Origin: an uncultured Chthonomonas sp.
GTDB lineage: Bacteria; Armatimonadota; Chthonomonadetes; Chthonomonadales; CAJBBX01
Length of the DNA: 64,000 nt
Reading direction: 5' to 3'
Assembly (NCBI GenBank): GCA_903951425.1
Contig: CAJBBX010000127.1
Span: 6,452 to 70,451, forward strand
The notes beneath the pieces were generated by a model. It made no database searches. It was not told the origin of the DNA and saw nothing but the letters and a program-made list of their open reading frames with translations. Positions 1-64,000 of this stretch are shown piece by piece. Each line of letters starts with the position of its first letter. Position 1 is the stretch's first letter. The translations under genes were made by a program, and so were the position numbers.

Positions 1-156
1 CAAATGCCGCAGGGGTAGACTGCTTCGCTTGGACTGCGTGAGAAGGCATCGAGGCGGATACGGGGCACAGCGGTCGCATGGGCCGTAGCCTTGTATCCGC
101 ATTATTATGAGATAGGTTGGCCGCTTCCTAGCCGGACGACCACCGGGGTGAGACAT

Positions 157-1509
157 ATGAAGGTCACCAGAGAGCAGTTGGATCCGTGTACCGTTAAGCT
201 GAACATCGAGGCCGACGCCGCAGAGGTGAACGGCGCCTTTGATCGCGCATTCCGCCGCCTGGCGGAGCAGACGCGCGTTCCCGGCTTCCGCCCGGGCAAG
301 GCTCCCCGCGCTGTGGTCGCCCAGTATGTGGATCAGGATGACGTCCGGCGGGCCGCGCGACAGTCGCTGGCGCAGAAGTGCATCCGAGAGGCGCTCAAGA
401 TCGAGCAGATCCAACCCTATGTCTCTCCGGAAGCCAACATTCCCGAACTCACCGAGGATGAGCCTGCGACGTTCGAGGCCATCGTGGCGCTGGCGCCCGT
501 TGTCGAGTTGGGCGATCTGGAGGGCCTCTCGGTCTACAAGCCTATGGTCGAGGTGACCGACGCCGAGGTCGATGGTGGGGTTGAGCGCGTGCGCTCCGAG
601 TACAGCCGGTTGGTGCCCGTGACCGACCGCGCCGTAGAGGCCACCGATGTGCTCACCGGCGACCTGGGCATCACCGTCGAGGGCGACGAAGAGCCCGCGC
701 AGCCGCGCCGTTCACTCGTCCGCATGGGCAAGACGCTCCCCGGACTGGACGACGCTCTACTGGGACAGGCCATCGGCGAGGAGCGCCGCTTCACGCTCCG
801 CTTCCCCGATGACTACCACGAGGAGGAGCGCGCGGGCAAGAACGCCGACTTCGTCTTCGTGCTGGACAAGATCAACGAGCCCGTGCTGCCGGAAGTCACC
901 GATGAGTGGGTCGCCACCGTCAGCCCCTTCCAGAACGTGGCCGACTGGCGCGAGGGGGTCCGCGCCGACCTGATGCGGCAGGCCGCCGAGTTCAGCGAGG
1001 ACATGTGCCAGCGCCGCGCCATCGAAGCGGTGATGGCCCGCTCGACGATCGAAGTGTCCAGCCTGCTCGTGCAGGACGAGGCGTATCACGATATGGCCCG
1101 CCTGCATCAGGCGCTGGAGCGCTCCGGCCAGACCTACGAGGCCTATCTGGAGCGCACCGGGCAGACCGAGGAGCAGCACTGGGCTCAGATGCAGGGCGTG
1201 GCTTACAACCGCATGCGGACGCGGCTCATGTTCCGGGCGCTGGCCACCAAGCTGGAACTGACCGTATCCGACGAGGAGATCAGCGGCGAACTGGCCGAAG
1301 CCCTCGCCAGCGCCGAACTGGACGACAAGACGGCGCGGCGCCTGAGCAAGAGCCAAGAGCAGCGCCGCCGCATCGGCGACGCCGTGGCGCAGCGCAAGCT
1401 GCACGAAGCCCTCTTCCGGGTTGTGGCCGTCACCGAGGTGCCCGCCGCCGAAGATCCGACCTACAACGCGCTTGCGGCGGCGGACGCTCCCGCAGCGCCG
1501 GAGGCGTAA
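157..1509 (+). CDS. tig: trigger factor
   Basis: ORF 91..1509. The internal ATG at 157 gives [24 protein letters not shown]...[10 protein letters not shown], the ribosome-binding GFRxGxxP signature of trigger factor. It heads the conserved tig-clpP-clpX-lon order. Confidence 0.93.
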
Positions 1510-1510
1510 C

Positions 1511-2134
1511 ATGGTCCATGAGATTGCCTCGGCCGGAGCGCCCATCCGCTCCGTCATCCCCATGGTGGTCGAGCAGAGCGCCCGCGGCGAACGTGCGTAC
1601 GACCTCTACTCCCGGCTCCTGAAGGATCGCGTCATCTTCCTGGGCGACGCGCTCGACGACCACCTGGCCAACCTGATCATCGCCGAGCTGCTCTTCCTGG
1701 AGCGGGACGACCCCGACGGCGACATTGACGTTTACATCAACAGCCCCGGCGGCAGCGTATCGGCGGGCCTGGCGATCTACGATACGATGCAGATCGTCAA
1801 GTGCCAGATCGCCACGATCTGCGTGGGCATGGCCGCGAGCATGTCGGCCATCCTCCTTGCGGGCGGCACTCCCGGCAAGCGCTACGCCCTGCCACACTCC
1901 CGCGTCATGCTGCATCAGGTCAGCGGCGGGTACGAGGGCACGGTGACCGATGCGCGCATCCGCCTCGAAGAGATGAACAAGGCGCACGATACTCTCATGA
2001 GCATCCTGGCGACCCACACGGGGCACGACAAGGAAAAGCTCCGGACCGACTGCGACCGCGACTACTGGATGTCCGCCCAGGAAGCGCTGGAGTACGGTAT
2101 TGTCGACCACGTCATGGAGAAGGGCTCCCGGTAG
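1511..2134 (+). CDS. clpP: ATP-dependent Clp protease proteolytic subunit
   Basis: ORF 1421..2134. The ATG at 1511 lies 1 nt after the tig stop. [30 protein letters not shown], the catalytic Ser context GMAASMSA and MLHQ all match ClpP. Confidence 0.95.
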
Positions 2135-2167
2135 CCGTCTCCGGTTCCGCCAAGGAGCTTCGCCTCA

Positions 2168-3430
2168 TTGAAGAGTTCAGAAGTCAACGATAAGCGCTGC
2201 GTCCTCTGTGGGAAGCGCCGCGAGCAGGTCCGGCTCATCGTCGGGTTGCTCGGGGGGGTCTGCCTCGACTGCGTCGCCATGTGCGACCGGATCATACGAG
2301 GCGAAGAGACACCCGGCGAAGTCGCGCCACCGGTTGCCGGCGTACCGAAGCCCAAGGACATCCACAAGGTTCTGGACCAGTACGTGATCGGGCAGGAGCG
2401 CGCAAAACGCGTCCTGGCTGTGGCAGTCTACAACCACTTCAAGCGCATCGCCGCGCCAAAGAGCGAGGTGGAGCTGCAGAAGTCCAACATCCTCCTCATC
2501 GGGCCCACGGGCTGCGGCAAGACGTTACTGGCTCAGACCCTCGCGCGGATTCTGCGTGTGCCGTTCGCCATCGCCGACGCCACCTCGCTGACCGAGGCCG
2601 GTTACGTCGGCGAGGACGTGGAGAACATCCTGCTCAAGCTGCTGCAAGCCGCCGACACAGGCTCGAGCTTGCAGGACACGGTCCGCGCGGCGCAGCAGGG
2701 CATCATCTACATCGATGAAATCGACAAAATCTCACGCAAGGCCGATAATCCGTCGATCACCCGCGACGTCTCGGGCGAGGGCGTCCAGCAGGCCCTGCTG
2801 AAGATCATCGAGGGTGCGGTCGTCAACGTCCCGCCGCAGGGCGGCCGCAAGCACCCGCAGCAGGAGTACGTACAGCTCGACACCAGCAACGTGCTCTTCA
2901 TCTGCGGCGGCGCCTTCGAGGGCCTTGACCAGATCATCTCCCGACGCTTGAGCCATCGGGGCATGGGCTTCAGGGCGAAGCTGGAGAGCAAAGACCGCAA
3001 GCCGGCGGAGATCGGCGAGGCGCTGGCTCAGGTCATGCCCGAAGACCTGTTGAAGTACGGCCTGATCCCGGAGTTTATCGGCCGGATGCCCGTGGTCTCC
3101 ACGCTGGACCCGCTCGACGAGGGCGACCTGGTGCGCATCCTCACCGAGCCCAAGAACGCACTCACCAAGCAGTTCTCTCGCTTCTTCGAGATGGACAACG
3201 TCCACCTGATCTTCGAGCCCGATGCGCTCACCGCAATCGCGGCCGAGGCCATGAAGCGCAGCACTGGCGCACGCGCCCTGCGGACCATCATCGAAGAGAC
3301 GATGACGAACGTGATGTACGAGATCCCATCTCTTCAGAACGTGCACCAATGCACTGTGACCCGCGGCACCGTCGTGGACCGCGAGGAGCCGCGCATTGAG
3401 TACTCGGACGATGTACGGCAGGCCTCCTGA
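2168..3430 (+). CDS. clpX: Clp protease ATP-binding subunit ClpX
   Basis: TTG start with AGGAG about 10 nt upstream. N-terminal C4 zinc ribbon (CVLCGK...CLDC), Walker A GPTGCGKT and Walker [10 protein letters not shown]. Confidence 0.95.
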
Positions 3431-3483
3431 GCCGGCCGGACGCCTCCTGCTGAAGACGGCCGCCCCATAGGAGGCTCATCGCC

Positions 3484-5892
3484 ATGTCCGACCCCGCGTC
3501 GCCGACCCCGAAGCCCGCACGAAAACCTCGGGCGCGCCGTGCCTCCTCGACCCGCCTGAAGCGCGACGAGGCAGTCCTGCCCCTGGTGCCCATTCGCGAT
3601 CAGGTCTACTTCCCGCAGGGCGTCTTCTCCATCCTTGTCGGACGCGAGCGCTCCGTGCGAGCCGTCGAGGCGGCGATGGATGCGGACCGCCGACTTGTCC
3701 TGCTCGCTCAACGCGACCTCTCTGTCGAAGACCCGATGCCCGAAGACCTCTTCGCCATAGGCATCACCGCCTCCGTGATGCAGGTGCTTCGAGTTCCGGA
3801 CGGAACCCTGCGCGTTGTGCTGGAGGGCGTGGACCGCGTCAACGTCCTGAGCGTCGATGACGGGATCACTGATTACACGCTGGCCATCGTGACCCAGGCG
3901 TACGAGCCGCCAACCTCGGGAACCGAGACGGAAGCCTGTATGCGTCTCGTTAAGGCGCAGTTCGAGACGCTGGTGCACGCGAGCCACCAGATCGCGCCCG
4001 AGGCCCTGCTGGCGGTCATGAACAGCACCGTAGCCGGCGAAGTGGCTGATACCATCGTCCCCTACCTTCGGCACACCGACATCGCCGTGCGCCAGGAGCT
4101 TCTGGAGACGTTGAGCCCCGACGAGCGCTTGCAGAAGCTGGCGGCCGTGCTTGCCCGCGAGACCGAAGTCGCCGAGCTACAGCGCGTCATCCGTGAGCGG
4201 GTCGAGCAGACCATGGGCGACAACCAGCGCGAGGTGATCCTCCGCGAGCAGCTCCGCGCGATCACCTCGGAGCTGGGTGAGGTCGATGACCATGCCGCCG
4301 AGATGGCGGAGTACAGCGAGAAGATCGCCAACGCGGGGCTACAGGGCGTTGCGCTCGAACGAGCCGAGAAGGAGTTGCAGCGCCTCTCGCGGATGCCCGG
4401 CCCCGTGCCCGAAGCGGCGATCATCAGGAACTACCTCGACTGGCTGGTTGGCCTGCCCTGGACGACGCGGACCGAGGACCAGATCAACCTCGTCGAAGCC
4501 GAGGGCGTGCTGGACGAGGACCACTACGGCCTCTCGAAGCCCAAGGAGCGCATCGTCGAGTTCCTTGCCGTGCGCCGGCTTGCCGGAGACGCCATGCGCG
4601 GACCCATCCTGTGCTTCGTGGGTCCTCCCGGCGTGGGGAAGACCTCCATCGGCAAGTCCATCGCCCGTGCGCTCGGACGCAAGTTCGTGCGCATCTCGCT
4701 GGGCGGCGTGCGCGACGAGGCGGAGATCCGCGGGCATCGGCGGACCTACATCGGCGCCATGCCCGGACGGATCCTGCAGGGCATCAAGCAGGCAGGGACG
4801 CGCAACCCCGTGTTCATGCTGGATGAGATCGACAAGCTGGGCATGGACTTCCGCGGCGATCCCTCCTCGGCGCTGCTTGAGGCGCTGGATCCCGAGCAGA
4901 ACGGGGAGTTTAGCGACCATTACCTGGAGGTCCCCTTCAGCCTTCGCGACGTCATGTTCATCACCACCGCGAACTTGCTGGATCCCATCCCGGCGGCGCT
5001 GCGGGATCGAATGGAAGTGATCTCCTTCACCGGCTACACAGAGCAGGAGAAGCTGGCCATCGCCCGCGACTTCCTCGCCCCCAAGCAGCGCCGCGAGAAC
5101 GGCCTGAAGCCCACGAAGCCCGTCATCACCGACGATGCGCTGCTGCAGATCATCCGCGAGTACACCCGGGAGGCAGGCGTCCGCGGCCTCGAGCGCGAGA
5201 TCGGCTCCGTATGCCGCAAGGTGGCGCGCAAGGTCGCCGAAGGGAGCCGCGCACGCCTGCGCGTAGAGCCTGACGGTCTGTCGGCCATGCTGGGCAAGCC
5301 GAAGTTCCGGTACGGCGCCCTGGAGTCCGCGGATGAGGTCGGCGCGGCCACCGGCCTGGTCTGGACCGAGTTCGGCGGCGACACCATCACCATCGAAGTG
5401 ACCGTGCTGCCGGCCAAGGACGGCCGCCTGACGCTCACCGGCCAACTCGGCGACGTGATGCGTGAGTCAGCCCAGGCGGCGCTCACCTACGTCAGGTCAC
5501 GCTCGGCGGAACTGGCGCTCCCGGTAGACCTTGACCGCACCCGGGAGATTCACGTCCACGTGCCCGCCGGCGCCACGCCGAAGGACGGCCCGTCCGCCGG
5601 CGTGGCCATTGCCGTAGCCATCGCCAGTGCGCTGACGGGCAGGCCGCTACGGCGCGACATCGCCATGACCGGCGAGATCACCCTGCGCGGCAAGGTACTG
5701 CCCGTGGGCGGCATCAAGGAGAAGGTGCTGGGCGCCCACCGGGCCGGCATCAAGATCGTCGCGCTACCGCAGGAGAACCGGCGCGACCTCGACGACGTGC
5801 CCGCCGAGATCCGCGCCGAGATGAGCTTCGAGTTCGTGGAGGATGCGTGGCAGGCCATGTCACTCGTGCTCAGGCCTGCCGCGTCTCCCTAG
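3484..5892 (+). CDS. lon: Lon protease (LonA type), copy 1
   Basis: GGAGG lies 9 nt before the ATG. Lon N-domain, Walker [10 protein letters not shown] and S16 protease motif PKDGPSAG. It has a basic, Pro-rich 30-aa N-terminal tail. Confidence 0.95.
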
Positions 5893-7373
5893 CCGCCTCT
5901 GCGGCCCGCCAGAGCCCGCTGGTAGAGGTCCACGTAGTCAGACGCCGAACGCTGCCATGAGAAGTCGGCGTCCATGGCCTCGCGGACCAGGCGAGCCCAA
6001 CCGGGCTTGTCCGCATAGGCGGCGCAGGCGCGGCTGACGGCATCGGCCAGGTGGGTGGGATCGCGGGGCCAGAAGACGAAGCCCGGACCCGAGCCGGGCC
6101 GGAGTTCGCCTTCGGCAACGGTGTCGCGGAGGCCGCCCGTGGCACGGACAATGGGCAGTGTGCCGTAGCGCATGGCAATGAGCTGCCCAAGACCGCAGGG
6201 CTCGAAGTGCGACGGCATCATGAACAGGTCGGACCCTGCATACACCCGCTGCCCAAACGCCGCATCATAGGCGAGGCGAACGTTCACGCGGCCGGGGTAT
6301 CGCGCGGCGAGCTCGTACGCGAACAGCCGCTCGTAGTGTGGGTGGCCCTGGCCAAGGAGCGCGAACTGCACGGGCTCCGCCATGATGCGGTCGAACGCAG
6401 CCGCCAGCAGGTCGAACCCCTTCTGGTCGGCGATGCGCGTCACCATGCCGATGAGGCAGGCCTTCGGATCGATGCGCAGTCCGCACTCACGCTGCAGTTC
6501 GGCCTTGCAGATGGCCTTGCCGGACGGCTCCGCGGCGCAAAAGTTGGCCGGCAGCGCCGGATCGGTGGCGGGATCGAAGGCGCCCACGTCGATACCATTC
6601 ACGATCCCACCGAAGCGGCCGGACGCTGCCAGATGCCTGTAGAGTCCCTCGAGACCGAAGCCAAACTCGGCGGTCTGCACCTCGGCCGCATACGTCGGGC
6701 TCACGGTGTTGCACTGGTCGCACAGCGCCGAGCCCGCCTTCAGGAAGTTCAGCCGATCGTAGTGCGAGGCGTACTCGGGACCGAACAGCCAGCCCGGAAG
6801 CCCTGCATGGTCCAGCACCTCCCGGCCGAACTCGCCCTGGTGCGCCACGTTATGGATCGTGTAGACACTGGCACAGCGCGCCCAGGGCCTAGCATCGGCG
6901 TGGGTCGAGCGCAGGTAGGCGGGCCCGAGGCCGGTGTGCCAGTCGTTGCAGTGCAAGATGTCCGGTTGCCAGTCGGGCTCCACCTTGGGCACGGCGTCCA
7001 ACAGGGCGCGCGTGAAGACGATGTAGGGGTAGGCTCCGTCGGCATAGAGGCTGGCGCTGTCCACGGAGCCTCGGAAGTAGCCGCTCGAGTGGACAAGGTA
7101 GAGGGGAAATCCGGCGTCCGGCGCGACCCGGTAGAGCCGCAGCCACTCAGTCCATTGCGAGTGCATTTGCACAGGGAACCAGTCAGCTACCAGGCGCATC
7201 TCCACGTTTGGGTTCCGCTCAACGAACGGGTAGGAGGGCATGAAGACGCGCACGTCGTGCCCCAGGCTGATCAGGGCCTTGGGCAGGGCGCCGGCGACGT
7301 CAGCCAGGCCGCCAACCTTGGCTAGAGGAGCCACCTCGGCGGAGCATAACGCGATCTTGAGCGGCGTAGGCAC
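5889..7373 (-). CDS. glgA: glycogen (starch) synthase, GT5
   Basis: ORF 5889..7511. KIALCSAEVAPLAKVGGLADVAGALPKAL is the KxGGL motif. I place the start at the GTG at 7373 (V47 of the ORF) because GGAGG sits 7 nt upstream. The stop overlaps the lon stop in a CTAG. Confidence 0.9.
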   Translation of the reverse strand: MPTPLKIALCSAEVAPLAKVGGLADVAGALPKALISLGHDVRVFMPSYPFVERNPNVEMRLVADWFPVQMHSQWTEWLRLYRVAPDAGFPLYLVHSSGYFRGSVDSASLYADGAYPYIVFTRALLDAVPKVEPDWQPDILHCNDWHTGLGPAYLRSTHADARPWARCASVYTIHNVAHQGEFGREVLDHAGLPGWLFGPEYASHYDRLNFLKAGSALCDQCNTVSPTYAAEVQTAEFGFGLEGLYRHLAASGRFGGIVNGIDVGAFDPATDPALPANFCAAEPSGKAICKAELQRECGLRIDPKACLIGMVTRIADQKGFDLLAAAFDRIMAEPVQFALLGQGHPHYERLFAYELAARYPGRVNVRLAYDAAFGQRVYAGSDLFMMPSHFEPCGLGQLIAMRYGTLPIVRATGGLRDTVAEGELRPGSGPGFVFWPRDPTHLADAVSRACAAYADKPGWARLVREAMDADFSWQRSASDYVDLYQRALAGRRGG

Positions 7374-7502
7374 AGGCAGACCTCCGTGGATGGGGGGGAC
7401 AGGGTGCCGAGTGTATACCACACCCGGGGCCTCGGTGCGGTAGGTCCGGCCAGGCCCAAGGCTCGGCCAAGGTACAATCAGACCCGGGAGGAGGAGTAGG
7501 CA

Positions 7503-7859
7503 ATGCGCCATTGGATGGTTCGCTACGTTTGCAGCGTATTGGCCCTCTGGGTCGTCTGCTCCGTGGGTATCGGCGTCTCGGCGCGTCCTGCCACAACGCT
7601 CCTCATGGCCGCGCTGGTGATCGGCCTCGCCAACAGCTTCGTCCGACCGATCCTGAAGCTGCTCACCGCCCCCCTCAACTGCATGACGTTCGGCCTATTC
7701 GGCTTCGCGCTCAATGCGTTCCTTTTCTTCGTGGTCCAGTTCGTCGTTCCGGGCTTCAAGGTTGAGAGCGCCGTTGCGGCGCTCTTCGGCTCACTGGCCA
7801 TGGGCGCACTCAGTTCGCTGCTGAACTCGCTGTTGTCGGACAAGCCGCGGGCCGCATGA
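7503..7859 (+). CDS. small 4-TM membrane protein (DUF360 / phage-holin-family-IV-like)
   Basis: 118 aa, four hydrophobic helices, motif GLANSFVRPILKLLTAPL. GGAGGAGG lies upstream of the ATG. Family call is from memory. Confidence 0.6.
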   Translation: MRHWMVRYVCSVLALWVVCSVGIGVSARPATTLLMAALVIGLANSFVRPILKLLTAPLNCMTFGLFGFALNAFLFFVVQFVVPGFKVESAVAALFGSLAMGALSSLLNSLLSDKPRAA

Positions 7860-9172
7860 CGCAGGCTCCCGGACCCGGTCGGTGGCTCCAGCCCGGCATC
7901 CGCGTGAAACGCTGGCTCCTGCTGGTTGCGGCAGGGGCCGGCCTCCTGTTGCTGGGCCTCTCGCTGGTTCGCCAAGCGCGGCCGCTCGATCTCCTCGCCA
8001 TTGCGGGTCGAGTGTGGCAGCGGGTCGACGCGCGGTTCCCCGGACTGCTTGAGCCCGGCGGTTCAGGCCAGGTCGCCGGTTGGGCGCTGGTCTGCATCGG
8101 CGGGATTGCCTTGGCCATCGGCGCCCACAGGCTTGGTCACGCTGCAGCGGTCGCGCTGAAGCCGGGGATCGGCGCGGCCGGGCTGGCAGACTCCTTCTAC
8201 CGAACGAGGGTCCTGGCCGAGGGACCGAGGATCGTGGTCATCGGCGGCGGCACCGGGCTCTCGACCATGCTCCGCGGACTCAAGCACTACAGCTCCAACA
8301 TCACGGCAGTGGTGACGGTGACCGATGACGGCGGCAGCTCGGGCGTGCTGCAGCAGGAGCTGAGGATGCTCCCGCCAGGCGACATCCGTAACTGCCTGGT
8401 GGCCCTGGCCGACTCCGAAGGCCTCATGACCGAGTTGTTCCAGCACCGCTTCCGCGGCGGCGGTGCGGCAGCGGGGCTCCGCGAGCACGCATTCGGGAAC
8501 CTGCTCATCGCCGCCTTGGCCGAGCTGAGCGGCGGCGACTTCGAGCGCGCCGTCCAGCTCACCAGCGAGGTGCTCAACATTCGCGGGCGCGTCCTGGCAA
8601 GCACCCTGAGCCACGTACACCTCGCAGCCGAGATGGATGATGGGAGTGTGCTGGAGGGCGAAACACGCATCGTTCACGCATCGCAGCGCATCCGCCGCAT
8701 CAGCCTTGCGCCGGCGGGGGCTGCCGCGCCGGACGAGGTGGTGAGCGCGATCACGTCGGCGGACCTCATCGTTATCGGCCCCGGTTCCGTATTTACGAGC
8801 ATCATTCCGAACCTCTTGGTTGCAGGGATTCCCGAAGCGCTGCAGCGCGCACGCTGCCGGAAAGTCTACGTCTGCAACGTGATGACACAGCCCGGCGAGA
8901 CCGATGGGTTCTCCGCCTCTGACCATGTCCAGGCAATTCAGTCCCACCTGGCCAGGCCCGTTTTCGACAGCGTCTTCGTGAATGCAGGGCGGCCGACCCC
9001 GGAACTCGTCCAGAAGTATCGCCAGACCGGCTCCGTACCTGTAGAGCCCGATACCGACCGCGTACGGGCGCTCGGGTACAGACCCATCACCGGCGATTTC
9101 ATGAGCCAGACCGACGTTGTCCGACACGACAACGGCCGCCTGGCGGAGGCGCTCATGCGCCTTGTGTCCTGA
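7856..9172 (+). CDS. YvcK/CofD-family (UPF0052) protein with N-terminal transmembrane extension
   Basis: ATGA overlap with the upstream gene. IVVIGGGTGLSTMLRGLKHYSSNITAVVTVTDDGGSSG and PGDIRNCLVALAD are typical YvcK motifs. The first ~110 aa carry 2 predicted TM helices. Confidence 0.8.
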   Translation: MTQAPGPGRWLQPGIRVKRWLLLVAAGAGLLLLGLSLVRQARPLDLLAIAGRVWQRVDARFPGLLEPGGSGQVAGWALVCIGGIALAIGAHRLGHAAAVALKPGIGAAGLADSFYRTRVLAEGPRIVVIGGGTGLSTMLRGLKHYSSNITAVVTVTDDGGSSGVLQQELRMLPPGDIRNCLVALADSEGLMTELFQHRFRGGGAAAGLREHAFGNLLIAALAELSGGDFERAVQLTSEVLNIRGRVLASTLSHVHLAAEMDDGSVLEGETRIVHASQRIRRISLAPAGAAAPDEVVSAITSADLIVIGPGSVFTSIIPNLLVAGIPEALQRARCRKVYVCNVMTQPGETDGFSASDHVQAIQSHLARPVFDSVFVNAGRPTPELVQKYRQTGSVPVEPDTDRVRALGYRPITGDFMSQTDVVRHDNGRLAEALMRLVS

Positions 9173-9195
9173 CCGCTAGGAGGCCAGCAACGCAG

Positions 9196-10257
9196 ATGGA
9201 TGCAGCAACACTCAAGTTCCTGACTCGCATCGTAGACGCGCCCGGTCCGTCGGGGTATGAGCAGCCGGTCATGCGGGTCTTCCGCGACCACGTGGATCCA
9301 TTCGCCGATAGCGTAGAGACTGACGTCATGGGTAGCGTCGCCGCGTCGCGGAACCTCAGCGGCTCCCCGAGGATCATGCTCGCGGGCCACGCGGACGAGA
9401 TCGGGTTCCAGGTGCGCAACATTTCCGACACGGGCATGCTCTACTTCGGCATGATCGGCGGCCATGACAACGCCATCATCGTGGGCCAGCGCGTCAATGT
9501 TCACACGACATCCGGCCCGGTGCCCGGCGTCATCGGCCGCAAGGCGATCCACCTGCTTGAGGGCGACGAGCGCGAGAAGGCGCCGAAGGGTTCCAGCCTC
9601 TGGATCGACATCGGCGTCGGCACCAAGGAAGCCGCGGCGGCCCTCGTGAGCATCGGCGACTGCGTGACCTACGCGGAGACGATGGTCCAGATGCAGGGCA
9701 CCTGCTACGCGGCGCGGAGCTTCGACAACAAGATGGGCGCCTTCGTCGTGGCCGAGGCGCTTCGGCGGATCGACGCGGCCAAGCTGCAGGGCTGTGTCAC
9801 CGCCGTGGCCACGGTGCAGGAAGAGATCGGCCTCCGCGGGGCGAGGACCAGTGCCTATGGCATCAACCCGGACGTGGCGCTTGCCGTTGATGTCTGCCAC
9901 GCCATGGACTTCCCTGGCGCCGACAAGAACACCGTGGGCGACATCAAGCTCGGAGCAGGGCCTGTTATCGCCCGCGGCGCCAACATCAACCCGAAGGTCC
10001 ACTCGCTACTCGTACAGGTTGCCCAGGCGCGGGGCATTCCCTACCAGGTGAAAGCCGTTCCGGGCGGGACCGGAACCGACGCCAACGCCATCCAGGTGAA
10101 CCGGGCCGGCGTTGCTACGGGCCTCGTATCGGCGCCGGTGCGCTACATGCATACGCCGGGTGAGGTGATGGACATCGCGGATATCGACGCCGCCGCCAAC
10201 CTCGTGGCCGCGTTCTGCGAGGCCGTGACAGCGGATGTTGACTGGCGTCCCCTCTGA
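9196..10257 (+). CDS. M42 family metallopeptidase (FrvX / glutamyl aminopeptidase-like)
   Basis: AGGAGG upstream. APGPSGYEQPV, GHADEIGFQV and the overall length match the M42 family. Confidence 0.85.
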   Translation: MDAATLKFLTRIVDAPGPSGYEQPVMRVFRDHVDPFADSVETDVMGSVAASRNLSGSPRIMLAGHADEIGFQVRNISDTGMLYFGMIGGHDNAIIVGQRVNVHTTSGPVPGVIGRKAIHLLEGDEREKAPKGSSLWIDIGVGTKEAAAALVSIGDCVTYAETMVQMQGTCYAARSFDNKMGAFVVAEALRRIDAAKLQGCVTAVATVQEEIGLRGARTSAYGINPDVALAVDVCHAMDFPGADKNTVGDIKLGAGPVIARGANINPKVHSLLVQVAQARGIPYQVKAVPGGTGTDANAIQVNRAGVATGLVSAPVRYMHTPGEVMDIADIDAAANLVAAFCEAVTADVDWRPL

Positions 10258-10274
10258 ACAGCGGGAGCCCCGAC

Positions 10275-11276
10275 GTGCCCTGCCAGATATCACTAGAGAA
10301 GCTGAGCAAGACCTACCGCGTCACCGAGAGGGCAGCCGGTGCGGCCGCGGCCTTTCGCAGCCTGTACCACCGCACCTACAAGGAAGTCCATGCAGTTCGC
10401 GACATCTCGTTCACGCTGGACGAGGGCGAGGTCGTGGGCTTCCTTGGTCCCAACGGCGCAGGCAAGACCACCACGCTGAAGATGCTCGCCGGCCTGCTGC
10501 ACCCATCGGCAGGCACGGCACAGGTACTGGGGCACACGCCATGGCGGCGTGAACACGCCTACCTTCGGCAGATCAGCCTCGTCATGGGCAACCGGAACCA
10601 GCTACTCTGGGACATCCCGGCCATGGACTCGTTCCTGGTGAATCAGGCTGTGTACCGCATCCCGGAGGCCGAGTTCCGCAGTACGGTAGATGAGCTGGTC
10701 GAATTGCTCGACCTGAGCGAACTGCTCCGAAAGCCCGTGCGGAACCTCTCGCTGGGCGAGAGGATGAAGTGCGAACTAGCTGCCTCACTCCTCCATCGCC
10801 CCCGTGTGCTCTTCCTCGACGAGCCCACCCTGGGCGTGGACCTGACCATGCAGGGCCGCATCCGTGCATTCGTCGCCGAGCACAACCGGCGCACCGGCGC
10901 CACCGTGCTGCTCACAAGCCACTATATGGCTGACGTGACGGCGCTCTGTAAGCGGGTCATTGTGATCCACCACGGCACGATGCTGTTCGACGGCGGCCTG
11001 GACGACCTCGCGCAGCGCATCGCACCCTACAAGCTCGTCAAGATCGATGTGGAGAGCCCAGAGGCCGCGGCCCGAGCGGCGGCATTCGGCAACGTCGTCG
11101 AGGTGGATGGCGTCCGGATCACGCTACAGACGCCCAAGGCCGAGGCGGCAGCCACGGTGGGTCGGCTGCTGGCGGAGTTGCCGGTGGTAGACCTGACCGT
11201 CGAGGATCCGCCCATCGAGCAGGTGATCGGCCAGGTCTTCGCCGCTGAGGCCGGCGAGACGCCCCAGGCATGCTGA
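10275..11276 (+). CDS. ABC transporter ATP-binding protein (ABC-2 exporter type)
   Basis: GTG start. Walker A GPNGAGKTT, signature LSLGERMK and Walker B VLFLDEPT. Confidence 0.9.
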   Translation: MPCQISLEKLSKTYRVTERAAGAAAAFRSLYHRTYKEVHAVRDISFTLDEGEVVGFLGPNGAGKTTTLKMLAGLLHPSAGTAQVLGHTPWRREHAYLRQISLVMGNRNQLLWDIPAMDSFLVNQAVYRIPEAEFRSTVDELVELLDLSELLRKPVRNLSLGERMKCELAASLLHRPRVLFLDEPTLGVDLTMQGRIRAFVAEHNRRTGATVLLTSHYMADVTALCKRVIVIHHGTMLFDGGLDDLAQRIAPYKLVKIDVESPEAAARAAAFGNVVEVDGVRITLQTPKAEAAATVGRLLAELPVVDLTVEDPPIEQVIGQVFAAEAGETPQAC

Positions 11277-12088
11277 CCTACTGGTGGCAGGTCTACCGCG
11301 CCAACCTGCGGGCCTCGTGGGCCATGATGGCCCAGTACCGCATGGTCGTGCTGATTTGGGCGCTCTGGGGCTTTGTGGGTCCGCTGGTCTCGCTGGCGGT
11401 CTGGTCCGCTACCGCGTCGGCGCACGGCGGTCCCGTGGGCCAGGGGGGCGCCAGCTTCACGACCTCCGACTTCGCCGCCTACTTCCTGCTCTTCATGATT
11501 TACGGCCACATCACCATGTCCTGGGACGTGTTCGAGTTCGCCTACCGGGTTCGGACCGGTAGCCTCTCGCCCAAGCTGCTTCGTCCGCTGCACCCGATCC
11601 ACGAGGACGCGGCGTCCAACATAGGGTTCAAGCTCTTCACCACTACGCTGCTCATCCCGATCTGGGCGGCCATCTACCTGATGCTCCGGCCCAGCCCGCC
11701 CACATCGTACTGGTGGATCCCGGCCTCGCTACCGTCGCTGGCCCTGGCGGCCGTCATGCGCTACGTCTTGCAGTACGTGCTGGCGATCCTCTCCTTCTGG
11801 ACCACGCGCATCGACGCCGTGAACCAGCTCTACTTCACACTGGACAGCTTCCTCTCCGGCCGCGTGGCGCCGTTGGCGCTACTCCCCGGGGGCCTGGCCG
11901 CAGCTGCGCAGGCCACGCCGTTCCGCTACATGGGCTCATTCCCGGTGGAAGTCGCGCTCGGTAAGCTGACGCCGCATCAGGTGCTGACCGGCATGGCCGT
12001 CCAGGTCGCCTGGCTTGTGGCGGTCCTGCTCCTGCTCCACTGGACATGGCGGGCAGGGGTGCGCCAGTACTCCGCGGCCGGCGCCTAA
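11270..12088 (+). CDS. ABC-2 family transporter permease
   Basis: Overlaps the ATPase stop by 7 nt. 272 aa with about 6 TM helices, as expected for the permease partner of the preceding ATPase. Confidence 0.7.
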   Translation: MLTYWWQVYRANLRASWAMMAQYRMVVLIWALWGFVGPLVSLAVWSATASAHGGPVGQGGASFTTSDFAAYFLLFMIYGHITMSWDVFEFAYRVRTGSLSPKLLRPLHPIHEDAASNIGFKLFTTTLLIPIWAAIYLMLRPSPPTSYWWIPASLPSLALAAVMRYVLQYVLAILSFWTTRIDAVNQLYFTLDSFLSGRVAPLALLPGGLAAAAQATPFRYMGSFPVEVALGKLTPHQVLTGMAVQVAWLVAVLLLLHWTWRAGVRQYSAAGA

Positions 12089-12098
12089 GACGGGCGTG

Positions 12099-12107
12099 TG
12101 CCATAAT
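12099..12107 (+). promoter_or_regulatory. extended -10-like element TGcCATAAT upstream of dapL
   Basis: TGCCATAAT at 12099..12107, 49 nt before the dapL TTG start. The same 11-mer TGTGCCATAAT recurs at 53891..53901. No clear -35. Confidence 0.3.
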
Positions 12108-12155
12108 CAGCCATAGCCTTCGGGCACCCAAACCAGACCCCAGGAGACGACCCCT

Positions 12156-13340
12156 TTGCCCAGTCCGTCCACGCGCCTGAGCCAAATTCCGCCCTACCTG
12201 TTCGGACAGATCGCCGCACTCAAGGCCAGAGCGGTCGCCGAAGGCCGCGACCTTGTGGACCTCGGCATCGGAGATCCCGACCAGCCCACGCCTGAGCCGA
12301 TCGTCGAGGCGCTCTACTCGGCGGCCAGGAACCCCGAGACACACCGCTACGACGAGTCGCCGCTGGGCGAGGTCGGGTTCATCGAGGCGGTCACGCGCTG
12401 GTTCGGCAACCGGTTCGGCGTCGAGATCGATCCCCGCTCCGAGGCGCTAATGCTGATCGGCTCCAAGGAGGGCCTGGCGCACCTGGCCTGGACCTACATC
12501 GACGCGGGCGACGTCTCGCTGGCGCCGGACCCGGCCTACACGGTCTACCGCGTGAACACGCTCATGGCCGGCGGCGAGGTCTGCTCCATGCCCCTCCTGC
12601 GCGAGCGCGGTTTTGTGCCCGACCTGACGGCGATCCCCACAGACGCCGCCCGCCGCGCCAAGCTCATGTGGCTGAACTACCCGAACAACCCCACCGGCGC
12701 CACGGCGACGCTGCAGTTCTTCCGTGAGGCGGTGGACTTTTGCCGCCAGTACGACATCGTGCTCGTGAACGACGCGGCCTACTCCGAGGTCACGTTTGAC
12801 GGCTACCAGGCGCCCTCCGTCCTGCAGGTCGAAGGCGCGAAGGAGCTGGCGGTCGAGTTCCACTCCTTCTCCAAGATGTTCAACATGACCGGATGGCGCA
12901 TGGGCGTGGCGCTGGGCTGCAAGGATGTGATCTCGGCGCTCAATAGGATGAAGTCGAACATCGATAGCAAGCAGTTCCCAGCTGTCTCCCGCGCCGCCGC
13001 GTACGCCATCGAGAACGTGAGCAACGGGCCATTCCTCGAGGTCATCCGGGAGCGCCGCGACGTGCTGGTGGACGGCCTGGCCTCACTGGGCTGGGACGTG
13101 GAGCGCCCCAAGGCCACCTTTTACGTATGGGCGCCCATCCCCGGCGGTGGATCCAGTATTGGGTTCGCGTCTCGGCTTCTCGAGGAGGCCGGCGTTCTGG
13201 CCATTCCCGGCGTGGGCTACGGGGCCCATGGCGAGGGGTACATCCGGATGTCGTTGACCGTCATCGGCGACCAGCACGGTGATCGGGCCCGCGAAGCCGT
13301 GCGGCGCATCAAGGCCGCCGGTATTGGGGTGAGGGCTTAG
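12156..13340 (+). CDS. dapL: LL-diaminopimelate aminotransferase-like class I/II aminotransferase
   Basis: TTG start with AGGAG upstream. LSQIPPYLFGQIAALK...LGIGDPDQPTP, the PLP-Lys context SFSKMFNMTGWR and NYPNNPTG. Confidence 0.8.
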   Translation: MPSPSTRLSQIPPYLFGQIAALKARAVAEGRDLVDLGIGDPDQPTPEPIVEALYSAARNPETHRYDESPLGEVGFIEAVTRWFGNRFGVEIDPRSEALMLIGSKEGLAHLAWTYIDAGDVSLAPDPAYTVYRVNTLMAGGEVCSMPLLRERGFVPDLTAIPTDAARRAKLMWLNYPNNPTGATATLQFFREAVDFCRQYDIVLVNDAAYSEVTFDGYQAPSVLQVEGAKELAVEFHSFSKMFNMTGWRMGVALGCKDVISALNRMKSNIDSKQFPAVSRAAAYAIENVSNGPFLEVIRERRDVLVDGLASLGWDVERPKATFYVWAPIPGGGSSIGFASRLLEEAGVLAIPGVGYGAHGEGYIRMSLTVIGDQHGDRAREAVRRIKAAGIGVRA

Positions 13341-13343
13341 CGT

Positions 13344-13387
13344 CTCCGCCCCCGGCGGCGATAGGGCATTTGCGCCGGGGGCAGGAG
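13344..13387 (+). terminator. GC-rich hairpin after dapL that includes the hflX Shine-Dalgarno
   Basis: Core stem GCCCCCGGCG (13348..13357) pairs with CGCCGGGGGC (13373..13382) around a 15-nt loop. The outer arms CTCC/aGGAG extend the stem over the hflX SD (AGGAGG, 13383..13388). No U-tract. Confidence 0.45.
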
Positions 13388-13397
13388 GCCCGTAACC

Positions 13398-14690
13398 ATG
13401 GCACGACAATCACAGGAGACAGACGGCGATAGCGAGAAGGCGCTCCTCGTCTGCGTCGAGAACGACGCGACGATCGAGCCCTACGCGGTTCAGGAGCTGA
13501 TAGCGCTCGCAGATACAGCAGGCGCCCGTGTGCTCGAGGTCTTCCACCAGCATCGCCGCGAGCCAGACCCGGCCTTCTACATCGGGCGAGGCAAGGCCGA
13601 GGAGATTCGCGACGCGGAGACCGGCGCAGAGTTGATGATCGTCGATACCGAGTTGTCGCCGACCCAGCAGCGCAACCTGCAAGAGACCACGAACCTCCGG
13701 GTCATCGACCGGACACAGCTCATCCTCGATATCTTCGGGCAGAGGGCCCGAACCCGTGAGGGCAAGCTGCAGGTGGAGCTGGCCCAGCAGATGTACCTGC
13801 TCCCCCGCCTGATGAACGTCTACACCAAGTTTGAGAGGCAGCAGGGAGGCATCGGAGTACGCGGGGGCGCAGGCGAGACCAAGCTGGAGACCGACCGGCG
13901 AAAGGTCCGGGACCACATAGGCGACCTGGAAGAAGAGATCGCGGAGGTACGTAGCCAACGCCGCCAGCAACGGAACCAGCGCGGTAGCCTGCCCTTCCCC
14001 ACCGCTGCACTGGTGGGCTACACGAGCGCCGGCAAGTCCACGCTTCTGAACCGCCTGACGGGCGCCGACGTTATGGCAGACGCAAAGCTCTTCGCCACGC
14101 TGGATCCCACAACGCGCCGGGTGAGCCTGCCCGAAGGCTGGGCCATTCTGCTCACGGACACAGTGGGCTTCATCCGCAACCTGCCCCACGGATTGGTCGC
14201 CGCGTTCCGGGCCACGATGGAGGAGGTTGTAGAGGCGGACTTCCTCATCCACGTGGTGGACGCGGCGCACCCTGAGGCCGCCGTGCAGGAGCGATCAGTC
14301 CTGTCCGTCCTGGACGAACTGGGCGCGGCCGACAAGGCCATGATCACGGTGCTGAACAAGGCCGACGTGGCGCCTGACCGGTTTGCCCTGACCGAGCGCG
14401 TCGCCGCCACGGACAACGCCTGCACGCTCTCCGCCAAGACCGGCGAAGGAATGCAAGACCTGATTGACCGGATCGCGCACACGCTCCGGTCGCTGCTTGT
14501 GCCCGTGCGGGCGCTCCTGCCCTACGACAAACCGAACCTGCTGGCCCAGTGCTACCAGTCCGGCCGCGTACTGGCGCTGGACTACCGGCCGGAAGGGATC
14601 GCGCTACGGGCCGAACTCACTCGGGACCTAGCCGGCCGGTTGGCGCCCTACGCGACGACGATCGAGGCCGAGGCTCCGGTCGAGGGATGA
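13398..14690 (+). CDS. hflX: GTPase HflX
   Basis: HflX N-domain (YIGRGKAEEI), G1 GYTSAGKST, DTVGF and NKAD. Confidence 0.92.
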   Translation: MARQSQETDGDSEKALLVCVENDATIEPYAVQELIALADTAGARVLEVFHQHRREPDPAFYIGRGKAEEIRDAETGAELMIVDTELSPTQQRNLQETTNLRVIDRTQLILDIFGQRARTREGKLQVELAQQMYLLPRLMNVYTKFERQQGGIGVRGGAGETKLETDRRKVRDHIGDLEEEIAEVRSQRRQQRNQRGSLPFPTAALVGYTSAGKSTLLNRLTGADVMADAKLFATLDPTTRRVSLPEGWAILLTDTVGFIRNLPHGLVAAFRATMEEVVEADFLIHVVDAAHPEAAVQERSVLSVLDELGAADKAMITVLNKADVAPDRFALTERVAATDNACTLSAKTGEGMQDLIDRIAHTLRSLLVPVRALLPYDKPNLLAQCYQSGRVLALDYRPEGIALRAELTRDLAGRLAPYATTIEAEAPVEG

Positions 14691-14694
14691 GACC

Positions 14695-14722
14695 GGGCCG
14701 GGCAGGGCAATCTGCCCGGCCC
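14695..14722. terminator. bidirectional hairpin between convergent hflX and PPIase genes
   Basis: Perfect 11-bp stem GGGCCGGGCAG / CTGCCCGGCCC with loop GGCAAT, lying exactly between the two stop codons (14690 and 14733). Confidence 0.6.
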
Positions 14723-14732
14723 CGTTCCGCTG

Positions 14733-15866
14733 CTACTCGATGGGTGCAGTAGGATCGAGGAAGTTGGTGATCTTCGACTTCTTCATGATCCCGGACACTG
14801 TCGCCTGCGCCTTGCTCCGCATGTAGTTCTGCCAGGCCTGGTCACGCTCTGCCGACGGGATATCCCTGCCCTGGCGATCGACCCTGATGAGGTGCCAGCC
14901 GAACTGGCTCCGAACCGGAGCGCCCACCTTGCCTACCTCCTGGGTGAAAGCGGCCTTCTCGAACTCCGCGTCCATCTGGCCCCGGACGAAGACATCGAGC
15001 TTGCCCTCCTTGAACTTGGTTCCGTCATCCGATAGCTCCGTGGCCGACTTCTCAAAGGTCTTCTTGCCGGCGGCGATATCGGCTGCGATGGCATCGATCT
15101 TGACCTTGGCTTCGGCGAAGAGCTTCTCCATATCCGGCGGCGGCGGCGCAGGCTGGCCGGCCTGCGGCACCGTGGGCGGCGGCGGGCTCACACGGATGAG
15201 GATGTGTCGGGCGTCCACATAGTCGGACGCGCCCAGCTTGTGCCCCATCTTGGCCTCCAGCTCCTTCCGGACCATTCCCTCCAGGCAGAGCGACGTGTCG
15301 ACCCCGCGCCGGATCGTCTGACTGCGGTAGCCGAGGGTGGCCAGCACCTTGGCATCACTCATTCCCGTGAGGTTGAGTTGCTTGCGGGCGGTATCGACGG
15401 CCTTGACGAAGGCGGCAGTCGCCTCCGCGGGCTTCGCGACAACACCTGCGGCCTTGGCCGCCTGTCGGATGGCAGTCTCGCGTATCCAGTTCTGGACGGC
15501 GTCCTTAACGACCGCGGACTTGTCCGCAAAGAGCGCCGCCTCTACGCCCGCCCGGGTCACGGTCATGGTTTGGCGCGACCCACGACCGGCAAGCTGCTTC
15601 AGGATGACAGATCCGACGGCTGCAGCTACCGGGCGAGCCCGGTCGGCGTAGCGCTCGTCCAGCGCCGAGATCCGAGCGACCTGGTCAGCGATCAGCTGCC
15701 CCGCGATGGCGCCGCGGGTGACGCGCTCGCCGTTAACGACCGCGACCACATCAGGCGCCGGCGGCTTGGGTGTGGAGGCGGTCTTGGCCTGCCCAAGGGC
15801 GGCGGCGGCCGACGCCAGCGCCGCAAGGGCCAGCGCCGCATGGACGGTCCCGTGTCGTCTAGACAT
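14733..15866 (-). CDS. secreted parvulin-type peptidyl-prolyl isomerase (SurA/PrsA-like)
   Basis: Signal peptide (AALALAALASAAAALGQA). Parvulin core ARHILIRV ... FGWHLIRV. Confidence 0.8.
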   Translation of the reverse strand: MSRRHGTVHAALALAALASAAAALGQAKTASTPKPPAPDVVAVVNGERVTRGAIAGQLIADQVARISALDERYADRARPVAAAVGSVILKQLAGRGSRQTMTVTRAGVEAALFADKSAVVKDAVQNWIRETAIRQAAKAAGVVAKPAEATAAFVKAVDTARKQLNLTGMSDAKVLATLGYRSQTIRRGVDTSLCLEGMVRKELEAKMGHKLGASDYVDARHILIRVSPPPPTVPQAGQPAPPPPDMEKLFAEAKVKIDAIAADIAAGKKTFEKSATELSDDGTKFKEGKLDVFVRGQMDAEFEKAAFTQEVGKVGAPVRSQFGWHLIRVDRQGRDIPSAERDQAWQNYMRSKAQATVSGIMKKSKITNFLDPTAPIE

Positions 15867-15883
15867 AGGTGGTGGTTCTCCTT

Positions 15884-16840
15884 TCAGGGCCGCTCGCGCG
15901 GCACATCATCATCTGGTTCAGCCGGCGCACCGCCGTGGTGCCGGCGTTGGTGTTCCATCTCGGCCTCGAACGGCTCGGCGTGCAGCACCACTTCGGTGCC
16001 GGGCAGCAGGGCGCGGATTCGATCCTCAAGCTCCTCAATGGCCTGGTGGGCATCGACCAGGCTCAGGTGGTCATCAAGCATCACATGGCAGTCGATATGC
16101 CTGGATGATCCCGACTTGCGGGTGCGGAGCTTGTGGAAGCCCAGCACCTGCGCCTCGGCCTCGAGGACGCCGCGGACGATGTCCGTCTCCGCGGTCGGCA
16201 GGCCGGAGTCGAGCAACGGCGCCATGGCGCCCGCAAAGAGGCGCCATGCGGCGGAGACGATCAATAGGGCAACAAGTATGGCAACGATCGGGTCAAGGAC
16301 GTGCAGGCCCGTCCAGCGAACCAGCGCCAGGCCCACCAGAACGCCCACCGAAGTCAGGACGTCAGTACGCAGGTGCTCGGCGTCGGCGTGAAGGGCCATC
16401 GAGTCCGTGCGCTTGGCGACCGCATACAGCCGTCGCGACACGAGCACATTCACTACTACGGAGACTGCCATGACGGCCATGCCCGGCCCGGTTGCGAAAT
16501 CCTCCGTGCCTCGGGCCAGCTTGCTGACGGCCTCATAGATGATCCAGGCCGCGGCGCCGAAGATCAGGGCCGCCTCAGCCATGCCTGAGAGGCTCTCCAC
16601 CTTCCCGTGACCATAGGGGTGTCCGTCGTCGGCGGGCCTGTCCGATATGCGGACGGAGACCAGGGCGATGACACTGGCCACCAGGTCATTAGCCGAGTGC
16701 GCGGCCTCCGACAGCACGCTGACGGAGCCGGTCGTCAGGCCGACAAGGAGCTTCAGAAGCGTCAGCGTGGTATTCGACACGACCGACAACTGAGCCGCCC
16801 CGACCTTGCCGGCTGACGGTCGAGCCGCGAGGATCGTCAT
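15884..16840 (-). CDS. cation diffusion facilitator family transporter
   Basis: 6 TM helices, SEAAHSANDLV and HADAEHLRTDV metal-site motifs, and a C-terminal cytoplasmic domain. ATGA overlap with rsmG. Confidence 0.88.
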   Translation of the reverse strand: MTILAARPSAGKVGAAQLSVVSNTTLTLLKLLVGLTTGSVSVLSEAAHSANDLVASVIALVSVRISDRPADDGHPYGHGKVESLSGMAEAALIFGAAAWIIYEAVSKLARGTEDFATGPGMAVMAVSVVVNVLVSRRLYAVAKRTDSMALHADAEHLRTDVLTSVGVLVGLALVRWTGLHVLDPIVAILVALLIVSAAWRLFAGAMAPLLDSGLPTAETDIVRGVLEAEAQVLGFHKLRTRKSGSSRHIDCHVMLDDHLSLVDAHQAIEELEDRIRALLPGTEVVLHAEPFEAEMEHQRRHHGGAPAEPDDDVPRERP

Positions 16841-17544
16841 CTTCGTGCCCTCGTCCCCGGCCCGGTCGGAGCCACTGGGCGGCGCAGTGCGACCAGGTTC
16901 CGGACGATGCCGGAGCCGGGCAGCGTCGCCGGAACAACAGCCTCCAACTCCAAGCTGCTCCGGGCGATCACCGGTCCGGCCTCGCGCATCTCGCCCTCAA
17001 TGTCGGCGCCCTTGTACGCGACGGCTCGACCGCCGGGCTTGATGTAGGGCGCCAGCCACGGCACCAGACGGGCCATGGGAGCCACTGCCCTCGCCACCAC
17101 CAGGTCCGACCTGTAAACCAGTTCACCGATGCGCTCCTCGGCGCGGCCATGCACGGTGCGGATGCCGCTCAAACCCAGTTTGCCGCAGGCATCCCCTGCA
17201 AAGCGCAGCTTCTTGAGCGTGCTGTCCACCAGTACCACGCGGAGGTGCGGCCACATGATCTTCAGGGGGATGCCGGGAAAGCCCGCGCCGCAGCCCAGGT
17301 CCATCACTGTTCGCACCCGGCGCATGTCTACGGCCTGGCAGATCAGGAGCGAGTCAAGGCAATGCAATTCGACATACCCGCTCACGGGCACACGGGTCAG
17401 GTTCATGACCGCGTTGGCTTCGTAGAGCAGGTCCCGGAGGAGGATCAAGCGGGTGAGCGCCTCGGGCGTTAGTGGGAGGCCCAGGCCGTCACAGCCTTCG
17501 GCCAGCCGCGCAGCATCGGCGGCGAGGTCGTCCGTGGTTGACAT
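16837..17544 (-). CDS. rsmG: 16S rRNA (guanine527-N7)-methyltransferase
   Basis: ORF 16837..17685 reads through the antisense of tRNA-Pro. The true start is the ATG at 17544 (MSTTDDLAAD). SAM motif DLGCGAGFPGIPL. Confidence 0.85.
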   Translation of the reverse strand: MSTTDDLAADAARLAEGCDGLGLPLTPEALTRLILLRDLLYEANAVMNLTRVPVSGYVELHCLDSLLICQAVDMRRVRTVMDLGCGAGFPGIPLKIMWPHLRVVLVDSTLKKLRFAGDACGKLGLSGIRTVHGRAEERIGELVYRSDLVVARAVAPMARLVPWLAPYIKPGGRAVAYKGADIEGEMREAGPVIARSSLELEAVVPATLPGSGIVRNLVALRRPVAPTGPGTRARR

Positions 17545-17567
17545 CAGTCGGCCGATCCGCCCATAAT
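17538..17567 (+). promoter_or_regulatory. sigma-70-type promoter of tRNA-Pro
   Basis: TTGACA (17538..17543), 18-nt spacer, CATAAT (17562..17567). The tRNA 5' end lies 10 nt downstream, so there is almost no leader. Confidence 0.7.
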
Positions 17568-17576
17568 CAGCGTGCT

Positions 17577-17650
17577 CGGGGTGTAGCGCAGCCTGGTAGC
17601 GCACTCGCTTTGGGAGCGAGTGGTCGCCGGTTCGAATCCGGCCACCCCGA
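17577..17650 (+). tRNA. tRNA-Pro (anticodon TGG)
   Basis: Hand-folded cloverleaf: acceptor CGGGGTG/CACCCCG, anticodon stem CTCGC/GCGAG with loop TTTGGGA, T-arm GCCGG-TTCGAAT-CCGGC. 74 nt, no encoded CCA. Confidence 0.93.
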
Positions 17651-17692
17651 TACTCCTTGTCACGCACCCTCCACTCGCCCGCCATCCGTAGC

Positions 17693-18280
17693 TCACGGCT
17701 TGGGCTCCGCGTTGAACCGGTTCATCGCCATCTCGAAGCCGTCGCGCAGGGCGACCTCCACGGCATCAGCCGCCCACAGCACGGCATCGTTCACCAGCAG
17801 GCGTTCAGTCGAAGTGTACCTGCCGAGCACATGGTCGGTGAGTTCCTGCATTCCGCCGCCGCCAACGCCGATGCGCACACGAGGGTGCCCTTGTGAACCC
17901 AAGTGCTGCGCCACCGACTTCAGGCCATTGTGGCCGCCGGCTGAGCCCTGTAGGCGCAACCGCACCTTCCCGACCGGCAAGGCGACATCATCGCTCACTA
18001 CGATGACATGCCCCGGCTCCACGCGGTACATATGTGCTACGGCAGACACGGCCTCACCGGACATGTTCATGTACGTCTGCGGCTTGACGAGGATCACGCG
18101 CACCGCGCCGAAGCGGTACTCGCCCAACAACGCCCGGAACTGCCGTCGCCCGACGGCCACCTGTTGCCGCCGGGCCAGTTCATCCACCACCTCGAAACCC
18201 ACATTGTGCCGCGTTCCGCGGTACCGGTCACCGGGATTGCCCAGGCCGACGACCAGCCGGAACTGGACCGATTCGCTCAC
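17693..18280 (-). CDS. pth: peptidyl-tRNA hydrolase
   Basis: ORF 17693..18478. I place the start at the GTG at 18280, with GGGAGGG 6 nt upstream. VGLGNPGDRYRGTRHNVGF motif. Confidence 0.9.
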   Translation of the reverse strand: MSESVQFRLVVGLGNPGDRYRGTRHNVGFEVVDELARRQQVAVGRRQFRALLGEYRFGAVRVILVKPQTYMNMSGEAVSAVAHMYRVEPGHVIVVSDDVALPVGKVRLRLQGSAGGHNGLKSVAQHLGSQGHPRVRIGVGGGGMQELTDHVLGRYTSTERLLVNDAVLWAADAVEVALRDGFEMAMNRFNAEPKP

Positions 18281-18341
18281 TTGCAGCCCTCCCGGAGACG
18301 CGCAGATTATACCTACGCCGGAGCGGCGCCGCCGAGGACGA

Positions 18342-19244
18342 TCAGCTGAGTGGGTAGCGCCGGCGGAAGATCGATGCCGCAAGCCAGAGGGCGCACAACG
18401 CGCCGATGGTGGGCGGGCTCGTAGGCAAGTCGGTAAGAACGGCGCCGACGTAGCCAGCAACCGTGGCCACCAGGGCAACGGTCACAGAGACGACAAACGC
18501 CGCCCCCATACGGCGCACGAGCTTCAGCGCGGTGGCGGCCGGGAATACCAGATAGGCGAAGACCGCGACCAGCCCGGCCTTGCTAATCGCCACAGAGATC
18601 ACCACCGCCAGTGTGGTGAAGAAGAGAAGCTCCCACCTGCGCACACGGAAGCCTTGCGTGGCAGCCATCTCGGGGTCGAAGCTAACGAAGAGGATCTGAC
18701 GGTGGAAGAGGATGTGGACCAAGGCCACGAGCGCAAAGACGGTCGCCATATGGACAAGGTCGGAAGGCGAGACCGCGATGATGTTGCCGTCCAGCAGTTC
18801 GCGGACATCATCCAAGCCCTTCGGGCTCCGGACAATGAAGACAAGGCTCAGCGCAGACGCCGCGAGATAGGTCATACCGATTGGCGTATCGCCGGGCGCC
18901 GCGCCGCCTGTAGCCGGCCTGGCAAGGAGCGCTGCGCCAATGACCGTGATGACCATTGAGACCGCCAGCGGATCGCGAACCAGATGCTCGAGCGCCACCC
19001 CGACGTGAGGCAGCGGCCCACTCACGTGCATCAGCCGGTGGGCGACCCCTGCCAGCAAGGGACCGATCAGGAATGCGAGGGCGATGCCGGCGCCGGCCAC
19101 CTGGGCCAATGCAGCGCCCACGAAGACGATGCGCCGAAGGACTACATAGACGCCGAGGAACGAGCAGGCTGCCGCCGCCGCCATTCCGGCTATCAGGCCC
19201 GTGGCGTTGAGGCGCAGGCTGTCGAGCACATCGAGCAGCGTCAT
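18342..19244 (-). CDS. metal ABC transporter permease (ABC-3, ZnuB/MntB-like)
   Basis: 300 aa polytopic protein with ABC-3 family architecture. Overlaps the upstream ATPase gene. Confidence 0.85.
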   Translation of the reverse strand: MTLLDVLDSLRLNATGLIAGMAAAAACSFLGVYVVLRRIVFVGAALAQVAGAGIALAFLIGPLLAGVAHRLMHVSGPLPHVGVALEHLVRDPLAVSMVITVIGAALLARPATGGAAPGDTPIGMTYLAASALSLVFIVRSPKGLDDVRELLDGNIIAVSPSDLVHMATVFALVALVHILFHRQILFVSFDPEMAATQGFRVRRWELLFFTTLAVVISVAISKAGLVAVFAYLVFPAATALKLVRRMGAAFVVSVTVALVATVAGYVGAVLTDLPTSPPTIGALCALWLAASIFRRRYPLS

Positions 19245-20026
19245 TGGCGTGTTTCCTCCGCCTGGGCCGACGGCATCACGACCTTCCGGCGGCCCAGCCG
19301 GGCGACCTGGACATCCATGGCGTAGAGGGCCGCAAGGACAGGCTCCGTTACCATCTCCTCGACGGCCCCGACACGGATGCGCCCTTCCCCCACCAGCACG
19401 ACGTTCTCAACGTGGTTGACCACCGTGTTCAGCAGGTGGCTGACCATCACCACGGTGAGGCCGTGCTCACGCCTCAAGTGGTCGATGAGAAGCATCATCG
19501 AGTGCTCGGCAGGCAGATCCATGCCGTTGGTCGGCTCATCCATCAGCAGCAGTGACGGACTACCTGCAAGGGCTCGGGCGAGCAGCACACGCTGCTTCTG
19601 GCCGCCGGAGAGCGAACGGAAGGGCCGCTCCGACTGGTCGGCCAGGCCGACATGCGCCAGCGCCTCCATCCCAGCCTCGCGCTCGGGCTTCCCGAGGCGG
19701 TGCAGGGCCCCTACGCGGCGGTAGAGGCCCATCATCACGATGTCGAGCACCGTCAGCGGATATTCTGGGTCAACGGTGTCGCGCTGGGGCACGTAGCCCA
19801 CGGTAACGCCGGCGAAGCGAGTGACCTCGCCGGCGATGGGTCTGAGCAGGCCGAGGACCGACCGGAGCAGCGTGGTCTTGCCGCTGCCGTTCGGTCCGAC
19901 GATCCCGACATGGTCGCCCTGCCGGATATCAAGGTCGACCCCTGTGAGCACCGACCTGCCGGCATAGCCGAGAGAAGCCGATCGGATTTGAACCAGCACG
20001 CCGGGCATCTCGCCGTTGGCTTCCAC
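19241..20026 (-). CDS. metal ABC transporter ATP-binding protein (ZnuC-like)
   Basis: Walker A GPNGSGKTT, signature LSGGQKQR and Walker B LLLMDEPT. The start is either the GTG at 20026 or the ATG at 20008. Confidence 0.88.
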   Translation of the reverse strand: MEANGEMPGVLVQIRSASLGYAGRSVLTGVDLDIRQGDHVGIVGPNGSGKTTLLRSVLGLLRPIAGEVTRFAGVTVGYVPQRDTVDPEYPLTVLDIVMMGLYRRVGALHRLGKPEREAGMEALAHVGLADQSERPFRSLSGGQKQRVLLARALAGSPSLLLMDEPTNGMDLPAEHSMMLLIDHLRREHGLTVVMVSHLLNTVVNHVENVVLVGEGRIRVGAVEEMVTEPVLAALYAMDVQVARLGRRKVVMPSAQAEETRQ

Positions 20027-20029
20027 GGG

Positions 20030-20938
20030 CTACCGGGCCGCGCTGACGAGGCGCTGAACGATGGTGTCGAACATCGCTACGTAGTCGCCGGCCTGTGGGT
20101 CCGCTCCAACAGCTACGGGCACGAAAGCCGCTGTGGCGCCGCACTGGCCCGCCAGGAGGTCCGGCCATCGCTTGGATCGGAAGGACTCGCACAGGATGAC
20201 CTTGACCCCGGCCCGCTTAATGGATTGCCCTAGGGCGCCCACATGGCCGGGTGACGGCTCGACGCCCGGCTTCGGCTCAAGAACGCCGAACTCGCGGAGC
20301 CCGAACCGAGCCAGGAAGTAGGCCCAGCTCTTATGGAAGGGCACCACATCGCGGCTGGGGAGGCCCTTGAGCGCAGTCGACCAACGCTGCAGGCCAGCCT
20401 TCACGCGCTCCCCGAACTGCAAGAACCGCGAGTGGTAGTAGGCCTGTCCGGCCGGGTCCACCCGGATCAGCGCCGCCGCGATGTTGCCGGCTGCGAGGAT
20501 GCCCTGCGCGGGGTCCAAGAGGTAGTGCGGATTGCCCTCCGGATGCAAGTCGCCCATTGACGGGTCTATCCTTCCGGTTGGGACATCAAGCGCCCTCAGG
20601 CCGCGGGAGCAGTCGGCGTAGCCCTTGCCGTCCGGCTGGACCGACGCGTTCCCGGCGCGATCCAAAAGGGCGTCGGCCCACATGTCGAGGCCCATGCCGA
20701 TGCGAGCAAACACGTCGGCTCGCGAGAGCTTGACGATCATGCTCGGCCGGGCCACCACGTGATGCGGGTCGTCCGACGGGCGCGCAAGCGACTCCACGGA
20801 GGCCCTGTCACCCGCCACCTGCTTGGCGATGTCGGCCAGGTTCGTGTCAACGGCGATGACACGGAGTTCGGCAGCCGCGGCGCTCACGGAGAGCGACGCG
20901 ACCGCACCGGCGATCAGCAGTGCTGCTAGCATTCTCAT
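20030..20938 (-). CDS. metal ABC transporter substrate-binding protein (ZnuA/TroA-like)
   Basis: Signal peptide and cluster-A SBP fold features (DPHHV..., NPHYLLDP). There is no His-rich loop, so Zn versus Mn is unresolved. Confidence 0.85.
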   Translation of the reverse strand: MRMLAALLIAGAVASLSVSAAAAELRVIAVDTNLADIAKQVAGDRASVESLARPSDDPHHVVARPSMIVKLSRADVFARIGMGLDMWADALLDRAGNASVQPDGKGYADCSRGLRALDVPTGRIDPSMGDLHPEGNPHYLLDPAQGILAAGNIAAALIRVDPAGQAYYHSRFLQFGERVKAGLQRWSTALKGLPSRDVVPFHKSWAYFLARFGLREFGVLEPKPGVEPSPGHVGALGQSIKRAGVKVILCESFRSKRWPDLLAGQCGATAAFVPVAVGADPQAGDYVAMFDTIVQRLVSAAR

Positions 20939-20950
20939 GGCGCCCTCCGC

Positions 20951-22237
20951 CTACTGCAGAGGATGCGAGTGGGAACCCGCACCCCAGACGAACTGCAACG
21001 TCAGCTCCGTCAAGCCCCGACGTGCCGGTAGCAGCGCATCGGTAGTCCTGTCGCCGTGCGCGAGTTGCAGCCGCCAGAGCGAACTCTCCGTCATGCGGTT
21101 GGACCAGATGAGCGAGAGCAGGCGCTCGCCTCCCTCCAGGGGCCACGGAAGGCGGCTGTCGTCGTACCGCAGGCCGAACTCACGGTACTGGTCGGGCGCG
21201 TAGAGGGCCGAGACATAGGCGCCGGAGCGAGTATGCGGGAGGCGAGAGCCGGCGTCCTTGCGCGTATGCCACAGCGCTTCGCCCTGGAGTTGCCAACGGC
21301 CGAAGGCGCCGCGCATCTGCTTCAGGGTCACGTCGGCGCCGATGAGCCGCACCGAGTCGCCGCTGTCGGCCTTACCCGCCACCGCGCTCGAGCCGACCTC
21401 GAGTTCCGTGCTCGGGTTCAGCGCCTTGGAGAGCCAAAGCCGACCCATGGGAACCGTGCCGGTGGCTCCAAAGCCGAGCGGCAGCGTAGTACCGGTCACG
21501 TCGGGTCGACTGGCCTCGGCGTCCGATGCGCCAATCTGCACCGCGCCCACTTCCAGATTGGCGAAGAGGGACGGTACCGGCAGAAGCCAGTTCAGCGCCA
21601 CGCCGTTGCCGGCGAGGCCGTCGGGATCGGCCAGGTAGCGTAGCGCACCGGGCGTCTCGGCGTAGGGCGCCGCATGCGGGTGGATAGGGTTCAGCTTGCC
21701 GAACGGCAATCGGCGCTTGCCCAGCGTGCCGCCGAGCCCAGGCACTCCGAGCTTGGTGAACGTGACATAGCCCTCCTCCAGGCCCATGCCGAAGTCCCCC
21801 TCCTCGCCGGCGGCCAGCGTGGAGCGGAACAGCACGCCATCGGCCACGCGCTGCTGCAACGCGAGCTCAAGCTCCGAAATCCGGAACTGGTTCCGAGAGG
21901 GCTCGCCCTTGGCAGTGAGCATCCGGCCGAGGTTGTTGCCGAAGACGGCGATATCAGGCAACGCAGACGCCGAACCGGACTGAGCGGCCTTCCGCGCCGG
22001 CCCGGGCAAGACGACCGCCGGCACCGGCGGACCATCGGTTGTCTGGCCCGTGTCGGCGCCGGAACCGGCCTCGAGCTTGGCCAGGCGCTCCTGTAGTTCG
22101 CGGATCGTCTCGGCCTGCTTGGTCACGATGGCCTTGAGCTGATCCAGATCGGTAGAGCCGCTAGCCTGCGCCGCTACGGGATCGGCAGGCGCAGCAATGG
22201 CAAGGCACAGGGCGATGTACGCCCATATGGTTCGCAT
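20951..22237 (-). CDS. putative outer-membrane beta-barrel porin with N-terminal coiled coil
   Basis: Signal peptide, heptad segment DLDQLKAIVTKQAETIRELQERLAKLEAG, then alternating-hydrophobic strands. HPH and HSH motifs. It lies 12 nt upstream of the znuA-like gene. Confidence 0.6.
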   Translation of the reverse strand: MRTIWAYIALCLAIAAPADPVAAQASGSTDLDQLKAIVTKQAETIRELQERLAKLEAGSGADTGQTTDGPPVPAVVLPGPARKAAQSGSASALPDIAVFGNNLGRMLTAKGEPSRNQFRISELELALQQRVADGVLFRSTLAAGEEGDFGMGLEEGYVTFTKLGVPGLGGTLGKRRLPFGKLNPIHPHAAPYAETPGALRYLADPDGLAGNGVALNWLLPVPSLFANLEVGAVQIGASDAEASRPDVTGTTLPLGFGATGTVPMGRLWLSKALNPSTELEVGSSAVAGKADSGDSVRLIGADVTLKQMRGAFGRWQLQGEALWHTRKDAGSRLPHTRSGAYVSALYAPDQYREFGLRYDDSRLPWPLEGGERLLSLIWSNRMTESSLWRLQLAHGDRTTDALLPARRGLTELTLQFVWGAGSHSHPLQ

Positions 22238-22305
22238 CAGGACTTCCTCTCATCATGGGTAACCGCCGCACTGAGTTGCGCTGACGCGCAGCCATCGCGG
22301 CGAAA

Positions 22306-22647
22306 CTACACTATCGCGCAGTGAGAGGAGGTGACTGGAGGTGCACGCGAGCCGTGGAGGCCCAGGGGCGCTGACTGAGCGCAGACTGAGTACGAGGGGA
22401 CCTTGGCGACGCCCATCTCTGCGGCGGGCTGGAGCGGCCTTGACGGAACAGCGGCGGAAGTCCCGCCTACGGACGACCACGCGCAGACGACGCACGAATG
22501 GCCCGCCTGCCGTGAAAAGCTCCAGGAGGCATGATCGCAACCGTGTCGATGGACCAACGGGGCGCCGTACGCAAACCAGAGCCATGCCGCGAGAGCAAGG
22601 AGGGTCAAGGCACGCAGATGCCGATGTCTGGTGATCGCTAGGGTCAT
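22306..22647 (-). CDS. small membrane-anchored His/Cys-rich protein (DUF2946-like?)
   Basis: Within ORF 22306..22683, the ATG at 22647 gives MTLAITRHRHLRALTLLALAAWLWFAYGAPLVHRHGCDH...HSCVVCAW. One TM helix plus HxH/CxxC-type motifs. The overlapping frame 22253..22687 is Arg-rich junk. Confidence 0.5.
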   Translation of the reverse strand: MTLAITRHRHLRALTLLALAAWLWFAYGAPLVHRHGCDHASWSFSRQAGHSCVVCAWSSVGGTSAAVPSRPLQPAAEMGVAKVPSYSVCAQSAPLGLHGSRAPPVTSSHCAIV

Positions 22648-22740
22648 GGATGTTTCGTGCCGCAAGGGTGGGCATGTGCGCACCCATCAGGCTCAGTATA
22701 CGCCGCTGCGGCGCGATTGTCTCCGCGTAGCCTTGCAGCC

Positions 22741-22767
22741 GCGATGATGCTGTGCCAGAATCATCGC
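22741..22767. promoter_or_regulatory. perfect 8-bp inverted repeat in divergent intergenic region
   Basis: GCGATGAT-N11-ATCATCGC, between the metal-uptake operon (minus strand) and the DUF5693-like/csaB operon (plus strand). Confidence 0.35.
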
Positions 22768-22820
22768 TATGCTAAGCGACCGCACCGGCCTCAGCCGGTT
22801 GCGGCTCCAATGGAGGGTAT

Positions 22821-24803
22821 GTGCTGTCTCTCTACGTCAGGCGCATCGCGTGGGCCTTCTTGGCCGTCGGCATCGCAGCATCGGCCTGGTTGGGCCTTCA
22901 GCGTCACCGCACCGAGGCGCGGAATCGGCGGGTGGAGATATGTATCGACCTGATCCAGGTCCGCACCCTTTCAGCCACGCAAGGCGTCTCGACCGCGGCG
23001 CTCCTCAGACGCTTTGAGGCCCGGGGCGTCTCCTCCGTGGGTGTCAGTGAGCTCACGGTGTCGGAGATGTGCCAGGCAGGGCTCGTTCGCCTTACGTCCA
23101 CCGGCGCCGCCTCCATGCTGCTCTGCTCGAGCCGCGAAGTGGCCGAGCAAGTGGCGTCCGCGCTGGAGGACCGCGGCCTGACCGACCTGGCCACCGAGGG
23201 CCCGATGCCTGACTGTCCGGTCGCTCTGGTTCGGTACGAACCAGTCGCTCCCGGCGACAGTGGCGAACCGGTCACCGTGGCAGCCTTCACGATCGACGCC
23301 GAAACACTGCTCAGCATGGGCGCCGGCCTATCACAGCAGGACTGCGCAGCGGTCCAGCGCGCCGGGCTACGCGTCGTGGCGCGCCTGGGGAGCTTCGCCG
23401 GAGCCGACCTCGCTTCTATGGCGGCCTCGCTCCGATCAGCCCGATCGTTGGGCGCCGACAGCGTCATCTTCACGGGCACCGAGGTGATGGGCTTCCGCAC
23501 AGGAGTGACGGACGCGGCCGAGGCGCTGAAGCGGAGCGGGCTGACCTGGGGCCAGGTTGAATTCGGTAAGCAGAAGGGTGACGAGCGGCTGGCCGAGTTG
23601 ATGGACGGCCGGTTCGTCCGCGTCCACAGCATTGCCGAAGCCGAGCTTGCGCAAATCGCGCCGTCAGAGGCTGTCGAGCGCTTCGTGCGCGCCGCACGCG
23701 AACGCAACATCCGGCTCTGCTACGTGCGCCTCCCCTTCCTCACCGGCCCGGACCCCATCGGCGAGAACCTCGCCATGGTCGGCGGTATCAGCGGCGGCCT
23801 GCGCAAGCGTGGTGAGATGGCAACCGGTCCGGCGAGGCTTTTGGGCAAGCCGGCAGCCCCGGCAGCCATACGCGCACTGGCCGGCCTGGGCGCGGGCGCA
23901 GCCGTCGTCCTGGTTACGCTTGCCCTGCTTGGTGAGGCGAGCCTTCCGGTCGTCGTCGGCTTGGTCCTGGTGGCGATGGCCATTGCCGCAGGCGGCGTGG
24001 CGGGCCACATGGGCGCCAAGGCGGCGGCCCTGATCGCGGCCATCGCCTGTCCCACCCTTGCCGGACTGAGGCTGCTGCCGGGATGCAGCGCCGCTACCGA
24101 AACCAAGACCTCGCCCCCCATCACCGCGGGCCTGAAGGGCCTGCTGGGCGGCACGGCACTGTCGGCGGCGGGCGGGCTCCTCGTGGTGGGCCTGCTATGC
24201 GATCGCGACTTCATGCTCCATACGGAGCAGTTTGCCGGCATCAAGCTGGCCCACGCACTCCCCGTGCTGCTCGTGGCCCTTGCCGCTATGACCGGCCTTC
24301 CCGGGCCCGGCGAGAGCCTGCGCGCCGCCTTCCCGGCGATGAGGGGGCGTGTATCCGACTTCCTATCCAGTCCGCTCCGCGTGGGCATGGTCGGCGGCGC
24401 CCTGGTCGCGCTGATCGCGCTGGCGTTCGCCGTGGCGCGGACCGGCAACGAGCCCGGCGTCGGCGTCTCAGGCCTGGAGCTGCGGTTCCGGTCGATCCTC
24501 GACGCGTTCTTGGTTGTGCGCCCGCGGACGAAGGAGTTCCTGATCGGCCACCCGTTGGTGTTCCTTGGAGTGGCGCTGGCGGCTGCGGGCCGCCGCACCT
24601 GGGCTCCGGCGCTGACCATCGTGGGAATGCTGGGCCTGGTCTCGATCACCAACACGTTCTGCCATATCCACACGCCGGTCCACCTGTCGGTGGCCCGCGT
24701 GGCGATCGGGCTTGTGCTGGGCGGCGCCATCGGCTGCATCGTGTGGGCGTTCCTCTCACGCCGTGTGACCGCCGGCCCGGCAGGCAGCGCCCCGACCGCA
24801 TGA
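22821..24803 (+). CDS. large polytopic membrane protein (DUF5693-like)
   Basis: GTG start behind GGAGGG. One N-terminal TM helix, a ~300-aa soluble domain, then ~8-9 TM helices. My recollection is that csaB-adjacent genes of this shape are annotated DUF5693. Not verified. Confidence 0.7.
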   Translation: MLSLYVRRIAWAFLAVGIAASAWLGLQRHRTEARNRRVEICIDLIQVRTLSATQGVSTAALLRRFEARGVSSVGVSELTVSEMCQAGLVRLTSTGAASMLLCSSREVAEQVASALEDRGLTDLATEGPMPDCPVALVRYEPVAPGDSGEPVTVAAFTIDAETLLSMGAGLSQQDCAAVQRAGLRVVARLGSFAGADLASMAASLRSARSLGADSVIFTGTEVMGFRTGVTDAAEALKRSGLTWGQVEFGKQKGDERLAELMDGRFVRVHSIAEAELAQIAPSEAVERFVRAARERNIRLCYVRLPFLTGPDPIGENLAMVGGISGGLRKRGEMATGPARLLGKPAAPAAIRALAGLGAGAAVVLVTLALLGEASLPVVVGLVLVAMAIAAGGVAGHMGAKAAALIAAIACPTLAGLRLLPGCSAATETKTSPPITAGLKGLLGGTALSAAGGLLVVGLLCDRDFMLHTEQFAGIKLAHALPVLLVALAAMTGLPGPGESLRAAFPAMRGRVSDFLSSPLRVGMVGGALVALIALAFAVARTGNEPGVGVSGLELRFRSILDAFLVVRPRTKEFLIGHPLVFLGVALAAAGRRTWAPALTIVGMLGLVSITNTFCHIHTPVHLSVARVAIGLVLGGAIGCIVWAFLSRRVTAGPAGSAPTA

Positions 24804-25855
24804 GCCTCCGCGGGTTGCTCTGCGGCTACTACGGATGCGGCAACCTGGGCGACGAGGCCGTCCTGGGCGGGATCGTCAACTCGTGGGCGCAGCAGTTCGG
24901 CGACTCGAACGGGCTCGTCGCCCTCTCGGGTGCGCCGGCGTCCACGGAAACATCACATGGCATCCGCGCCGTACCAAGGATGGACGTTCGAGCGGTGCGG
25001 GCGGCCATAGCTGAGACGGATGTGGCGGTCTCCGGTGGCGGCAGCCTATTCCAGGACGCCACAAGCGTCCGGTCGCTGCTCTACTACGCTGGCTACCTCT
25101 GGTTGGCCCGGCGGATGGGCAGGCCGGCAGTGATCTACGCGCAGGGCGTGGGGCCGCTGCGTCGGCCGTTGTCGCGCACAATCACCGCGGCCGCGTTTCG
25201 AACCGCGGCGCTGGTGACGGTTCGCGACGTTGAGTCGGCGGAACTGGTGCGACGGATCGGCGGCGCGGCGGCGCGCCTGGAGGTGACCGCCGACCCGGCC
25301 TTCGCCCTGCCGGAGCGCCCGCAGACGGAACCCAGCGGCGGACTGGCCGTCCTGGCGTTGCGGACGTGGGGTTCGGTTCGGACACCGGCGGACGCGGCCG
25401 AGTCGGTGCGGGCGGTGCGGGCCGAGGGTCTGCACCGCGTGGCGTTGCTGGCCATGCATGCCGGCGAGGATGAAACACTGGCTCGCGAGGCTGCGGCTCT
25501 GGCCGGTGATGGGTGCTTCGTAGCCCAAGTGCCCGACGTCGGCTCGGCGCTCGGCCTGGTGCGTTGCGCCGATCTCGTGGTGGCCATGCGCCTCCACGCA
25601 CTGGTGTTCGCGGTGATGTCGGCTACCCCGGTGGTAGCCCTTTCGTACGACCCAAAGGTGAAGTCCTTCATGAGTTCGGCGAGGCTCTCGGCCTACTGCA
25701 CTGAGGAGTTCGACAGCGCTCGCGTGCAGGCCCTCTGCAAGTCGGCGCTGGTAGCCGCGCCGGAGATCCGAAGGCTGCAGATCGCCCGTAGCGTCGAACT
25801 TCGGCGTGACGCTCTGCGGACGGCGGCCCTGGTGGCCGAGGTCGTCGCTCGATGA
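24800..25855 (+). CDS. csaB: polysaccharide pyruvyl transferase CsaB
   Basis: ORF 24083..25855 carries a spurious 5' extension. The true ATG at 24800 overlaps the upstream stop (ATGA). MSLRGLLCGYYGCGNLGDEAVLGGIV is the CsaB N-terminus. Confidence 0.85.
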   Translation: MSLRGLLCGYYGCGNLGDEAVLGGIVNSWAQQFGDSNGLVALSGAPASTETSHGIRAVPRMDVRAVRAAIAETDVAVSGGGSLFQDATSVRSLLYYAGYLWLARRMGRPAVIYAQGVGPLRRPLSRTITAAAFRTAALVTVRDVESAELVRRIGGAAARLEVTADPAFALPERPQTEPSGGLAVLALRTWGSVRTPADAAESVRAVRAEGLHRVALLAMHAGEDETLAREAAALAGDGCFVAQVPDVGSALGLVRCADLVVAMRLHALVFAVMSATPVVALSYDPKVKSFMSSARLSAYCTEEFDSARVQALCKSALVAAPEIRRLQIARSVELRRDALRTAALVAEVVAR

Positions 25856-28818
25856 ACGGCCGACCCCTCCGCGCTCTGATGCTAACTCTCCTCGTAGCGG
25901 CCGCCGTCCAAGTACCGGGTCAGGAAGCCACCGTGAAGGCGGAGAGCGCATGGGATATCATGCGGCGCATCCGCACGCTGACGCCGGCCGAGATCAAGCA
26001 GCAGCGGGCCGAGCAGGCCAAGGCAGGCGCCAAGAAGCCAACAAAGCCAAAGCGCGGCAAGACCCCGTTCGAGGCAGATAAGCCCAAGAAGGCCGACCGC
26101 CTGCTGGGCGCCCTCCGAAGCCAGTTGCAGAAGATCGGCGAGCAGACCAAGTCCGAAGTGCGCCTACAAGGCTCGCACAACCTCGGCTTCCACATGGAGC
26201 AGGTCAACGGTAGCCGCGACGCCTACGATAGCTCCCAGTACCTCGGCCGGCGCGCCTTGGGCGGCGGCTACACGAGCACAGACCTCGCAGTACGCGGTAA
26301 GCTTTTCGGCGTCCTAAACTTCGAGACGCACTACAGCGACTACATGTACGGCAGTCCGTACGACAACCGCCTCTCGCTCGATTACGTCACCCGCGACTAC
26401 AAGGTGAACGCGGGCGACATCCAGGCGGGCCTGACCGGCAACTCGCTGATCGGCTTCTCCAAATCGCTGAAGGGCATCCAGGTCACGGCCAACCTTGCAC
26501 GCAACGTGCGTCTCACGTCGCTGGTGAGCAAGTCCAAGGCACAGACCCGCACGGTAACCCTGAACGGCGCCAACCGGTCCGGTCCCTACTACGTCTTTGC
26601 CGGCCAGATCGTGGACGGAAGCGAGCGGATACGCGTCAACAACCGCGAACTGGTTAAGGGTACGGATTACACGCTGGATCCCTACACCGGCGAGCTCAAC
26701 TTTCTGAACGGGCTGATCGTGCACGAACTCGATACGATCGCGGTCACGTTCGAGGTCTACAACTACGGCCAGAGCGGCGGCGCCATCATGGGTTGGCGTG
26801 CGGACTACGGCGGCGCGACAGGGCCCAAGGTCGGTTTCAGTATGCTGTCGCAGGTGTCGGGCTCGAACAAGGGCGTCATCAGCCGGACGGAGCAGTTCTA
26901 CGGCTACAACAGCGCAGCCACTCCCTACACGCTGGAACTGCCCGTCGACGTGACACTGGTTTACGATGCCGCGGGCAAGCTGACAGGATGCACCCCCAAG
27001 TACCCGATGACCGTCACCGTGGGCACGCTTCCGCAGGTCTACGGCACGGACTTCGTCGTTGATCCCCTGCTGCCCAACCGCGTCTACTTCCAGTTGCCTA
27101 TTCCCAGCACGCAGATTATCCGGATCACCTATACGCCGGTCACCTCCACCGAGACGCAGGGCGATCGGCAGGTCATGGGCTTCGACGCACAGATGGCCAT
27201 GGGCAAGTCGGGCACCATCACGGCGGAGATGGCCTCCAGCAAGCTCTCCCTCTCGTCCGGCCCGTCCAGCGGAACCGCGGTACAGATCCGCGGCGAGAAC
27301 CGCCTCGCCGGTGAGAAGCTGCGGCTCAACTGGGTCTACAAGAACATCTCGCCCGCCTTCACGGCAGTGGAGAGCCCGGGGTTCAACCGCAACGAGCGCG
27401 GCATCCAGACCGATATCGCCTACACGCCGTCCAAGCGCGTGAGTATCACGGCGAACTACCAGCGGTCGCGCAGGCCGCAGTACTCGTACTCCACGTCGAG
27501 TACGGGCGGCCTGGCCGCCTCCACCGGGATGGATGACTACAACCAGAACGGCATCACAGGCAAGTGGGAGCTCGGAAAGGGAAGCCTCAGCGTCAGCCAC
27601 AACTCGATGAACACCACCTACAGTGGCGGAACAGGCAGCAGCGTCATGCAATCGGACACTTTGGCCTACACGACCAATACCGGGCCATGGGGAGTTGACC
27701 TGTCGCTAGGCCGCAATGTCAACCGCTCTTCCGGCTCCTACTCGTCCAGCGTGGGCGCCACGGCCACGAGCTACAACACTGACGCGTTGACCTCTCGCCT
27801 GGGCGTGCGATGGAAGCCCGGCGAGCGCTACTCGGTCGATGCACAGATATCCGACAGCATCATGAAGAGCGGCACCGGCGGCAGCAACAACGCGCTGGAC
27901 CTGCAACTCACCGGGCGTATTGTCCCGATGAAGGCCCTGCAGCTGACGCTGAACCTCCAGAAGCAGGACAGCGGCGGCTACTCGATCTTCAACAGCACGA
28001 CGGGATCAGCGACCAGCGCCCCCGGCCTGACGGGCCAGTTGCAGTCCTACTACACCGGCGGCACCTATGGCGGAGGCGGCTTCAACACCGGGCTCGGCGG
28101 ATCTGGCAACTACAGCGGCGGCTTCAACTCGGGGTACTACGGCATGGGCAGCGGCTCCTTCGGCGGCAACTCCCGAATGATGGGTCTGACGGTGAGCTAC
28201 CAGCCCGCGGGCGCCCTGTCGCTGGAGGCCCAGATACGCACCAGCGCCAGCGCCGGCGACTACATGTACAACAGCAAGCGCAACGACCTTTCTATGAGCG
28301 CCACGTACAACGCCGGCGAGCGGCTCTCGCTCAGCAGCGGCCTGATGCTGCAGAAGGTCACCTACCTGGGAACCGAGGGCGGCAGCAACAACATGGGCGT
28401 CTTCATGAATGCCCGCGGCAAGCCATGGGGCAAGCTGATCACCGATCTGAGCCTCTCGATCCAGAACACCACCAGCACGGCCACCACGGACGCGACGGGG
28501 ACCGGAGGCTACACCGGCGGCTACGGGACCTACTTCGGCTCCGGCGGCACCAACCTGGCCTCCGTGCGGACCCGACTGGAGTACCCGGTCTGGCACGCCA
28601 CCAACGTCTTCGCCGAATACGAGCACTCCAACAGCACCGGCTACCTGGCTGCGCTCGCCCGCCGCTTCAATATGGGACTGGTGTTCGACATGGGCCGCCA
28701 GCTCCGGCTCCAGGTGGGCATGAGGCACCAGCAATCGATCAGCCACGACACATCCACCAGCGGGAACTACAGCTACTCCGTCAGTTCCTTTGACGCTGAC
28801 CTCGGCCTTAACTTCTAG
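25852..28818 (+). CDS. 988-aa secreted beta-barrel outer-membrane protein, unknown family
   Basis: ATGA overlap with csaB. Signal peptide, Lys-rich helical segment, long amphipathic-strand region with Gly/Tyr/Ser/Asn loops, and C-terminus ...DADLGLNF (terminal Phe as in OMPs). Confidence 0.65.
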   Translation: MNGRPLRALMLTLLVAAAVQVPGQEATVKAESAWDIMRRIRTLTPAEIKQQRAEQAKAGAKKPTKPKRGKTPFEADKPKKADRLLGALRSQLQKIGEQTKSEVRLQGSHNLGFHMEQVNGSRDAYDSSQYLGRRALGGGYTSTDLAVRGKLFGVLNFETHYSDYMYGSPYDNRLSLDYVTRDYKVNAGDIQAGLTGNSLIGFSKSLKGIQVTANLARNVRLTSLVSKSKAQTRTVTLNGANRSGPYYVFAGQIVDGSERIRVNNRELVKGTDYTLDPYTGELNFLNGLIVHELDTIAVTFEVYNYGQSGGAIMGWRADYGGATGPKVGFSMLSQVSGSNKGVISRTEQFYGYNSAATPYTLELPVDVTLVYDAAGKLTGCTPKYPMTVTVGTLPQVYGTDFVVDPLLPNRVYFQLPIPSTQIIRITYTPVTSTETQGDRQVMGFDAQMAMGKSGTITAEMASSKLSLSSGPSSGTAVQIRGENRLAGEKLRLNWVYKNISPAFTAVESPGFNRNERGIQTDIAYTPSKRVSITANYQRSRRPQYSYSTSSTGGLAASTGMDDYNQNGITGKWELGKGSLSVSHNSMNTTYSGGTGSSVMQSDTLAYTTNTGPWGVDLSLGRNVNRSSGSYSSSVGATATSYNTDALTSRLGVRWKPGERYSVDAQISDSIMKSGTGGSNNALDLQLTGRIVPMKALQLTLNLQKQDSGGYSIFNSTTGSATSAPGLTGQLQSYYTGGTYGGGGFNTGLGGSGNYSGGFNSGYYGMGSGSFGGNSRMMGLTVSYQPAGALSLEAQIRTSASAGDYMYNSKRNDLSMSATYNAGERLSLSSGLMLQKVTYLGTEGGSNNMGVFMNARGKPWGKLITDLSLSIQNTTSTATTDATGTGGYTGGYGTYFGSGGTNLASVRTRLEYPVWHATNVFAEYEHSNSTGYLAALARRFNMGLVFDMGRQLRLQVGMRHQQSISHDTSTSGNYSYSVSSFDADLGLNF

Positions 28819-29618
28819 CCCACCGGCCAGATCGCGGGACGCCGTATGCTGACGAGGGTGCGCCACGTCTCATCTCCCACCTGCGAGATCGCCACACCCA
28901 ACCTGCCCGACGAGTGGATGTAGCGCCCGCCCCCCATGGCGATCGCCACGTGCGTGATGGACCTGCCGGGCGCCGGCTGCGCGGGTCCAAAGAAGAGCAG
29001 GTCGCCGGCCATGGGCCAATCGAGGGGCCGGTCGAGCAGGAGCGGAGACGCGGCCTGCAGGTCGGCATCGCGTGGCAGCAATGCGCCGCAGAGGCCGAAC
29101 ACAAGCTGGACGAAGCCTGAGCAATCCAAGCCGAACGCGCTGGACCCGCCCCAAAGGTACGGGATCCCCAAGAACCCCCGAGCCACAGCGAGGACTGCCG
29201 ACGGCGTTGGCACTGCATCAGAGATCACCTGCAGTCCGGATGCGGCCAGCCGCGCTGTGGAGCCGTCAGCCAAGCGCGTAGTATCACCATCCTCCACCAG
29301 GCTCCCTGCCGAGAGCAGATAGGGCGCGGCGGCAGTTCGCCCTGACGCGCTCATCACGCGTAGCAGGGGCTTCCGAACCACCCTCACGCGCTCCGGCGCC
29401 GGATACACTTCTTCAGGGCCGAGCGGGCGCAGAGCAGCGCCATGCACCCATCCCTCGTACTGGTCGGCCGTGCGGACGCGGAGGTAGGTGTCCCGGGCCC
29501 CCAGCACCCGCACGGTATGTCCATGCAGCGCCTGGCTCACCCGTTCCGATCGGTCTGACGGTTCCGCGCGCATGGAGAGCACGTTGCTCGTCACGACCGC
29601 CCGTCTTCCGATGTCCAT
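28815..29618 (-). CDS. C40 (NlpC/P60) peptidoglycan endopeptidase with SH3b-like N-domain
   Basis: ORF 28815..30113. The true ATG at 29618 follows GGAGGAGGAG. Catalytic Cys context GLDCSGFV, His in ITHVAI. The N-terminal LSMRAEPS...VRV is SH3b-like. Confidence 0.88.
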   Translation of the reverse strand: MDIGRRAVVTSNVLSMRAEPSDRSERVSQALHGHTVRVLGARDTYLRVRTADQYEGWVHGAALRPLGPEEVYPAPERVRVVRKPLLRVMSASGRTAAAPYLLSAGSLVEDGDTTRLADGSTARLAASGLQVISDAVPTPSAVLAVARGFLGIPYLWGGSSAFGLDCSGFVQLVFGLCGALLPRDADLQAASPLLLDRPLDWPMAGDLLFFGPAQPAPGRSITHVAIAMGGGRYIHSSGRLGVAISQVGDETWRTLVSIRRPAIWPVG

Positions 29619-29712
29619 GGTTCGCTCCTCCTCCCGACTGCGGCCCGACGCATTGGCCGAAGGTAGAATAGTGCATTCCCGATCGCCGCCACACACCAAT
29701 GGGGGTTCGCAC

Positions 29713-32196
29713 GTGTTCGTCGCTCGATATACCCGCAGAACCAGGTTGCCCGTCGCCGCCGCGGCCGTTCTGGTCGGCCTGGCCACCATAGCGTCCCTCG
29801 GCGGCTGCCGGCGAAGCAACGCGCCCGAGCCGGTCAACCTCGTGGTTTGGGGCCTGCAGTACGGCGCCGAGAGCAAGGGGCTCGAGGCCCGCGTTAAGGG
29901 GTTTGAGACCCGCAACCCGGGAATCAAGGTCACGGTCCTCTCCATGGGCGCCGGCCAGATGAACCCGCAGAAGCTGATGACAGCCATCGTTGGCCGCGTT
30001 CCGCCTGACGTGATCCACCAGGATCGGTTCACCATCGGCGATTGGGCCTCGCGGGATACGTTCGGCAGCTTGGATGACCTGATAGCCCGCGACCAGAACC
30101 AGCCTGACGGCATTCGCGAGTCAGACTACTACCACGCCTGTTGGGCTGAGGCAGTCTACAAGGGCAGAATCTACGCCGTCCCATCCGGCACCGACGACCG
30201 CGCGCTCTACTACAACCGCTCCCTGCTGCGCGACGCCGGACTGGACCCCGACAAACCGCCGAGAACCTGGTCGGAGTTGAGGGACTTCGCCAAGAAGCTG
30301 ACCAAAGAGGCGCCGGGCGGCTCCTTCGACCGGATCGGCTTCATCCCGAACTACGGCAACTCGTTCCTCTACCTCTACAGCTGGCAGAACGGCGGCGAAT
30401 TCATGGGCCCCGACGGGCGCAAGTGCACCATGAACAACCCCGAGAGCGTGGCCTCGCTGGACTACATGGTGAGCGTCTACGATGCCCTCGGCGGCGTGAC
30501 GCGGATCGACTCCTATGCCTCCGGCTTCCAGGCGCAGGAGCTTGACCCGTTCCTCACCGGCAAGGTCGCCATGAAGGTGGACGGCAACTGGGTGCTGGAG
30601 AGCATCGGCCGCTATCGCCCGGATCTGGACTTCGCCGTGGCTCCGGCGCCGGTGCCCGACGACCGGCTGGCGCAGACCGAAGGCGGCAAGCCCGGCCGTT
30701 TCGCGGGGCAGGACCCGTTCCTTACCTGGTCCGGCGGCTTCAGCTACGCCATCCCCCGCGGCGCCGCGCACCGCGAAGAGGCCTGGCGGTTCATCAAGTG
30801 GATGTGCAGCCCCGAGGCCGCGCTCATTGATTCCGCGGCCCAGAAGCAGTACTGCCTGTCGAAGTCACGCCCGTACATCCCCACCATCTCCGCCAACAAG
30901 CGAGTGAACGAGGCGGTGATGGCGGCCTTCGCGCCGACTTCGGAGCGGTACCGCAAGCCGCTGAAGCTCTTCATGGATATGATGCCCTACGCCAAGTTCC
31001 GTCCCGTGACGTTCGTCGGGCAGCGGCTCTGGGATGAACATGTCCGCGCCTTCGACCAAGCCACACACCACAAAGAGACCAAGCTGACGGCGCAGGCCGC
31101 CATGGACGAGGCGACCCGGGTCGTGCAGTCCGAGTTGGACCGCGCCCACAGCCGCGACCGGTTCCCACTCCTCGGCTCCACAGCGCCCATTGTGGTGGGA
31201 TCGCTGATCGTGCTGGCGCTACTGGCCGCGGTGTTTGTCGGCGTTCGCCAGGTCAGCGGCATGGGCAGGGTGGTCCGCTCGGAGGCGTGGGCGGGCTACC
31301 TCTTCGCCGCTCCGTGGATCCTGGGGTTCCTTGCGCTGACGGCCGGCCCCATCGTCGCGTCGATGTTCCTCAGCTTCTGCGACTACGACGTGCTCCACGC
31401 GCCGCGCTACGTGGGCTTTCAGAACTACATCGACCTCTTCACCACCGACAGCTACTACCTGAAGACATCTCTCTACAACGTGGGCTACCTGGCCCTCATC
31501 GGCATTCCGCTGGGCATGGCCACAGGGCTGGCCATCGCCATGCTGCTTAACTCCAAAGTGGGCGGCATGAGCATCTACCGAACTTGCTTCTACCTGCCCT
31601 CCATCGTGCCTGTGGTGGCCAGCGCAGTGCTCTGGGCGTGGGTGCTGAACGGCGACCCGAACCGAGGTCTGCTGAACGCTGCGTGGAAGGCGACCCTGAC
31701 CCCGTGGTTCGGATGGACGCCGCCCGGCTGGTTCGGCGCCGCCGAGTGGGCCAAGCCCGGGCTCATCGTGCAGGGCCTCTGGGGAGCCGGCGGAGGCATG
31801 ATCCTCTGGCTTGCCGGGCTGCAGGGCATCCCGCAGCACCTGTACGAGGCGGCCGACCTGGACGGCGCGGGCCCGCTGGTGAAGTTCCGCCACGTCACGC
31901 TACCCATGCTCTCGCCCTACGTCTTCTTCAACCTCATCATGGGGACCATCGGCGCCCTGCAGGAGTTCGACCGAGTCTACGTCCTCAGCGGGCAAGGCGC
32001 GGGCGGAAGTTCCGTGGGCCCCGTCGACAGCCTGCTGGTGCCGGTGATGTACCTCTTCAACAACGCGTTCAAGTACTTCAAGATGGGGTATGCATCCGCC
32101 CTGGCGTGGGTGCTGTTCACCATCATTCTGGCCCTGACTCTGGTGCAGCTCAAGTCCGCGCCGCGGTGGGTCCACTATGAGGCGGAGAAGAAATGA
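29713..32196 (+). CDS. fused sugar-ABC lipoprotein solute-binding protein + MalF/UgpA-like permease
   Basis: A single uninterrupted frame. It has a lipobox LGGC and a family-1 SBP body. A linker TM helix (APIVVGSLIVLALLAAVFVGV) follows. It ends in a 6-TM permease with the EAA-loop region. The start is uncertain: GTG at 29713 or GTG at 29671. Confidence 0.8.
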   Translation: MFVARYTRRTRLPVAAAAVLVGLATIASLGGCRRSNAPEPVNLVVWGLQYGAESKGLEARVKGFETRNPGIKVTVLSMGAGQMNPQKLMTAIVGRVPPDVIHQDRFTIGDWASRDTFGSLDDLIARDQNQPDGIRESDYYHACWAEAVYKGRIYAVPSGTDDRALYYNRSLLRDAGLDPDKPPRTWSELRDFAKKLTKEAPGGSFDRIGFIPNYGNSFLYLYSWQNGGEFMGPDGRKCTMNNPESVASLDYMVSVYDALGGVTRIDSYASGFQAQELDPFLTGKVAMKVDGNWVLESIGRYRPDLDFAVAPAPVPDDRLAQTEGGKPGRFAGQDPFLTWSGGFSYAIPRGAAHREEAWRFIKWMCSPEAALIDSAAQKQYCLSKSRPYIPTISANKRVNEAVMAAFAPTSERYRKPLKLFMDMMPYAKFRPVTFVGQRLWDEHVRAFDQATHHKETKLTAQAAMDEATRVVQSELDRAHSRDRFPLLGSTAPIVVGSLIVLALLAAVFVGVRQVSGMGRVVRSEAWAGYLFAAPWILGFLALTAGPIVASMFLSFCDYDVLHAPRYVGFQNYIDLFTTDSYYLKTSLYNVGYLALIGIPLGMATGLAIAMLLNSKVGGMSIYRTCFYLPSIVPVVASAVLWAWVLNGDPNRGLLNAAWKATLTPWFGWTPPGWFGAAEWAKPGLIVQGLWGAGGGMILWLAGLQGIPQHLYEAADLDGAGPLVKFRHVTLPMLSPYVFFNLIMGTIGALQEFDRVYVLSGQGAGGSSVGPVDSLLVPVMYLFNNAFKYFKMGYASALAWVLFTIILALTLVQLKSAPRWVHYEAEKK

Positions 32197-33263
32197 GGCC
32201 CCTAACGGCTCAGATGCGGCGCAGGGCGGTGCGTGAGATCAGGCGCAAGGCCATCCTCCACCTGCTTTTGGTGGCGGGCTCGCTGGTCTTCCTGGTCCCC
32301 TTCGCGTGGCTTGTGGTGACCTCCCTCAAGGAGGACGAGGACATGAGCCAGTTCCCGCCGGTCTGGATCCCGCGGCAACAGGTCATGGTGCGGATCGACG
32401 GCAAGGAAGCCGGGCTGGCAGAGGCTACCTACGCAGGCAAGAAGGTGAAGGCGGCCGTGATCCAGGAGCGCGACACCGGTGAGCGCATCCTGAAGGTCCT
32501 CGAGCCCGGCGAGCTGAAGGGCACGGTGTTCGAGGCGCCACGGTCCGCGGTGACCAAGATCAAGCAGTTCGCGCCGGTCTGGAGCAACTATCCCGACGCC
32601 CTGGCCTTCCTGCCGCCGGAGACCAACAACGGGCTCGTCTACGTGATGAACACTCTGGTCCTCTGCGCGCTGACCATCGTGGGCACGCTGCTCTCGTCTT
32701 CGCTTGTGGCGTTCAGCTTCGCCAGGCTAAAGTGGCCGGGCCGTGACCCGCTCTTCATGGTGCTGCTGGCCACGATGATGCTTCCTGGCGCGGTCACGAT
32801 GATGCCTGTCTTCCTGATCTTCCGAGCGCTGGGATGGATCGATACGCTGAAGCCGCTCTGGGCCCCCGCGTTCCTTGGCTCGGCGTTCAACGTGTTCCTG
32901 CTGCGCCAGTTCTTCCTGACGATCCCGAATGATCTGGAGGACGCGGCAAAGATCGACGGCTGTTCCTACTTCGGCATCTACTGGCGCATCATGCTCCCGC
33001 TGATCAAGCCGGCCATGGCCGCGCTGACCATCATGACCTTCATGGGTTCCTGGAACAACTTCATGGGGCCGCTCATCTACATCAGCTCGCCGCTGAAGAT
33101 GCCGCTGGCCTACGCGCTGCAGCTCTTCCAGACGGCGCATGGAGGCGAGCCCGGCCTTCTGATGGCCGCCTCGACCATGATGATGCTGCCCGTGCTGCTG
33201 CTCTTCTTCACGACCCAGCGGTACTTCATCCAGGGCGTGACGCTGACAGGCATCAAGGGATGA
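32193..33263 (+). CDS. carbohydrate ABC transporter permease (MalG/UgpE-like)
   Basis: ATGA overlap with the upstream gene. EAA motif region DLEDAAKIDGCSYFGIYWRIMLP. A ~100-aa extracytoplasmic insert lies after TM1. Confidence 0.88.
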   Translation: MRPLTAQMRRRAVREIRRKAILHLLLVAGSLVFLVPFAWLVVTSLKEDEDMSQFPPVWIPRQQVMVRIDGKEAGLAEATYAGKKVKAAVIQERDTGERILKVLEPGELKGTVFEAPRSAVTKIKQFAPVWSNYPDALAFLPPETNNGLVYVMNTLVLCALTIVGTLLSSSLVAFSFARLKWPGRDPLFMVLLATMMLPGAVTMMPVFLIFRALGWIDTLKPLWAPAFLGSAFNVFLLRQFFLTIPNDLEDAAKIDGCSYFGIYWRIMLPLIKPAMAALTIMTFMGSWNNFMGPLIYISSPLKMPLAYALQLFQTAHGGEPGLLMAASTMMMLPVLLLFFTTQRYFIQGVTLTGIKG

Positions 33264-34069
33264 AACGCCGGCAGTTCAACATGCCGCTGGCCAAGGCGGC
33301 GGTCATGTCTGTGCTGGCGGGCGTGCTGGGCCTGATGAGCGGCGCCTCGGGCATCTCGAGCCAGATCGCCGCTGATCCGCTGATCGGCTTCATGCTGGGC
33401 TTCACGCCTGAGCGGCGCGCCGGAACCGCGCTACTGGCGGCGGTTGTTGCGGCGGTCGCCGCGGTTGGTGGAGCCATGGCCACGAGCCAGGCTTCGGTCT
33501 CTGTGGAGCTCATCGCGCTGCTTACCGCATCGGCCTTTGTCGGTGTGTTCCTGGGCGGTACGGTACGACAGCGCTTCCCATCGCCCGTTGTGCCGCGCAT
33601 AGCGAACTCGCTCTGCGCGTTTCTGGCGATCTACGTCATGTCGCAGGGATGGAGCTCGAAGCTGGGCGGACCGGTTGCGCTTCCGTTCGACTGGGCCGGC
33701 ACCACCGCTGGCATCGCCCTCTTTGGCGCGCTTGTCGGCGCCGTCAGCGCGGCTACGGCCGTGCCCATCGGCATCCTGCTCGTGCCCGCCTGCGTGCTGC
33801 TGATGGGGCTCAGGCCCGGCACCGCCCTCCTGGCTTCGCTACTCGTAGCCGTGGCGGCCGCAGTGCTGCCACTGCTGGCCTATGCCGTCCGTGGAGCTAT
33901 CGATCGCACCATCGGCATGGCCATGAGCGTGGGCGCGGCCCTCGGCGGCGGCGTGGCAGGGGCCCTTGTGGGTATGGCATCCCTTCGCGGTGAGGGGGCT
34001 GCAGTGCTCCTCTCGTACGGCTTTGTGGCGGTCCTCGTCTGCGCTTGGAGCGCATCGAAAGCACCTTAG
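33260..34069 (+). CDS. TSUP (TauE/SafE)-like membrane protein
   Basis: ATGA overlap with the upstream gene. 269 aa, about 7-8 TM helices, Gly/Ala-rich. Family call is tentative. Confidence 0.5.
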   Translation: MKRRQFNMPLAKAAVMSVLAGVLGLMSGASGISSQIAADPLIGFMLGFTPERRAGTALLAAVVAAVAAVGGAMATSQASVSVELIALLTASAFVGVFLGGTVRQRFPSPVVPRIANSLCAFLAIYVMSQGWSSKLGGPVALPFDWAGTTAGIALFGALVGAVSAATAVPIGILLVPACVLLMGLRPGTALLASLLVAVAAAVLPLLAYAVRGAIDRTIGMAMSVGAALGGGVAGALVGMASLRGEGAAVLLSYGFVAVLVCAWSASKAP

Positions 34070-34089
34070 GTCAGGGAGGGTCTCCAACC

Positions 34090-34983
34090 ATGCGGTTCGG
34101 CTTCGTAAAGAGCATCCTGCAACGCGTCGATACGCTCATCACGGGTCGGGGCCGCATCGATGAGGAGCTGTTCGAGGACCTCGAGGCTCTGCTTCTGCAG
34201 GCAGACGTAAACGTGGCGACTACCACGGCCGCCCTGGATGCCCTGCGGACGGAGGTTCGCGAGTCGCGCATCGCATCGCAGGACGACGTGCGGGCTACGC
34301 TACGCGGCGCCCTGACCCAGGTGATGGAGCGGTCTTCTCGGCAGGGCTTACCGCTGGTCCAGGCGGACACGAAGCCGAACCTCTACCTGGTCGTGGGGGT
34401 GAACGGCGTCGGCAAGACCACAACCATCGCCAAGATCGCCAAGCGCATCCGGGCAGAGGGCCGGTCCGTCATGATGGCTGCCGCAGACACCTTTCGGGCG
34501 GCAGCCATCGACCAGCTCGAGATCTGGGCCGACCGCGTGGGCGCATCGGTACTGAAGCACCGGGAAGGGTCCGACCCCTCCGCCGTGGTCTTCGATTCCA
34601 TCCGCGCCGCACGGAACCGAGGTATCGACACCGTGATCGCCGACACTGCGGGGCGGCTCCACACGAAGGACAACCTGATGGAGGAGCTCCGCAAGGTCGT
34701 GCGAGTGGCCGAGCGCGAGTTGGGGCGGCCACCGGACGAGACGCTGCTGGTGCTGGACGCCACCACCGGCCAGAACGGGCTGAACCAGGCGAAGCAGTTC
34801 CGCGACGCCGTGGGCATCACCGGGATCGTGCTGACGAAGCTGGACGGCACCGCACGCGGCGGCATCGTGCTCACCATCGCAGACGAGGTCGGCGTCCCAA
34901 TCCGCCTCGTGGGAACTGGCGAAAAGTCGGAGGACCTGGAGGACTTCGAGGCCGGAGCCTTCATCGAAGCCCTCCTACGGTAG
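34090..34983 (+). CDS. ftsY: signal recognition particle receptor FtsY (short form, NG domain only)
   Basis: ORF 34045..34983. The ATG at 34090 follows GGGAGGG. GVNGVGKTTTIAKIA, DTAGR and TKLDGTARGG. Confidence 0.93.
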   Translation: MRFGFVKSILQRVDTLITGRGRIDEELFEDLEALLLQADVNVATTTAALDALRTEVRESRIASQDDVRATLRGALTQVMERSSRQGLPLVQADTKPNLYLVVGVNGVGKTTTIAKIAKRIRAEGRSVMMAAADTFRAAAIDQLEIWADRVGASVLKHREGSDPSAVVFDSIRAARNRGIDTVIADTAGRLHTKDNLMEELRKVVRVAERELGRPPDETLLVLDATTGQNGLNQAKQFRDAVGITGIVLTKLDGTARGGIVLTIADEVGVPIRLVGTGEKSEDLEDFEAGAFIEALLR

Positions 34984-34988
34984 CTGTC

Positions 34989-35366
34989 CTATGGCACGAC
35001 CGCGATGGCCTCAATCTCCACGTCAGCGCACATAGGCAGGCGGCAGACCTGAATGCAGCTCCTCGCCGGGCGCACCTCGCCGAAGTGCTGCTTGTAGACG
35101 GCATTCATGCGGGCGAACTGGTCCAGATCCGTGAGGAAGACTGTGGTCTTCACCACGTGGGACAGGTCCGCCCCGGCCTCTTTCAGCACGGCCGCGACGT
35201 TGGCGAGGCACTGGCGCACGCGGTCCTCGAACTCACCCGCCACGAGCTGCTTCGTTGCCGGGTCCAGCGGAACCTGGCCCGAGACGAAGACCATCGCCCC
35301 AACCTGCACGCCCGGCGTGTAGGGGGCTTCCGCCACCTTCGCGCCGGTCCATAGCGCCTTCTTCAT
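34989..35366 (-). CDS. ridA: RidA/YjgF family reactive-intermediate deaminase
   Basis: 125 aa. GQVPLDP, VKTTVFL and ARSCIQVCRLP...VEIEAIA match RidA. Confidence 0.9.
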   Translation of the reverse strand: MKKALWTGAKVAEAPYTPGVQVGAMVFVSGQVPLDPATKQLVAGEFEDRVRQCLANVAAVLKEAGADLSHVVKTTVFLTDLDQFARMNAVYKQHFGEVRPARSCIQVCRLPMCADVEIEAIAVVP

Positions 35367-35388
35367 CGGTTACTCCTCCTTGGTCCGT

Positions 35389-37863
35389 CTACGGATTGGG
35401 TCCGATCCGGAATGCCCGTGTCTCCCCCGCCTTGAGCTTCACTGTGAACTTGGTAGCCTTCCCTACCATGCTTGTCCGCACGACCTCACGCGAGACAAGG
35501 TCGTGCGCCGCAAGCGCCGTGACCTTGCCTGCGCCGAGGCCGTCGCGCTCAAAGCGAATGGCGCCGCCCACCTCGGCGTCAGATATGTTGGTGACCGTGA
35601 GGCAGTCGGCGCCGTACCGCTCGAGCCAGACTGCAGGCGGCGTGGCGGTTGCCCCCGTGATGGGACGCCATCCCGCTGCGGAGAGCTTCTTGATGGCAGG
35701 CATGTAGCGGACGAATAGGTCGCGGTCGCGGTTGTGCCACTGCGGCTGGGTCCAGTAGTTTCGCGACGATGCGTCCACGCTGAACATGCTGGGGAACACG
35801 GCATAGAACATGCAGCGTTGGATGTACCGCTCCACTTCGGTGCGGCCGAACTTCTCGAAGTCCGTGTTCTGGAGCAGCAGGTACGGCTTCGTACCGCTGA
35901 GTACACGACGCAGGCTGAAGACATCGTGCGTGTCGGGCCGCCACTCGCCGCCGGGCAGCCAGTTGGTCTCGGTGCCCATGACATCAAGCCACGGCGAGAA
36001 GCAGTGGATGCGCCAAGGAGTGGCATTGGCCATTAGAAGCTTGCCCATGGACCGAAGTCGGCCGCTGAGCCAACGCGTCATCTCGGCCACGTTGAACCAG
36101 GTGGGCGCCACCGGTTCCAGGCTGTCCGACGCGAAGGTCGGAGGAGACGCAAGCGCGGCGAGCCCACGATCCGAGTAGTCCAGCACGTCAGCCCAGCCCT
36201 CGAGCGAATCGAGGTACTCGCCATCCAACGAACCGGAAGCGTAGATCGGCCGAAGGACGTCATCGCCGAATGCCATCTGCGCGCGGCTGAGCTCGCCGGC
36301 CGGGGCCTTGAGTGCCGGGTTGGGGTTCAGAGCCCAGACGCCGCCGTTGGTCCATGGCGCGTCAATGAAGTCAACGTGCGGCCGTCCGTCGGCATCAAGA
36401 CAGCCGCTGTTGAGGGTCGCCTGGGCCATAAGGCGTTGTTCGCCCGTGGCCTCGCGCGCCTGGCGCCGGACCTCGGCGTGACCGGCATCGAGCGTGCGCG
36501 GCATGGTCTTGGGCATGGCCATCCAGTAGGTCATCGGCTCGGTGTAGCGGAAGCTGAGGACGCCGAGCTTGTCGTCAGTCTCCAGGCTATCGTCGCCCTC
36601 GTGGTAGGCGAAGCCGAAGTCGGCGCCCCGCTCCACGTTGGCAGGCGGCACGAAGGGGATCCAGAGGCCCTCGGCCTTGGCGCGGCGCTCAAGGGCTGCT
36701 GGATCGTGCCTGGCGTACTCCGCCACGACGGAGCGGAAGCCCCACCGGCCGTCGGCGTCGAACGCGAGGGCCGTGACAGATGCAGTGGCGCGCCCTTCCT
36801 TGTCCAGGCTGCGAACGGCGCGACGGCTCAGGGCCACATCGAACGACGCGTAGAGCAGCCGTGAAGCCCCGTTGAAGCCGAAACGGACCACGCGCGGCCC
36901 CAGCGACGCCGGCACACCGAGTGCTGCTATCCGCTTGCCGCACCGCACGGCGCCGAACGGATAGATCGACATCTGCCCTGCCGCACCCAGATTGGTGCGC
37001 GTCACGTTGCATGCGTCGCTGTTAGGACCAACGGGGCGGCTCACCCGAAGATCGTTGAGCCAGATGCAGGGCCCACCCTCCACGCGCCTGACGTAGGTGA
37101 GCGTCAGGGCACGGTCGCGGCCCGTGGTGTCGACCACGCGAAGACTCCGGGCAGCACCCAAGCGGGGCTTCACCGAAACGCCGACAAACCGCACACCCAG
37201 CGTAGCCTCCGTCGCCCGGTTAGCCGGAAGCAGCTTGCCTCCCGCCGCAACGTCGCGCACGAACCAACCCGATGCGGCGCCAACACGAAGATCCGGTGGC
37301 GCCAGCGGCTGCGAGTCGAAGAAGTCCGCGCGATCGGGGGTCTTGAAGGTGAATGCGTCGAACCACGCCGTGCCCGTATGGTTTCGGAACAGGGCATGGA
37401 TGTGAACCTGCGCAATGGGCTTGGCAGGGATCACCGTGACCTGCCGCTGTTGCCAGTCGTGGGAGCCGACCGCAAGCGGGGCGGTCTGGCCCCAGAGCGG
37501 AGTACCGTCCGTGTAGGTGATATCGATATAGATCGCGTAATCGTTATCGGCATGGCCGGATACGTTTTCGCAGCGGCTCCAGCCGGTGACCACCACGGGC
37601 CGCGGCGCGCGCTGGTTCAGTTCCGCCGTGAAGGTGGCTCCGTGCGCTTCGCTAGGCCGGGGGGCCACGCATCGGATGGAGGCGGCGCCCTCCTTGGGCT
37701 GGTCCCGATCCATCTCATATCCCGCTCCGAACGGCGCCCAGCCGACACACCGGGGGCCGTCGTGCTGCTCGAAGCCCAGGACGGCCGGCGTCGGCGCAGT
37801 CTGCGCGAACGACCGCCCGCCAAGAGAGATGGCCAGCATCGCGAGACCCAGGACGCGAAGCAT
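35389..37863 (-). CDS. 824-aa secreted protein with N-terminal CBM4/9-like domain, function unknown
   Basis: ORF 35389..37923. The ATG at 37863 shares its A with the pyrE TGA. Signal peptide MLRVLGLAMLAISLGGRSFAQ. The N-domain ends ...HTGTAWFDAFTF. The remainder is an uncharacterised, glycoside-hydrolase-sized body. Confidence 0.6.
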   Translation of the reverse strand: MLRVLGLAMLAISLGGRSFAQTAPTPAVLGFEQHDGPRCVGWAPFGAGYEMDRDQPKEGAASIRCVAPRPSEAHGATFTAELNQRAPRPVVVTGWSRCENVSGHADNDYAIYIDITYTDGTPLWGQTAPLAVGSHDWQQRQVTVIPAKPIAQVHIHALFRNHTGTAWFDAFTFKTPDRADFFDSQPLAPPDLRVGAASGWFVRDVAAGGKLLPANRATEATLGVRFVGVSVKPRLGAARSLRVVDTTGRDRALTLTYVRRVEGGPCIWLNDLRVSRPVGPNSDACNVTRTNLGAAGQMSIYPFGAVRCGKRIAALGVPASLGPRVVRFGFNGASRLLYASFDVALSRRAVRSLDKEGRATASVTALAFDADGRWGFRSVVAEYARHDPAALERRAKAEGLWIPFVPPANVERGADFGFAYHEGDDSLETDDKLGVLSFRYTEPMTYWMAMPKTMPRTLDAGHAEVRRQAREATGEQRLMAQATLNSGCLDADGRPHVDFIDAPWTNGGVWALNPNPALKAPAGELSRAQMAFGDDVLRPIYASGSLDGEYLDSLEGWADVLDYSDRGLAALASPPTFASDSLEPVAPTWFNVAEMTRWLSGRLRSMGKLLMANATPWRIHCFSPWLDVMGTETNWLPGGEWRPDTHDVFSLRRVLSGTKPYLLLQNTDFEKFGRTEVERYIQRCMFYAVFPSMFSVDASSRNYWTQPQWHNRDRDLFVRYMPAIKKLSAAGWRPITGATATPPAVWLERYGADCLTVTNISDAEVGGAIRFERDGLGAGKVTALAAHDLVSREVVRTSMVGKATKFTVKLKAGETRAFRIGPNP

Positions 37864-38447
37864 CAGGACGCGCTCGCCAGATGCCTGGTGCCGGGAGCGG
37901 TGATTGGCGATCCCGCCGCGCACTGCGGGCAGGCGCTGGGGTCGAAGGCAGCCACCTTGACGCAGAGCGCCGACCGCGTGGGCGCACCGAACGTGAGCTC
38001 ACCGCCCGTGCGATCGGCAAGGACACCGACACCGGCGAGCACAGCTCCATGACGCTGCAGGACGCCCAGACACTCGCGAATCGAGCCGCCGGTGGTCAGG
38101 ATGTCATCCACTACGAGCACCCGCGCACCGGGCGCGAGAACCTGACCGCGCCGAAGCCGCCGTTCGTCGCCCTCGCGCTCGGCGTAACGAGCCTCCACGC
38201 CCAGGTGAAGCGCCACGGCATAGGCGAGGATGATGCCCGCGGTCGTGGGCCCGAGCACCACGTCGACGCGATCATCCGCGAAGCCGGCTGCCAGGTCGGC
38301 GGCCAGCAGGTCCAGCGTACGCGGGTCCTCGAACAGGCGGAACTTCTCCACATACTGGTCGCTGTGCAAGCCGCTGGATAGCTTGAAGTGCCCCGTCAGC
38401 AGGGCGCCTGCGCGGGCGAATAGGGCCAGGGCCTCTTGGTTGTCCAT
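37863..38447 (-). CDS. pyrE: orotate phosphoribosyltransferase
   Basis: ORF 37863..38600. The true ATG at 38447 follows GAGGAG. GHFKLSSGLHSDQY, PRPP loop VLVVDDILTTGGS and C-terminal CPQC. Confidence 0.85.
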   Translation of the reverse strand: MDNQEALALFARAGALLTGHFKLSSGLHSDQYVEKFRLFEDPRTLDLLAADLAAGFADDRVDVVLGPTTAGIILAYAVALHLGVEARYAEREGDERRLRRGQVLAPGARVLVVDDILTTGGSIRECLGVLQRHGAVLAGVGVLADRTGGELTFGAPTRSALCVKVAAFDPSACPQCAAGSPITAPGTRHLASAS

Positions 38448-38464
38448 CGTGCGGTTCTCCTCTC

Positions 38465-39598
38465 TCAGTCGCGGCGCCAGTAGGCGCAGCAGCGCGCGCA
38501 GATCGGGAGGTCGCCCTCCATGCTCAGTCTTCGGCGGTGCGCGGTGAAGCCCGGTCCGTTCCATATCTCCCGGAAGCCCTGCTGGGTGATGTTGCCGCAC
38601 ACCATGCCGAAGCAGGGCGAGACATCACCGTTGGGCAGTACGTCGGTGTTGAGCCAGGCACATGCGGCTCGACTCCGCTTCACGAAGCGTTCCGGCTCGG
38701 CGTAGTAGAGCCCGATCTCGCGCTCAGTCATGCTCGGTTGGAACAGGACGGGCATCTGGGGCGATGCCTGCCGTACCACGCTGATGGCCTTAAGCAATCG
38801 ATCAGTGTCCAGCGCAGGCGCCGGTGCGACGCCATCTGGATCCGGCAACCGGTGCTCGGTCCCCCACTTCCGGTTGTGCTCTGACACCATGGCGGGCGTC
38901 ATCTGCCAGAGGTGCTGAAAGCTCAGGGCATCGGCCCCGAGTTCCTCCGCGACTCCCAACAGGTCGCCCAGCCGGTCATAGTTGTCCGGCGTGATGGCGC
39001 AACTCAGCACGATCGTCGGTCGCAGAACATGCGAAGCGCGCTTCACCCGCTGGATGGCCGCAACGCCCTCGGCCATGCGCTCGAAGGCCCTGTCGTGGCC
39101 CCGCACACGGTTGTGCACCTCGGCCGCGCCGTCCACCGAGACGACCAGTATGTCCATCGGGCACCGCATGACCGCTTCCGCCAGCGACGCCAGCATCGTG
39201 CCGTTGGTCGTCACGCCGGTCAGCAACCTGCGCGATCGGCAGTGCGCCACCAGTTCAGCAAAGTCGGGCCAGAGCGTCGGCTCGCCGCCGGTAAGCCAGA
39301 TGTATGGCCGCCACGGCGCAACGTCGTCGACCAGGCCCTTCCAGACCTCGACATGCAACGAGCCACGCGGGCTGGACTGCACCGACCCGTCCGCAACGAA
39401 CGAGCACATCCGGCACCGCAGGTTGCATGCCAGCGTCGGCTTCAGCGTGATGCCAAGCGGCGGCCGGCTATGCCCGATGCGCGAGAGTTGCTCTGCCGCC
39501 AGGCCCAGCAAGCGCGGCCGACTGCCCAGGTACCAGGCCACAAGCTCGGGATGACCCACGGCCAACCGAGCCCAGGCGACTGCAGCGGCGCGCGTCAC
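38465..39598 (-). CDS. radical SAM protein with SPASM/twitch-like C-terminal Cys cluster
   Basis: CX3CX2C motif ACNLRCRMC. C-terminal CAWLNTDVLPNGDVSPC...C...PICARCC. Confidence 0.85.
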   Translation of the reverse strand: MTRAAAVAWARLAVGHPELVAWYLGSRPRLLGLAAEQLSRIGHSRPPLGITLKPTLACNLRCRMCSFVADGSVQSSPRGSLHVEVWKGLVDDVAPWRPYIWLTGGEPTLWPDFAELVAHCRSRRLLTGVTTNGTMLASLAEAVMRCPMDILVVSVDGAAEVHNRVRGHDRAFERMAEGVAAIQRVKRASHVLRPTIVLSCAITPDNYDRLGDLLGVAEELGADALSFQHLWQMTPAMVSEHNRKWGTEHRLPDPDGVAPAPALDTDRLLKAISVVRQASPQMPVLFQPSMTEREIGLYYAEPERFVKRSRAACAWLNTDVLPNGDVSPCFGMVCGNITQQGFREIWNGPGFTAHRRRLSMEGDLPICARCCAYWRRD

Positions 39599-39625
39599 CC
39601 GGCCTTGAGCCCTCGATGCAGCACC

Positions 39626-40501
39626 TCAGTAGTCCACAGGCCGCAGGTAGTAGTCATTGATACTCGTAGTTGAGAGCATGGCGCTGGTCGGAAGGTGGCG
39701 CTTCCAGTGGGTGGAACTGAGGCGTCCCACGACCAGGCCGACCTCCGAGGCAGGGAAACCGATCTCAATGAGCTTGTCCGGCGTGTAGCCGCGGAGCAGA
39801 TAGTAGAGGATCCGGTCGGCCCGAGCATAGGAGATGCCGAAGTCGCCCTCATCCGTCTGACCCACCACCAGATCTGCGGAAGCGGGCTTCTGCACGATGA
39901 CCTCTGGCACACCGACCGCCGAGGCAAGCTGCCATACCTGTGTCTTGTAGAGGTCGCCCAGAGGATTCACCGGCGGCGAATCGTCGGCATGCCAGGTGAA
40001 GTAGCCGAAGAGCCGCTCCGTCTTGTTGCCAGTGCCGACCGGTAGCGCGGAGAGCTTGGCGCTCTGGTCAAACAGGACCACCATCCGCGTGCGGGCCATC
40101 ACATTGCCGCGACGCCGCCCGTCGGCGTCGGGCTCAAGGCTCAGGTATCCGTCAACCGCTCCCGTGATCTCCACGGTACTCATGGGCATGCCGAGGGCTT
40201 CGGCCACCATGGAGGCATGGTCAAGGCTGTCCTGGCTACTGGTGCAATAGGGCATGCGGACGCCGAAGACGTTCTCGGCGCCGAGGGCCAGGGCGCAAAG
40301 GTAGGCAGTGAGCGACGAATCGACGCCGCCGGAGAGGCCCACAACGGCCCGCATGAAGCCGCGCCGCCGGACGACCTCGTCTCGCAGGAACTCCACCAGC
40401 CAGTCGACGGCCAGTTCGGCGTTGAGCGCCAGTGGGGCCGCATCCTCGGGGTCGAACGGCTTGGCGGCAACCACTGGCAGCTTGAGGTCGAGTGCGCTCA
40501 C
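39626..40501 (-). CDS. nadE: NAD+ synthetase, synthetase subunit
   Basis: ORF 39626..40693. The GTG at 40501 overlaps the nit stop (GTGA), with GGAGG 6 nt upstream. ATP-PPase motif GLSGGVDSS. Confidence 0.88.
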   Translation of the reverse strand: MSALDLKLPVVAAKPFDPEDAAPLALNAELAVDWLVEFLRDEVVRRRGFMRAVVGLSGGVDSSLTAYLCALALGAENVFGVRMPYCTSSQDSLDHASMVAEALGMPMSTVEITGAVDGYLSLEPDADGRRRGNVMARTRMVVLFDQSAKLSALPVGTGNKTERLFGYFTWHADDSPPVNPLGDLYKTQVWQLASAVGVPEVIVQKPASADLVVGQTDEGDFGISYARADRILYYLLRGYTPDKLIEIGFPASEVGLVVGRLSSTHWKRHLPTSAMLSTTSINDYYLRPVDY

Positions 40502-41415
40502 AGGTTGCCTCCAAGCAGTTCGTGCGGACCGCGCACCAGGCGGTCCAGCATGAGGCTCAGGTCGCCGAGGTTCGACTCGAGGTCCATGAGGAGCGGCGTC
40601 CCGGCCCGTGCGGCGGCCAGGAGGTCGAGATCGACCGAGCCCGACACGAGGCACTCGCCCGAAACGGGCCCGCGCACTACCTCGGCGCCCCACGGATCGA
40701 CGATCCGCGACGAGCCGGTGAAGCCCTTGCCGCCCTCGAAACCGACCAGCCCGGCGTAGACAACGAAGATGTTATGCTCCTCGGCGATGCCCGGTAGGAG
40801 CCGATCCCATCGCTGCAGGTTGCCCGTAGTGGCTCCTTCGAAACCCCGCCCAGGCGATGCGCTGAGAATGTACAGGGAGAGCGCACCTTGCAGGGCGGCC
40901 ACCGAGCTGGAGACCGAGTGCCACGCGTCCTCGCAGATCAGCATGGCGGCCGGTCCAAGGCGCGTCGGGAAGGCCGCGATCGTCCGGCCGCGGGCCACGA
41001 ACCGCTTCTCATCAAAAACGCCGTAGGTCGGCAGGAAGAACTTCCGGTGTACGTGGACGATGCGGGCCGGCTCCGGGCACTCAACCCCGCTCAGCGTTGC
41101 GTAGAGCGCCGAGTTGTAGTAGCGCCCCTCCGCGGCCTCGTAAAAGCCGACCACCACATCAAGCACGGCATCGGCCGAGAAACAGCCTCGGAAGCGGCCC
41201 AGCAGGTCGGAAAAGAGCTCCTGGGCGGTGCGCGAGGACTCGCGGACGCCCCCCTCGAGGAAGTACCCGCTCATGGCCGTCTCTGGCAGCACCACTACGT
41301 CGGGCCGAGGCTCGAGATGCGCCGCCTGCTCAAAGGCGCCGGCCACGCGGGCCAGATTGTGCTGGTAGTCCGCCTTCTTAGGCTTGATCTGCGCCACCGC
41401 CACGGTATAGGACAC
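40498..41415 (-). CDS. carbon-nitrogen hydrolase (glutaminase subunit of NAD+ synthetase)
   Basis: Glu (LPETAMSGY), Lys (HRKFFLPTYGVFDEKRF, the NadE-glutaminase signature) and Cys (LICEDAW). I prefer the GTG at 41415 as start (GAGGAG 8 nt upstream). The alternative is the ATG at 41574. Confidence 0.8.
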   Translation of the reverse strand: MSYTVAVAQIKPKKADYQHNLARVAGAFEQAAHLEPRPDVVVLPETAMSGYFLEGGVRESSRTAQELFSDLLGRFRGCFSADAVLDVVVGFYEAAEGRYYNSALYATLSGVECPEPARIVHVHRKFFLPTYGVFDEKRFVARGRTIAAFPTRLGPAAMLICEDAWHSVSSSVAALQGALSLYILSASPGRGFEGATTGNLQRWDRLLPGIAEEHNIFVVYAGLVGFEGGKGFTGSSRIVDPWGAEVVRGPVSGECLVSGSVDLDLLAAARAGTPLLMDLESNLGDLSLMLDRLVRGPHELLGGNL

Positions 41416-41844
41416 GCCACTAGCTCCTCTAGCCGGCCCGATGCACCTCGGGCGGCTGAACCAAGCGCTTGCGCCGCCCACCGGGGCGGCGTGGTCGTCG
41501 TGCAAGTATACCGCCGGGCCCGACGCCGCGCCGCCCGATACCGACGGCCGATGGGTCTGGTACACTTCCGCCATGGTCGTTCTGCGGGCATCGCACCGCA
41601 CTTCCGAGTGGTCGCCTCGGGCCGATCACCTGCGTGCGCCGGCGGTCTCCTTGCGCGTCGCGGGCACACTGGCCGCTGCCGACTCGTAGCGCCTCTTGAA
41701 GGCGATCAGCGGGTCGGTCCCCACAGCATCGTGCACGGGGGCCTGCCGTTCGACCAGCACTGCTGTACACATCTGGCGCGGCTGAGGTACGCAGAGAATA
41801 TGCTGCGCCCGGCTCAGGCGCCACCCCAGGGCGGAGGCACAACG

Positions 41845-43014
41845 GTGAAGTTAGGCATCCCAAGAGAGGTGTACCCGGGCGAGCGACGCGTCGCCATGGC
41901 TCCCGCCGCGGTAGCCGCGGCGAAGAAGGCGGGCTTTGAGATCCTGGTCGAAACCGGGGCAGGATCGGCGGCCGGCTTCCCGGACGCCGACTACAGCGCA
42001 GCCGGTTGCGCCATCGTCGGCTCCAGGGCCGAGGTCTTTGCGCAGGCCGACGCGGTGGCCATGGTCAGGTCACTGGGCGCTGACCCGGCGGCATGGGCCT
42101 TTGACGCCGCCTTAGTGCGCCCCGGGCAGACGCTGGTGGGGCACCTCGAGCCCCTGAGCGAAGCCGCGACTGCCGCCATGGCGGCGCCGTCCGGCGTCCG
42201 GGCGTTCGCACTGGAGCTGCTGCCGCGCATCACCCGCGCGCAGACCATGGACGTGCTATCCTCGCAGGCCAGCCTCGCAGGCTACAAGGCCGTGCTGATT
42301 GCGGCGAACCATCTGCCCAAGCTCTTCCCCATGATGATGACCGCCGCAGGCACGATCACGCCGAGCAAGGTCTTCGTGGTGGGAGCGGGCGTGGCGGGTT
42401 TGCAGGCCATCGCCACCGCCAAACGGCTCGGCGCTGTCGTGACCGCCTATGACGTTCGTGCGGCCGTGAAGGAGCAGGTCGAGAGCCTGGGCGCCAAGTT
42501 CCTCGAGCTACCCATCGAGACCGCCGATGGCCAGGGCGGGTACGCCAAGGCCATGGACGAGGCCTTCTACCGACGCCAGGCGGAGCTGATGGCGGGCGTC
42601 GTGGCCGACATGGACGTGGTGGTGACCACCGCCGCCATCCCTGGGCGCACCGCGCCCGTGCTGATCTCGCGGGAGATGGTGCTGGCCATGCGGCCGGGCT
42701 CCGTCATCGTGGACCTTGCTGCGGAGCGCGGCGGCAACTGCGAGGCCACGGTGGCCGGGCAGAGCGTGGAGTGCGGCGGCGCCACCGTGATCGGCCCGTT
42801 GAACGTGCCCGCTTCCCTTCCCTTCCACAGCAGCCAGCTCTACGCCCGCAACGTAGTGGCGTTCCTCACACACATCAAGGGCCTGAGCACCGAGAGCTTT
42901 GGCGGCGATGAGATCGCGCAGGGCACCCTCGTCATCGATCAGGGCGAGGTCGTACACCCCCTCGTGCGGGAGCGGCTGGGGCTTGAGCCTCGCGCCGCCG
43001 CCGCACAGGCATAG
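41845..43014 (+). CDS. pntAA: NAD(P) transhydrogenase subunit alpha part 1
   Basis: ORF 40888..43014 is over-extended. The GTG at 41845 follows GGAGG at 7 nt. VKLGIPREVYPGERRVA, GAGVAGLQAIATAKRLGA. Confidence 0.9.
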   Translation: MKLGIPREVYPGERRVAMAPAAVAAAKKAGFEILVETGAGSAAGFPDADYSAAGCAIVGSRAEVFAQADAVAMVRSLGADPAAWAFDAALVRPGQTLVGHLEPLSEAATAAMAAPSGVRAFALELLPRITRAQTMDVLSSQASLAGYKAVLIAANHLPKLFPMMMTAAGTITPSKVFVVGAGVAGLQAIATAKRLGAVVTAYDVRAAVKEQVESLGAKFLELPIETADGQGGYAKAMDEAFYRRQAELMAGVVADMDVVVTTAAIPGRTAPVLISREMVLAMRPGSVIVDLAAERGGNCEATVAGQSVECGGATVIGPLNVPASLPFHSSQLYARNVVAFLTHIKGLSTESFGGDEIAQGTLVIDQGEVVHPLVRERLGLEPRAAAAQA

Positions 43015-43029
43015 GAGACGGAGCACTTC

Positions 43030-43350
43030 ATGGAAACCAGTTCGCTCGTTTCGAACCTATACGTCTTCGTACTCGCCACCTTCCTTGGCTTCGAGGTTAT
43101 CCGCCGCGTTTCGCCGCTACTGCACACGCCCCTGATGTCGCTCACCAACGCCATCTCGGCCATCAGCCTCGTGGGCTCGCTGGTGATCCTGGGCAAGCAG
43201 GGCGGCGAGATCAACCTCTTCTCCATCCTCGGAGCGCTGGCTGTGACGGCCTCCATGATCAACGTGGTCAGCGGCTTCCTCATCACCGACCGGATGCTTA
43301 AGATGTTCAAGTCACGTCAGAGCGGCAAGACCGAGGGCGGGCCCCGATGA
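43030..43350 (+). CDS. pntAB: NAD(P) transhydrogenase subunit alpha part 2
   Basis: 106 aa, 3 TM helices, HTPLMSLTNAISAI motif. Confidence 0.9.
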   Translation: METSSLVSNLYVFVLATFLGFEVIRRVSPLLHTPLMSLTNAISAISLVGSLVILGKQGGEINLFSILGALAVTASMINVVSGFLITDRMLKMFKSRQSGKTEGGPR

Positions 43351-44768
43351 GCAACCCGATCCTGACGCAGACCTCCTACCTCATCGCCGCCGCGCTCTTC
43401 ATCCTCGCGCTGAAGTGGCTCAACGCACCCAAGACGGCCCGGAAGGGCGTCTGGGCCGGCGAGGTCGGCATGGCGGCGGCCATCGTCGGCACACTGCTCC
43501 TCCCCGAGATCAAGGCGTTCCACTGGATCGTCCTGACCCTCCTGGTCGGCGCCGGCATCGGCATCCCGATCGCGCTACTCATGCCCATGACCGCGGTGCC
43601 GCAGCGGACCGCGTTGTCCCACTGCTTCGGCGGATTGGCCGCGGGCCTCGTGGGCACCGCCGAGTACTACCTCGCACGATCACAGCACGGCGGACACCTG
43701 GACCACTTCACCAGCGGCGTGCTGGCGCTGGAGGTGCTGCTGGGCTACCTGACCTTCACGGGCAGCCTCATGGCGTTCGGCAAGTTGCAGGGCATCCTTC
43801 CAAGCCGACCGATCACATACAAGGGCCAGAACTTCGTCAATCTGGGCATCCTTGCGCTCGCCGGCCTCATCGGCATAGCCCTGGCCATCGATCCGACGCA
43901 GTCCGGGCTGGCCGGCGGGATAGTGGGTCAACTCATGTTCCCGCTACTGATCCTTCTGGCGCTGCTTTTCGGCATCTTCCTGATCATCCCCATCGGCGGC
44001 GCCGATATGCCGACGGTCATCTCGTTGCTCAACTCCTACGCGGGCCTCTCGGCCTCGGCGATGGGCTTCGTGCTTGACAACAAGCTGCTGATCATCGCAG
44101 GCGCGCTGGACGGCTCCAGCGGCTTCATCCTCTCGGTCATCATGTGCAAGGCCATGAACCGCTCGTTCACCAACGTGCTGTTCGGCGCCTTCGGCCAGGT
44201 CCAAACGGCCGTGGCCGGCAAGGTCGAGGCCAAGCCGGTCCGCAGCGCCCAGCCGGACGAGGCCGCTGCCATCCTGGGCATGGCCCAGAGCGTGGTCATC
44301 ATCCCAGGCTACGGCATGGCGGTGGCACAGGCACAGCATAAGGTCCGCGACCTCTGCGACCAGCTGACCAAGCGCGGCGTCGACGTGCGCTTTGGCATCC
44401 ATCCGGTGGCAGGGCGCATGCCGGGCCATATGAACGTCCTCTTGGCCGAGGCAGACATCCCTTACGAGCGGCTGCTAGAGATGGACGAGATCAACCCGGA
44501 TATGCCGCAGGTTGATGTCGCGCTCGTGATCGGCGCGAACGACGTGACCAATCCCGCCGCGCGGCATGACAAGTCGAGCCCGATCTTCGGCATGCCGATC
44601 ATCGATGTGGACAAGGCCCGCACGGTCATGGTCATTAAGCGAGGCATGTCGGCCGGGTTCGCCGGGATCGAGAACGAACTGTACCACATGGAGAAGACCC
44701 TGATGCTCTTCGGCGACGCGAAGCAGTACGTCGGCGAGATGGTCAAGGAGCTGGCATCAGGCGACTGA
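43347..44768 (+). CDS. pntB: NAD(P) transhydrogenase subunit beta
   Basis: ATGA overlap with the upstream gene. TM domain plus dIII domain (IIPGYGMAVAQAQH, GANDVTNPAA). Confidence 0.93.
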   Translation: MSNPILTQTSYLIAAALFILALKWLNAPKTARKGVWAGEVGMAAAIVGTLLLPEIKAFHWIVLTLLVGAGIGIPIALLMPMTAVPQRTALSHCFGGLAAGLVGTAEYYLARSQHGGHLDHFTSGVLALEVLLGYLTFTGSLMAFGKLQGILPSRPITYKGQNFVNLGILALAGLIGIALAIDPTQSGLAGGIVGQLMFPLLILLALLFGIFLIIPIGGADMPTVISLLNSYAGLSASAMGFVLDNKLLIIAGALDGSSGFILSVIMCKAMNRSFTNVLFGAFGQVQTAVAGKVEAKPVRSAQPDEAAAILGMAQSVVIIPGYGMAVAQAQHKVRDLCDQLTKRGVDVRFGIHPVAGRMPGHMNVLLAEADIPYERLLEMDEINPDMPQVDVALVIGANDVTNPAARHDKSSPIFGMPIIDVDKARTVMVIKRGMSAGFAGIENELYHMEKTLMLFGDAKQYVGEMVKELASGD

Positions 44769-45544
44769 TGGCGCCTTCGTCCTATCGGAGGCCGGCTCGC
44801 ACCCTTGCGGCGCTGGCCTCCGTCCTCCTCCTATCCGGTTGCGCCAGGCCGATTAACCGGCACGCCGAACGCCTCATCCGGGAGCAGTTGGACGGCTACA
44901 TTGGTCCGGCTGCCGCCTGGACAGTGCGAGTGGATGGCGCACCCCTCAACACACTGCGGGGAAGCCTGTCGCAGGTGGCGATCCACGGGACCTCTGTGGC
45001 GCTCCGCGGCGCCATCGAACTGGCAGACCTCGAGGTGACGCTGAGCCGGCTGCAAATCGATATCGGCCGGCGGCAGGTCCGCTCGATAGGCGGCGCGGGC
45101 TTCAGCGCCACCATCGCCGAGGCAGCCATCGACCGGTACTTGAAGCAGGATGCCGGCGCGGCCCCCGACTACCGTGTGCGAGTGCTCAGGCTCCGGCAGG
45201 GCAAGCTGATCCTCTACGGGCAGAAGCGGTGGCTCGGCAGGTGGTGGAACTTCTCGGTCAGCGCTGTACCCCACCTCGTCTCGCCCACCCGGCTGGCATA
45301 CGATCCCGACAAGATGACTGTGATCGGCATGAGGCTGCCCATTCCACGCGCGATCCTGCGCCGATTCGCCCGTCGGCTTTCGTCAGGGCTCGACTTCAGC
45401 GCGCTCCCCTTCCCCGTCCGCATAACCGATGTGAGCGTGGACGAGGCGTCCGTATCGATCACCGGCAACGTTGAAGTGACCGACGGCCTGCGGGATCAGC
45501 TGGACAAGATGGCCCCGTTGGTTGCTCCTAAGAGCCTACGCTAG
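44768..45544 (+). CDS. lipoprotein, DUF2993 (LmeA-like) family
   Basis: TGATG overlap with pntB. Lipobox LLSGC. Repeated ...VAIHGTSVALRGAIELADLEVTL... pattern typical of DUF2993 (from memory). Confidence 0.65.
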   Translation: MAPSSYRRPARTLAALASVLLLSGCARPINRHAERLIREQLDGYIGPAAAWTVRVDGAPLNTLRGSLSQVAIHGTSVALRGAIELADLEVTLSRLQIDIGRRQVRSIGGAGFSATIAEAAIDRYLKQDAGAAPDYRVRVLRLRQGKLILYGQKRWLGRWWNFSVSAVPHLVSPTRLAYDPDKMTVIGMRLPIPRAILRRFARRLSSGLDFSALPFPVRITDVSVDEASVSITGNVEVTDGLRDQLDKMAPLVAPKSLR

Positions 45545-45902
45545 CTGCGACAGACCGTCTCCGCCGGGGGGAGCGGCGGAGCGGCCAGCTTAGCTTCAAC
45601 CCATCAACGGCGCCGCCTCTACTCCATCCTGCCTCAGGCAGTCCCACCGACCGATGAGGGATCGGCGCTACATTGGCGAGAGATCTTCCCGCAGAACCTG
45701 CCAACGGTGCGGCGATGCTGCGCCAGTAAGCCTTATAATTGGCCTGCAACCGGCAAGCACGACTGTGGCTAGCTAGCGTGGTAGTCGAACAGCCGAGACT
45801 GTCAGCAGCTTCCCGGTTCTCATCTGTTCGGCACGCCGGAGGCGGCCCGAGCCCCGCTACGAACGCCTGACACGTGCGTGACCAAGCCTGTGTGGAGGGG
45901 TC

Positions 45903-47096
45903 ATGATGCGTACCATTTCGTCTCTGTCCACAATGCTGGTACTGGCCTTGCTCGCGATGGCGGCGCAGGTTCGAGCTGATACCGACGCAGCGTGGGCCTG
46001 GGGCCATAGTTGCGCAGGTGAGTTCGGCGACGGGTCCAACGGCAGCTGGGCGGTGTCTCCCCAGCAGGTTCCGGGCCTGCAGCGCACCCGATCGGTCGGC
46101 GCCGGCCTGTTCCACTGCTTTGCCGCCCAAGGCGCCAACGCCTGCCCGACCGCAATAGACCAGACGGTGAACGCCGCGCCCAGGGCGGGCCAGAACATAA
46201 GTCTCACCAGCACTGACCATGACAGTGGTGGCCTCACCCACCCCTTCATGTTGGGGCCATCCAACAGAACACCGATTGGCATGCCTCCGAACGTGACGTA
46301 CCCCTGCACCGGTGACTTTGGCGGTGCCGACACGTTTGAGTTCACTGTCGACGACGGACGGGCCACTAGCACGCCGGCTACCGTGAGCCAGCCTGCGTCA
46401 AAGGCCAACAAGGTGGACCGGAGCGACGTGGGACCCAGTCGTGTCCTCCTGCGCGGCTACCCATACCGCAAAGCCGACAACAGCGGGATCGTCGCGAGGC
46501 CACTGGCGGCGAGTATCGCCGGCACCGACGTGGGCGGTGCCGCCACCGGCACGGTCGGTGTCTCAGCGCTGACCTGGGTGATCGATCGGGGAGCAGCTAC
46601 CAGCACCCTTGGTGTGGCAACCGCCGGGAGCGCGGCTTTTGAGCCTTCGTCACCGGCTACCGTTCTGACTGTGGCCACGCACGATACCGCGCTCTTGCCC
46701 CCAGCCGATCGGGCGACATGGCTCAGCCAGTGAGCCCGCTCGGCTATCTCCGCCGGGCTTCGCGTGCACTTCACTCTGTGGGCAGAAGCTTGGCGTTTGC
46801 GGACGACAGAACCGTGGTCGGTGCGGCTCTCGCCGACCCACAGGACCGCGCGAGGAGAGAGCGCCTACCTGCGCCGCTTGTCGGACTACGTCTGGTGGTC
46901 CGGCAAGAGCGTGAGGTTCTCGCTCGACGGAACCAATCTGGGCACCGGAGTGACCGACGCCAACGGCATGGCAGCCTATCTCTACACCGCGCCGACAGCA
47001 ATGACGACCGGCAACCACGACATGCTGGGCGAGTTCGCAGGAGATTCGCACTACCTGCCGAATGCCGGTACCGCTGTGCTGACGGTAACGCCGTAG
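45903..47096 (+). pseudogene. decayed mosaic surface-protein gene (RCC1-like repeat, cadherin-like Ig, Ig-like repeats)
   Basis: Signal peptide, one RCC1-like repeat (AWAWGHSCAGEFGDG), and a TFEFTVDDG cadherin-like domain. There is an in-frame TGA at 46731..46733. The best domain-like translation moves to another frame for ~46718..46852 and then returns. The C-terminal module is paralogous to 50404..50658. Confidence 0.5.
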
Positions 47097-47162
47097 GCCA
47101 TGAGCCCGCCGGTCGGGCAGCAGGAGTTGATATACGTTCGTTCCGATGGGAGGAAACACCAC

Positions 47163-48608
47163 ATGCGCAACGCTGCACGTGTGATCTGGACCGCAAGTCT
47201 TTGGCGCTACGCCGCCGTCGTTTGTCTTCTCGGGGCAGCATCTCACGCCCACGCACAGACGGGTCTCACGCTGCCGTTCGACGGCAGCCTGACCGGAACC
47301 CGGGGCCAAACGCCCTCGAGCACCTCGGGCGTTACATTTGCCGCAGGCAAGGTGAACCAGGCCGCGGCATTCGATTCGAGTGACGTGCTGGAGTACCCGT
47401 CGGCGACGAACATCGATTCGCAGGAGGGCACGCTGGAGTTCTGGTACAAGCCCAACTGGAACCCTGGGACGGGCCGCGGCTACGCGTTCTGCGTGTGGGG
47501 TGGCGGCGGCGGCATGGTATTCGTCGTTGATGGTGGACCGAATCTCCGAGCGATCTTCAACAGGTGGGGCGCGGAGGTCGGGGTTATCGCAAACGTGAGC
47601 GGATGGCATACCGGGGAGTGGCACCACATCGCCTTCACCTGGAGCAGCTCGCAGCTCCTGCTGCGCCTCTACCTCGACGGTGCGCTGAAGGATCAATGGC
47701 ATCTCAGCGCGCCGCTGCCGAGCATATCGGGCGACCCTCTTCGGATCGGTTCGGAGGCTGGCGGATCGGACGCCGACGGCCTGATGGACGAAGTCAGCAT
47801 CTCGACCCGAGCCAAGACTTCCGGCGAGGTCCTGGATTCCTATCTCCGGACGGTGGGAATCACCGGCTTGAGGTTCAATCCCGAGAACCTGACGCTGTGG
47901 AAGACGTGGTGGCGCAAGCCGCGGCTGTTTGCAGAGACGCCTGCGGGATCGGTGGAGCTTCCGCACGACGCCTACCCGCTGACGTCGTCGGACCCATCAG
48001 TCGGCGCGATTCGTTCCGATAACGACATACTCGCCGCCAATGTCGGCACGTGCGACATCTCGGCGACGTTCGGCGGGCTCACCGCGACGATGCACCTAAC
48101 GGTCCCAACGCCGGCCCTTCCGGAACAGGACGAGCCTATAGACCCGGTGCTGTCAACGCCAATGGCCGGCCACATATGGGAGGTGCCGGTCGTCATCGTG
48201 CGGTTCATACCGACGGCTGACGGTGTGCACGTGGACCCGGACCATATCGGGCCCGATGGAAGCTGGGTGACCGTGGAGATGGCCCGCGGGTGGATCGACA
48301 AGTTCGAGATACGGACCAAGAACGGGCTGGAGCTGCGCAGTCGGTTCCGTGCTCACAGTCGGCCCGAGGCCCGACCGTCGCTGGGCTACCGCGTACTCAA
48401 GATCATCACGTTCTACGAGCCTATGCCTCCCTACATGGACTTCCAGCCGGACGCGTCGTCGCATCAACCCGACTACGACCAGATTCTCCGCCGCATCAAC
48501 GCGGAGCACTGGGTGACGGAGCACAATGCAAAGGAGTTCTGGATCTGGGGCTACCACGCGGGAGGCATCTACCCTGTCGAGTCCGACGACGGGAGACATC
48601 TCCAATAG
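47163..48608 (+). CDS. 5' part of frameshift-split surface protein: signal peptide, LamG, Big_2, start of unknown domain
   Basis: ORF 47100..48608. The ATG at 47163 follows GGGAGG. LamG features (EFWYKPNW, GEWHHIAFTW, DGLMDEVSIS), then Big_2 (SSDPSVGAIRSDNDILAANVGTCDISA). Confidence 0.7.
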   Translation: MRNAARVIWTASLWRYAAVVCLLGAASHAHAQTGLTLPFDGSLTGTRGQTPSSTSGVTFAAGKVNQAAAFDSSDVLEYPSATNIDSQEGTLEFWYKPNWNPGTGRGYAFCVWGGGGGMVFVVDGGPNLRAIFNRWGAEVGVIANVSGWHTGEWHHIAFTWSSSQLLLRLYLDGALKDQWHLSAPLPSISGDPLRIGSEAGGSDADGLMDEVSISTRAKTSGEVLDSYLRTVGITGLRFNPENLTLWKTWWRKPRLFAETPAGSVELPHDAYPLTSSDPSVGAIRSDNDILAANVGTCDISATFGGLTATMHLTVPTPALPEQDEPIDPVLSTPMAGHIWEVPVVIVRFIPTADGVHVDPDHIGPDGSWVTVEMARGWIDKFEIRTKNGLELRSRFRAHSRPEARPSLGYRVLKIITFYEPMPPYMDFQPDASSHQPDYDQILRRINAEHWVTEHNAKEFWIWGYHAGGIYPVESDDGRHLQ

Positions 48609-50661
48609 CTTCCGGCTGAACGACCTGCCGGTGTTCGACCGCACCTACACACTCTACGGCTACAACTTCATGCGGACCCAGACCGAGGCTCTGCACAACC
48701 ACGGCCACCAGATCGAGGCCATCCTGTCGCATGTGGCCTCGCGGCAGGATGGCGTTACCGACCTCTTCTGGGTGAACTTCTGCGGCTTCGTCCCGGGGGT
48801 GGGCATGGGCACTGGCCGGGGCGGCACGTGCCACCATCCGACGAACACCAACCTGGACTATGACTATCTTAACGAGGCTCTCGTGCTGAGCGACTGCGAA
48901 GACTGGACGCCCGACTACTCCGGCGAAAAGAAGACGGTCAATATGCACCGCTGGAGGGATCTGGTGTTCGAGTGGCCCGGCGATCCCGGCTTCAATGATC
49001 CATCGCTGTGGTCCACGCGGGCCGAGACCCAGTATCTCATCTACTGGTGGCAGAACATGCCGGGCTGGGACAACGGCATCCGGTACGGCGCATCCGAGGA
49101 GATGACCAACTGGTGGAAGTTCACCGGCGACTGGGACGGGAGCATCGCGCGACTGGCTGCGGAGGGAGGGCTGCACGGACCCAAGCAGGCGTCACTTTCG
49201 AGCATTGTGGTGGACCCGGCCTCCGGTACGCCGGGGGCCTCGTCGGATCTGTGCGCCGTTCTGCTGCGGCGGTCCAATGGCTCAGGCGTGGCCCTAAAGG
49301 CTGTGCAGTTCGCTATCGACGGAACGGCTGTGGGCACGGGCAATACATCCGCCTCGGGCCGGGCGGTGCTGCCCTACGTCGTGGGCAGCCTCGGAGCGGG
49401 CGCACACGAGGTGCTGGCCCAGTTCGCAGGAGACGGTGATCTTGCGGCTGCGTCGGGCGCCGCGACACTGACGGTGAGCAAGGCGGGGACCTCCGTTCAG
49501 ACTGCCGACTGCGCCGGTGTCGTGGCGGAGTGGCTCGTCCTCCGTGCAGCAGACCTGTCGCGGAATACCGACAACGCGATGCTTGCCGGACAGACGATCA
49601 CGTTCAAGGTGGATGGCTCGACGGTGGGAACAGGCTTGACGGACGCCGGCGGCGACGCCACCTTCACGTGGACCGTCTCGGACGGGCCCGTCACACGGAC
49701 GGTCCGGGTCGAGTATGCCGGCGACGGATCGTACAACCCGTGCAGCGCCGAGGCAACGCTGATCGTGGACACGAACAACACGCGGACCGCCACAAAGCTC
49801 TACACCGTTGATCGGTTGGCCGTTGGCGCGGACCCGGTGGCACTGCGCGGCTTCCTGTACAGAAAGAGCGACAGCGCCGGCCTCTCCGGCAAGACCCTCT
49901 CGTTCAAGATAGCCGGAACGGACGTGGGCACAGCCGGTACGGCCGTGGGAGGGGCTGCGACGTTCACGTGGATCGCTACCGCCGATCCAGATAGCCGACA
50001 GATCATGGTTGTGTTCTATGGCGATGAGACGTTCGGTCCGGCGCTGGCCACTGCCAACCTCACGGTACGAACCTACGATACCAAAGTCCTGGCACCGGGG
50101 CGGTCCGGCGAGATCGCCGAGAGCATCGTGCTGAAGGCCTATCTCTATCGCGTTCCAGGCAGCTCGCCCGTGCCGGGTAAGCGGCTCGATCTGACCGTTG
50201 ACGGAACTACCGTGGGCTCGGCCACCACCAACCCCCAGGGCCGAGCGCTGATCACGTGGACTGTGCCGGACGCGCTTGCACCGGGCAGCCACGTCTTTGC
50301 AGGGGTCTGGCCGGGCGATGCCGGATACAGGGCGTCCTCGTCGACCGGCACACTGATGGTCGATAAGGGCGTGAGCTACCTCTGGCTGGCCTCCCGCTCC
50401 ATCGCCCGCGGCGGCAGCGCCTACCTGCGGGCCTACTTGCGCCGCCTGCCGGACTACGTCTGGCTACCCGGCAGAACGGTGCAGTTCACGCTGGACGGCG
50501 TCGTGCTCGGCACCGGCGTAACGGACAGCAGCGGCATGGCGCCATACCTCTACACGGCTCCCGCGGGAATGGCGACCGGCGCACATCCGATGGAGGCCGA
50601 GTTCGCGGGCGACAGCACGTACCTGGAGAACGGGTCAGTCGCCACGCTTACGGTGCTGTGA
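48526..50661 (+). CDS. 3' part of the same protein: unknown His/Trp-rich domain and 5 Ig-like repeats
   Basis: The coding signal (GC3) switches from the upstream frame into this frame at ~48592, and the protein domain continues across the junction. The ATG at 48526 is probably not a real start. Confidence 0.7.
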   Translation: MQRSSGSGATTREASTLSSPTTGDISNSFRLNDLPVFDRTYTLYGYNFMRTQTEALHNHGHQIEAILSHVASRQDGVTDLFWVNFCGFVPGVGMGTGRGGTCHHPTNTNLDYDYLNEALVLSDCEDWTPDYSGEKKTVNMHRWRDLVFEWPGDPGFNDPSLWSTRAETQYLIYWWQNMPGWDNGIRYGASEEMTNWWKFTGDWDGSIARLAAEGGLHGPKQASLSSIVVDPASGTPGASSDLCAVLLRRSNGSGVALKAVQFAIDGTAVGTGNTSASGRAVLPYVVGSLGAGAHEVLAQFAGDGDLAAASGAATLTVSKAGTSVQTADCAGVVAEWLVLRAADLSRNTDNAMLAGQTITFKVDGSTVGTGLTDAGGDATFTWTVSDGPVTRTVRVEYAGDGSYNPCSAEATLIVDTNNTRTATKLYTVDRLAVGADPVALRGFLYRKSDSAGLSGKTLSFKIAGTDVGTAGTAVGGAATFTWIATADPDSRQIMVVFYGDETFGPALATANLTVRTYDTKVLAPGRSGEIAESIVLKAYLYRVPGSSPVPGKRLDLTVDGTTVGSATTNPQGRALITWTVPDALAPGSHVFAGVWPGDAGYRASSSTGTLMVDKGVSYLWLASRSIARGGSAYLRAYLRRLPDYVWLPGRTVQFTLDGVVLGTGVTDSSGMAPYLYTAPAGMATGAHPMEAEFAGDSTYLENGSVATLTVL
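49190..50658 (+). repeat. five tandem ~97-aa Ig-like coding repeats
   Basis: Recurrent pattern L(R/K)AxLxR...G(K/R)xLxFxxDGTxVGxxxTxxxGxAxxxWxV...FAGDxxxxxSxxxxxLTV, seen five times. Confidence 0.75.
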
Positions 50662-50878
50662 TGCAGGCGAACCACCTGGCGACTGGTTACGCTACGCCAA
50701 TGCGTGCATTGCGCATGTTCGGTCCGCCAGTATGGGGCACGGTCAGTCTCGTGCGATGTTGGAAGTCGCGGGCGCAAAGGCTCGAGTTCTGTCATGGGGG
50801 CACCCCTACAGGCTCTGCCCTGATGCCTATCGCGCCGTCAGTAGATCCCACGTCTGCGCCCCAGACGCACAGATCGGT

Positions 50879-53314
50879 CTAGGTCACTGGAGCCGCCACC
50901 GTAGGGGGCTCCAGTGCCAGTTCAAGCACGGCGGCTGCGTCCTCCACGAAGTGGAAGTCCACAGCATCGCGCACCTCGGTGGGCACATCCTCCAGATAGT
51001 TCTTGCGGTTGCGCTTGGGCAGGAGGATGGTCCGAATGCCTGCCCGATGCGATGCCAGGACCTTCTCCTTCACGCCGCCGATAGACAGCACCTTGCCGCT
51101 GAGCGTGATCTCGCCCGTCATCGCCAGGCGGCTGCGTACCAGACGACCGGTCATCAGCGATGCCAGCGCCGTGGCGATGGTGATGCCCGCCGAGGGGCCG
51201 TCCTTGGGCGTGGCGCCGGCGGGCACATGGATGTGGATATCGTGGTCATCGGCGAAGGCCGGGTCCACGCCGATCTGGCTCGATCTGGAGCGCACGTAGG
51301 TGAGCGCGGCCTGGGCCGACTCCCGCATCACGTCGCCCAACTGCCCCGTGAGGACCAACGTGCCGGGACGGCCATTGGTCTTCATGGCGGCCGCCTCGAT
51401 GAAGATGATGTCACCGCCCACGGGCGTCCAGACCATGCCGACCGCGACCCCCGGCCTGCGCTGCCGTTCGTCCAGCTCCTCACGCTCGAACCGCGGTGCG
51501 CCGAGGTACTCGGTCACCTGAGCCAGCCCCACAGAGAGCGGCTTTTGGCGCCCCTCGGCGAACGACCGCGTGGCCTTGCGGCAGACCGAGGCGATCTCGC
51601 GCTCCAGGTTGCGCACGCCGGCCTCGCGCGTGTGACCGCGGATCACCGAGACGACGGCAGGAGCCGTGAACTTGAGCCTGCCCTTCATGCCGTGCTCGCC
51701 GATCTGCTTCGGGATGAGGTGCCGCCGGGCGATGGCGACCTTCTCCTCCTCGGTGTAGCCGGCCAGCTCGATCACCTCCATCCGGTCACGCAGCGGCGGC
51801 AGGATTGTATCGAGCATGTTGGCCGTGGTGATGAAGAGCACACGAGAGAGGTCGAACGGCACCTCGAGGTAGTGGTCGCGGAATGTGCTGTTCTGCTCTG
51901 GGTCCAGCACCTCCAACAAGGCCGACGAGGGATCGCCCCGGAAGTCGGCGGTCACCTTGTCGATCTCGTCCAACATGAAGAGTGGATTGTTGGAGCTTGC
52001 GCGGCGAATGCCCTGGATAATCTGGCCCGGGAGCGCGCCGATGTAGGTGCGACGATGCCCGCGGATCTCCGCCTCGTCGCGCACGCCGCCCAGGGAGATG
52101 CGAACGAACTCGCGGCCCAGCGCCCGCGCTATGCTCTTGCCCAGCGATGTCTTGCCGACACCGGGAGGTCCTGCCAGGCACAGAATGGGCTGCCGGATGG
52201 GTCCATCACCCTTGAACTTCCGCACGGCCAGAAACTCCAGGATCCGGTCCTTGACCTTCTCAAGGCCTGTATGGTCCTGATCAAGCACGGCCTTCACCTG
52301 GGCGATCTCAAGGTTGTCTGTCGTTGCCTTGTTCCAGGGGAGCGCCACGAGCCAGTCCACGTACGTACGAGACACGGTGTACTCCGGCGCCGCCGAGGGG
52401 ATGCGCTGAAGCCGCTCCAGCTCGCGGTCGGCTTCCTTGCGCGCCTCTTCGGGCATGCCCGAGGCCTCGATCTTCTCCCGGAGCTCGTCGATCTCGCGCG
52501 TGTGCTCGTCGCCCTCGCCCAGCTCGCGCTGGATGGCCTTCATCTGCTCACGGAGGTAGTACTCGCGCTGTGTCTTGCCCAACTCGCTGGCCACCTGGGA
52601 GTGGAGCTTGCTGCCTAGTTCCAGCACTTCCACCTCGCGGGCAAGGAGGCCCATCGCCGCCTGCATCCGTTCGCGGACAGGGATCGTGGCGAGGACACGC
52701 TGGCGGTCATCCGGCGTGAGGCGGGGCATATGCGCGGTGACCAGGTCGGCCAGGACGCGGGGGTCCTGAACGCCTCCGGCGAATGCCTGGAGCTCGTCCG
52801 CCATATCGGGCGAGAGCGAGACGGCCTTCTGGAAGAGCGCCGAGATCGAGCGCTTCAGTGCCTCTACCTCCAGCGTCTGGTCTGCCGGAACATCCGGCTC
52901 CTCAAGTCGCCGAACCCGCACGCGGAGGTAGGGCTCCGTCTGCACGGCCTCCAGCAACTCGATGCGCGCTATGCCCTGGACGATCAGGCGTATGCCGTCC
53001 GGCAGTTGGCCCATCATGCGAATGGCGACGGCGCAACCGATCCGCTGGACGTCATCGAGGCCTGGTTCCTCGACAGCCGGGTCGAGCAGGGCCGAGACGG
53101 CGATGACCCGGTTGCCGCCCACAACCGACTCGTTGACGAGGCGCACCGAGCTGTCGCGACCGACGCCGAGGGGCGTGACCAGGACTGGGAACATGACGAA
53201 CTCGCGTAGCGGCAAGAGGTTGAGTTCCTCCGGGATGCTAATCCTCCCGTCCGTGTCTACCCGTCCTCCGTCCTCCGGCTCGCTGATGGTAACGGTGTGG
53301 TTTTGGTCTTCCAT
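50879..53314 (-). CDS. lon: Lon protease (LonA type), copy 2
   Basis: Walker [10 protein letters not shown] and PKDGPSAG. Full-length paralog of 3484..5892 with an acidic N-terminal tail. It lies 33 nt downstream of hsp20. Confidence 0.95.
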
Positions 53315-53347
53315 GGTTGCCCTATGCCCTGCGTCGCGGCGTCCCGC

Positions 53348-53800
53348 TCATTCGACCTCGACCTCGGTGGCCGTCCTCTGCCTCGGCTGTCCCTTGGGTA
53401 TGTGTACGAGCAGCATCCCGTCGCGGTACTTGGCCGTCACCGCGTCGCGGTCGACGCGGACGCCGGTCGGCAACGGTATCTGACGCTCGAACGGACCGAA
53501 GTAAATCTCCAGTTGGTAGCACCGGATGCGGTGTTCGCGCTCCTCTGGGTCCTCGTAGCGGGTGCCCGAAACCGTGAGGTAGCGGTCATCCGACGAGAGG
53601 GCTACGGTCAGGGCGTCCGGCTTCACGCCGGGCACCTCCACCTTCACGATCACGCTTGTGGGCGTCTCGTGGACGTCGGCCCGCGGTTGCCAGTACTTCT
53701 CCGGCTGGGGTACTCCCGCGAAGAAGCCTCGGAGCGCCTCGTCGGCGATCCGCTGCATCTCGCGCTCCATCACGCGGACGACTTCCGCATCTCTGTTCAT
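53348..53800 (-). CDS. Hsp20/alpha-crystallin family small heat-shock protein
   Basis: ORF 53348..53899, start at the ATG at 53800. Alpha-crystallin domain (WQPRADVHETPTSVIVKVEVPGV...AKYRDGMLLVHIPK). Confidence 0.88.
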   Translation of the reverse strand: MNRDAEVVRVMEREMQRIADEALRGFFAGVPQPEKYWQPRADVHETPTSVIVKVEVPGVKPDALTVALSSDDRYLTVSGTRYEDPEEREHRIRCYQLEIYFGPFERQIPLPTGVRVDRDAVTAKYRDGMLLVHIPKGQPRQRTATEVEVE

Positions 53801-53892
53801 TGCGCTGCTCTTCCCGATACTGTGCTTGGTCTCGGTGAGTCTACCACGCGCCGCCCGGACGGCCGGAGCGCACCGCCCGGCTGTGGCCGCCT

Positions 53893-53901
53893 GTGCCATA
53901 A
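53893..53901 (+). promoter_or_regulatory. extended -10-like element TGcCATAAT
   Basis: Same TGTGCCATAAT 11-mer as at 12097..12107. It lies 97 nt upstream of the 53998 start. No clear -35. Confidence 0.3.
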
Positions 53902-53997
53902 TAGCCCATGAGGGGCTCCGCGAGGCCCGTGGATTCGTCCCTCTTGCTATACAAGGAACACCACGGCCACTCCGTTGTGACCGCGAAGGGACGCCCC

Positions 53998-56900
53998 ATG
54001 CGATTGTGCCGAGCCCTCGTGCTGCTGCTGGTCACCGCCCTGGCGGCCCAATTCGCAGCGGGGCAGACGCCGCCCAGGTCCGCCGTCCTCTGCTACACCG
54101 CACACGACGACGACTACCTTTATCTGGCGGCGACAGTCCGAAAGCCAACCCTGCAGGGGGACCGCTCCGCGCCGTTCACCGATGTGCTGAAAGACGACTG
54201 CCTGGCCCTCTACGCCTCCTCGGCCGACGGGAAGACGCAGGTCATGATGGCCGTCAGCGTGGCCGGCGGCGCACAGATGTATCGCGGCTCTAGCGCCGCG
54301 GGACTCGGCGGCTTCGATGACTTCCGGGCGATGCCGGACGGTGCGCGCATTCCTTTCCGCTATTACGTGACCCATGCGGGCGACATGAACCGTGCGGGCG
54401 GCGGCGAATCCTACACGGTGGAAATGGCGCTCCCGTGGATCGAGATTGGCGGCCCGCCGGCGGCCAACGCGCGCATCACGGTAAACGTGGCCGCCATGAG
54501 CGCCGCCGGCGATACGACATCCCTACTGAGCCTTGCGCCCAAGGTTCAGAGCCCGGCTGACGCCTGGAGGATCGACCTCTGGACCGACCTGCTGCTCACG
54601 CCAGCCGCCCCACAGGCGGCTGGGTCGAGGCGCGTCTGCCCCAAGGTCGGTAAGCGGGCGCCCAACATGGACGGCGTCATTGACAAGGACGAGTGGGCTA
54701 CGGCGTCCGAGATCACCATGGTCGAGCGTGAGGGTGGCGGCGCAACCATTGTGGCGCCCTCGCTCATCGCGGCTCGAACGGGAGCCGCGCCGAAGGCCGT
54801 CGCCGCACCTGCGCCCGCTGCCAACCCCGTGCCGGGCGCACCCAGTCTCGCCGATGCCGCTGCGCTGAAGCTCCCAAAGATGGTCTGGACCGTCTACCTG
54901 GTCGACTGGCAGTGCGACTCACGCAAGGGGCTTCCGCTTCGCTCCACACGGGCGGCATCCGGAGCTACCCTGGCCACAACGCACCCGCTCGACGGCGAGG
55001 GACCGTGGCTCAGTTCGGACAGCGTGGAGATGCACCGCCGAGACATGGTTCGGATGCGCGACTCGGGCATCGACGGATTGGCCGTGCGCCTCCCGCTGGC
55101 GGACACCGATGCGCGCCGCCTGGCGTTGCGCGGCGCGCTGGCCCTGGGCGCCGCACAGCGATGGCTTGCCGGCAGGCGCGAACCTGTGATCCCGGCGGCT
55201 CCGCTTATCGATTTCGGCTCCGGGGCCGCCGTAGACCTGGCCGACACCGCGCAACAGGCGCGCGTCGTGGGGTTGGTGCACGCTTTTGCGCTACGGGTGC
55301 CCAGGTTCGGGCGAGCCCATGTGCCCGTTGCCGGCGCACCAACCGGAAGCGTTCTTCCCATCTTCGTTGTGGGCGGGGTCGCGCCGGGTTCCCTGACCAA
55401 AGCTGCCGCCCAGGCGATCCGCGAGGCGGTCTGGCGCGCCACAGGGTGCGACAGCGTGCTCTGCGCCGCTCCCGACGCCGGCGACGGCGCCACGGTGCTA
55501 TTGCCCTCGCCTGACGGAGGCACAGCCCCGGGGCCATCCTCCGTCGCCCGCATGAGGCCCGAGGCCCTGGGCGAGGCAGGGATCGACGCCTTCCGCACCG
55601 CTTGGCGCAACCAGGCCCGCGCCAAGGCCAACTGGATCATCCTGGAGAGCTGGAACGACTTCGAGGCAGGCACGGCCGTTGCGCCGACCCTGGAGTTCGG
55701 CGCTGCCCTGCTCGACGCCACCGCCGCCTGGGCAAGGGCCTGGCACGTTCCCCAGGGCCTTCGCGCCGAGGCCCTCCTCACCAATGCCCCGGCCACACTG
55801 GGCGCAGGAGCGCTGGCGCTCTTCGATGTCACCCTTCGCAACTCCGGTACGGTGGCGATCACGGCAGCTAGCCATCTCCTCGCCACGCGCTGGATCGGCC
55901 CCAACGGCCAGGCCTCAGGTGCGACGGAAACGTCCCCGATCCCGGCCGATACGGACCCGTTCCAGACCAGGCCCCAGCGCCTCGCAGTGCGCGCGCCAGC
56001 CGCCGCCGGCGAGTGGCGCCTGGAGGTGGCGTTGCAGCAGTCCGCAGCCGCGGCGACGCCGGTGCTGGTGGCCTCACTGCCCGTCACCGTCACGGCCGAT
56101 AAGGCCCTGCGCCCGACCATGCTCTGGACGGACCTGCCTGCGGTGCTCGAGGCAGGAGCCGCCTACGATGTCCGGGCGGTCCTGCGCAACGACGGCCCCG
56201 ATGCATGGCCGGCCGGCACAATGGTTCGGGCACGCATGGGTGTTGACGGTTCCGGCGGCCGCACCGACGGAGGGCTTGCTGATGCCTGTGTCGCCCTGCC
56301 CGCTCCGGTGCCTGCGGGCGCAGCGACGGAAGTAAAGGTGCTGCTGGGGACGGTGACCCCGACGGGGCGCGCGGTCACCACAGATGACGGCATGGCCGCA
56401 CAGTGCCCGATCGTCTGGTGGGAGGTCGGCGCCGGCCAGGCCGCCACAGCCACGGTTGACGCCGATGCGGTGGGCATCATCGACGCGGACGTGGGCGCGG
56501 TCTTCATGAACGACTACACGCCCGACCAGCTGCCTGCTGCCAAGCGCCTGATGGTGCCCATCGGGGTGCGCAATGCCGGCGCCCAGACGTGGCGGCGTGA
56601 TGCGGTGCGCCTGGGCTGCCACTGGTACTATCAGGATGGCGTGGAGGCCCTCTGGGAGGGCGAGACGACGGCGCTACCGCAGGATCTGGCTCCCGGCGAG
56701 CAGTTGCCGGACCTGCTGGCAGCCGTCACCGCGCCGCCCAACGACGGCTCGTACTGGCTCGTGTGGGACATGAAGGTCGGCGACACATGGCAGTCCACCC
56801 TCCCGTCCGCACGGCCCTACGACATCCGCGTACACCCGGTCACGGTGATTATGGGCCAGCTATGGATGGCTGAGTTGCCGTGTGGGCCACCGTCGCCTGC

Positions 56901-57438
56901 GAGCAGGAAGCGCCCCTCGAAGCCGACGCGGCCCATGGAGTTGGTCTGCCCGCCCTTCGCCGGCCCTGCCGCCGTCGCCGACACGCTCTGGCTGCCCGTA
57001 GCCGGCACTGGCCTCGGTTCGTCGCGATCCATAGCCTTCCGCTGGCCCGGAGCCGCGCCCGGCATGGGCGACGGGGTGCCGTTCGCCGGCCAACGCGTGG
57101 CGTTCGCCAACGCCGCCCAGTCGCCCGCAGGGGCCGCAGTACATCTTCTGGCGTCAGCTACCAAGCCGGGCCTCATGGCCACGATCACGCTGGTCTTCTC
57201 CGACAAGTCGGAACAGCTGATCTCGTTCCCCGTTGGCGACGGCACAAACCCGGAAGGTGGAAGCGCTGCGGTCTCGTTCATCGGCCCAGCCGCGGGTAGT
57301 CTGGGCAAAGCGAACGACAAACGGTTCGCGTTCTACCGATACCGGTTCAACCTGACGGATGGCAAGAAGCTGGCCGCCGTAGTCCTCTCAAAGACCGACG
57401 GGGCCCTCCTCTACGCCATCACCGTCCAGAAGAAGTAG
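53998..57438 (+). CDS. 1146-aa secreted multidomain protein (CBM9/DOMON-like, hydrolase-like core, NBR1-type Ig modules)
   Basis: ORF 53908..57438, start at the ATG at 53998. Signal peptide. The N-domain carries DDDYLYLAATV...YTVEMALPWIEIG. A central ILESWNDFEAGTAV motif follows. Three segments of the form V/LRNxGxxxW...W, typical of NBR1-like Ig domains, come next. Confidence 0.65.
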   Translation: MRLCRALVLLLVTALAAQFAAGQTPPRSAVLCYTAHDDDYLYLAATVRKPTLQGDRSAPFTDVLKDDCLALYASSADGKTQVMMAVSVAGGAQMYRGSSAAGLGGFDDFRAMPDGARIPFRYYVTHAGDMNRAGGGESYTVEMALPWIEIGGPPAANARITVNVAAMSAAGDTTSLLSLAPKVQSPADAWRIDLWTDLLLTPAAPQAAGSRRVCPKVGKRAPNMDGVIDKDEWATASEITMVEREGGGATIVAPSLIAARTGAAPKAVAAPAPAANPVPGAPSLADAAALKLPKMVWTVYLVDWQCDSRKGLPLRSTRAASGATLATTHPLDGEGPWLSSDSVEMHRRDMVRMRDSGIDGLAVRLPLADTDARRLALRGALALGAAQRWLAGRREPVIPAAPLIDFGSGAAVDLADTAQQARVVGLVHAFALRVPRFGRAHVPVAGAPTGSVLPIFVVGGVAPGSLTKAAAQAIREAVWRATGCDSVLCAAPDAGDGATVLLPSPDGGTAPGPSSVARMRPEALGEAGIDAFRTAWRNQARAKANWIILESWNDFEAGTAVAPTLEFGAALLDATAAWARAWHVPQGLRAEALLTNAPATLGAGALALFDVTLRNSGTVAITAASHLLATRWIGPNGQASGATETSPIPADTDPFQTRPQRLAVRAPAAAGEWRLEVALQQSAAAATPVLVASLPVTVTADKALRPTMLWTDLPAVLEAGAAYDVRAVLRNDGPDAWPAGTMVRARMGVDGSGGRTDGGLADACVALPAPVPAGAATEVKVLLGTVTPTGRAVTTDDGMAAQCPIVWWEVGAGQAATATVDADAVGIIDADVGAVFMNDYTPDQLPAAKRLMVPIGVRNAGAQTWRRDAVRLGCHWYYQDGVEALWEGETTALPQDLAPGEQLPDLLAAVTAPPNDGSYWLVWDMKVGDTWQSTLPSARPYDIRVHPVTVIMGQLWMAELPCGPPSPASRKRPSKPTRPMELVCPPFAGPAAVADTLWLPVAGTGLGSSRSIAFRWPGAAPGMGDGVPFAGQRVAFANAAQSPAGAAVHLLASATKPGLMATITLVFSDKSEQLISFPVGDGTNPEGGSAAVSFIGPAAGSLGKANDKRFAFYRYRFNLTDGKKLAAVVLSKTDGALLYAITVQKK

Positions 57439-58651
57439 CGGGAGCCGGATCGGGCAGGAGGATGGTCGGTTGCGGCGCGGGCGGCTCTGACGGCGGGGCC
57501 GCCGGCGCATGGCGCAGGGCGTCCTGCACATCGGCGCTGCCCGGCATGGCGAAGAGGCGCACCCGGAACTCAAGCTGGGAACCGGCCATCAGCGTGGCGA
57601 CGCCGGGAGCCGACGCCCACTCGAACGCGATGGGCACATAGTCCAGGCCCGGCACTGCGGGTACCACAGTCGGCAGCCACTGGGCCGGAGCGGACGCCGT
57701 ATCCACCGCGACGCCGGTGGTGATCTCACCCCATCGCACCGCGCCCACGCCGCCTCGTACGCCGGCCACAGGCTGCAGGGTCTCCGACACCGCAGAGCCG
57801 AAGGAGCGGTCGCCTGCGCAATATGGAGCCAAGCGAACGGCGCGGCAGTGCACCCGCTTCAATGGTGAGAGCCGCAACCCAACCTCGGCCGCCGTTCTCC
57901 CGGACCTGAGGGTAATGGTGGCCGTAGCCCGCCACCGCAGCCCCACGGATCCTGCAACGCTGAGGACGACGCTGTCCGGTGCGGCGGAGACGGATACCTC
58001 GTCCACCTTCAGCACTTCCCACCAGGGCTCCTGGCCCGGCTCGGCGCTGAGGACCGACGCCAGCGGCGCCACGGCGCCCGCGCGCCGCCAGCCCGACTTC
58101 GTGCGACAAGCCACGAGCAGCAACGGTACGCCCGCCACCGTGGTCTCAACCGAGACGCGCAGGTTGGCCGTCTCGGCGTAGGCGCGCTTGCCGCGTACCC
58201 GGCCCCCTGGGGCTGTGGGTACCCGTTGCGCCTCGGGGCCGGGATCTGCCTCGAGATGATGCACGGGCTGAACCACGTACGCCGGCAGGGCGCCGTCCTG
58301 CTTCGATACCGCGCCCAGGACCAGCGCGCTATCCGACCTGGAGGGCGTCATCGAGCAGCGCACCGCGTGCCACGCGCCTGGCTCCAGTTCCGGAATGGCC
58401 GGGCGCGTGTCCCCGCCCGCGTATTCGAGGCCGTTGGCGGCGAAGAGCTCCACGCGATTGGCAACCGACCTTACGGTTCCGTCGTTCATGAGTACCGCCA
58501 CCGCACCAAACAGGTTGTCGGCTGACACGTAGGCCGTCGAGGAGCCCGCGTAGATAAGCTTCGGCGGCTGAGCCTGCTGCGCGGCCGCGACAGGCGGCGG
58601 CGTAGCCTGCATCATGGCTACCAGTACGAATGCCAGCGCCAGACTACTCAT
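57419..58651 (-). CDS. 410-aa exported hypothetical protein
   Basis: The ATG overlaps the tgt stop by 8 nt. Signal peptide MSSLALAFVLVAMMQA. No motif I recognise. Confidence 0.55.
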   Translation of the reverse strand: MSSLALAFVLVAMMQATPPPVAAAQQAQPPKLIYAGSSTAYVSADNLFGAVAVLMNDGTVRSVANRVELFAANGLEYAGGDTRPAIPELEPGAWHAVRCSMTPSRSDSALVLGAVSKQDGALPAYVVQPVHHLEADPGPEAQRVPTAPGGRVRGKRAYAETANLRVSVETTVAGVPLLLVACRTKSGWRRAGAVAPLASVLSAEPGQEPWWEVLKVDEVSVSAAPDSVVLSVAGSVGLRWRATATITLRSGRTAAEVGLRLSPLKRVHCRAVRLAPYCAGDRSFGSAVSETLQPVAGVRGGVGAVRWGEITTGVAVDTASAPAQWLPTVVPAVPGLDYVPIAFEWASAPGVATLMAGSQLEFRVRLFAMPGSADVQDALRHAPAAPPSEPPAPQPTILLPDPAPATSSGR

Positions 58652-59807
58652 CGCTGCACCGGCTGTCTGGAGCCTCGTAGCGCTCGCGGTATGCCCGGGA
58701 AAACGCAGGCAGGCGGTCCTGCGCGATCGCGGTCCGGATGGCCTGCATCAGGCACGAGTAGAACCAAAGGTTGTGCAGGGTCACCAGCGTCGGCCCCAGC
58801 ATCTCCTTGGCCGAAAAGAGATGCCGCACATAGGCCCGCGTATGGCGCGCACAGACGGGGCAAGGGCACTCGCCGTCCAGGGGGCCAAAGTCGGTGCGGA
58901 AGCGCGCGTTGCGCAGGTTGATGGAGCCTTGTGGTGTGTACGCCTGCGCGTTTCGTGCGTTCCGCGTGGGCAGCACGCAGTCGAACATATCTACACCGCG
59001 CTCGACTGCATCCAGTATATCGATGGGCGTGCCCACGCCCATCAGGTAGCGAGGCTTCTCCGAAGGCAACAGGTCGGTCACCCACTCCACGCACTCACGC
59101 CGCTGCCCAGCCTCCTCGCCCACCGCCAGGCCGCCGATGGCATACCCGGGGAAGCCCAGGTCTACCAAGTCGCCGGCGGACTCGGCCCGCAGGCCGCGGT
59201 AGACCGAGCCCTGGACAATGGCGAAGAGCGCCTGCTCCCAACCGCCCGTCGCCCGTCCGCCCTGCGCCGTATGGTCGGCCAGGGCCCGCGCTGCCCAGCG
59301 CGTCGTGCGATGCATCGAGTCGCGGGCGTAGTCAGGCGGGCACGGGAACGGCGGGCACTCATCCAGCACCATAGCGATGTCCGGACCCAGGTTGCGCTCT
59401 ATGGCAGCGACGCTCTCCGGCGTGAAGTGGTGCATGCTGCCGTCGATGTGCGACTGGAACCGGACGCCCTCCTCCGTAATCTTGCGGAGGCCCGCCAGGC
59501 TGAAGACCTGGAAGCCGCCGCTATCGGTCAGCATGGCGCCTTGCCACCCTGAGAAGCGATGGAGCCCGCCCGCCTGGGCCACAAGCTCGTCGCCAGGCCG
59601 CAGATGCAGGTGGTAGGCGTTACCGAGGATCAGGTTGAAGCCGGCCGCACGGACGTCATCAGGCAGGGCGCCCTTTACGGTGCCCTGCGTGCCCACCGGC
59701 ATGAAGACGGGCGTCTCGACCTGGCCGTGGGGCAGCGTGAGCAGACCCGTTCGCGCCCTGGTTGTGCCGCAACGGCTCCGAAGCTGGAACTCTATGGGGG
59801 ACCTCAA
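58644..59807 (-). CDS. tgt: tRNA-guanine transglycosylase (queuine tRNA-ribosyltransferase)
   Basis: PVFMPVGTQGTVKG, GYAIGGLAVGE and Zn site CPCPVCARH. The ORF track extends to 59903 across tRNA-Arg. The start is probably the TTG at 59807, but this is uncertain. Confidence 0.9.
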   Translation of the reverse strand: MRSPIEFQLRSRCGTTRARTGLLTLPHGQVETPVFMPVGTQGTVKGALPDDVRAAGFNLILGNAYHLHLRPGDELVAQAGGLHRFSGWQGAMLTDSGGFQVFSLAGLRKITEEGVRFQSHIDGSMHHFTPESVAAIERNLGPDIAMVLDECPPFPCPPDYARDSMHRTTRWAARALADHTAQGGRATGGWEQALFAIVQGSVYRGLRAESAGDLVDLGFPGYAIGGLAVGEEAGQRRECVEWVTDLLPSEKPRYLMGVGTPIDILDAVERGVDMFDCVLPTRNARNAQAYTPQGSINLRNARFRTDFGPLDGECPCPVCARHTRAYVRHLFSAKEMLGPTLVTLHNLWFYSCLMQAIRTAIAQDRLPAFSRAYRERYEAPDSRCSDE

Positions 59808-59871
59808 TGCACCGGGAGTTGATCGAAAGGCCGGCCAACCGGGGCGATCCCGATGGCCGGCCTCAATCGTA

Positions 59872-59946
<75 letters not shown>

Positions 59947-59956
59947 AACTCAGAGT

Positions 59957-59986
59957 ATTATAGCGGCAGTGGCGACGCGGAGTCAA
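59957..59986 (-). promoter_or_regulatory. sigma-70-type promoter of tRNA-Arg (and possibly tgt)
   Basis: On the minus strand: TTGACT (59986..59981), 18-nt spacer, TATAAT (59962..59957). The tRNA 5' end lies 10 nt downstream. Confidence 0.7.
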
Positions 59987-60003
59987 ATGGCTGTTGCTGA
60001 GGC

Positions 60004-61806
60004 CTACTCCTTCACGATGCGCAGGCCCAACTCTGCCAGTTGCGCCGCATCGACCTCGCTAGGAGCGCCCATCATTGGGTCAGAGCCGCCACCGAGCTTG
60101 GGGAAGGCCATGACCTCGCGGATGTTCTCGGTATCCGTCAGGAGCATGATCAACCGGTCGATGCCCGGGGCGATGCCTCCATGCGGCGGGGCGCCGAACT
60201 CGAAAGCCTCCAGCATGTGCGCGAACCGATCCTGCTGCGTGGCCTCATCGATCCCCAGGAGCCCGAAGACCTGCGCCTGGATATCCCGCCGATGAATTCG
60301 GATGGAGCCGGAAGCCCACTCGACGCCGTTGCAGACGATATCGTAGCACTGGGCGCGGACGCGGCCCGGGTCCTCGAGTAAGAACGGCAGGTCCTCCGGA
60401 TGCGGCATGGTGAACGGGTGGTGGCTGGCGTCCCAGCGCGCCTCGTCCTCGTTCCACTCCACCAGCGGAAAGTCGGTTACCCAGCAGAAGTAGAGCACAT
60501 TCGGGTCGGCGAGCTTCAGGCGCGCGCCGATCTCGGTCCGCATCCTACCCAGAACCTGGGCGACGATCTTCGGACGGTCGGCGGCGAAGAGGATCAGGTC
60601 GCCCGGCTCCGCCTGTGCAGCGGCGAGGACGGACGCCAACTCGTCGGCTGTCAGGTGCTTCACCACCGGGCCGCGAGCCGATAGGGCGGCGCCGTCCGCC
60701 GGGCCATCGACCTGCAGGTATGCCAAGCCCTTGGCGCCGTTGTCGCGTGCCATCGATCCCAGCGTATCGATCTCCTTGCGGGAGAGCGACGCGCCGCCAG
60801 GGTAGCGCAGGGCCTTCACCTGGCCGCCACCGTCCAACGTCGACCGGAACACGCTGAACGCGCAACCGCCCAGGAGTTCGCCCAGGTCGACCAGTTCCAG
60901 TCCGAACCGAAGATCGGGCTTGTCGGACCCGTACAGCGCCATCGCCTGGTCGTACGTGAGCCGGGTAAAGGGCTTGGATCCCAGCTTCTTGGTGGAGAGG
61001 CCTTCCACCAGCTCGATCGTGAGGTCTTCTGTCAGCCGCAGGATGTCCTCCTGCGTGACGAACGACATCTCGACGTCTAGCTGGGTGAACTCGGGCTGCC
61101 GGTCGGCTCGTTGGGCCTCGTCACGGAAACAGCGCGCCACCTGGAAGTAGCGCTCACAGCCGGCGACCATCAGCAGCTGCTTGTACTGCTGCGGAGACTG
61201 CGGAAGGGCGTAAAAGTGACCGGGCTCCAAGCGGTAAGGCACCAGGTAGTCACGGGCGCCCTCGGGCGTCGACTTGGTGAAGATGGGGGTCTCGATCTCG
61301 AGGAAACCCCTCGCCCCAAGGTGCCTCCGCATCAGGGCCACGACCTCATGCCGCAGCTTTAGCGTCTGGTACATGGAAGGGCGGCGAAGGTCGAGGTAGC
61401 GGTACTTCACGCGTAGCTCTTCGTTCACCAAAGCCATATGCGCTTCGTCGCTGAGCTGGAACGGGAGCGGCTGCCGGCAGGTATTGAGCACCTGCAGGCC
61501 GACGATATTCACCTCCACGTCGCCGGTGTCGAGCTTGGGGTTCTCCATGCCGTCAGCCCGGCGACGCACCTCGCCGGTGACGCTGATAACGAACTCAGGC
61601 TTCACGCCGGCGGCGGCAACGACGGCCTCGACACCCGACGCCACGTCGGCGCGAAGCTGCACGAGGCCCGTGCGGTCGCGCAGGTCGATGAAGACAAGGT
61701 CGCCATGGTTGCGAACGCTGTGCGCCCAGCCGTTGAGCACCACGCTCGTGCCGACGTGCTCCGCCCGAAGTGCGCCACAGTCTGCCGTTCGCTGCCAGCT
61801 CTCCAA
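60004..61806 (-). CDS. aspS: aspartate--tRNA ligase
   Basis: ORF 60004..61884. I place the start at the TTG at 61806, with AAGGGGAGG 5 nt upstream. FIDLRDRTGLVQL, FRDEAQRADRQPEFTQLD and GGIAPGIDRLIM. Confidence 0.93.
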   Translation of the reverse strand: MESWQRTADCGALRAEHVGTSVVLNGWAHSVRNHGDLVFIDLRDRTGLVQLRADVASGVEAVVAAAGVKPEFVISVTGEVRRRADGMENPKLDTGDVEVNIVGLQVLNTCRQPLPFQLSDEAHMALVNEELRVKYRYLDLRRPSMYQTLKLRHEVVALMRRHLGARGFLEIETPIFTKSTPEGARDYLVPYRLEPGHFYALPQSPQQYKQLLMVAGCERYFQVARCFRDEAQRADRQPEFTQLDVEMSFVTQEDILRLTEDLTIELVEGLSTKKLGSKPFTRLTYDQAMALYGSDKPDLRFGLELVDLGELLGGCAFSVFRSTLDGGGQVKALRYPGGASLSRKEIDTLGSMARDNGAKGLAYLQVDGPADGAALSARGPVVKHLTADELASVLAAAQAEPGDLILFAADRPKIVAQVLGRMRTEIGARLKLADPNVLYFCWVTDFPLVEWNEDEARWDASHHPFTMPHPEDLPFLLEDPGRVRAQCYDIVCNGVEWASGSIRIHRRDIQAQVFGLLGIDEATQQDRFAHMLEAFEFGAPPHGGIAPGIDRLIMLLTDTENIREVMAFPKLGGGSDPMMGAPSEVDAAQLAELGLRIVKE

Positions 61807-61828
61807 AATCGCCTCCCCTTCTGGTGCC

Positions 61829-63112
61829 CTACTTCGCCAATCGCTCAACGAGGTCCGCCAGCGGCGCCTCACACTGCGGCGCACCGCCCTGCAGGTCCTT
61901 CAGTGAGCAGGCTCCGCGCGACAACTCATCTTCGCCCAAGATCACCGCCCAGCGTGCTCCCAGCCGCGACGCCTGCCGCATCTGCGCCTTCATGGAGCGC
62001 GCGGCGTAGTCGGCGTCACAGGCAATGCCTGCCCTGCGAAGATCCAGCAGAAGCTGCGCTGCGCGGGCGCGCTCGGCAGGGCCGAGCGCCACCACGAACG
62101 CCACCGGCGCCTCGTCGTCCACAGGCAGTTCGACGCCTGCCGCCTCCAGCGCGATCAGGCAACGCTCGGTGCCGATCCCGAAGCCGATGCCCGGCGTGGC
62201 AGGGCCTCCACACTCTTCGACCAGGCCGTCGTACCGACCGCCGCCGCCGATGGCGTTCATGGCCCCGAGGCCGCGGGAGACGATCTCAAAGGCCGTGCGC
62301 GTGTAGTAGTCAAACCCTCGCACCAGATGCGGGTCCAGGCTGAACGGAACCTCCAGCGCCCGAAGGAGGTCGCAGAGGGTCGCGAAGTGCGCCGCACACC
62401 CTTCGCACAGGGCATCCACGAGGCGGGGCGCGTCCTCGAGGGCCTGACGATCTTGCGGCTCCTTGCTGTCGAGCATCCGGAGCGGGTTGGTGGCGAACCG
62501 GGTGCGGTTGTCGGCGCTCATCTGGTCCAACAGCGGACGCGCGAAGTCCAGCAACTGCTGGCGGTACGCAGGGCGACAGGCCGGGCAACCGACCGAGTTG
62601 ATCCGCAGTTCGGTGTCGGTGATGCCGAGGCGCCGGTAGAACTCCACTGCCAGCGAGATCACCTCGGCGTCAACGAGGGGCTCGGACGAACCCAGGACCT
62701 CGACGCCGGTCTGCTGGTGCTCGCGGTAGCGGCCCTTCTGCCCACGCTCGTAGCGATAGACCCGAGCTATGTAGTAGAGCTTGGTGAGCGATCCCTCGGA
62801 CGCCAAGCCGTTCTCAAGGTAGGCGCGGATCACCGGGGCGGTCCCCTCAGGGCGCAAGGTCACGCCGGCGCCGCCGCGCGTCTCGAAGCTGAACATCTCC
62901 TTGGCGACGATGTCGGTCCCTTCCCCGATGCTGCGCGTGAAGAGCTCCGTGCTCTCCATGACCGGGGTTCGGATCTCGCGGTAGCCGTAGAGGCGGCAGA
63001 CGTCCTGAAAGACGCGCTCAACGGCACGCCATCGCGCGGAATGCAGCCAGGCCTTGTCCGGCCGCGCAACGGGCAGGACGTCGTTCATGTACTTGGGGGC
63101 GTTGTACTTCAC
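61829..63112 (-). CDS. hisS: histidine--tRNA ligase
   Basis: APKYMNDVLP, YRYERGQKGRYREHQQTGVE and a class II core. Probable start is the GTG at 63112 (AAGGTGAGG 9 nt upstream). The ORF track starts at 63127. Confidence 0.93.
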   Translation of the reverse strand: MKYNAPKYMNDVLPVARPDKAWLHSARWRAVERVFQDVCRLYGYREIRTPVMESTELFTRSIGEGTDIVAKEMFSFETRGGAGVTLRPEGTAPVIRAYLENGLASEGSLTKLYYIARVYRYERGQKGRYREHQQTGVEVLGSSEPLVDAEVISLAVEFYRRLGITDTELRINSVGCPACRPAYRQQLLDFARPLLDQMSADNRTRFATNPLRMLDSKEPQDRQALEDAPRLVDALCEGCAAHFATLCDLLRALEVPFSLDPHLVRGFDYYTRTAFEIVSRGLGAMNAIGGGGRYDGLVEECGGPATPGIGFGIGTERCLIALEAAGVELPVDDEAPVAFVVALGPAERARAAQLLLDLRRAGIACDADYAARSMKAQMRQASRLGARWAVILGEDELSRGACSLKDLQGGAPQCEAPLADLVERLAK

Positions 63113-63146
63113 GCGGGTTCGCCTCACCTTCAGAAGCTGAAGGAGG

Positions 63147-63176
63147 ATTGTACCGGGATTAAGCGGGGGCGGTCAA
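63147..63176 (-). promoter_or_regulatory. sigma-70-type promoter of hisS-aspS
   Basis: On the minus strand: TTGACC (63176..63171), 18-nt spacer, TACAAT (63152..63147). Confidence 0.6.
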
Positions 63177-63197
63177 ACCGAGCGCGCCGGAGGTAGG

Positions 63198-63899
63198 CTA
63201 CGGGATGCCGCAGAGGCGCTTGTACAGGCCCATCACGCGGGCGACATACCGCTGGGTTTCGCGGTATGGCGGGACCCCGCCGTACTTGCGGACGGCGCCG
63301 GACCCCGCATTGTAGGCGGCCAGCGTGAGGGCCACCTGTCTGGGCGTGATCTGACCGTCGGGAACTCCCGACTCCTTGTAAATCTGCAACTTCATCTTCA
63401 GGATGTTCATCGATACCCGAACGTTCTGCATCGGATCGTATGGATTCGAGAGGCCGAAAGCGCGCGAGTTGAACGGCATGAGCTGTCCCAGGCCCTGCGC
63501 GCCTGCCCGCGACTTGGCGTTTGGGTTGAAGCCCGACTCGCAGATGATCAGCGCCACGGCCAGGCGCGGATCGACGCGGTGCCGCTCGGCGAAATAGAGC
63601 AGGCTCACGGTGATCTGGTCCACCTGTTGCCGAGGCAGGCGCGGGTTCCAGCCGGCGATGAAGCCGGCGTAGGCCGTGTAGATGCCCTGTCCTACGGGGC
63701 TAAGGTACTTGCGGGCCAACTCGCTTAGCTCACCTGGGGCGGGCGGAGGCATCGGTGGCGTGGCATGCCGGACCGATCGCCCGGCTGCAGCCGTCATAGA
63801 CCGGGATGCCAGGGCCTGCCGGCGAGCGGCCTCGCGCTGTTCCCATGCCCGCTCCTGCGCAGTCACTTCGGCGTCAGAAGCCACAGCGATGGGCTGCAA
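63198..63899 (-). CDS. lytic transglycosylase (SLT domain) protein
   Basis: ICESGFNPNAKSRAGAQGLGQLMP (catalytic Glu-Ser) and AAYNAGSGAV. The frame stays open upstream to the window edge with no further start codon, so the TTG at 63899 may not be the true start and the gene may be 5'-partial. Confidence 0.8.
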   Translation of the reverse strand: MQPIAVASDAEVTAQERAWEQREAARRQALASRSMTAAAGRSVRHATPPMPPPAPGELSELARKYLSPVGQGIYTAYAGFIAGWNPRLPRQQVDQITVSLLYFAERHRVDPRLAVALIICESGFNPNAKSRAGAQGLGQLMPFNSRAFGLSNPYDPMQNVRVSMNILKMKLQIYKESGVPDGQITPRQVALTLAAYNAGSGAVRKYGGVPPYRETQRYVARVMGLYKRLCGIP

Positions 63900-64000
63900 C
63901 GGGGCTACATTGCCGATAGCGCCGTCGACTACGCGAGCAAGAACCCGTACCCTCTGGCTCCCGGCGGCCGAGACAAGCGGATCACCGCCGGGCGGGGCCT

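Follow-up and report, generated by a model that had tools for sequence, protein, structure and literature searches.

Three co-directional genes encode a DUF5693 membrane protein, a CsaB-type pyruvyl transferase and a giant barrel that is probably capped. They lie in a window of 64 kb (the whole stretch of DNA that was analysed), which at the protein level is about 94% identical to an uncultured Chthonomonas MAG. We propose, with a probability of about 0.4, that these genes represent an Armatimonadota envelope operon in which a module for wall-glycan pyruvylation is joined to a capped translocon of a new kind, or a channel, through which a macromolecule would cross the outer membrane, rather than to a tether that reads charge. 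The ways in which diderm Terrabacteria build, tether and cross their outer membrane are poorly known. In the accepted picture, SLH-porins (OmpM) are bound to a wall polymer that has been pyruvylated by CsaB; to our knowledge, the partner proteins of CsaB in diderms are largely unidentified. What is new here is a large, unannotated Armatimonadota family of barrels, with a predicted 32-34 strands, a likely cap and a possible trace of SprA ancestry, that is genetically tied to a DUF5693-CsaB module. The features of the locus are as follows.

22821..24803, plus strand: DUF5693 gene, 660 aa, GTG start (full-length PF18949 match, AF2 model)
24800..24803, plus strand: ATGA stop/start overlap of the DUF5693 and CsaB genes, read directly (...gcATGAgc...)
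24800..25855, plus strand: CsaB-type polysaccharide pyruvyl transferase, 351 aa (TIGR03609, PF04230)
25852..25855, plus strand: ATGA stop/start overlap of the CsaB and barrel genes, read directly (...cgATGAac...)
25852..28818, plus strand: predicted giant outer-membrane beta-barrel, 988 aa, of an uncharacterised Armatimonadota family (AF2 model, no Pfam family)
25930..26151, plus strand: N-terminal extension, aa 27-100, presumably periplasmic (low pLDDT)
26566..27162, plus strand: insert of some 200 residues (aa 239-437), strongly conserved and placed with the long loops, likely a cap or plug (DSSP, invariant columns)
26596..26853, plus strand: segment locally similar to the T9SS translocon SprA, aa 249-334 (NCBIfam TIGR04189, E=9e-9)
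27970..28167, plus strand: long Gly/Ser/Tyr/Asn-rich loop, aa 707-772, with the core GGxNxGLGGxGNYSGG (pLDDT<50)
28786..28815, plus strand: C-terminal beta-signal-like strand ...DADLGLNF, the last strand of the model, ending in F988
28815..30113, minus strand: convergent gene for a peptidoglycan hydrolase with NlpC/P60 and SH3 domains (Pfam NLPC_P60 E=1e-18, SH3_16, SH3_3)

At both junctions of the trio, the start codon shares 4 nt with the preceding stop codon, such that the chain of ATGA overlaps claimed in a preliminary description of this DNA can be read in the sequence itself. The overlaps suggest that translation of the three genes is coupled, as was also claimed, but the spacing between the CsaB and barrel genes among relatives ranges from an overlap up to about 430 nt, so that tight coupling is not universal. 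The genes that flank the trio in the window are housekeeping genes, and scans for promoters and terminators gave nothing informative in DNA of 66% GC.

The first gene product matches Pfam DUF5693 (PF18949) over positions 1-604 of a profile of 609 (E=3e-134; 449 bits against a gathering score of 29), which bears out its initial naming as DUF5693-like, and is 100% identical to P0075 over 660 aa. In the AF2 model (pLDDT 90, pTM 0.89), residues 2-34 form an N-terminal transmembrane helix, residues 37-331 an alpha/beta domain that resembles a TIM barrel, and residues 348-649 a bundle of about 10 transmembrane helices. A search of this fold against the PDB returned nothing at E<1e-3, and the architecture is apparently new. 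The weak fold matches, at E of about 0.01, are to pyruvate kinase, KPHMT, DmpG and PseI; a TIM barrel of the PEP/pyruvate type is suggestive beside a PEP-using enzyme, but a match at that level was not taken as evidence. The positive-inside count leans, ambiguously, to an N-in orientation with a periplasmic TIM-like domain. A literature search for DUF5693 or PF18949 found nothing, in keeping with the earlier statement that no described function was known for a DUF5693-csaB-barrel unit, and a homology search beyond Armatimonadota with the divergent P0170 returned only 14 unnamed proteins. CsaB follows DUF5693 in 61 of 63 metagenome loci. Because it is a near-obligate partner of CsaB with a confident and apparently new architecture, DUF5693 is the prime candidate for a missing step in wall-glycan assembly, and a role as a membrane-embedded component for assembly or export of the polymer is plausible.

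The second gene product is CsaB, as first named: it scores 265.2 bits with the NCBIfam equivalog TIGR03609 (cut-off 213.1) and holds a PS_pyruv_trans domain (PF04230; E=1e-31, 111 bits vs 25.3). The start at 24800 is backed by the HMM alignment, which places residue 6 on model position 3. The reading frame is open from 24083, upstream of the chosen start. Judged by its family membership, the enzyme would carry out PEP-dependent pyruvylation of a ManNAc-containing wall polymer. The csaA-csaB SCWP loci of Bacillus and Paenibacillus are alike in that a CsaB equivalog adjoins a polytopic membrane protein for which the same glycan is the presumed substrate. The partner in those loci is presumably a Wzx-like flippase, whereas here it is DUF5693, with a signal anchor, a TIM-barrel-like domain and some 10 transmembrane helices, and the Armatimonadota operon also holds the predicted outer-membrane barrel. 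We envisage the DUF5693-CsaB pair as the core of the operon, in which cytoplasmic, PEP-dependent CsaB would add an anionic pyruvate ketal to a lipid-linked wall glycan and DUF5693, as its obligate membrane partner, would handle that glycan at the inner membrane. The pyruvylated glycan would then be the ligand of SLH/OmpM-type proteins encoded elsewhere in these genomes.

The third gene product begins with a signal-like hydrophobic stretch and is predicted to be an outer-membrane beta-barrel. It matches no Pfam family at E<=0.1; the sole match up to E=1, to DUF7840 at E=0.93, is at chance level and was rejected. NCBIfam, searched to the same limit, yielded nothing beyond the local match to SprA described below. 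In the AF2 model, based on a 56-sequence alignment (mean pLDDT 74, pTM 0.59), residues 102-988 form a beta-barrel of 7 plus 25 long strands, possibly with an added hairpin at 311-335, or about 32-34 strands in total. The number of strands, the presence of a cap and the face on which the insert lies are read solely from the order of DSSP elements and the parity of loop lengths. On one face of the model, all turns are 2-6 aa long, and the other face carries long loops of 18, 10, 7, 199, 16, 12, 66, 21 and 10 aa; the short-turn face would be periplasmic and the long-loop face extracellular. The generic features of an OMP barrel are present (signal peptide, an even number of amphipathic, antiparallel strands, one-sided short turns and a C-terminal aromatic beta-signal), and in Foldseek the model matches more than 250 PDB structures of barrels at E<=1e-3. 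The terminal Phe, F988, is invariant across 56 homologues, and no SLH domain (PF00395) was found by Pfam at E<=1, which together with the model agrees with the original account of a very large OMP-type barrel that lacks SLH.

Conservation of the family is concentrated on the long-loop side. The insert at aa 239-437 is among the best conserved stretches, with invariant columns clustered there, and it is likely an extracellular cap or plug in the model. In the loop at aa 707-772, residues G742, G743, G749, G752 and N753-G757 are invariant in 18 members despite a pLDDT below 50. The conserved motifs YGNPxDNR, GNSL, GPYYVxAGQIVDGS...DYTLDPYTGELNF and GNYSGG all lie on that same side.

At E<=1e-3, the homologues of the barrel comprise 74 word-indexed proteins and 1733 cluster representatives, all annotated as hypothetical. 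Those with taxon-bearing names are all from Armatimonadota/Chthonomonadales, except P0043 ("Verrucomicrobia") and P0072 ("Kamptonema"), which are likely mislabelled bins or cultures. The trio lies on the same strand in 17 of the 22 informative barrel-seeded loci, down to 25-30% identity, and this arrangement is present in all major clades of the barrel tree. Outside Chthonomonadales, it is found at L030 (hhalign E=1e-121) and in the C4335 MAG, where the locus tags of DUF5693 (08935, P0174) and the barrel (08945, P0334) leave one gene between them. The adjacency on which the preliminary description staked its proposal is thus kept in relatives across Armatimonadota.

Such synteny within one phylum could come in part from common inheritance of a cluster of outer-membrane genes and not from direct cooperation. 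The barrel might be a large general porin, a channel for uptake or a structural OMP, tied to the DUF5693-CsaB wall module only by a common promoter and by synteny retained from an ancestor, as in the envelope gene clusters of diderm Firmicutes. When loci are seeded with DUF5693, the barrel is third after DUF5693-CsaB in 15 of 42 metagenome loci and is absent downstream in the other 27, and unrelated genes (for a lipoprotein, a TPR protein or a sulfatase) can take the third position. Since the barrel also occurs without DUF5693-CsaB in four loci (L003, L004, L022 and L023), the coupling is not obligatory. The housekeeping flanks in the window are consistent with this explanation, as is the service of OmpM itself as a nutrient channel (PMC10628300). 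However, order and strand are retained from 94% to about 25% identity, with reading frames that often overlap or abut. A barrel of the predicted 32-34 strands, in which the putative cap insert is highly conserved, would also exceed by far the size of any general porin known to us. The extracellular loops of porins are normally their least conserved parts, opposite to what is seen here. A barrel with no direct coupling to its neighbours is, on balance, improbable, although even a merely co-located OMP would give a useful annotation to a major family of envelope proteins.

Every characterised barrel known to us with at least 24 strands either deals with macromolecules or serves as a tether. By analogy with these barrels, and from a local match to SprA, a translocon would be the most likely role of the barrel. 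Residues 249-334 align with positions 600-686 of TIGR04189 at 33 bits, against a family cut-off of 200 bits, and 13 of 18 family members match the same model (best E=2.3e-11). A sub-profile of the insert (A4) in turn reaches F. johnsoniae SprA (6h3i_A, residues 697-780; E=1.3e-3) as its only significant PDB sequence match, such that the similarity is reciprocal but local, over about 85 residues. The single insert sequence had no match among PDB sequences, and the sole match of the full-family profile, an IFT20 chain at E=0.018, is irrelevant.

SprA/Sov (PDB 6H3I) is likewise a giant barrel, and folded segments inserted between its strands seal it at the extracellular end, as is proposed for the barrel here; it has 36 strands, a cap and a lateral opening (PMC10994853). 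Among known proteins, it alone was found to resemble the barrel in sequence, and the module that the two may share is a small beta insert with the two strands that follow it. The two differ in size, about 2400 aa for SprA vs 988 aa, and the barrel does not reach the full-length equivalog score. SprA is from Bacteroidota and is not linked to CsaB and DUF5693, whereas the barrel described here is from Armatimonadota (Terrabacteria) and has that linkage. No other T9SS component (PorV, GldKLMN or CTD cargo) was seen in the 64-kb window.

With the barrel model as query, Foldseek returned giant barrels only (MtrB, Deinococcus SlpA, SprA, LptD and ushers), with TM-scores of 0.31 or lower by query length. 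LptD and the 26-strand sheath MtrB (E=1e-11 to 1e-8) would be similar in kind, as large barrels with a plug or other filling and a macromolecule to handle, but the barrel has more strands, lacks the LptD_N jellyroll and any LptD or MtrB family signature, and aligns with them at a TM of 0.26 or lower. Searches of Pfam and NCBIfam gave no match to LptD (OstA/LptD_N jellyroll plus C-terminal barrel family), for which the Foldseek TM is at most 0.20, or to BamA/Omp85 (POTRA plus a 16-strand Bac_surface_Ag), which has about half as many strands as the model. The 988-aa protein is thus assigned to neither of the two known families that had been named at the outset as examples.

We suggest that the long loops and the 200-aa insert form an extracellular cap or plug on a barrel whose periplasmic face is minimal, and that the whole may be a gated outer-membrane translocon or channel, SprA-like in build, that is co-expressed with the wall-glycan module. 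What it carries could be the glycan or glycolipid pyruvylated by CsaB, or it could be surface proteins. Were the barrel a translocon, SprA-like machinery would extend beyond Bacteroidota, or Terrabacteria would have an alternative exit for glycans through the outer membrane.

The preliminary description had instead favored a tether between the outer membrane and the wall, or a major OMP, that binds the pyruvylated polymer via a non-SLH N-terminal module. Such a module could be the cationic segment of the window protein, or the TLWDxL motif and flexible linker of the wider Chthonomonadales subfamily. The conserved operon linkage to CsaB throughout the phylum would suit a tether, and there is a precedent in Bipolaricaulota, where CsaB lies beside the genes for the outer-membrane tethers Omp-alpha and Omp-beta (Witwinowski et al., 10.1101/2021.05.31.446380). 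The window protein also has a disordered and presumably periplasm-facing extension at aa 27-100. A W34 motif (SAWDIM) comes first in it, then the stretch K49-L85 (nt 25996-26106), which is rich in Lys, and just before the barrel an amphipathic helix at aa 80-99; the net charge is +11 over residues 23-100. In the model, this region consists of short helices at 33-42, 45-57 and 80-99, all of low confidence, with pLDDT<50 for 59-79. The polycationic segment does exist, but since it is mostly low-confidence coil, its description as helical is only partly right.

Neither the charge nor the extension is conserved. The N-terminal net charge is +10 in the 94% relative of the window protein. Across 54 further homologues it ranges from -2 to +11, with most values between 0 and +8, and the linkers are mostly Pro/Ala-rich. 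Only the window protein and its nearest kin, at 90-94% identity, thus carry the polycationic segment, and a conserved cationic module was rejected on these statistics. The TLWDxL motif is present in 72 of 198 full-length members, sometimes in 2-4 copies, and absent in the other 126; it is acidic and hydrophobic, not cationic. Followed by a Pro-rich linker of 40-200 aa, it resembles a tethering or docking peptide, and the Chthonomonadales-type extension with its conserved Trp motif could mediate a periplasmic contact. However, in many members of ~850 aa, the signal peptide runs almost directly into strand 1. The extension-less P0072 (locus L005) keeps the order Rhomboid-DUF5693-CsaB-barrel, and the extension-less barrels of L112 and L113 are likewise in the trio, so that the linkage to CsaB is independent of any N-terminal module.

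The tether also has to be weighed against canonical wall binding. The precomputed domain annotations of 74 homologues include no SLH, OmpA_C, LysM or other wall-binding domain, and a search of 8 members whose N-termini are long found no N-terminal domain of any kind; the lack of SLH in the 988-aa protein agrees with the preliminary reading by eye. A weaker check for SLH in the window and 111 loci, by regular expression and an SLH consensus, also found none. Supplementary Data Sheet 1A of Witwinowski et al. (10.1101/2021.05.31.446380) tabulates SLH/OmpM-like proteins in genomes of Chthonomonas and of Fimbriimonas, so canonical readers of the CsaB product exist. The absence of an OmpM call for C. 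calidirosea T49 in the same table counts in favor of the tether. Deinococcus SlpA (PDB 8AE1/8AGD), Thermus SlpA and Veillonella OmpM are similar to the barrel as CsaB-associated barrels of Terrabacterial diderms, and the CsaB product anchors them. Deinococcus SlpA, a tether and porin of 30 strands, is among the top Foldseek matches (E=2e-11 to 5e-10), but the TM-score is only 0.30. The barrel protein lacks SLH and a coiled-coil stalk and has only short, low-confidence helices in their place, some family members have no periplasmic extension, and SLH/OmpM-like proteins are separately encoded in Chthonomonadales. Given in addition a periplasmic face of 2-6-aa turns and the concentration of conservation on the opposite side, the claim that a cationic module reads the pyruvylated polymer is not supported, and a tether in either form is decidedly doubtful.

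The cassette is extended in other lineages. LptC and LptA/OstA-like genes or TamB are close to it in L114, L053, L058, L037 and L054; genes with LptC or LptD_N/OstA_2 domains were detected in L114 (E=5e-7 and 8e-11), L053 (1e-14), L058 (9e-12), L037 (3e-8) and, weakly, L112, as well as about 7 kb upstream of the cassette in L031, and the gene near the cassette in L054 is TamB. In about 10 loci, the gene after CsaB or after the barrel encodes a homologous lipoprotein. The barrel might accordingly be an analogue of LptD without the N-terminal jellyroll, at the outer-membrane end of a glycolipid route, possibly with separate OstA-like proteins and a CarboxypepD_reg lipoprotein as partners, and with CsaB and DUF5693 acting in modification or ligation of the glycan that is exported, perhaps one like an O-antigen. 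Foldseek matches to the barrel include chains of LptD (E about 1e-8). Antunes et al. 2016 (PMC5007114) describe core LPS genes in Armatimonadetes and found no clear homologues of LptD/E in the diderm Firmicutes; pyruvylated O-antigens are known (PMC10629545). Yet the barrel matches neither Pfam domain of LptD, no Lpt gene is present in the 64-kb window, and CsaB here passes an equivalog model of the S-layer/SCWP type. Lpt components are widely conserved in diderm Terrabacteria, according to a review (PMC11784454), and the adjacency could reflect a mere cluster for outer-membrane biogenesis, given that TamB is also near in L054. An Lpt-like barrel is highly doubtful on this evidence.

Divergent clades have genes for CarboxypepD_reg lipoproteins after the barrel, together with genes for secreted proteins of 1000-1277 aa (L104, L109 and L114) that have a C-terminal FlgD_ig/T9SS-CTD-like domain, a further likeness to SprA systems. 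Such CTD-like neighbours occur only in divergent loci, and neither a cargo-like nor an Lpt gene adjoins the trio in the clade of the window. The 1182-aa protein after CsaB in L031 was considered as a barrel homologue and rejected (hhalign probability 0.1%); it is a CarboxypepD_reg/CTD-like surface protein. Carried further, the translocon proposal could make the barrel the outer-membrane terminus of an unrecognised envelope-spanning pathway, for export of surface proteins or for delivery of a glycan or glycolipid, an extension that we consider unlikely. For export, the barrel would be a miniature, SprA-like capped translocon outside Bacteroidota, and the FlgD_ig/CTD-tailed neighbours would be held on the anionic glycan pyruvylated by CsaB, which would echo the T9SS cargo held on anionic LPS. 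For delivery, it would itself work in the manner of LptD, though not canonically, and place a pyruvylated glycan or glycolipid on the cell surface. DUF5693 would be an inner-membrane enzyme that handles the glycan in both variants.

The convergent NlpC/P60 hydrolase gene shares 4 nt of its stop region with the stop of the barrel gene. It is a neighbour of the trio and a candidate member at most; a hydrolase gene holds the equivalent convergent place in L001, L006, L007, L010 and L011.

Three same-strand genes in the window (66% GC) are chained by ATGA overlaps, as the preliminary description had proposed and as reading of the open reading frames (ORFs) and both junctions confirmed: at gcATGAgc and at cgATGAac, the start codon shares four bases with the previous stop.

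22821..24803, +: gene 1, DUF5693 ORF; full-length Pfam DUF5693 match, E=3e-134
24800..25855, +: gene 2, CsaB ORF; PS_pyruv_trans and NCBIfam CsaB equivalog
25852..28818, +: gene 3, barrel ORF (988 aa); no Pfam family
22253-22687 and 20951-22237, -: unannotated divergent ORFs upstream of DUF5693
28815-30113, -: NlpC/P60 + SH3 peptidoglycan hydrolase, convergent with the barrel gene, 4-nt overlap at the barrel stop

Because of these overlapping codons, the trio is probably co-translated. The identities proposed for genes 1 and 2 are borne out by Pfam and NCBIfam models, with a CsaB equivalog score of 265 bits for gene 2 against an NCBIfam cut-off of 213, as is the lack of an SLH domain in gene 3, given that a Pfam search of the 988-aa protein matched no family. 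Its sole NCBIfam match is weak and local (E=9e-9, residues 249-334), to SprA, the translocon of type 9 secretion (T9SS). The trio is flanked by housekeeping genes; upstream and divergent are the two unannotated ORFs, then znuABC, pth and gidB. The NlpC/P60-SH3 gene is also convergent with the barrel gene in related loci L001, L006, L007, L010 and L011, and lies upstream in L008.

Barrel-seeded loci were drawn from contigs encoding homologues and from a profile scan of genome contigs, and 17 of the 22 informative loci hold DUF5693, CsaB and barrel on one strand in that order, such that the adjacency extends to relatives. The trio is kept down to 25-33% identity (L005, L026, L027, L112) and also occurs in Armatimonadota outside the Chthonomonadales (L030, where hhalign gives E=1e-121 for the third protein). 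In another such genome, the metagenome-assembled genome (MAG) C4335, one gene lies between locus tags 08935 (DUF5693) and 08945 (barrel). In a neighbour-joining tree of barrels the trio state appears in every major clade, and lone barrels are restricted to one subclade (L003, L004, L022, L023). When an 80-locus metagenome sample was seeded with DUF5693 and loci with room were counted, CsaB came right after DUF5693 in 61/63 and the barrel came next in 15/42. A generic outer-membrane protein (OMP), or one with no direct coupling to its neighbours, is a somewhat unlikely explanation. The locus counts and neighbouring genes therefore identify DUF5693-CsaB as the invariant core of the cassette and the barrel as a frequent, ancient, vertically retained third member, in an envelope-biogenesis neighbourhood. 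In four distant lineages (L001:4080-4820, L005:4412-5098, L030:6467-7168, L112:3313-4005) DUF5693 is preceded by a rhomboid protease gene, which adjoins it in three and is separated from it by one gene in L030; the window has no rhomboid at that position, which is occupied by the two divergent minus-strand ORFs.

A word-indexed search returned 74 barrel homologues, all hypothetical and none with a Pfam domain. Those with named taxa are from Armatimonadota or Chthonomonadales MAGs, except P0043 ('Verrucomicrobia') and P0072 ('Kamptonema'), which are probable bin or culture mislabels. In an exhaustive profile search 1733 cluster representatives reached E<=1e-3, of which 234 passed the stricter E<=1e-30, and named taxa among the sampled clusters were again Armatimonadota, Fimbriimonadales included. 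The AlphaFold2 model (56 sequences, mean pLDDT 74, pTM 0.59) predicts low-confidence helix and coil for residues 1-100 and a single huge antiparallel sheet for 102-988, in keeping with the giant barrel proposed earlier. Topology was taken from the DSSP string rather than from model coordinates: seven strands precede residue 239, 25 follow residue 437, and a confident hairpin at 311-335 may contribute two more, for a total of about 32-34. On one face every connection is 2-6 residues, and the long connections (18, 10, 7, 199, 16, 12, 66, 21 and 10 residues) all lie on the opposite face. OMPs have periplasmic turns, extracellular loops and both termini in the periplasm; the predicted topology matches this layout, and the terminal Phe is invariant. 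With turns this short, the N-terminal extension (aa 27-100) is nearly the only part of the modelled protein that is exposed to the periplasm.

The most conserved family motifs (YGNPxDNR, GNSL, GPYYVxAGQIVDGSxxVRVNNxxxVxGxDYTLDPYTGELNF and GGxNxGLGGxGNYSGG) are all on the long-loop side. Since porins show the opposite pattern, this placement suggests that the long loops form a folded cap or plug. One loop could be a plug, constriction or ligand-binding element:

27970-28167, +: Gly/Ser/Tyr/Asn-rich 66-residue loop, aa 707-772; pLDDT<50, invariant GGxNxGLGGxGNYSGG core

Foldseek searches of the PDB with the barrel model returned giant barrels only: MtrB (E=1e-11), Deinococcus SlpA (2e-11 to 5e-10, TM 0.30) and SprA (6.5e-9), with LptD, ushers and TonB-dependent transporters among the other matches. 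The SprA NCBIfam model is matched by 13/18 barrel family members (best E=2.3e-11), and the only significant PDB sequence for an insert-region profile is F. johnsoniae SprA residues 697-780 (E=1.3e-3), in an alignment spanning a small beta insert and two subsequent strands. SprA is a 36-strand barrel with a capped outer side and a lateral opening (PMC10994853). The match may reflect a common local sequence module, and possibly distant shared ancestry, between two giant barrels, with a cap that is predicted for gene 3. At 33 bits against a 200-bit family cut-off, and with 988 aa versus about 2400 aa in SprA, gene 3 does not count as a SprA family member.

The preliminary description had proposed for gene 3 an outer-membrane-to-wall tether or major OMP that reads the pyruvylated polymer through a cationic N-terminal module. 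A Lys-rich stretch, K49-L85, is indeed present, and net charge ahead of the barrel domain is +11 in the window protein and +10 in a 94% relative, but high charge is not kept across 54 other homologues (-2 to +11, mostly 0 to +8), whose linkers, with lengths of about 40 to 200 residues, are for the most part Pro/Ala/Gln-rich. In many members of ~850 aa only a helix of about 15 residues separates the signal peptide from the barrel, and the trio is retained with extension-less barrels (L005, L112, L113); a conserved cationic reader is therefore not upheld. Eight members with long N-termini contain no SLH or other wall-binding domain, and their single Pfam match is a sub-threshold DUF5777 in one protein. 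In the Chthonomonadales-type subfamily, a motif right behind the signal peptide, (E/D)(T/S)LWDxL, is conserved (W34 in >90% of sequences), followed by a variable Pro-rich linker and a short amphipathic helix immediately ahead of strand 1.

25945-25962, +: (E/D)(T/S)LWDxL site in the window barrel, SAWDIM, aa 32-37

Judged by its sequence, the motif looks like a docking peptide; it is repeated 2-4 times in some proteins (e.g. P0033, P0035, P0040) and found in only 72/198 full-length family members. OmpM (SLH tether porin) homologues have been reported in Armatimonadetes (Witwinowski et al., 10.1101/2021.05.31.446380). In Supplementary Data Sheet 1A of that work, C. calidirosea T49 is entered with CsaB and two SLH proteins, and OmpM-like SLH proteins are given for Chthonomonas sp. 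UBA2354, Chthonomonas sp. UBA2785 and Fimbriimonas; the presence of CsaB can therefore be explained without a non-SLH reader. The tether is improbable, and at best the N-terminal extension would supply it as a lineage-specific addition. In Bipolaricaulota, CsaB adjoins Omp-alpha/Omp-beta (10.1101/2021.05.31.446380), and thus there is precedent for CsaB beside OMPs.

The AlphaFold2 model of DUF5693 (49 sequences, pLDDT 90, pTM 0.89) has one N-terminal transmembrane helix, a TIM-barrel-like alpha/beta domain (residues 37-331) and about ten more transmembrane helices. No PDB entry matched it in Foldseek at E<1e-3; the strongest of the weak matches, with E about 0.01, were PEP/pyruvate-type TIM barrels, which is intriguing beside a PEP-dependent enzyme and is not evidence. 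Lys + Arg loop counts across the family favour N-in, C-in, an ambiguous assignment that would make the TIM-like domain periplasmic, along with the invariant loops (GNEPG...RxR, HP, NTFCHIHTP). DUF5693 might act on an undecaprenyl-pyrophosphate-linked glycan, for example as polymerase, ligase or transferase, because invariant Arg, His and Glu at the membrane-periplasm interface would fit. Among the papers searched, none mentions DUF5693 or PF18949.

The favoured model, with a probability of roughly 0.4, is a DUF5693-CsaB glycan module with a co-expressed, capped giant outer-membrane translocon or channel. DUF5693 and CsaB would make or handle a pyruvylated wall glycan, and the gene 3 product would pass a cargo, which might consist of surface proteins or else of that glycan or glycolipid.

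Loci lacking the barrel often have as next gene a ~500-aa lipoprotein with two CarboxypepD_reg domains (L044, L047-L049, L052, L053, L058), and the lipoprotein encoded after the barrel in L109, L112 and L113 is its homologue (E=1e-22 to 1e-45). This cassette lipoprotein has about 430-540 aa, a lipobox (LQGCGG) and Fn3-like repeats. LptD_N/OstA_2/LptC-domain proteins lie one or two genes farther along in L053 (E=1e-14), L058 (9e-12) and L037 (3e-8); L114 has LptC (5e-7) and an LptD_N/OstA_2 protein (8e-11), and L054 has TamB. The gene after the barrel in L104, L109 and L114 encodes a secreted 1000-1277-aa protein with a FlgD_ig/T9SS-CTD-like beta-sandwich at its C-terminal end (28 bits vs GA 27 for FlgD_ig in L114).

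L053:10088-10975, L058:11263-12105, L037:13725-14561, L114:9523-11202: LptC, LptA/OstA-like jellyroll genes near DUF5693-CsaB
L054:13963-18528: TamB near DUF5693-CsaB
L104:16413-19814, L109:12573-16403, L114:4465-7455: large secreted CTD-like proteins after the barrel
L031:12968-16513: large secreted CTD-like protein directly after CsaB

The Lpt-type genes and TamB in several lineages therefore mark an outer-membrane biogenesis neighbourhood. They and the LptD Foldseek match would suit an LptD-like glycolipid exit, which is quite improbable. The CTD-like proteins, with the barrel's local likeness to SprA, hint that divergent clades may have a translocon and its cargo side by side. The window has none of the lipoprotein, Lpt-type, TamB or large CTD-like genes. 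It is unlikely that a translocon of SprA-like or LptD-like kind is tied to pyruvylated glycan in Terrabacteria. The searchable literature and the family libraries contain no description of the barrel family or of the DUF5693-CsaB-barrel unit; its components are of known kinds, a giant OMP and a CsaB module for pyruvylation.

Elsewhere, the window encodes ABC transporters, ftsY, tRNA synthetases and two full-length Lon protease paralogues (3484-5892, +; 50879-53314, -). One 902-aa ORF (29488-32196, +) combines an SBP_bac_1 solute-binding domain with a BPD_transp_1 ABC permease domain, and in its 5' part it overlaps the opposite-strand NlpC/P60 ORF; its true start probably lies later, a fusion or frame artefact being the other options. 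Large ORFs without a significant Pfam family are found at 35389-37923 (-, 844 aa), 53908-57438 (+, 1176 aa) and 50732-52618 (+, 628 aa), the last of which may be a shadow of the opposite-strand Lon gene. The product of 48526-50661 has four Big_3_5 repeats, and it and the large Pfam-less ORFs may encode further envelope or surface proteins.
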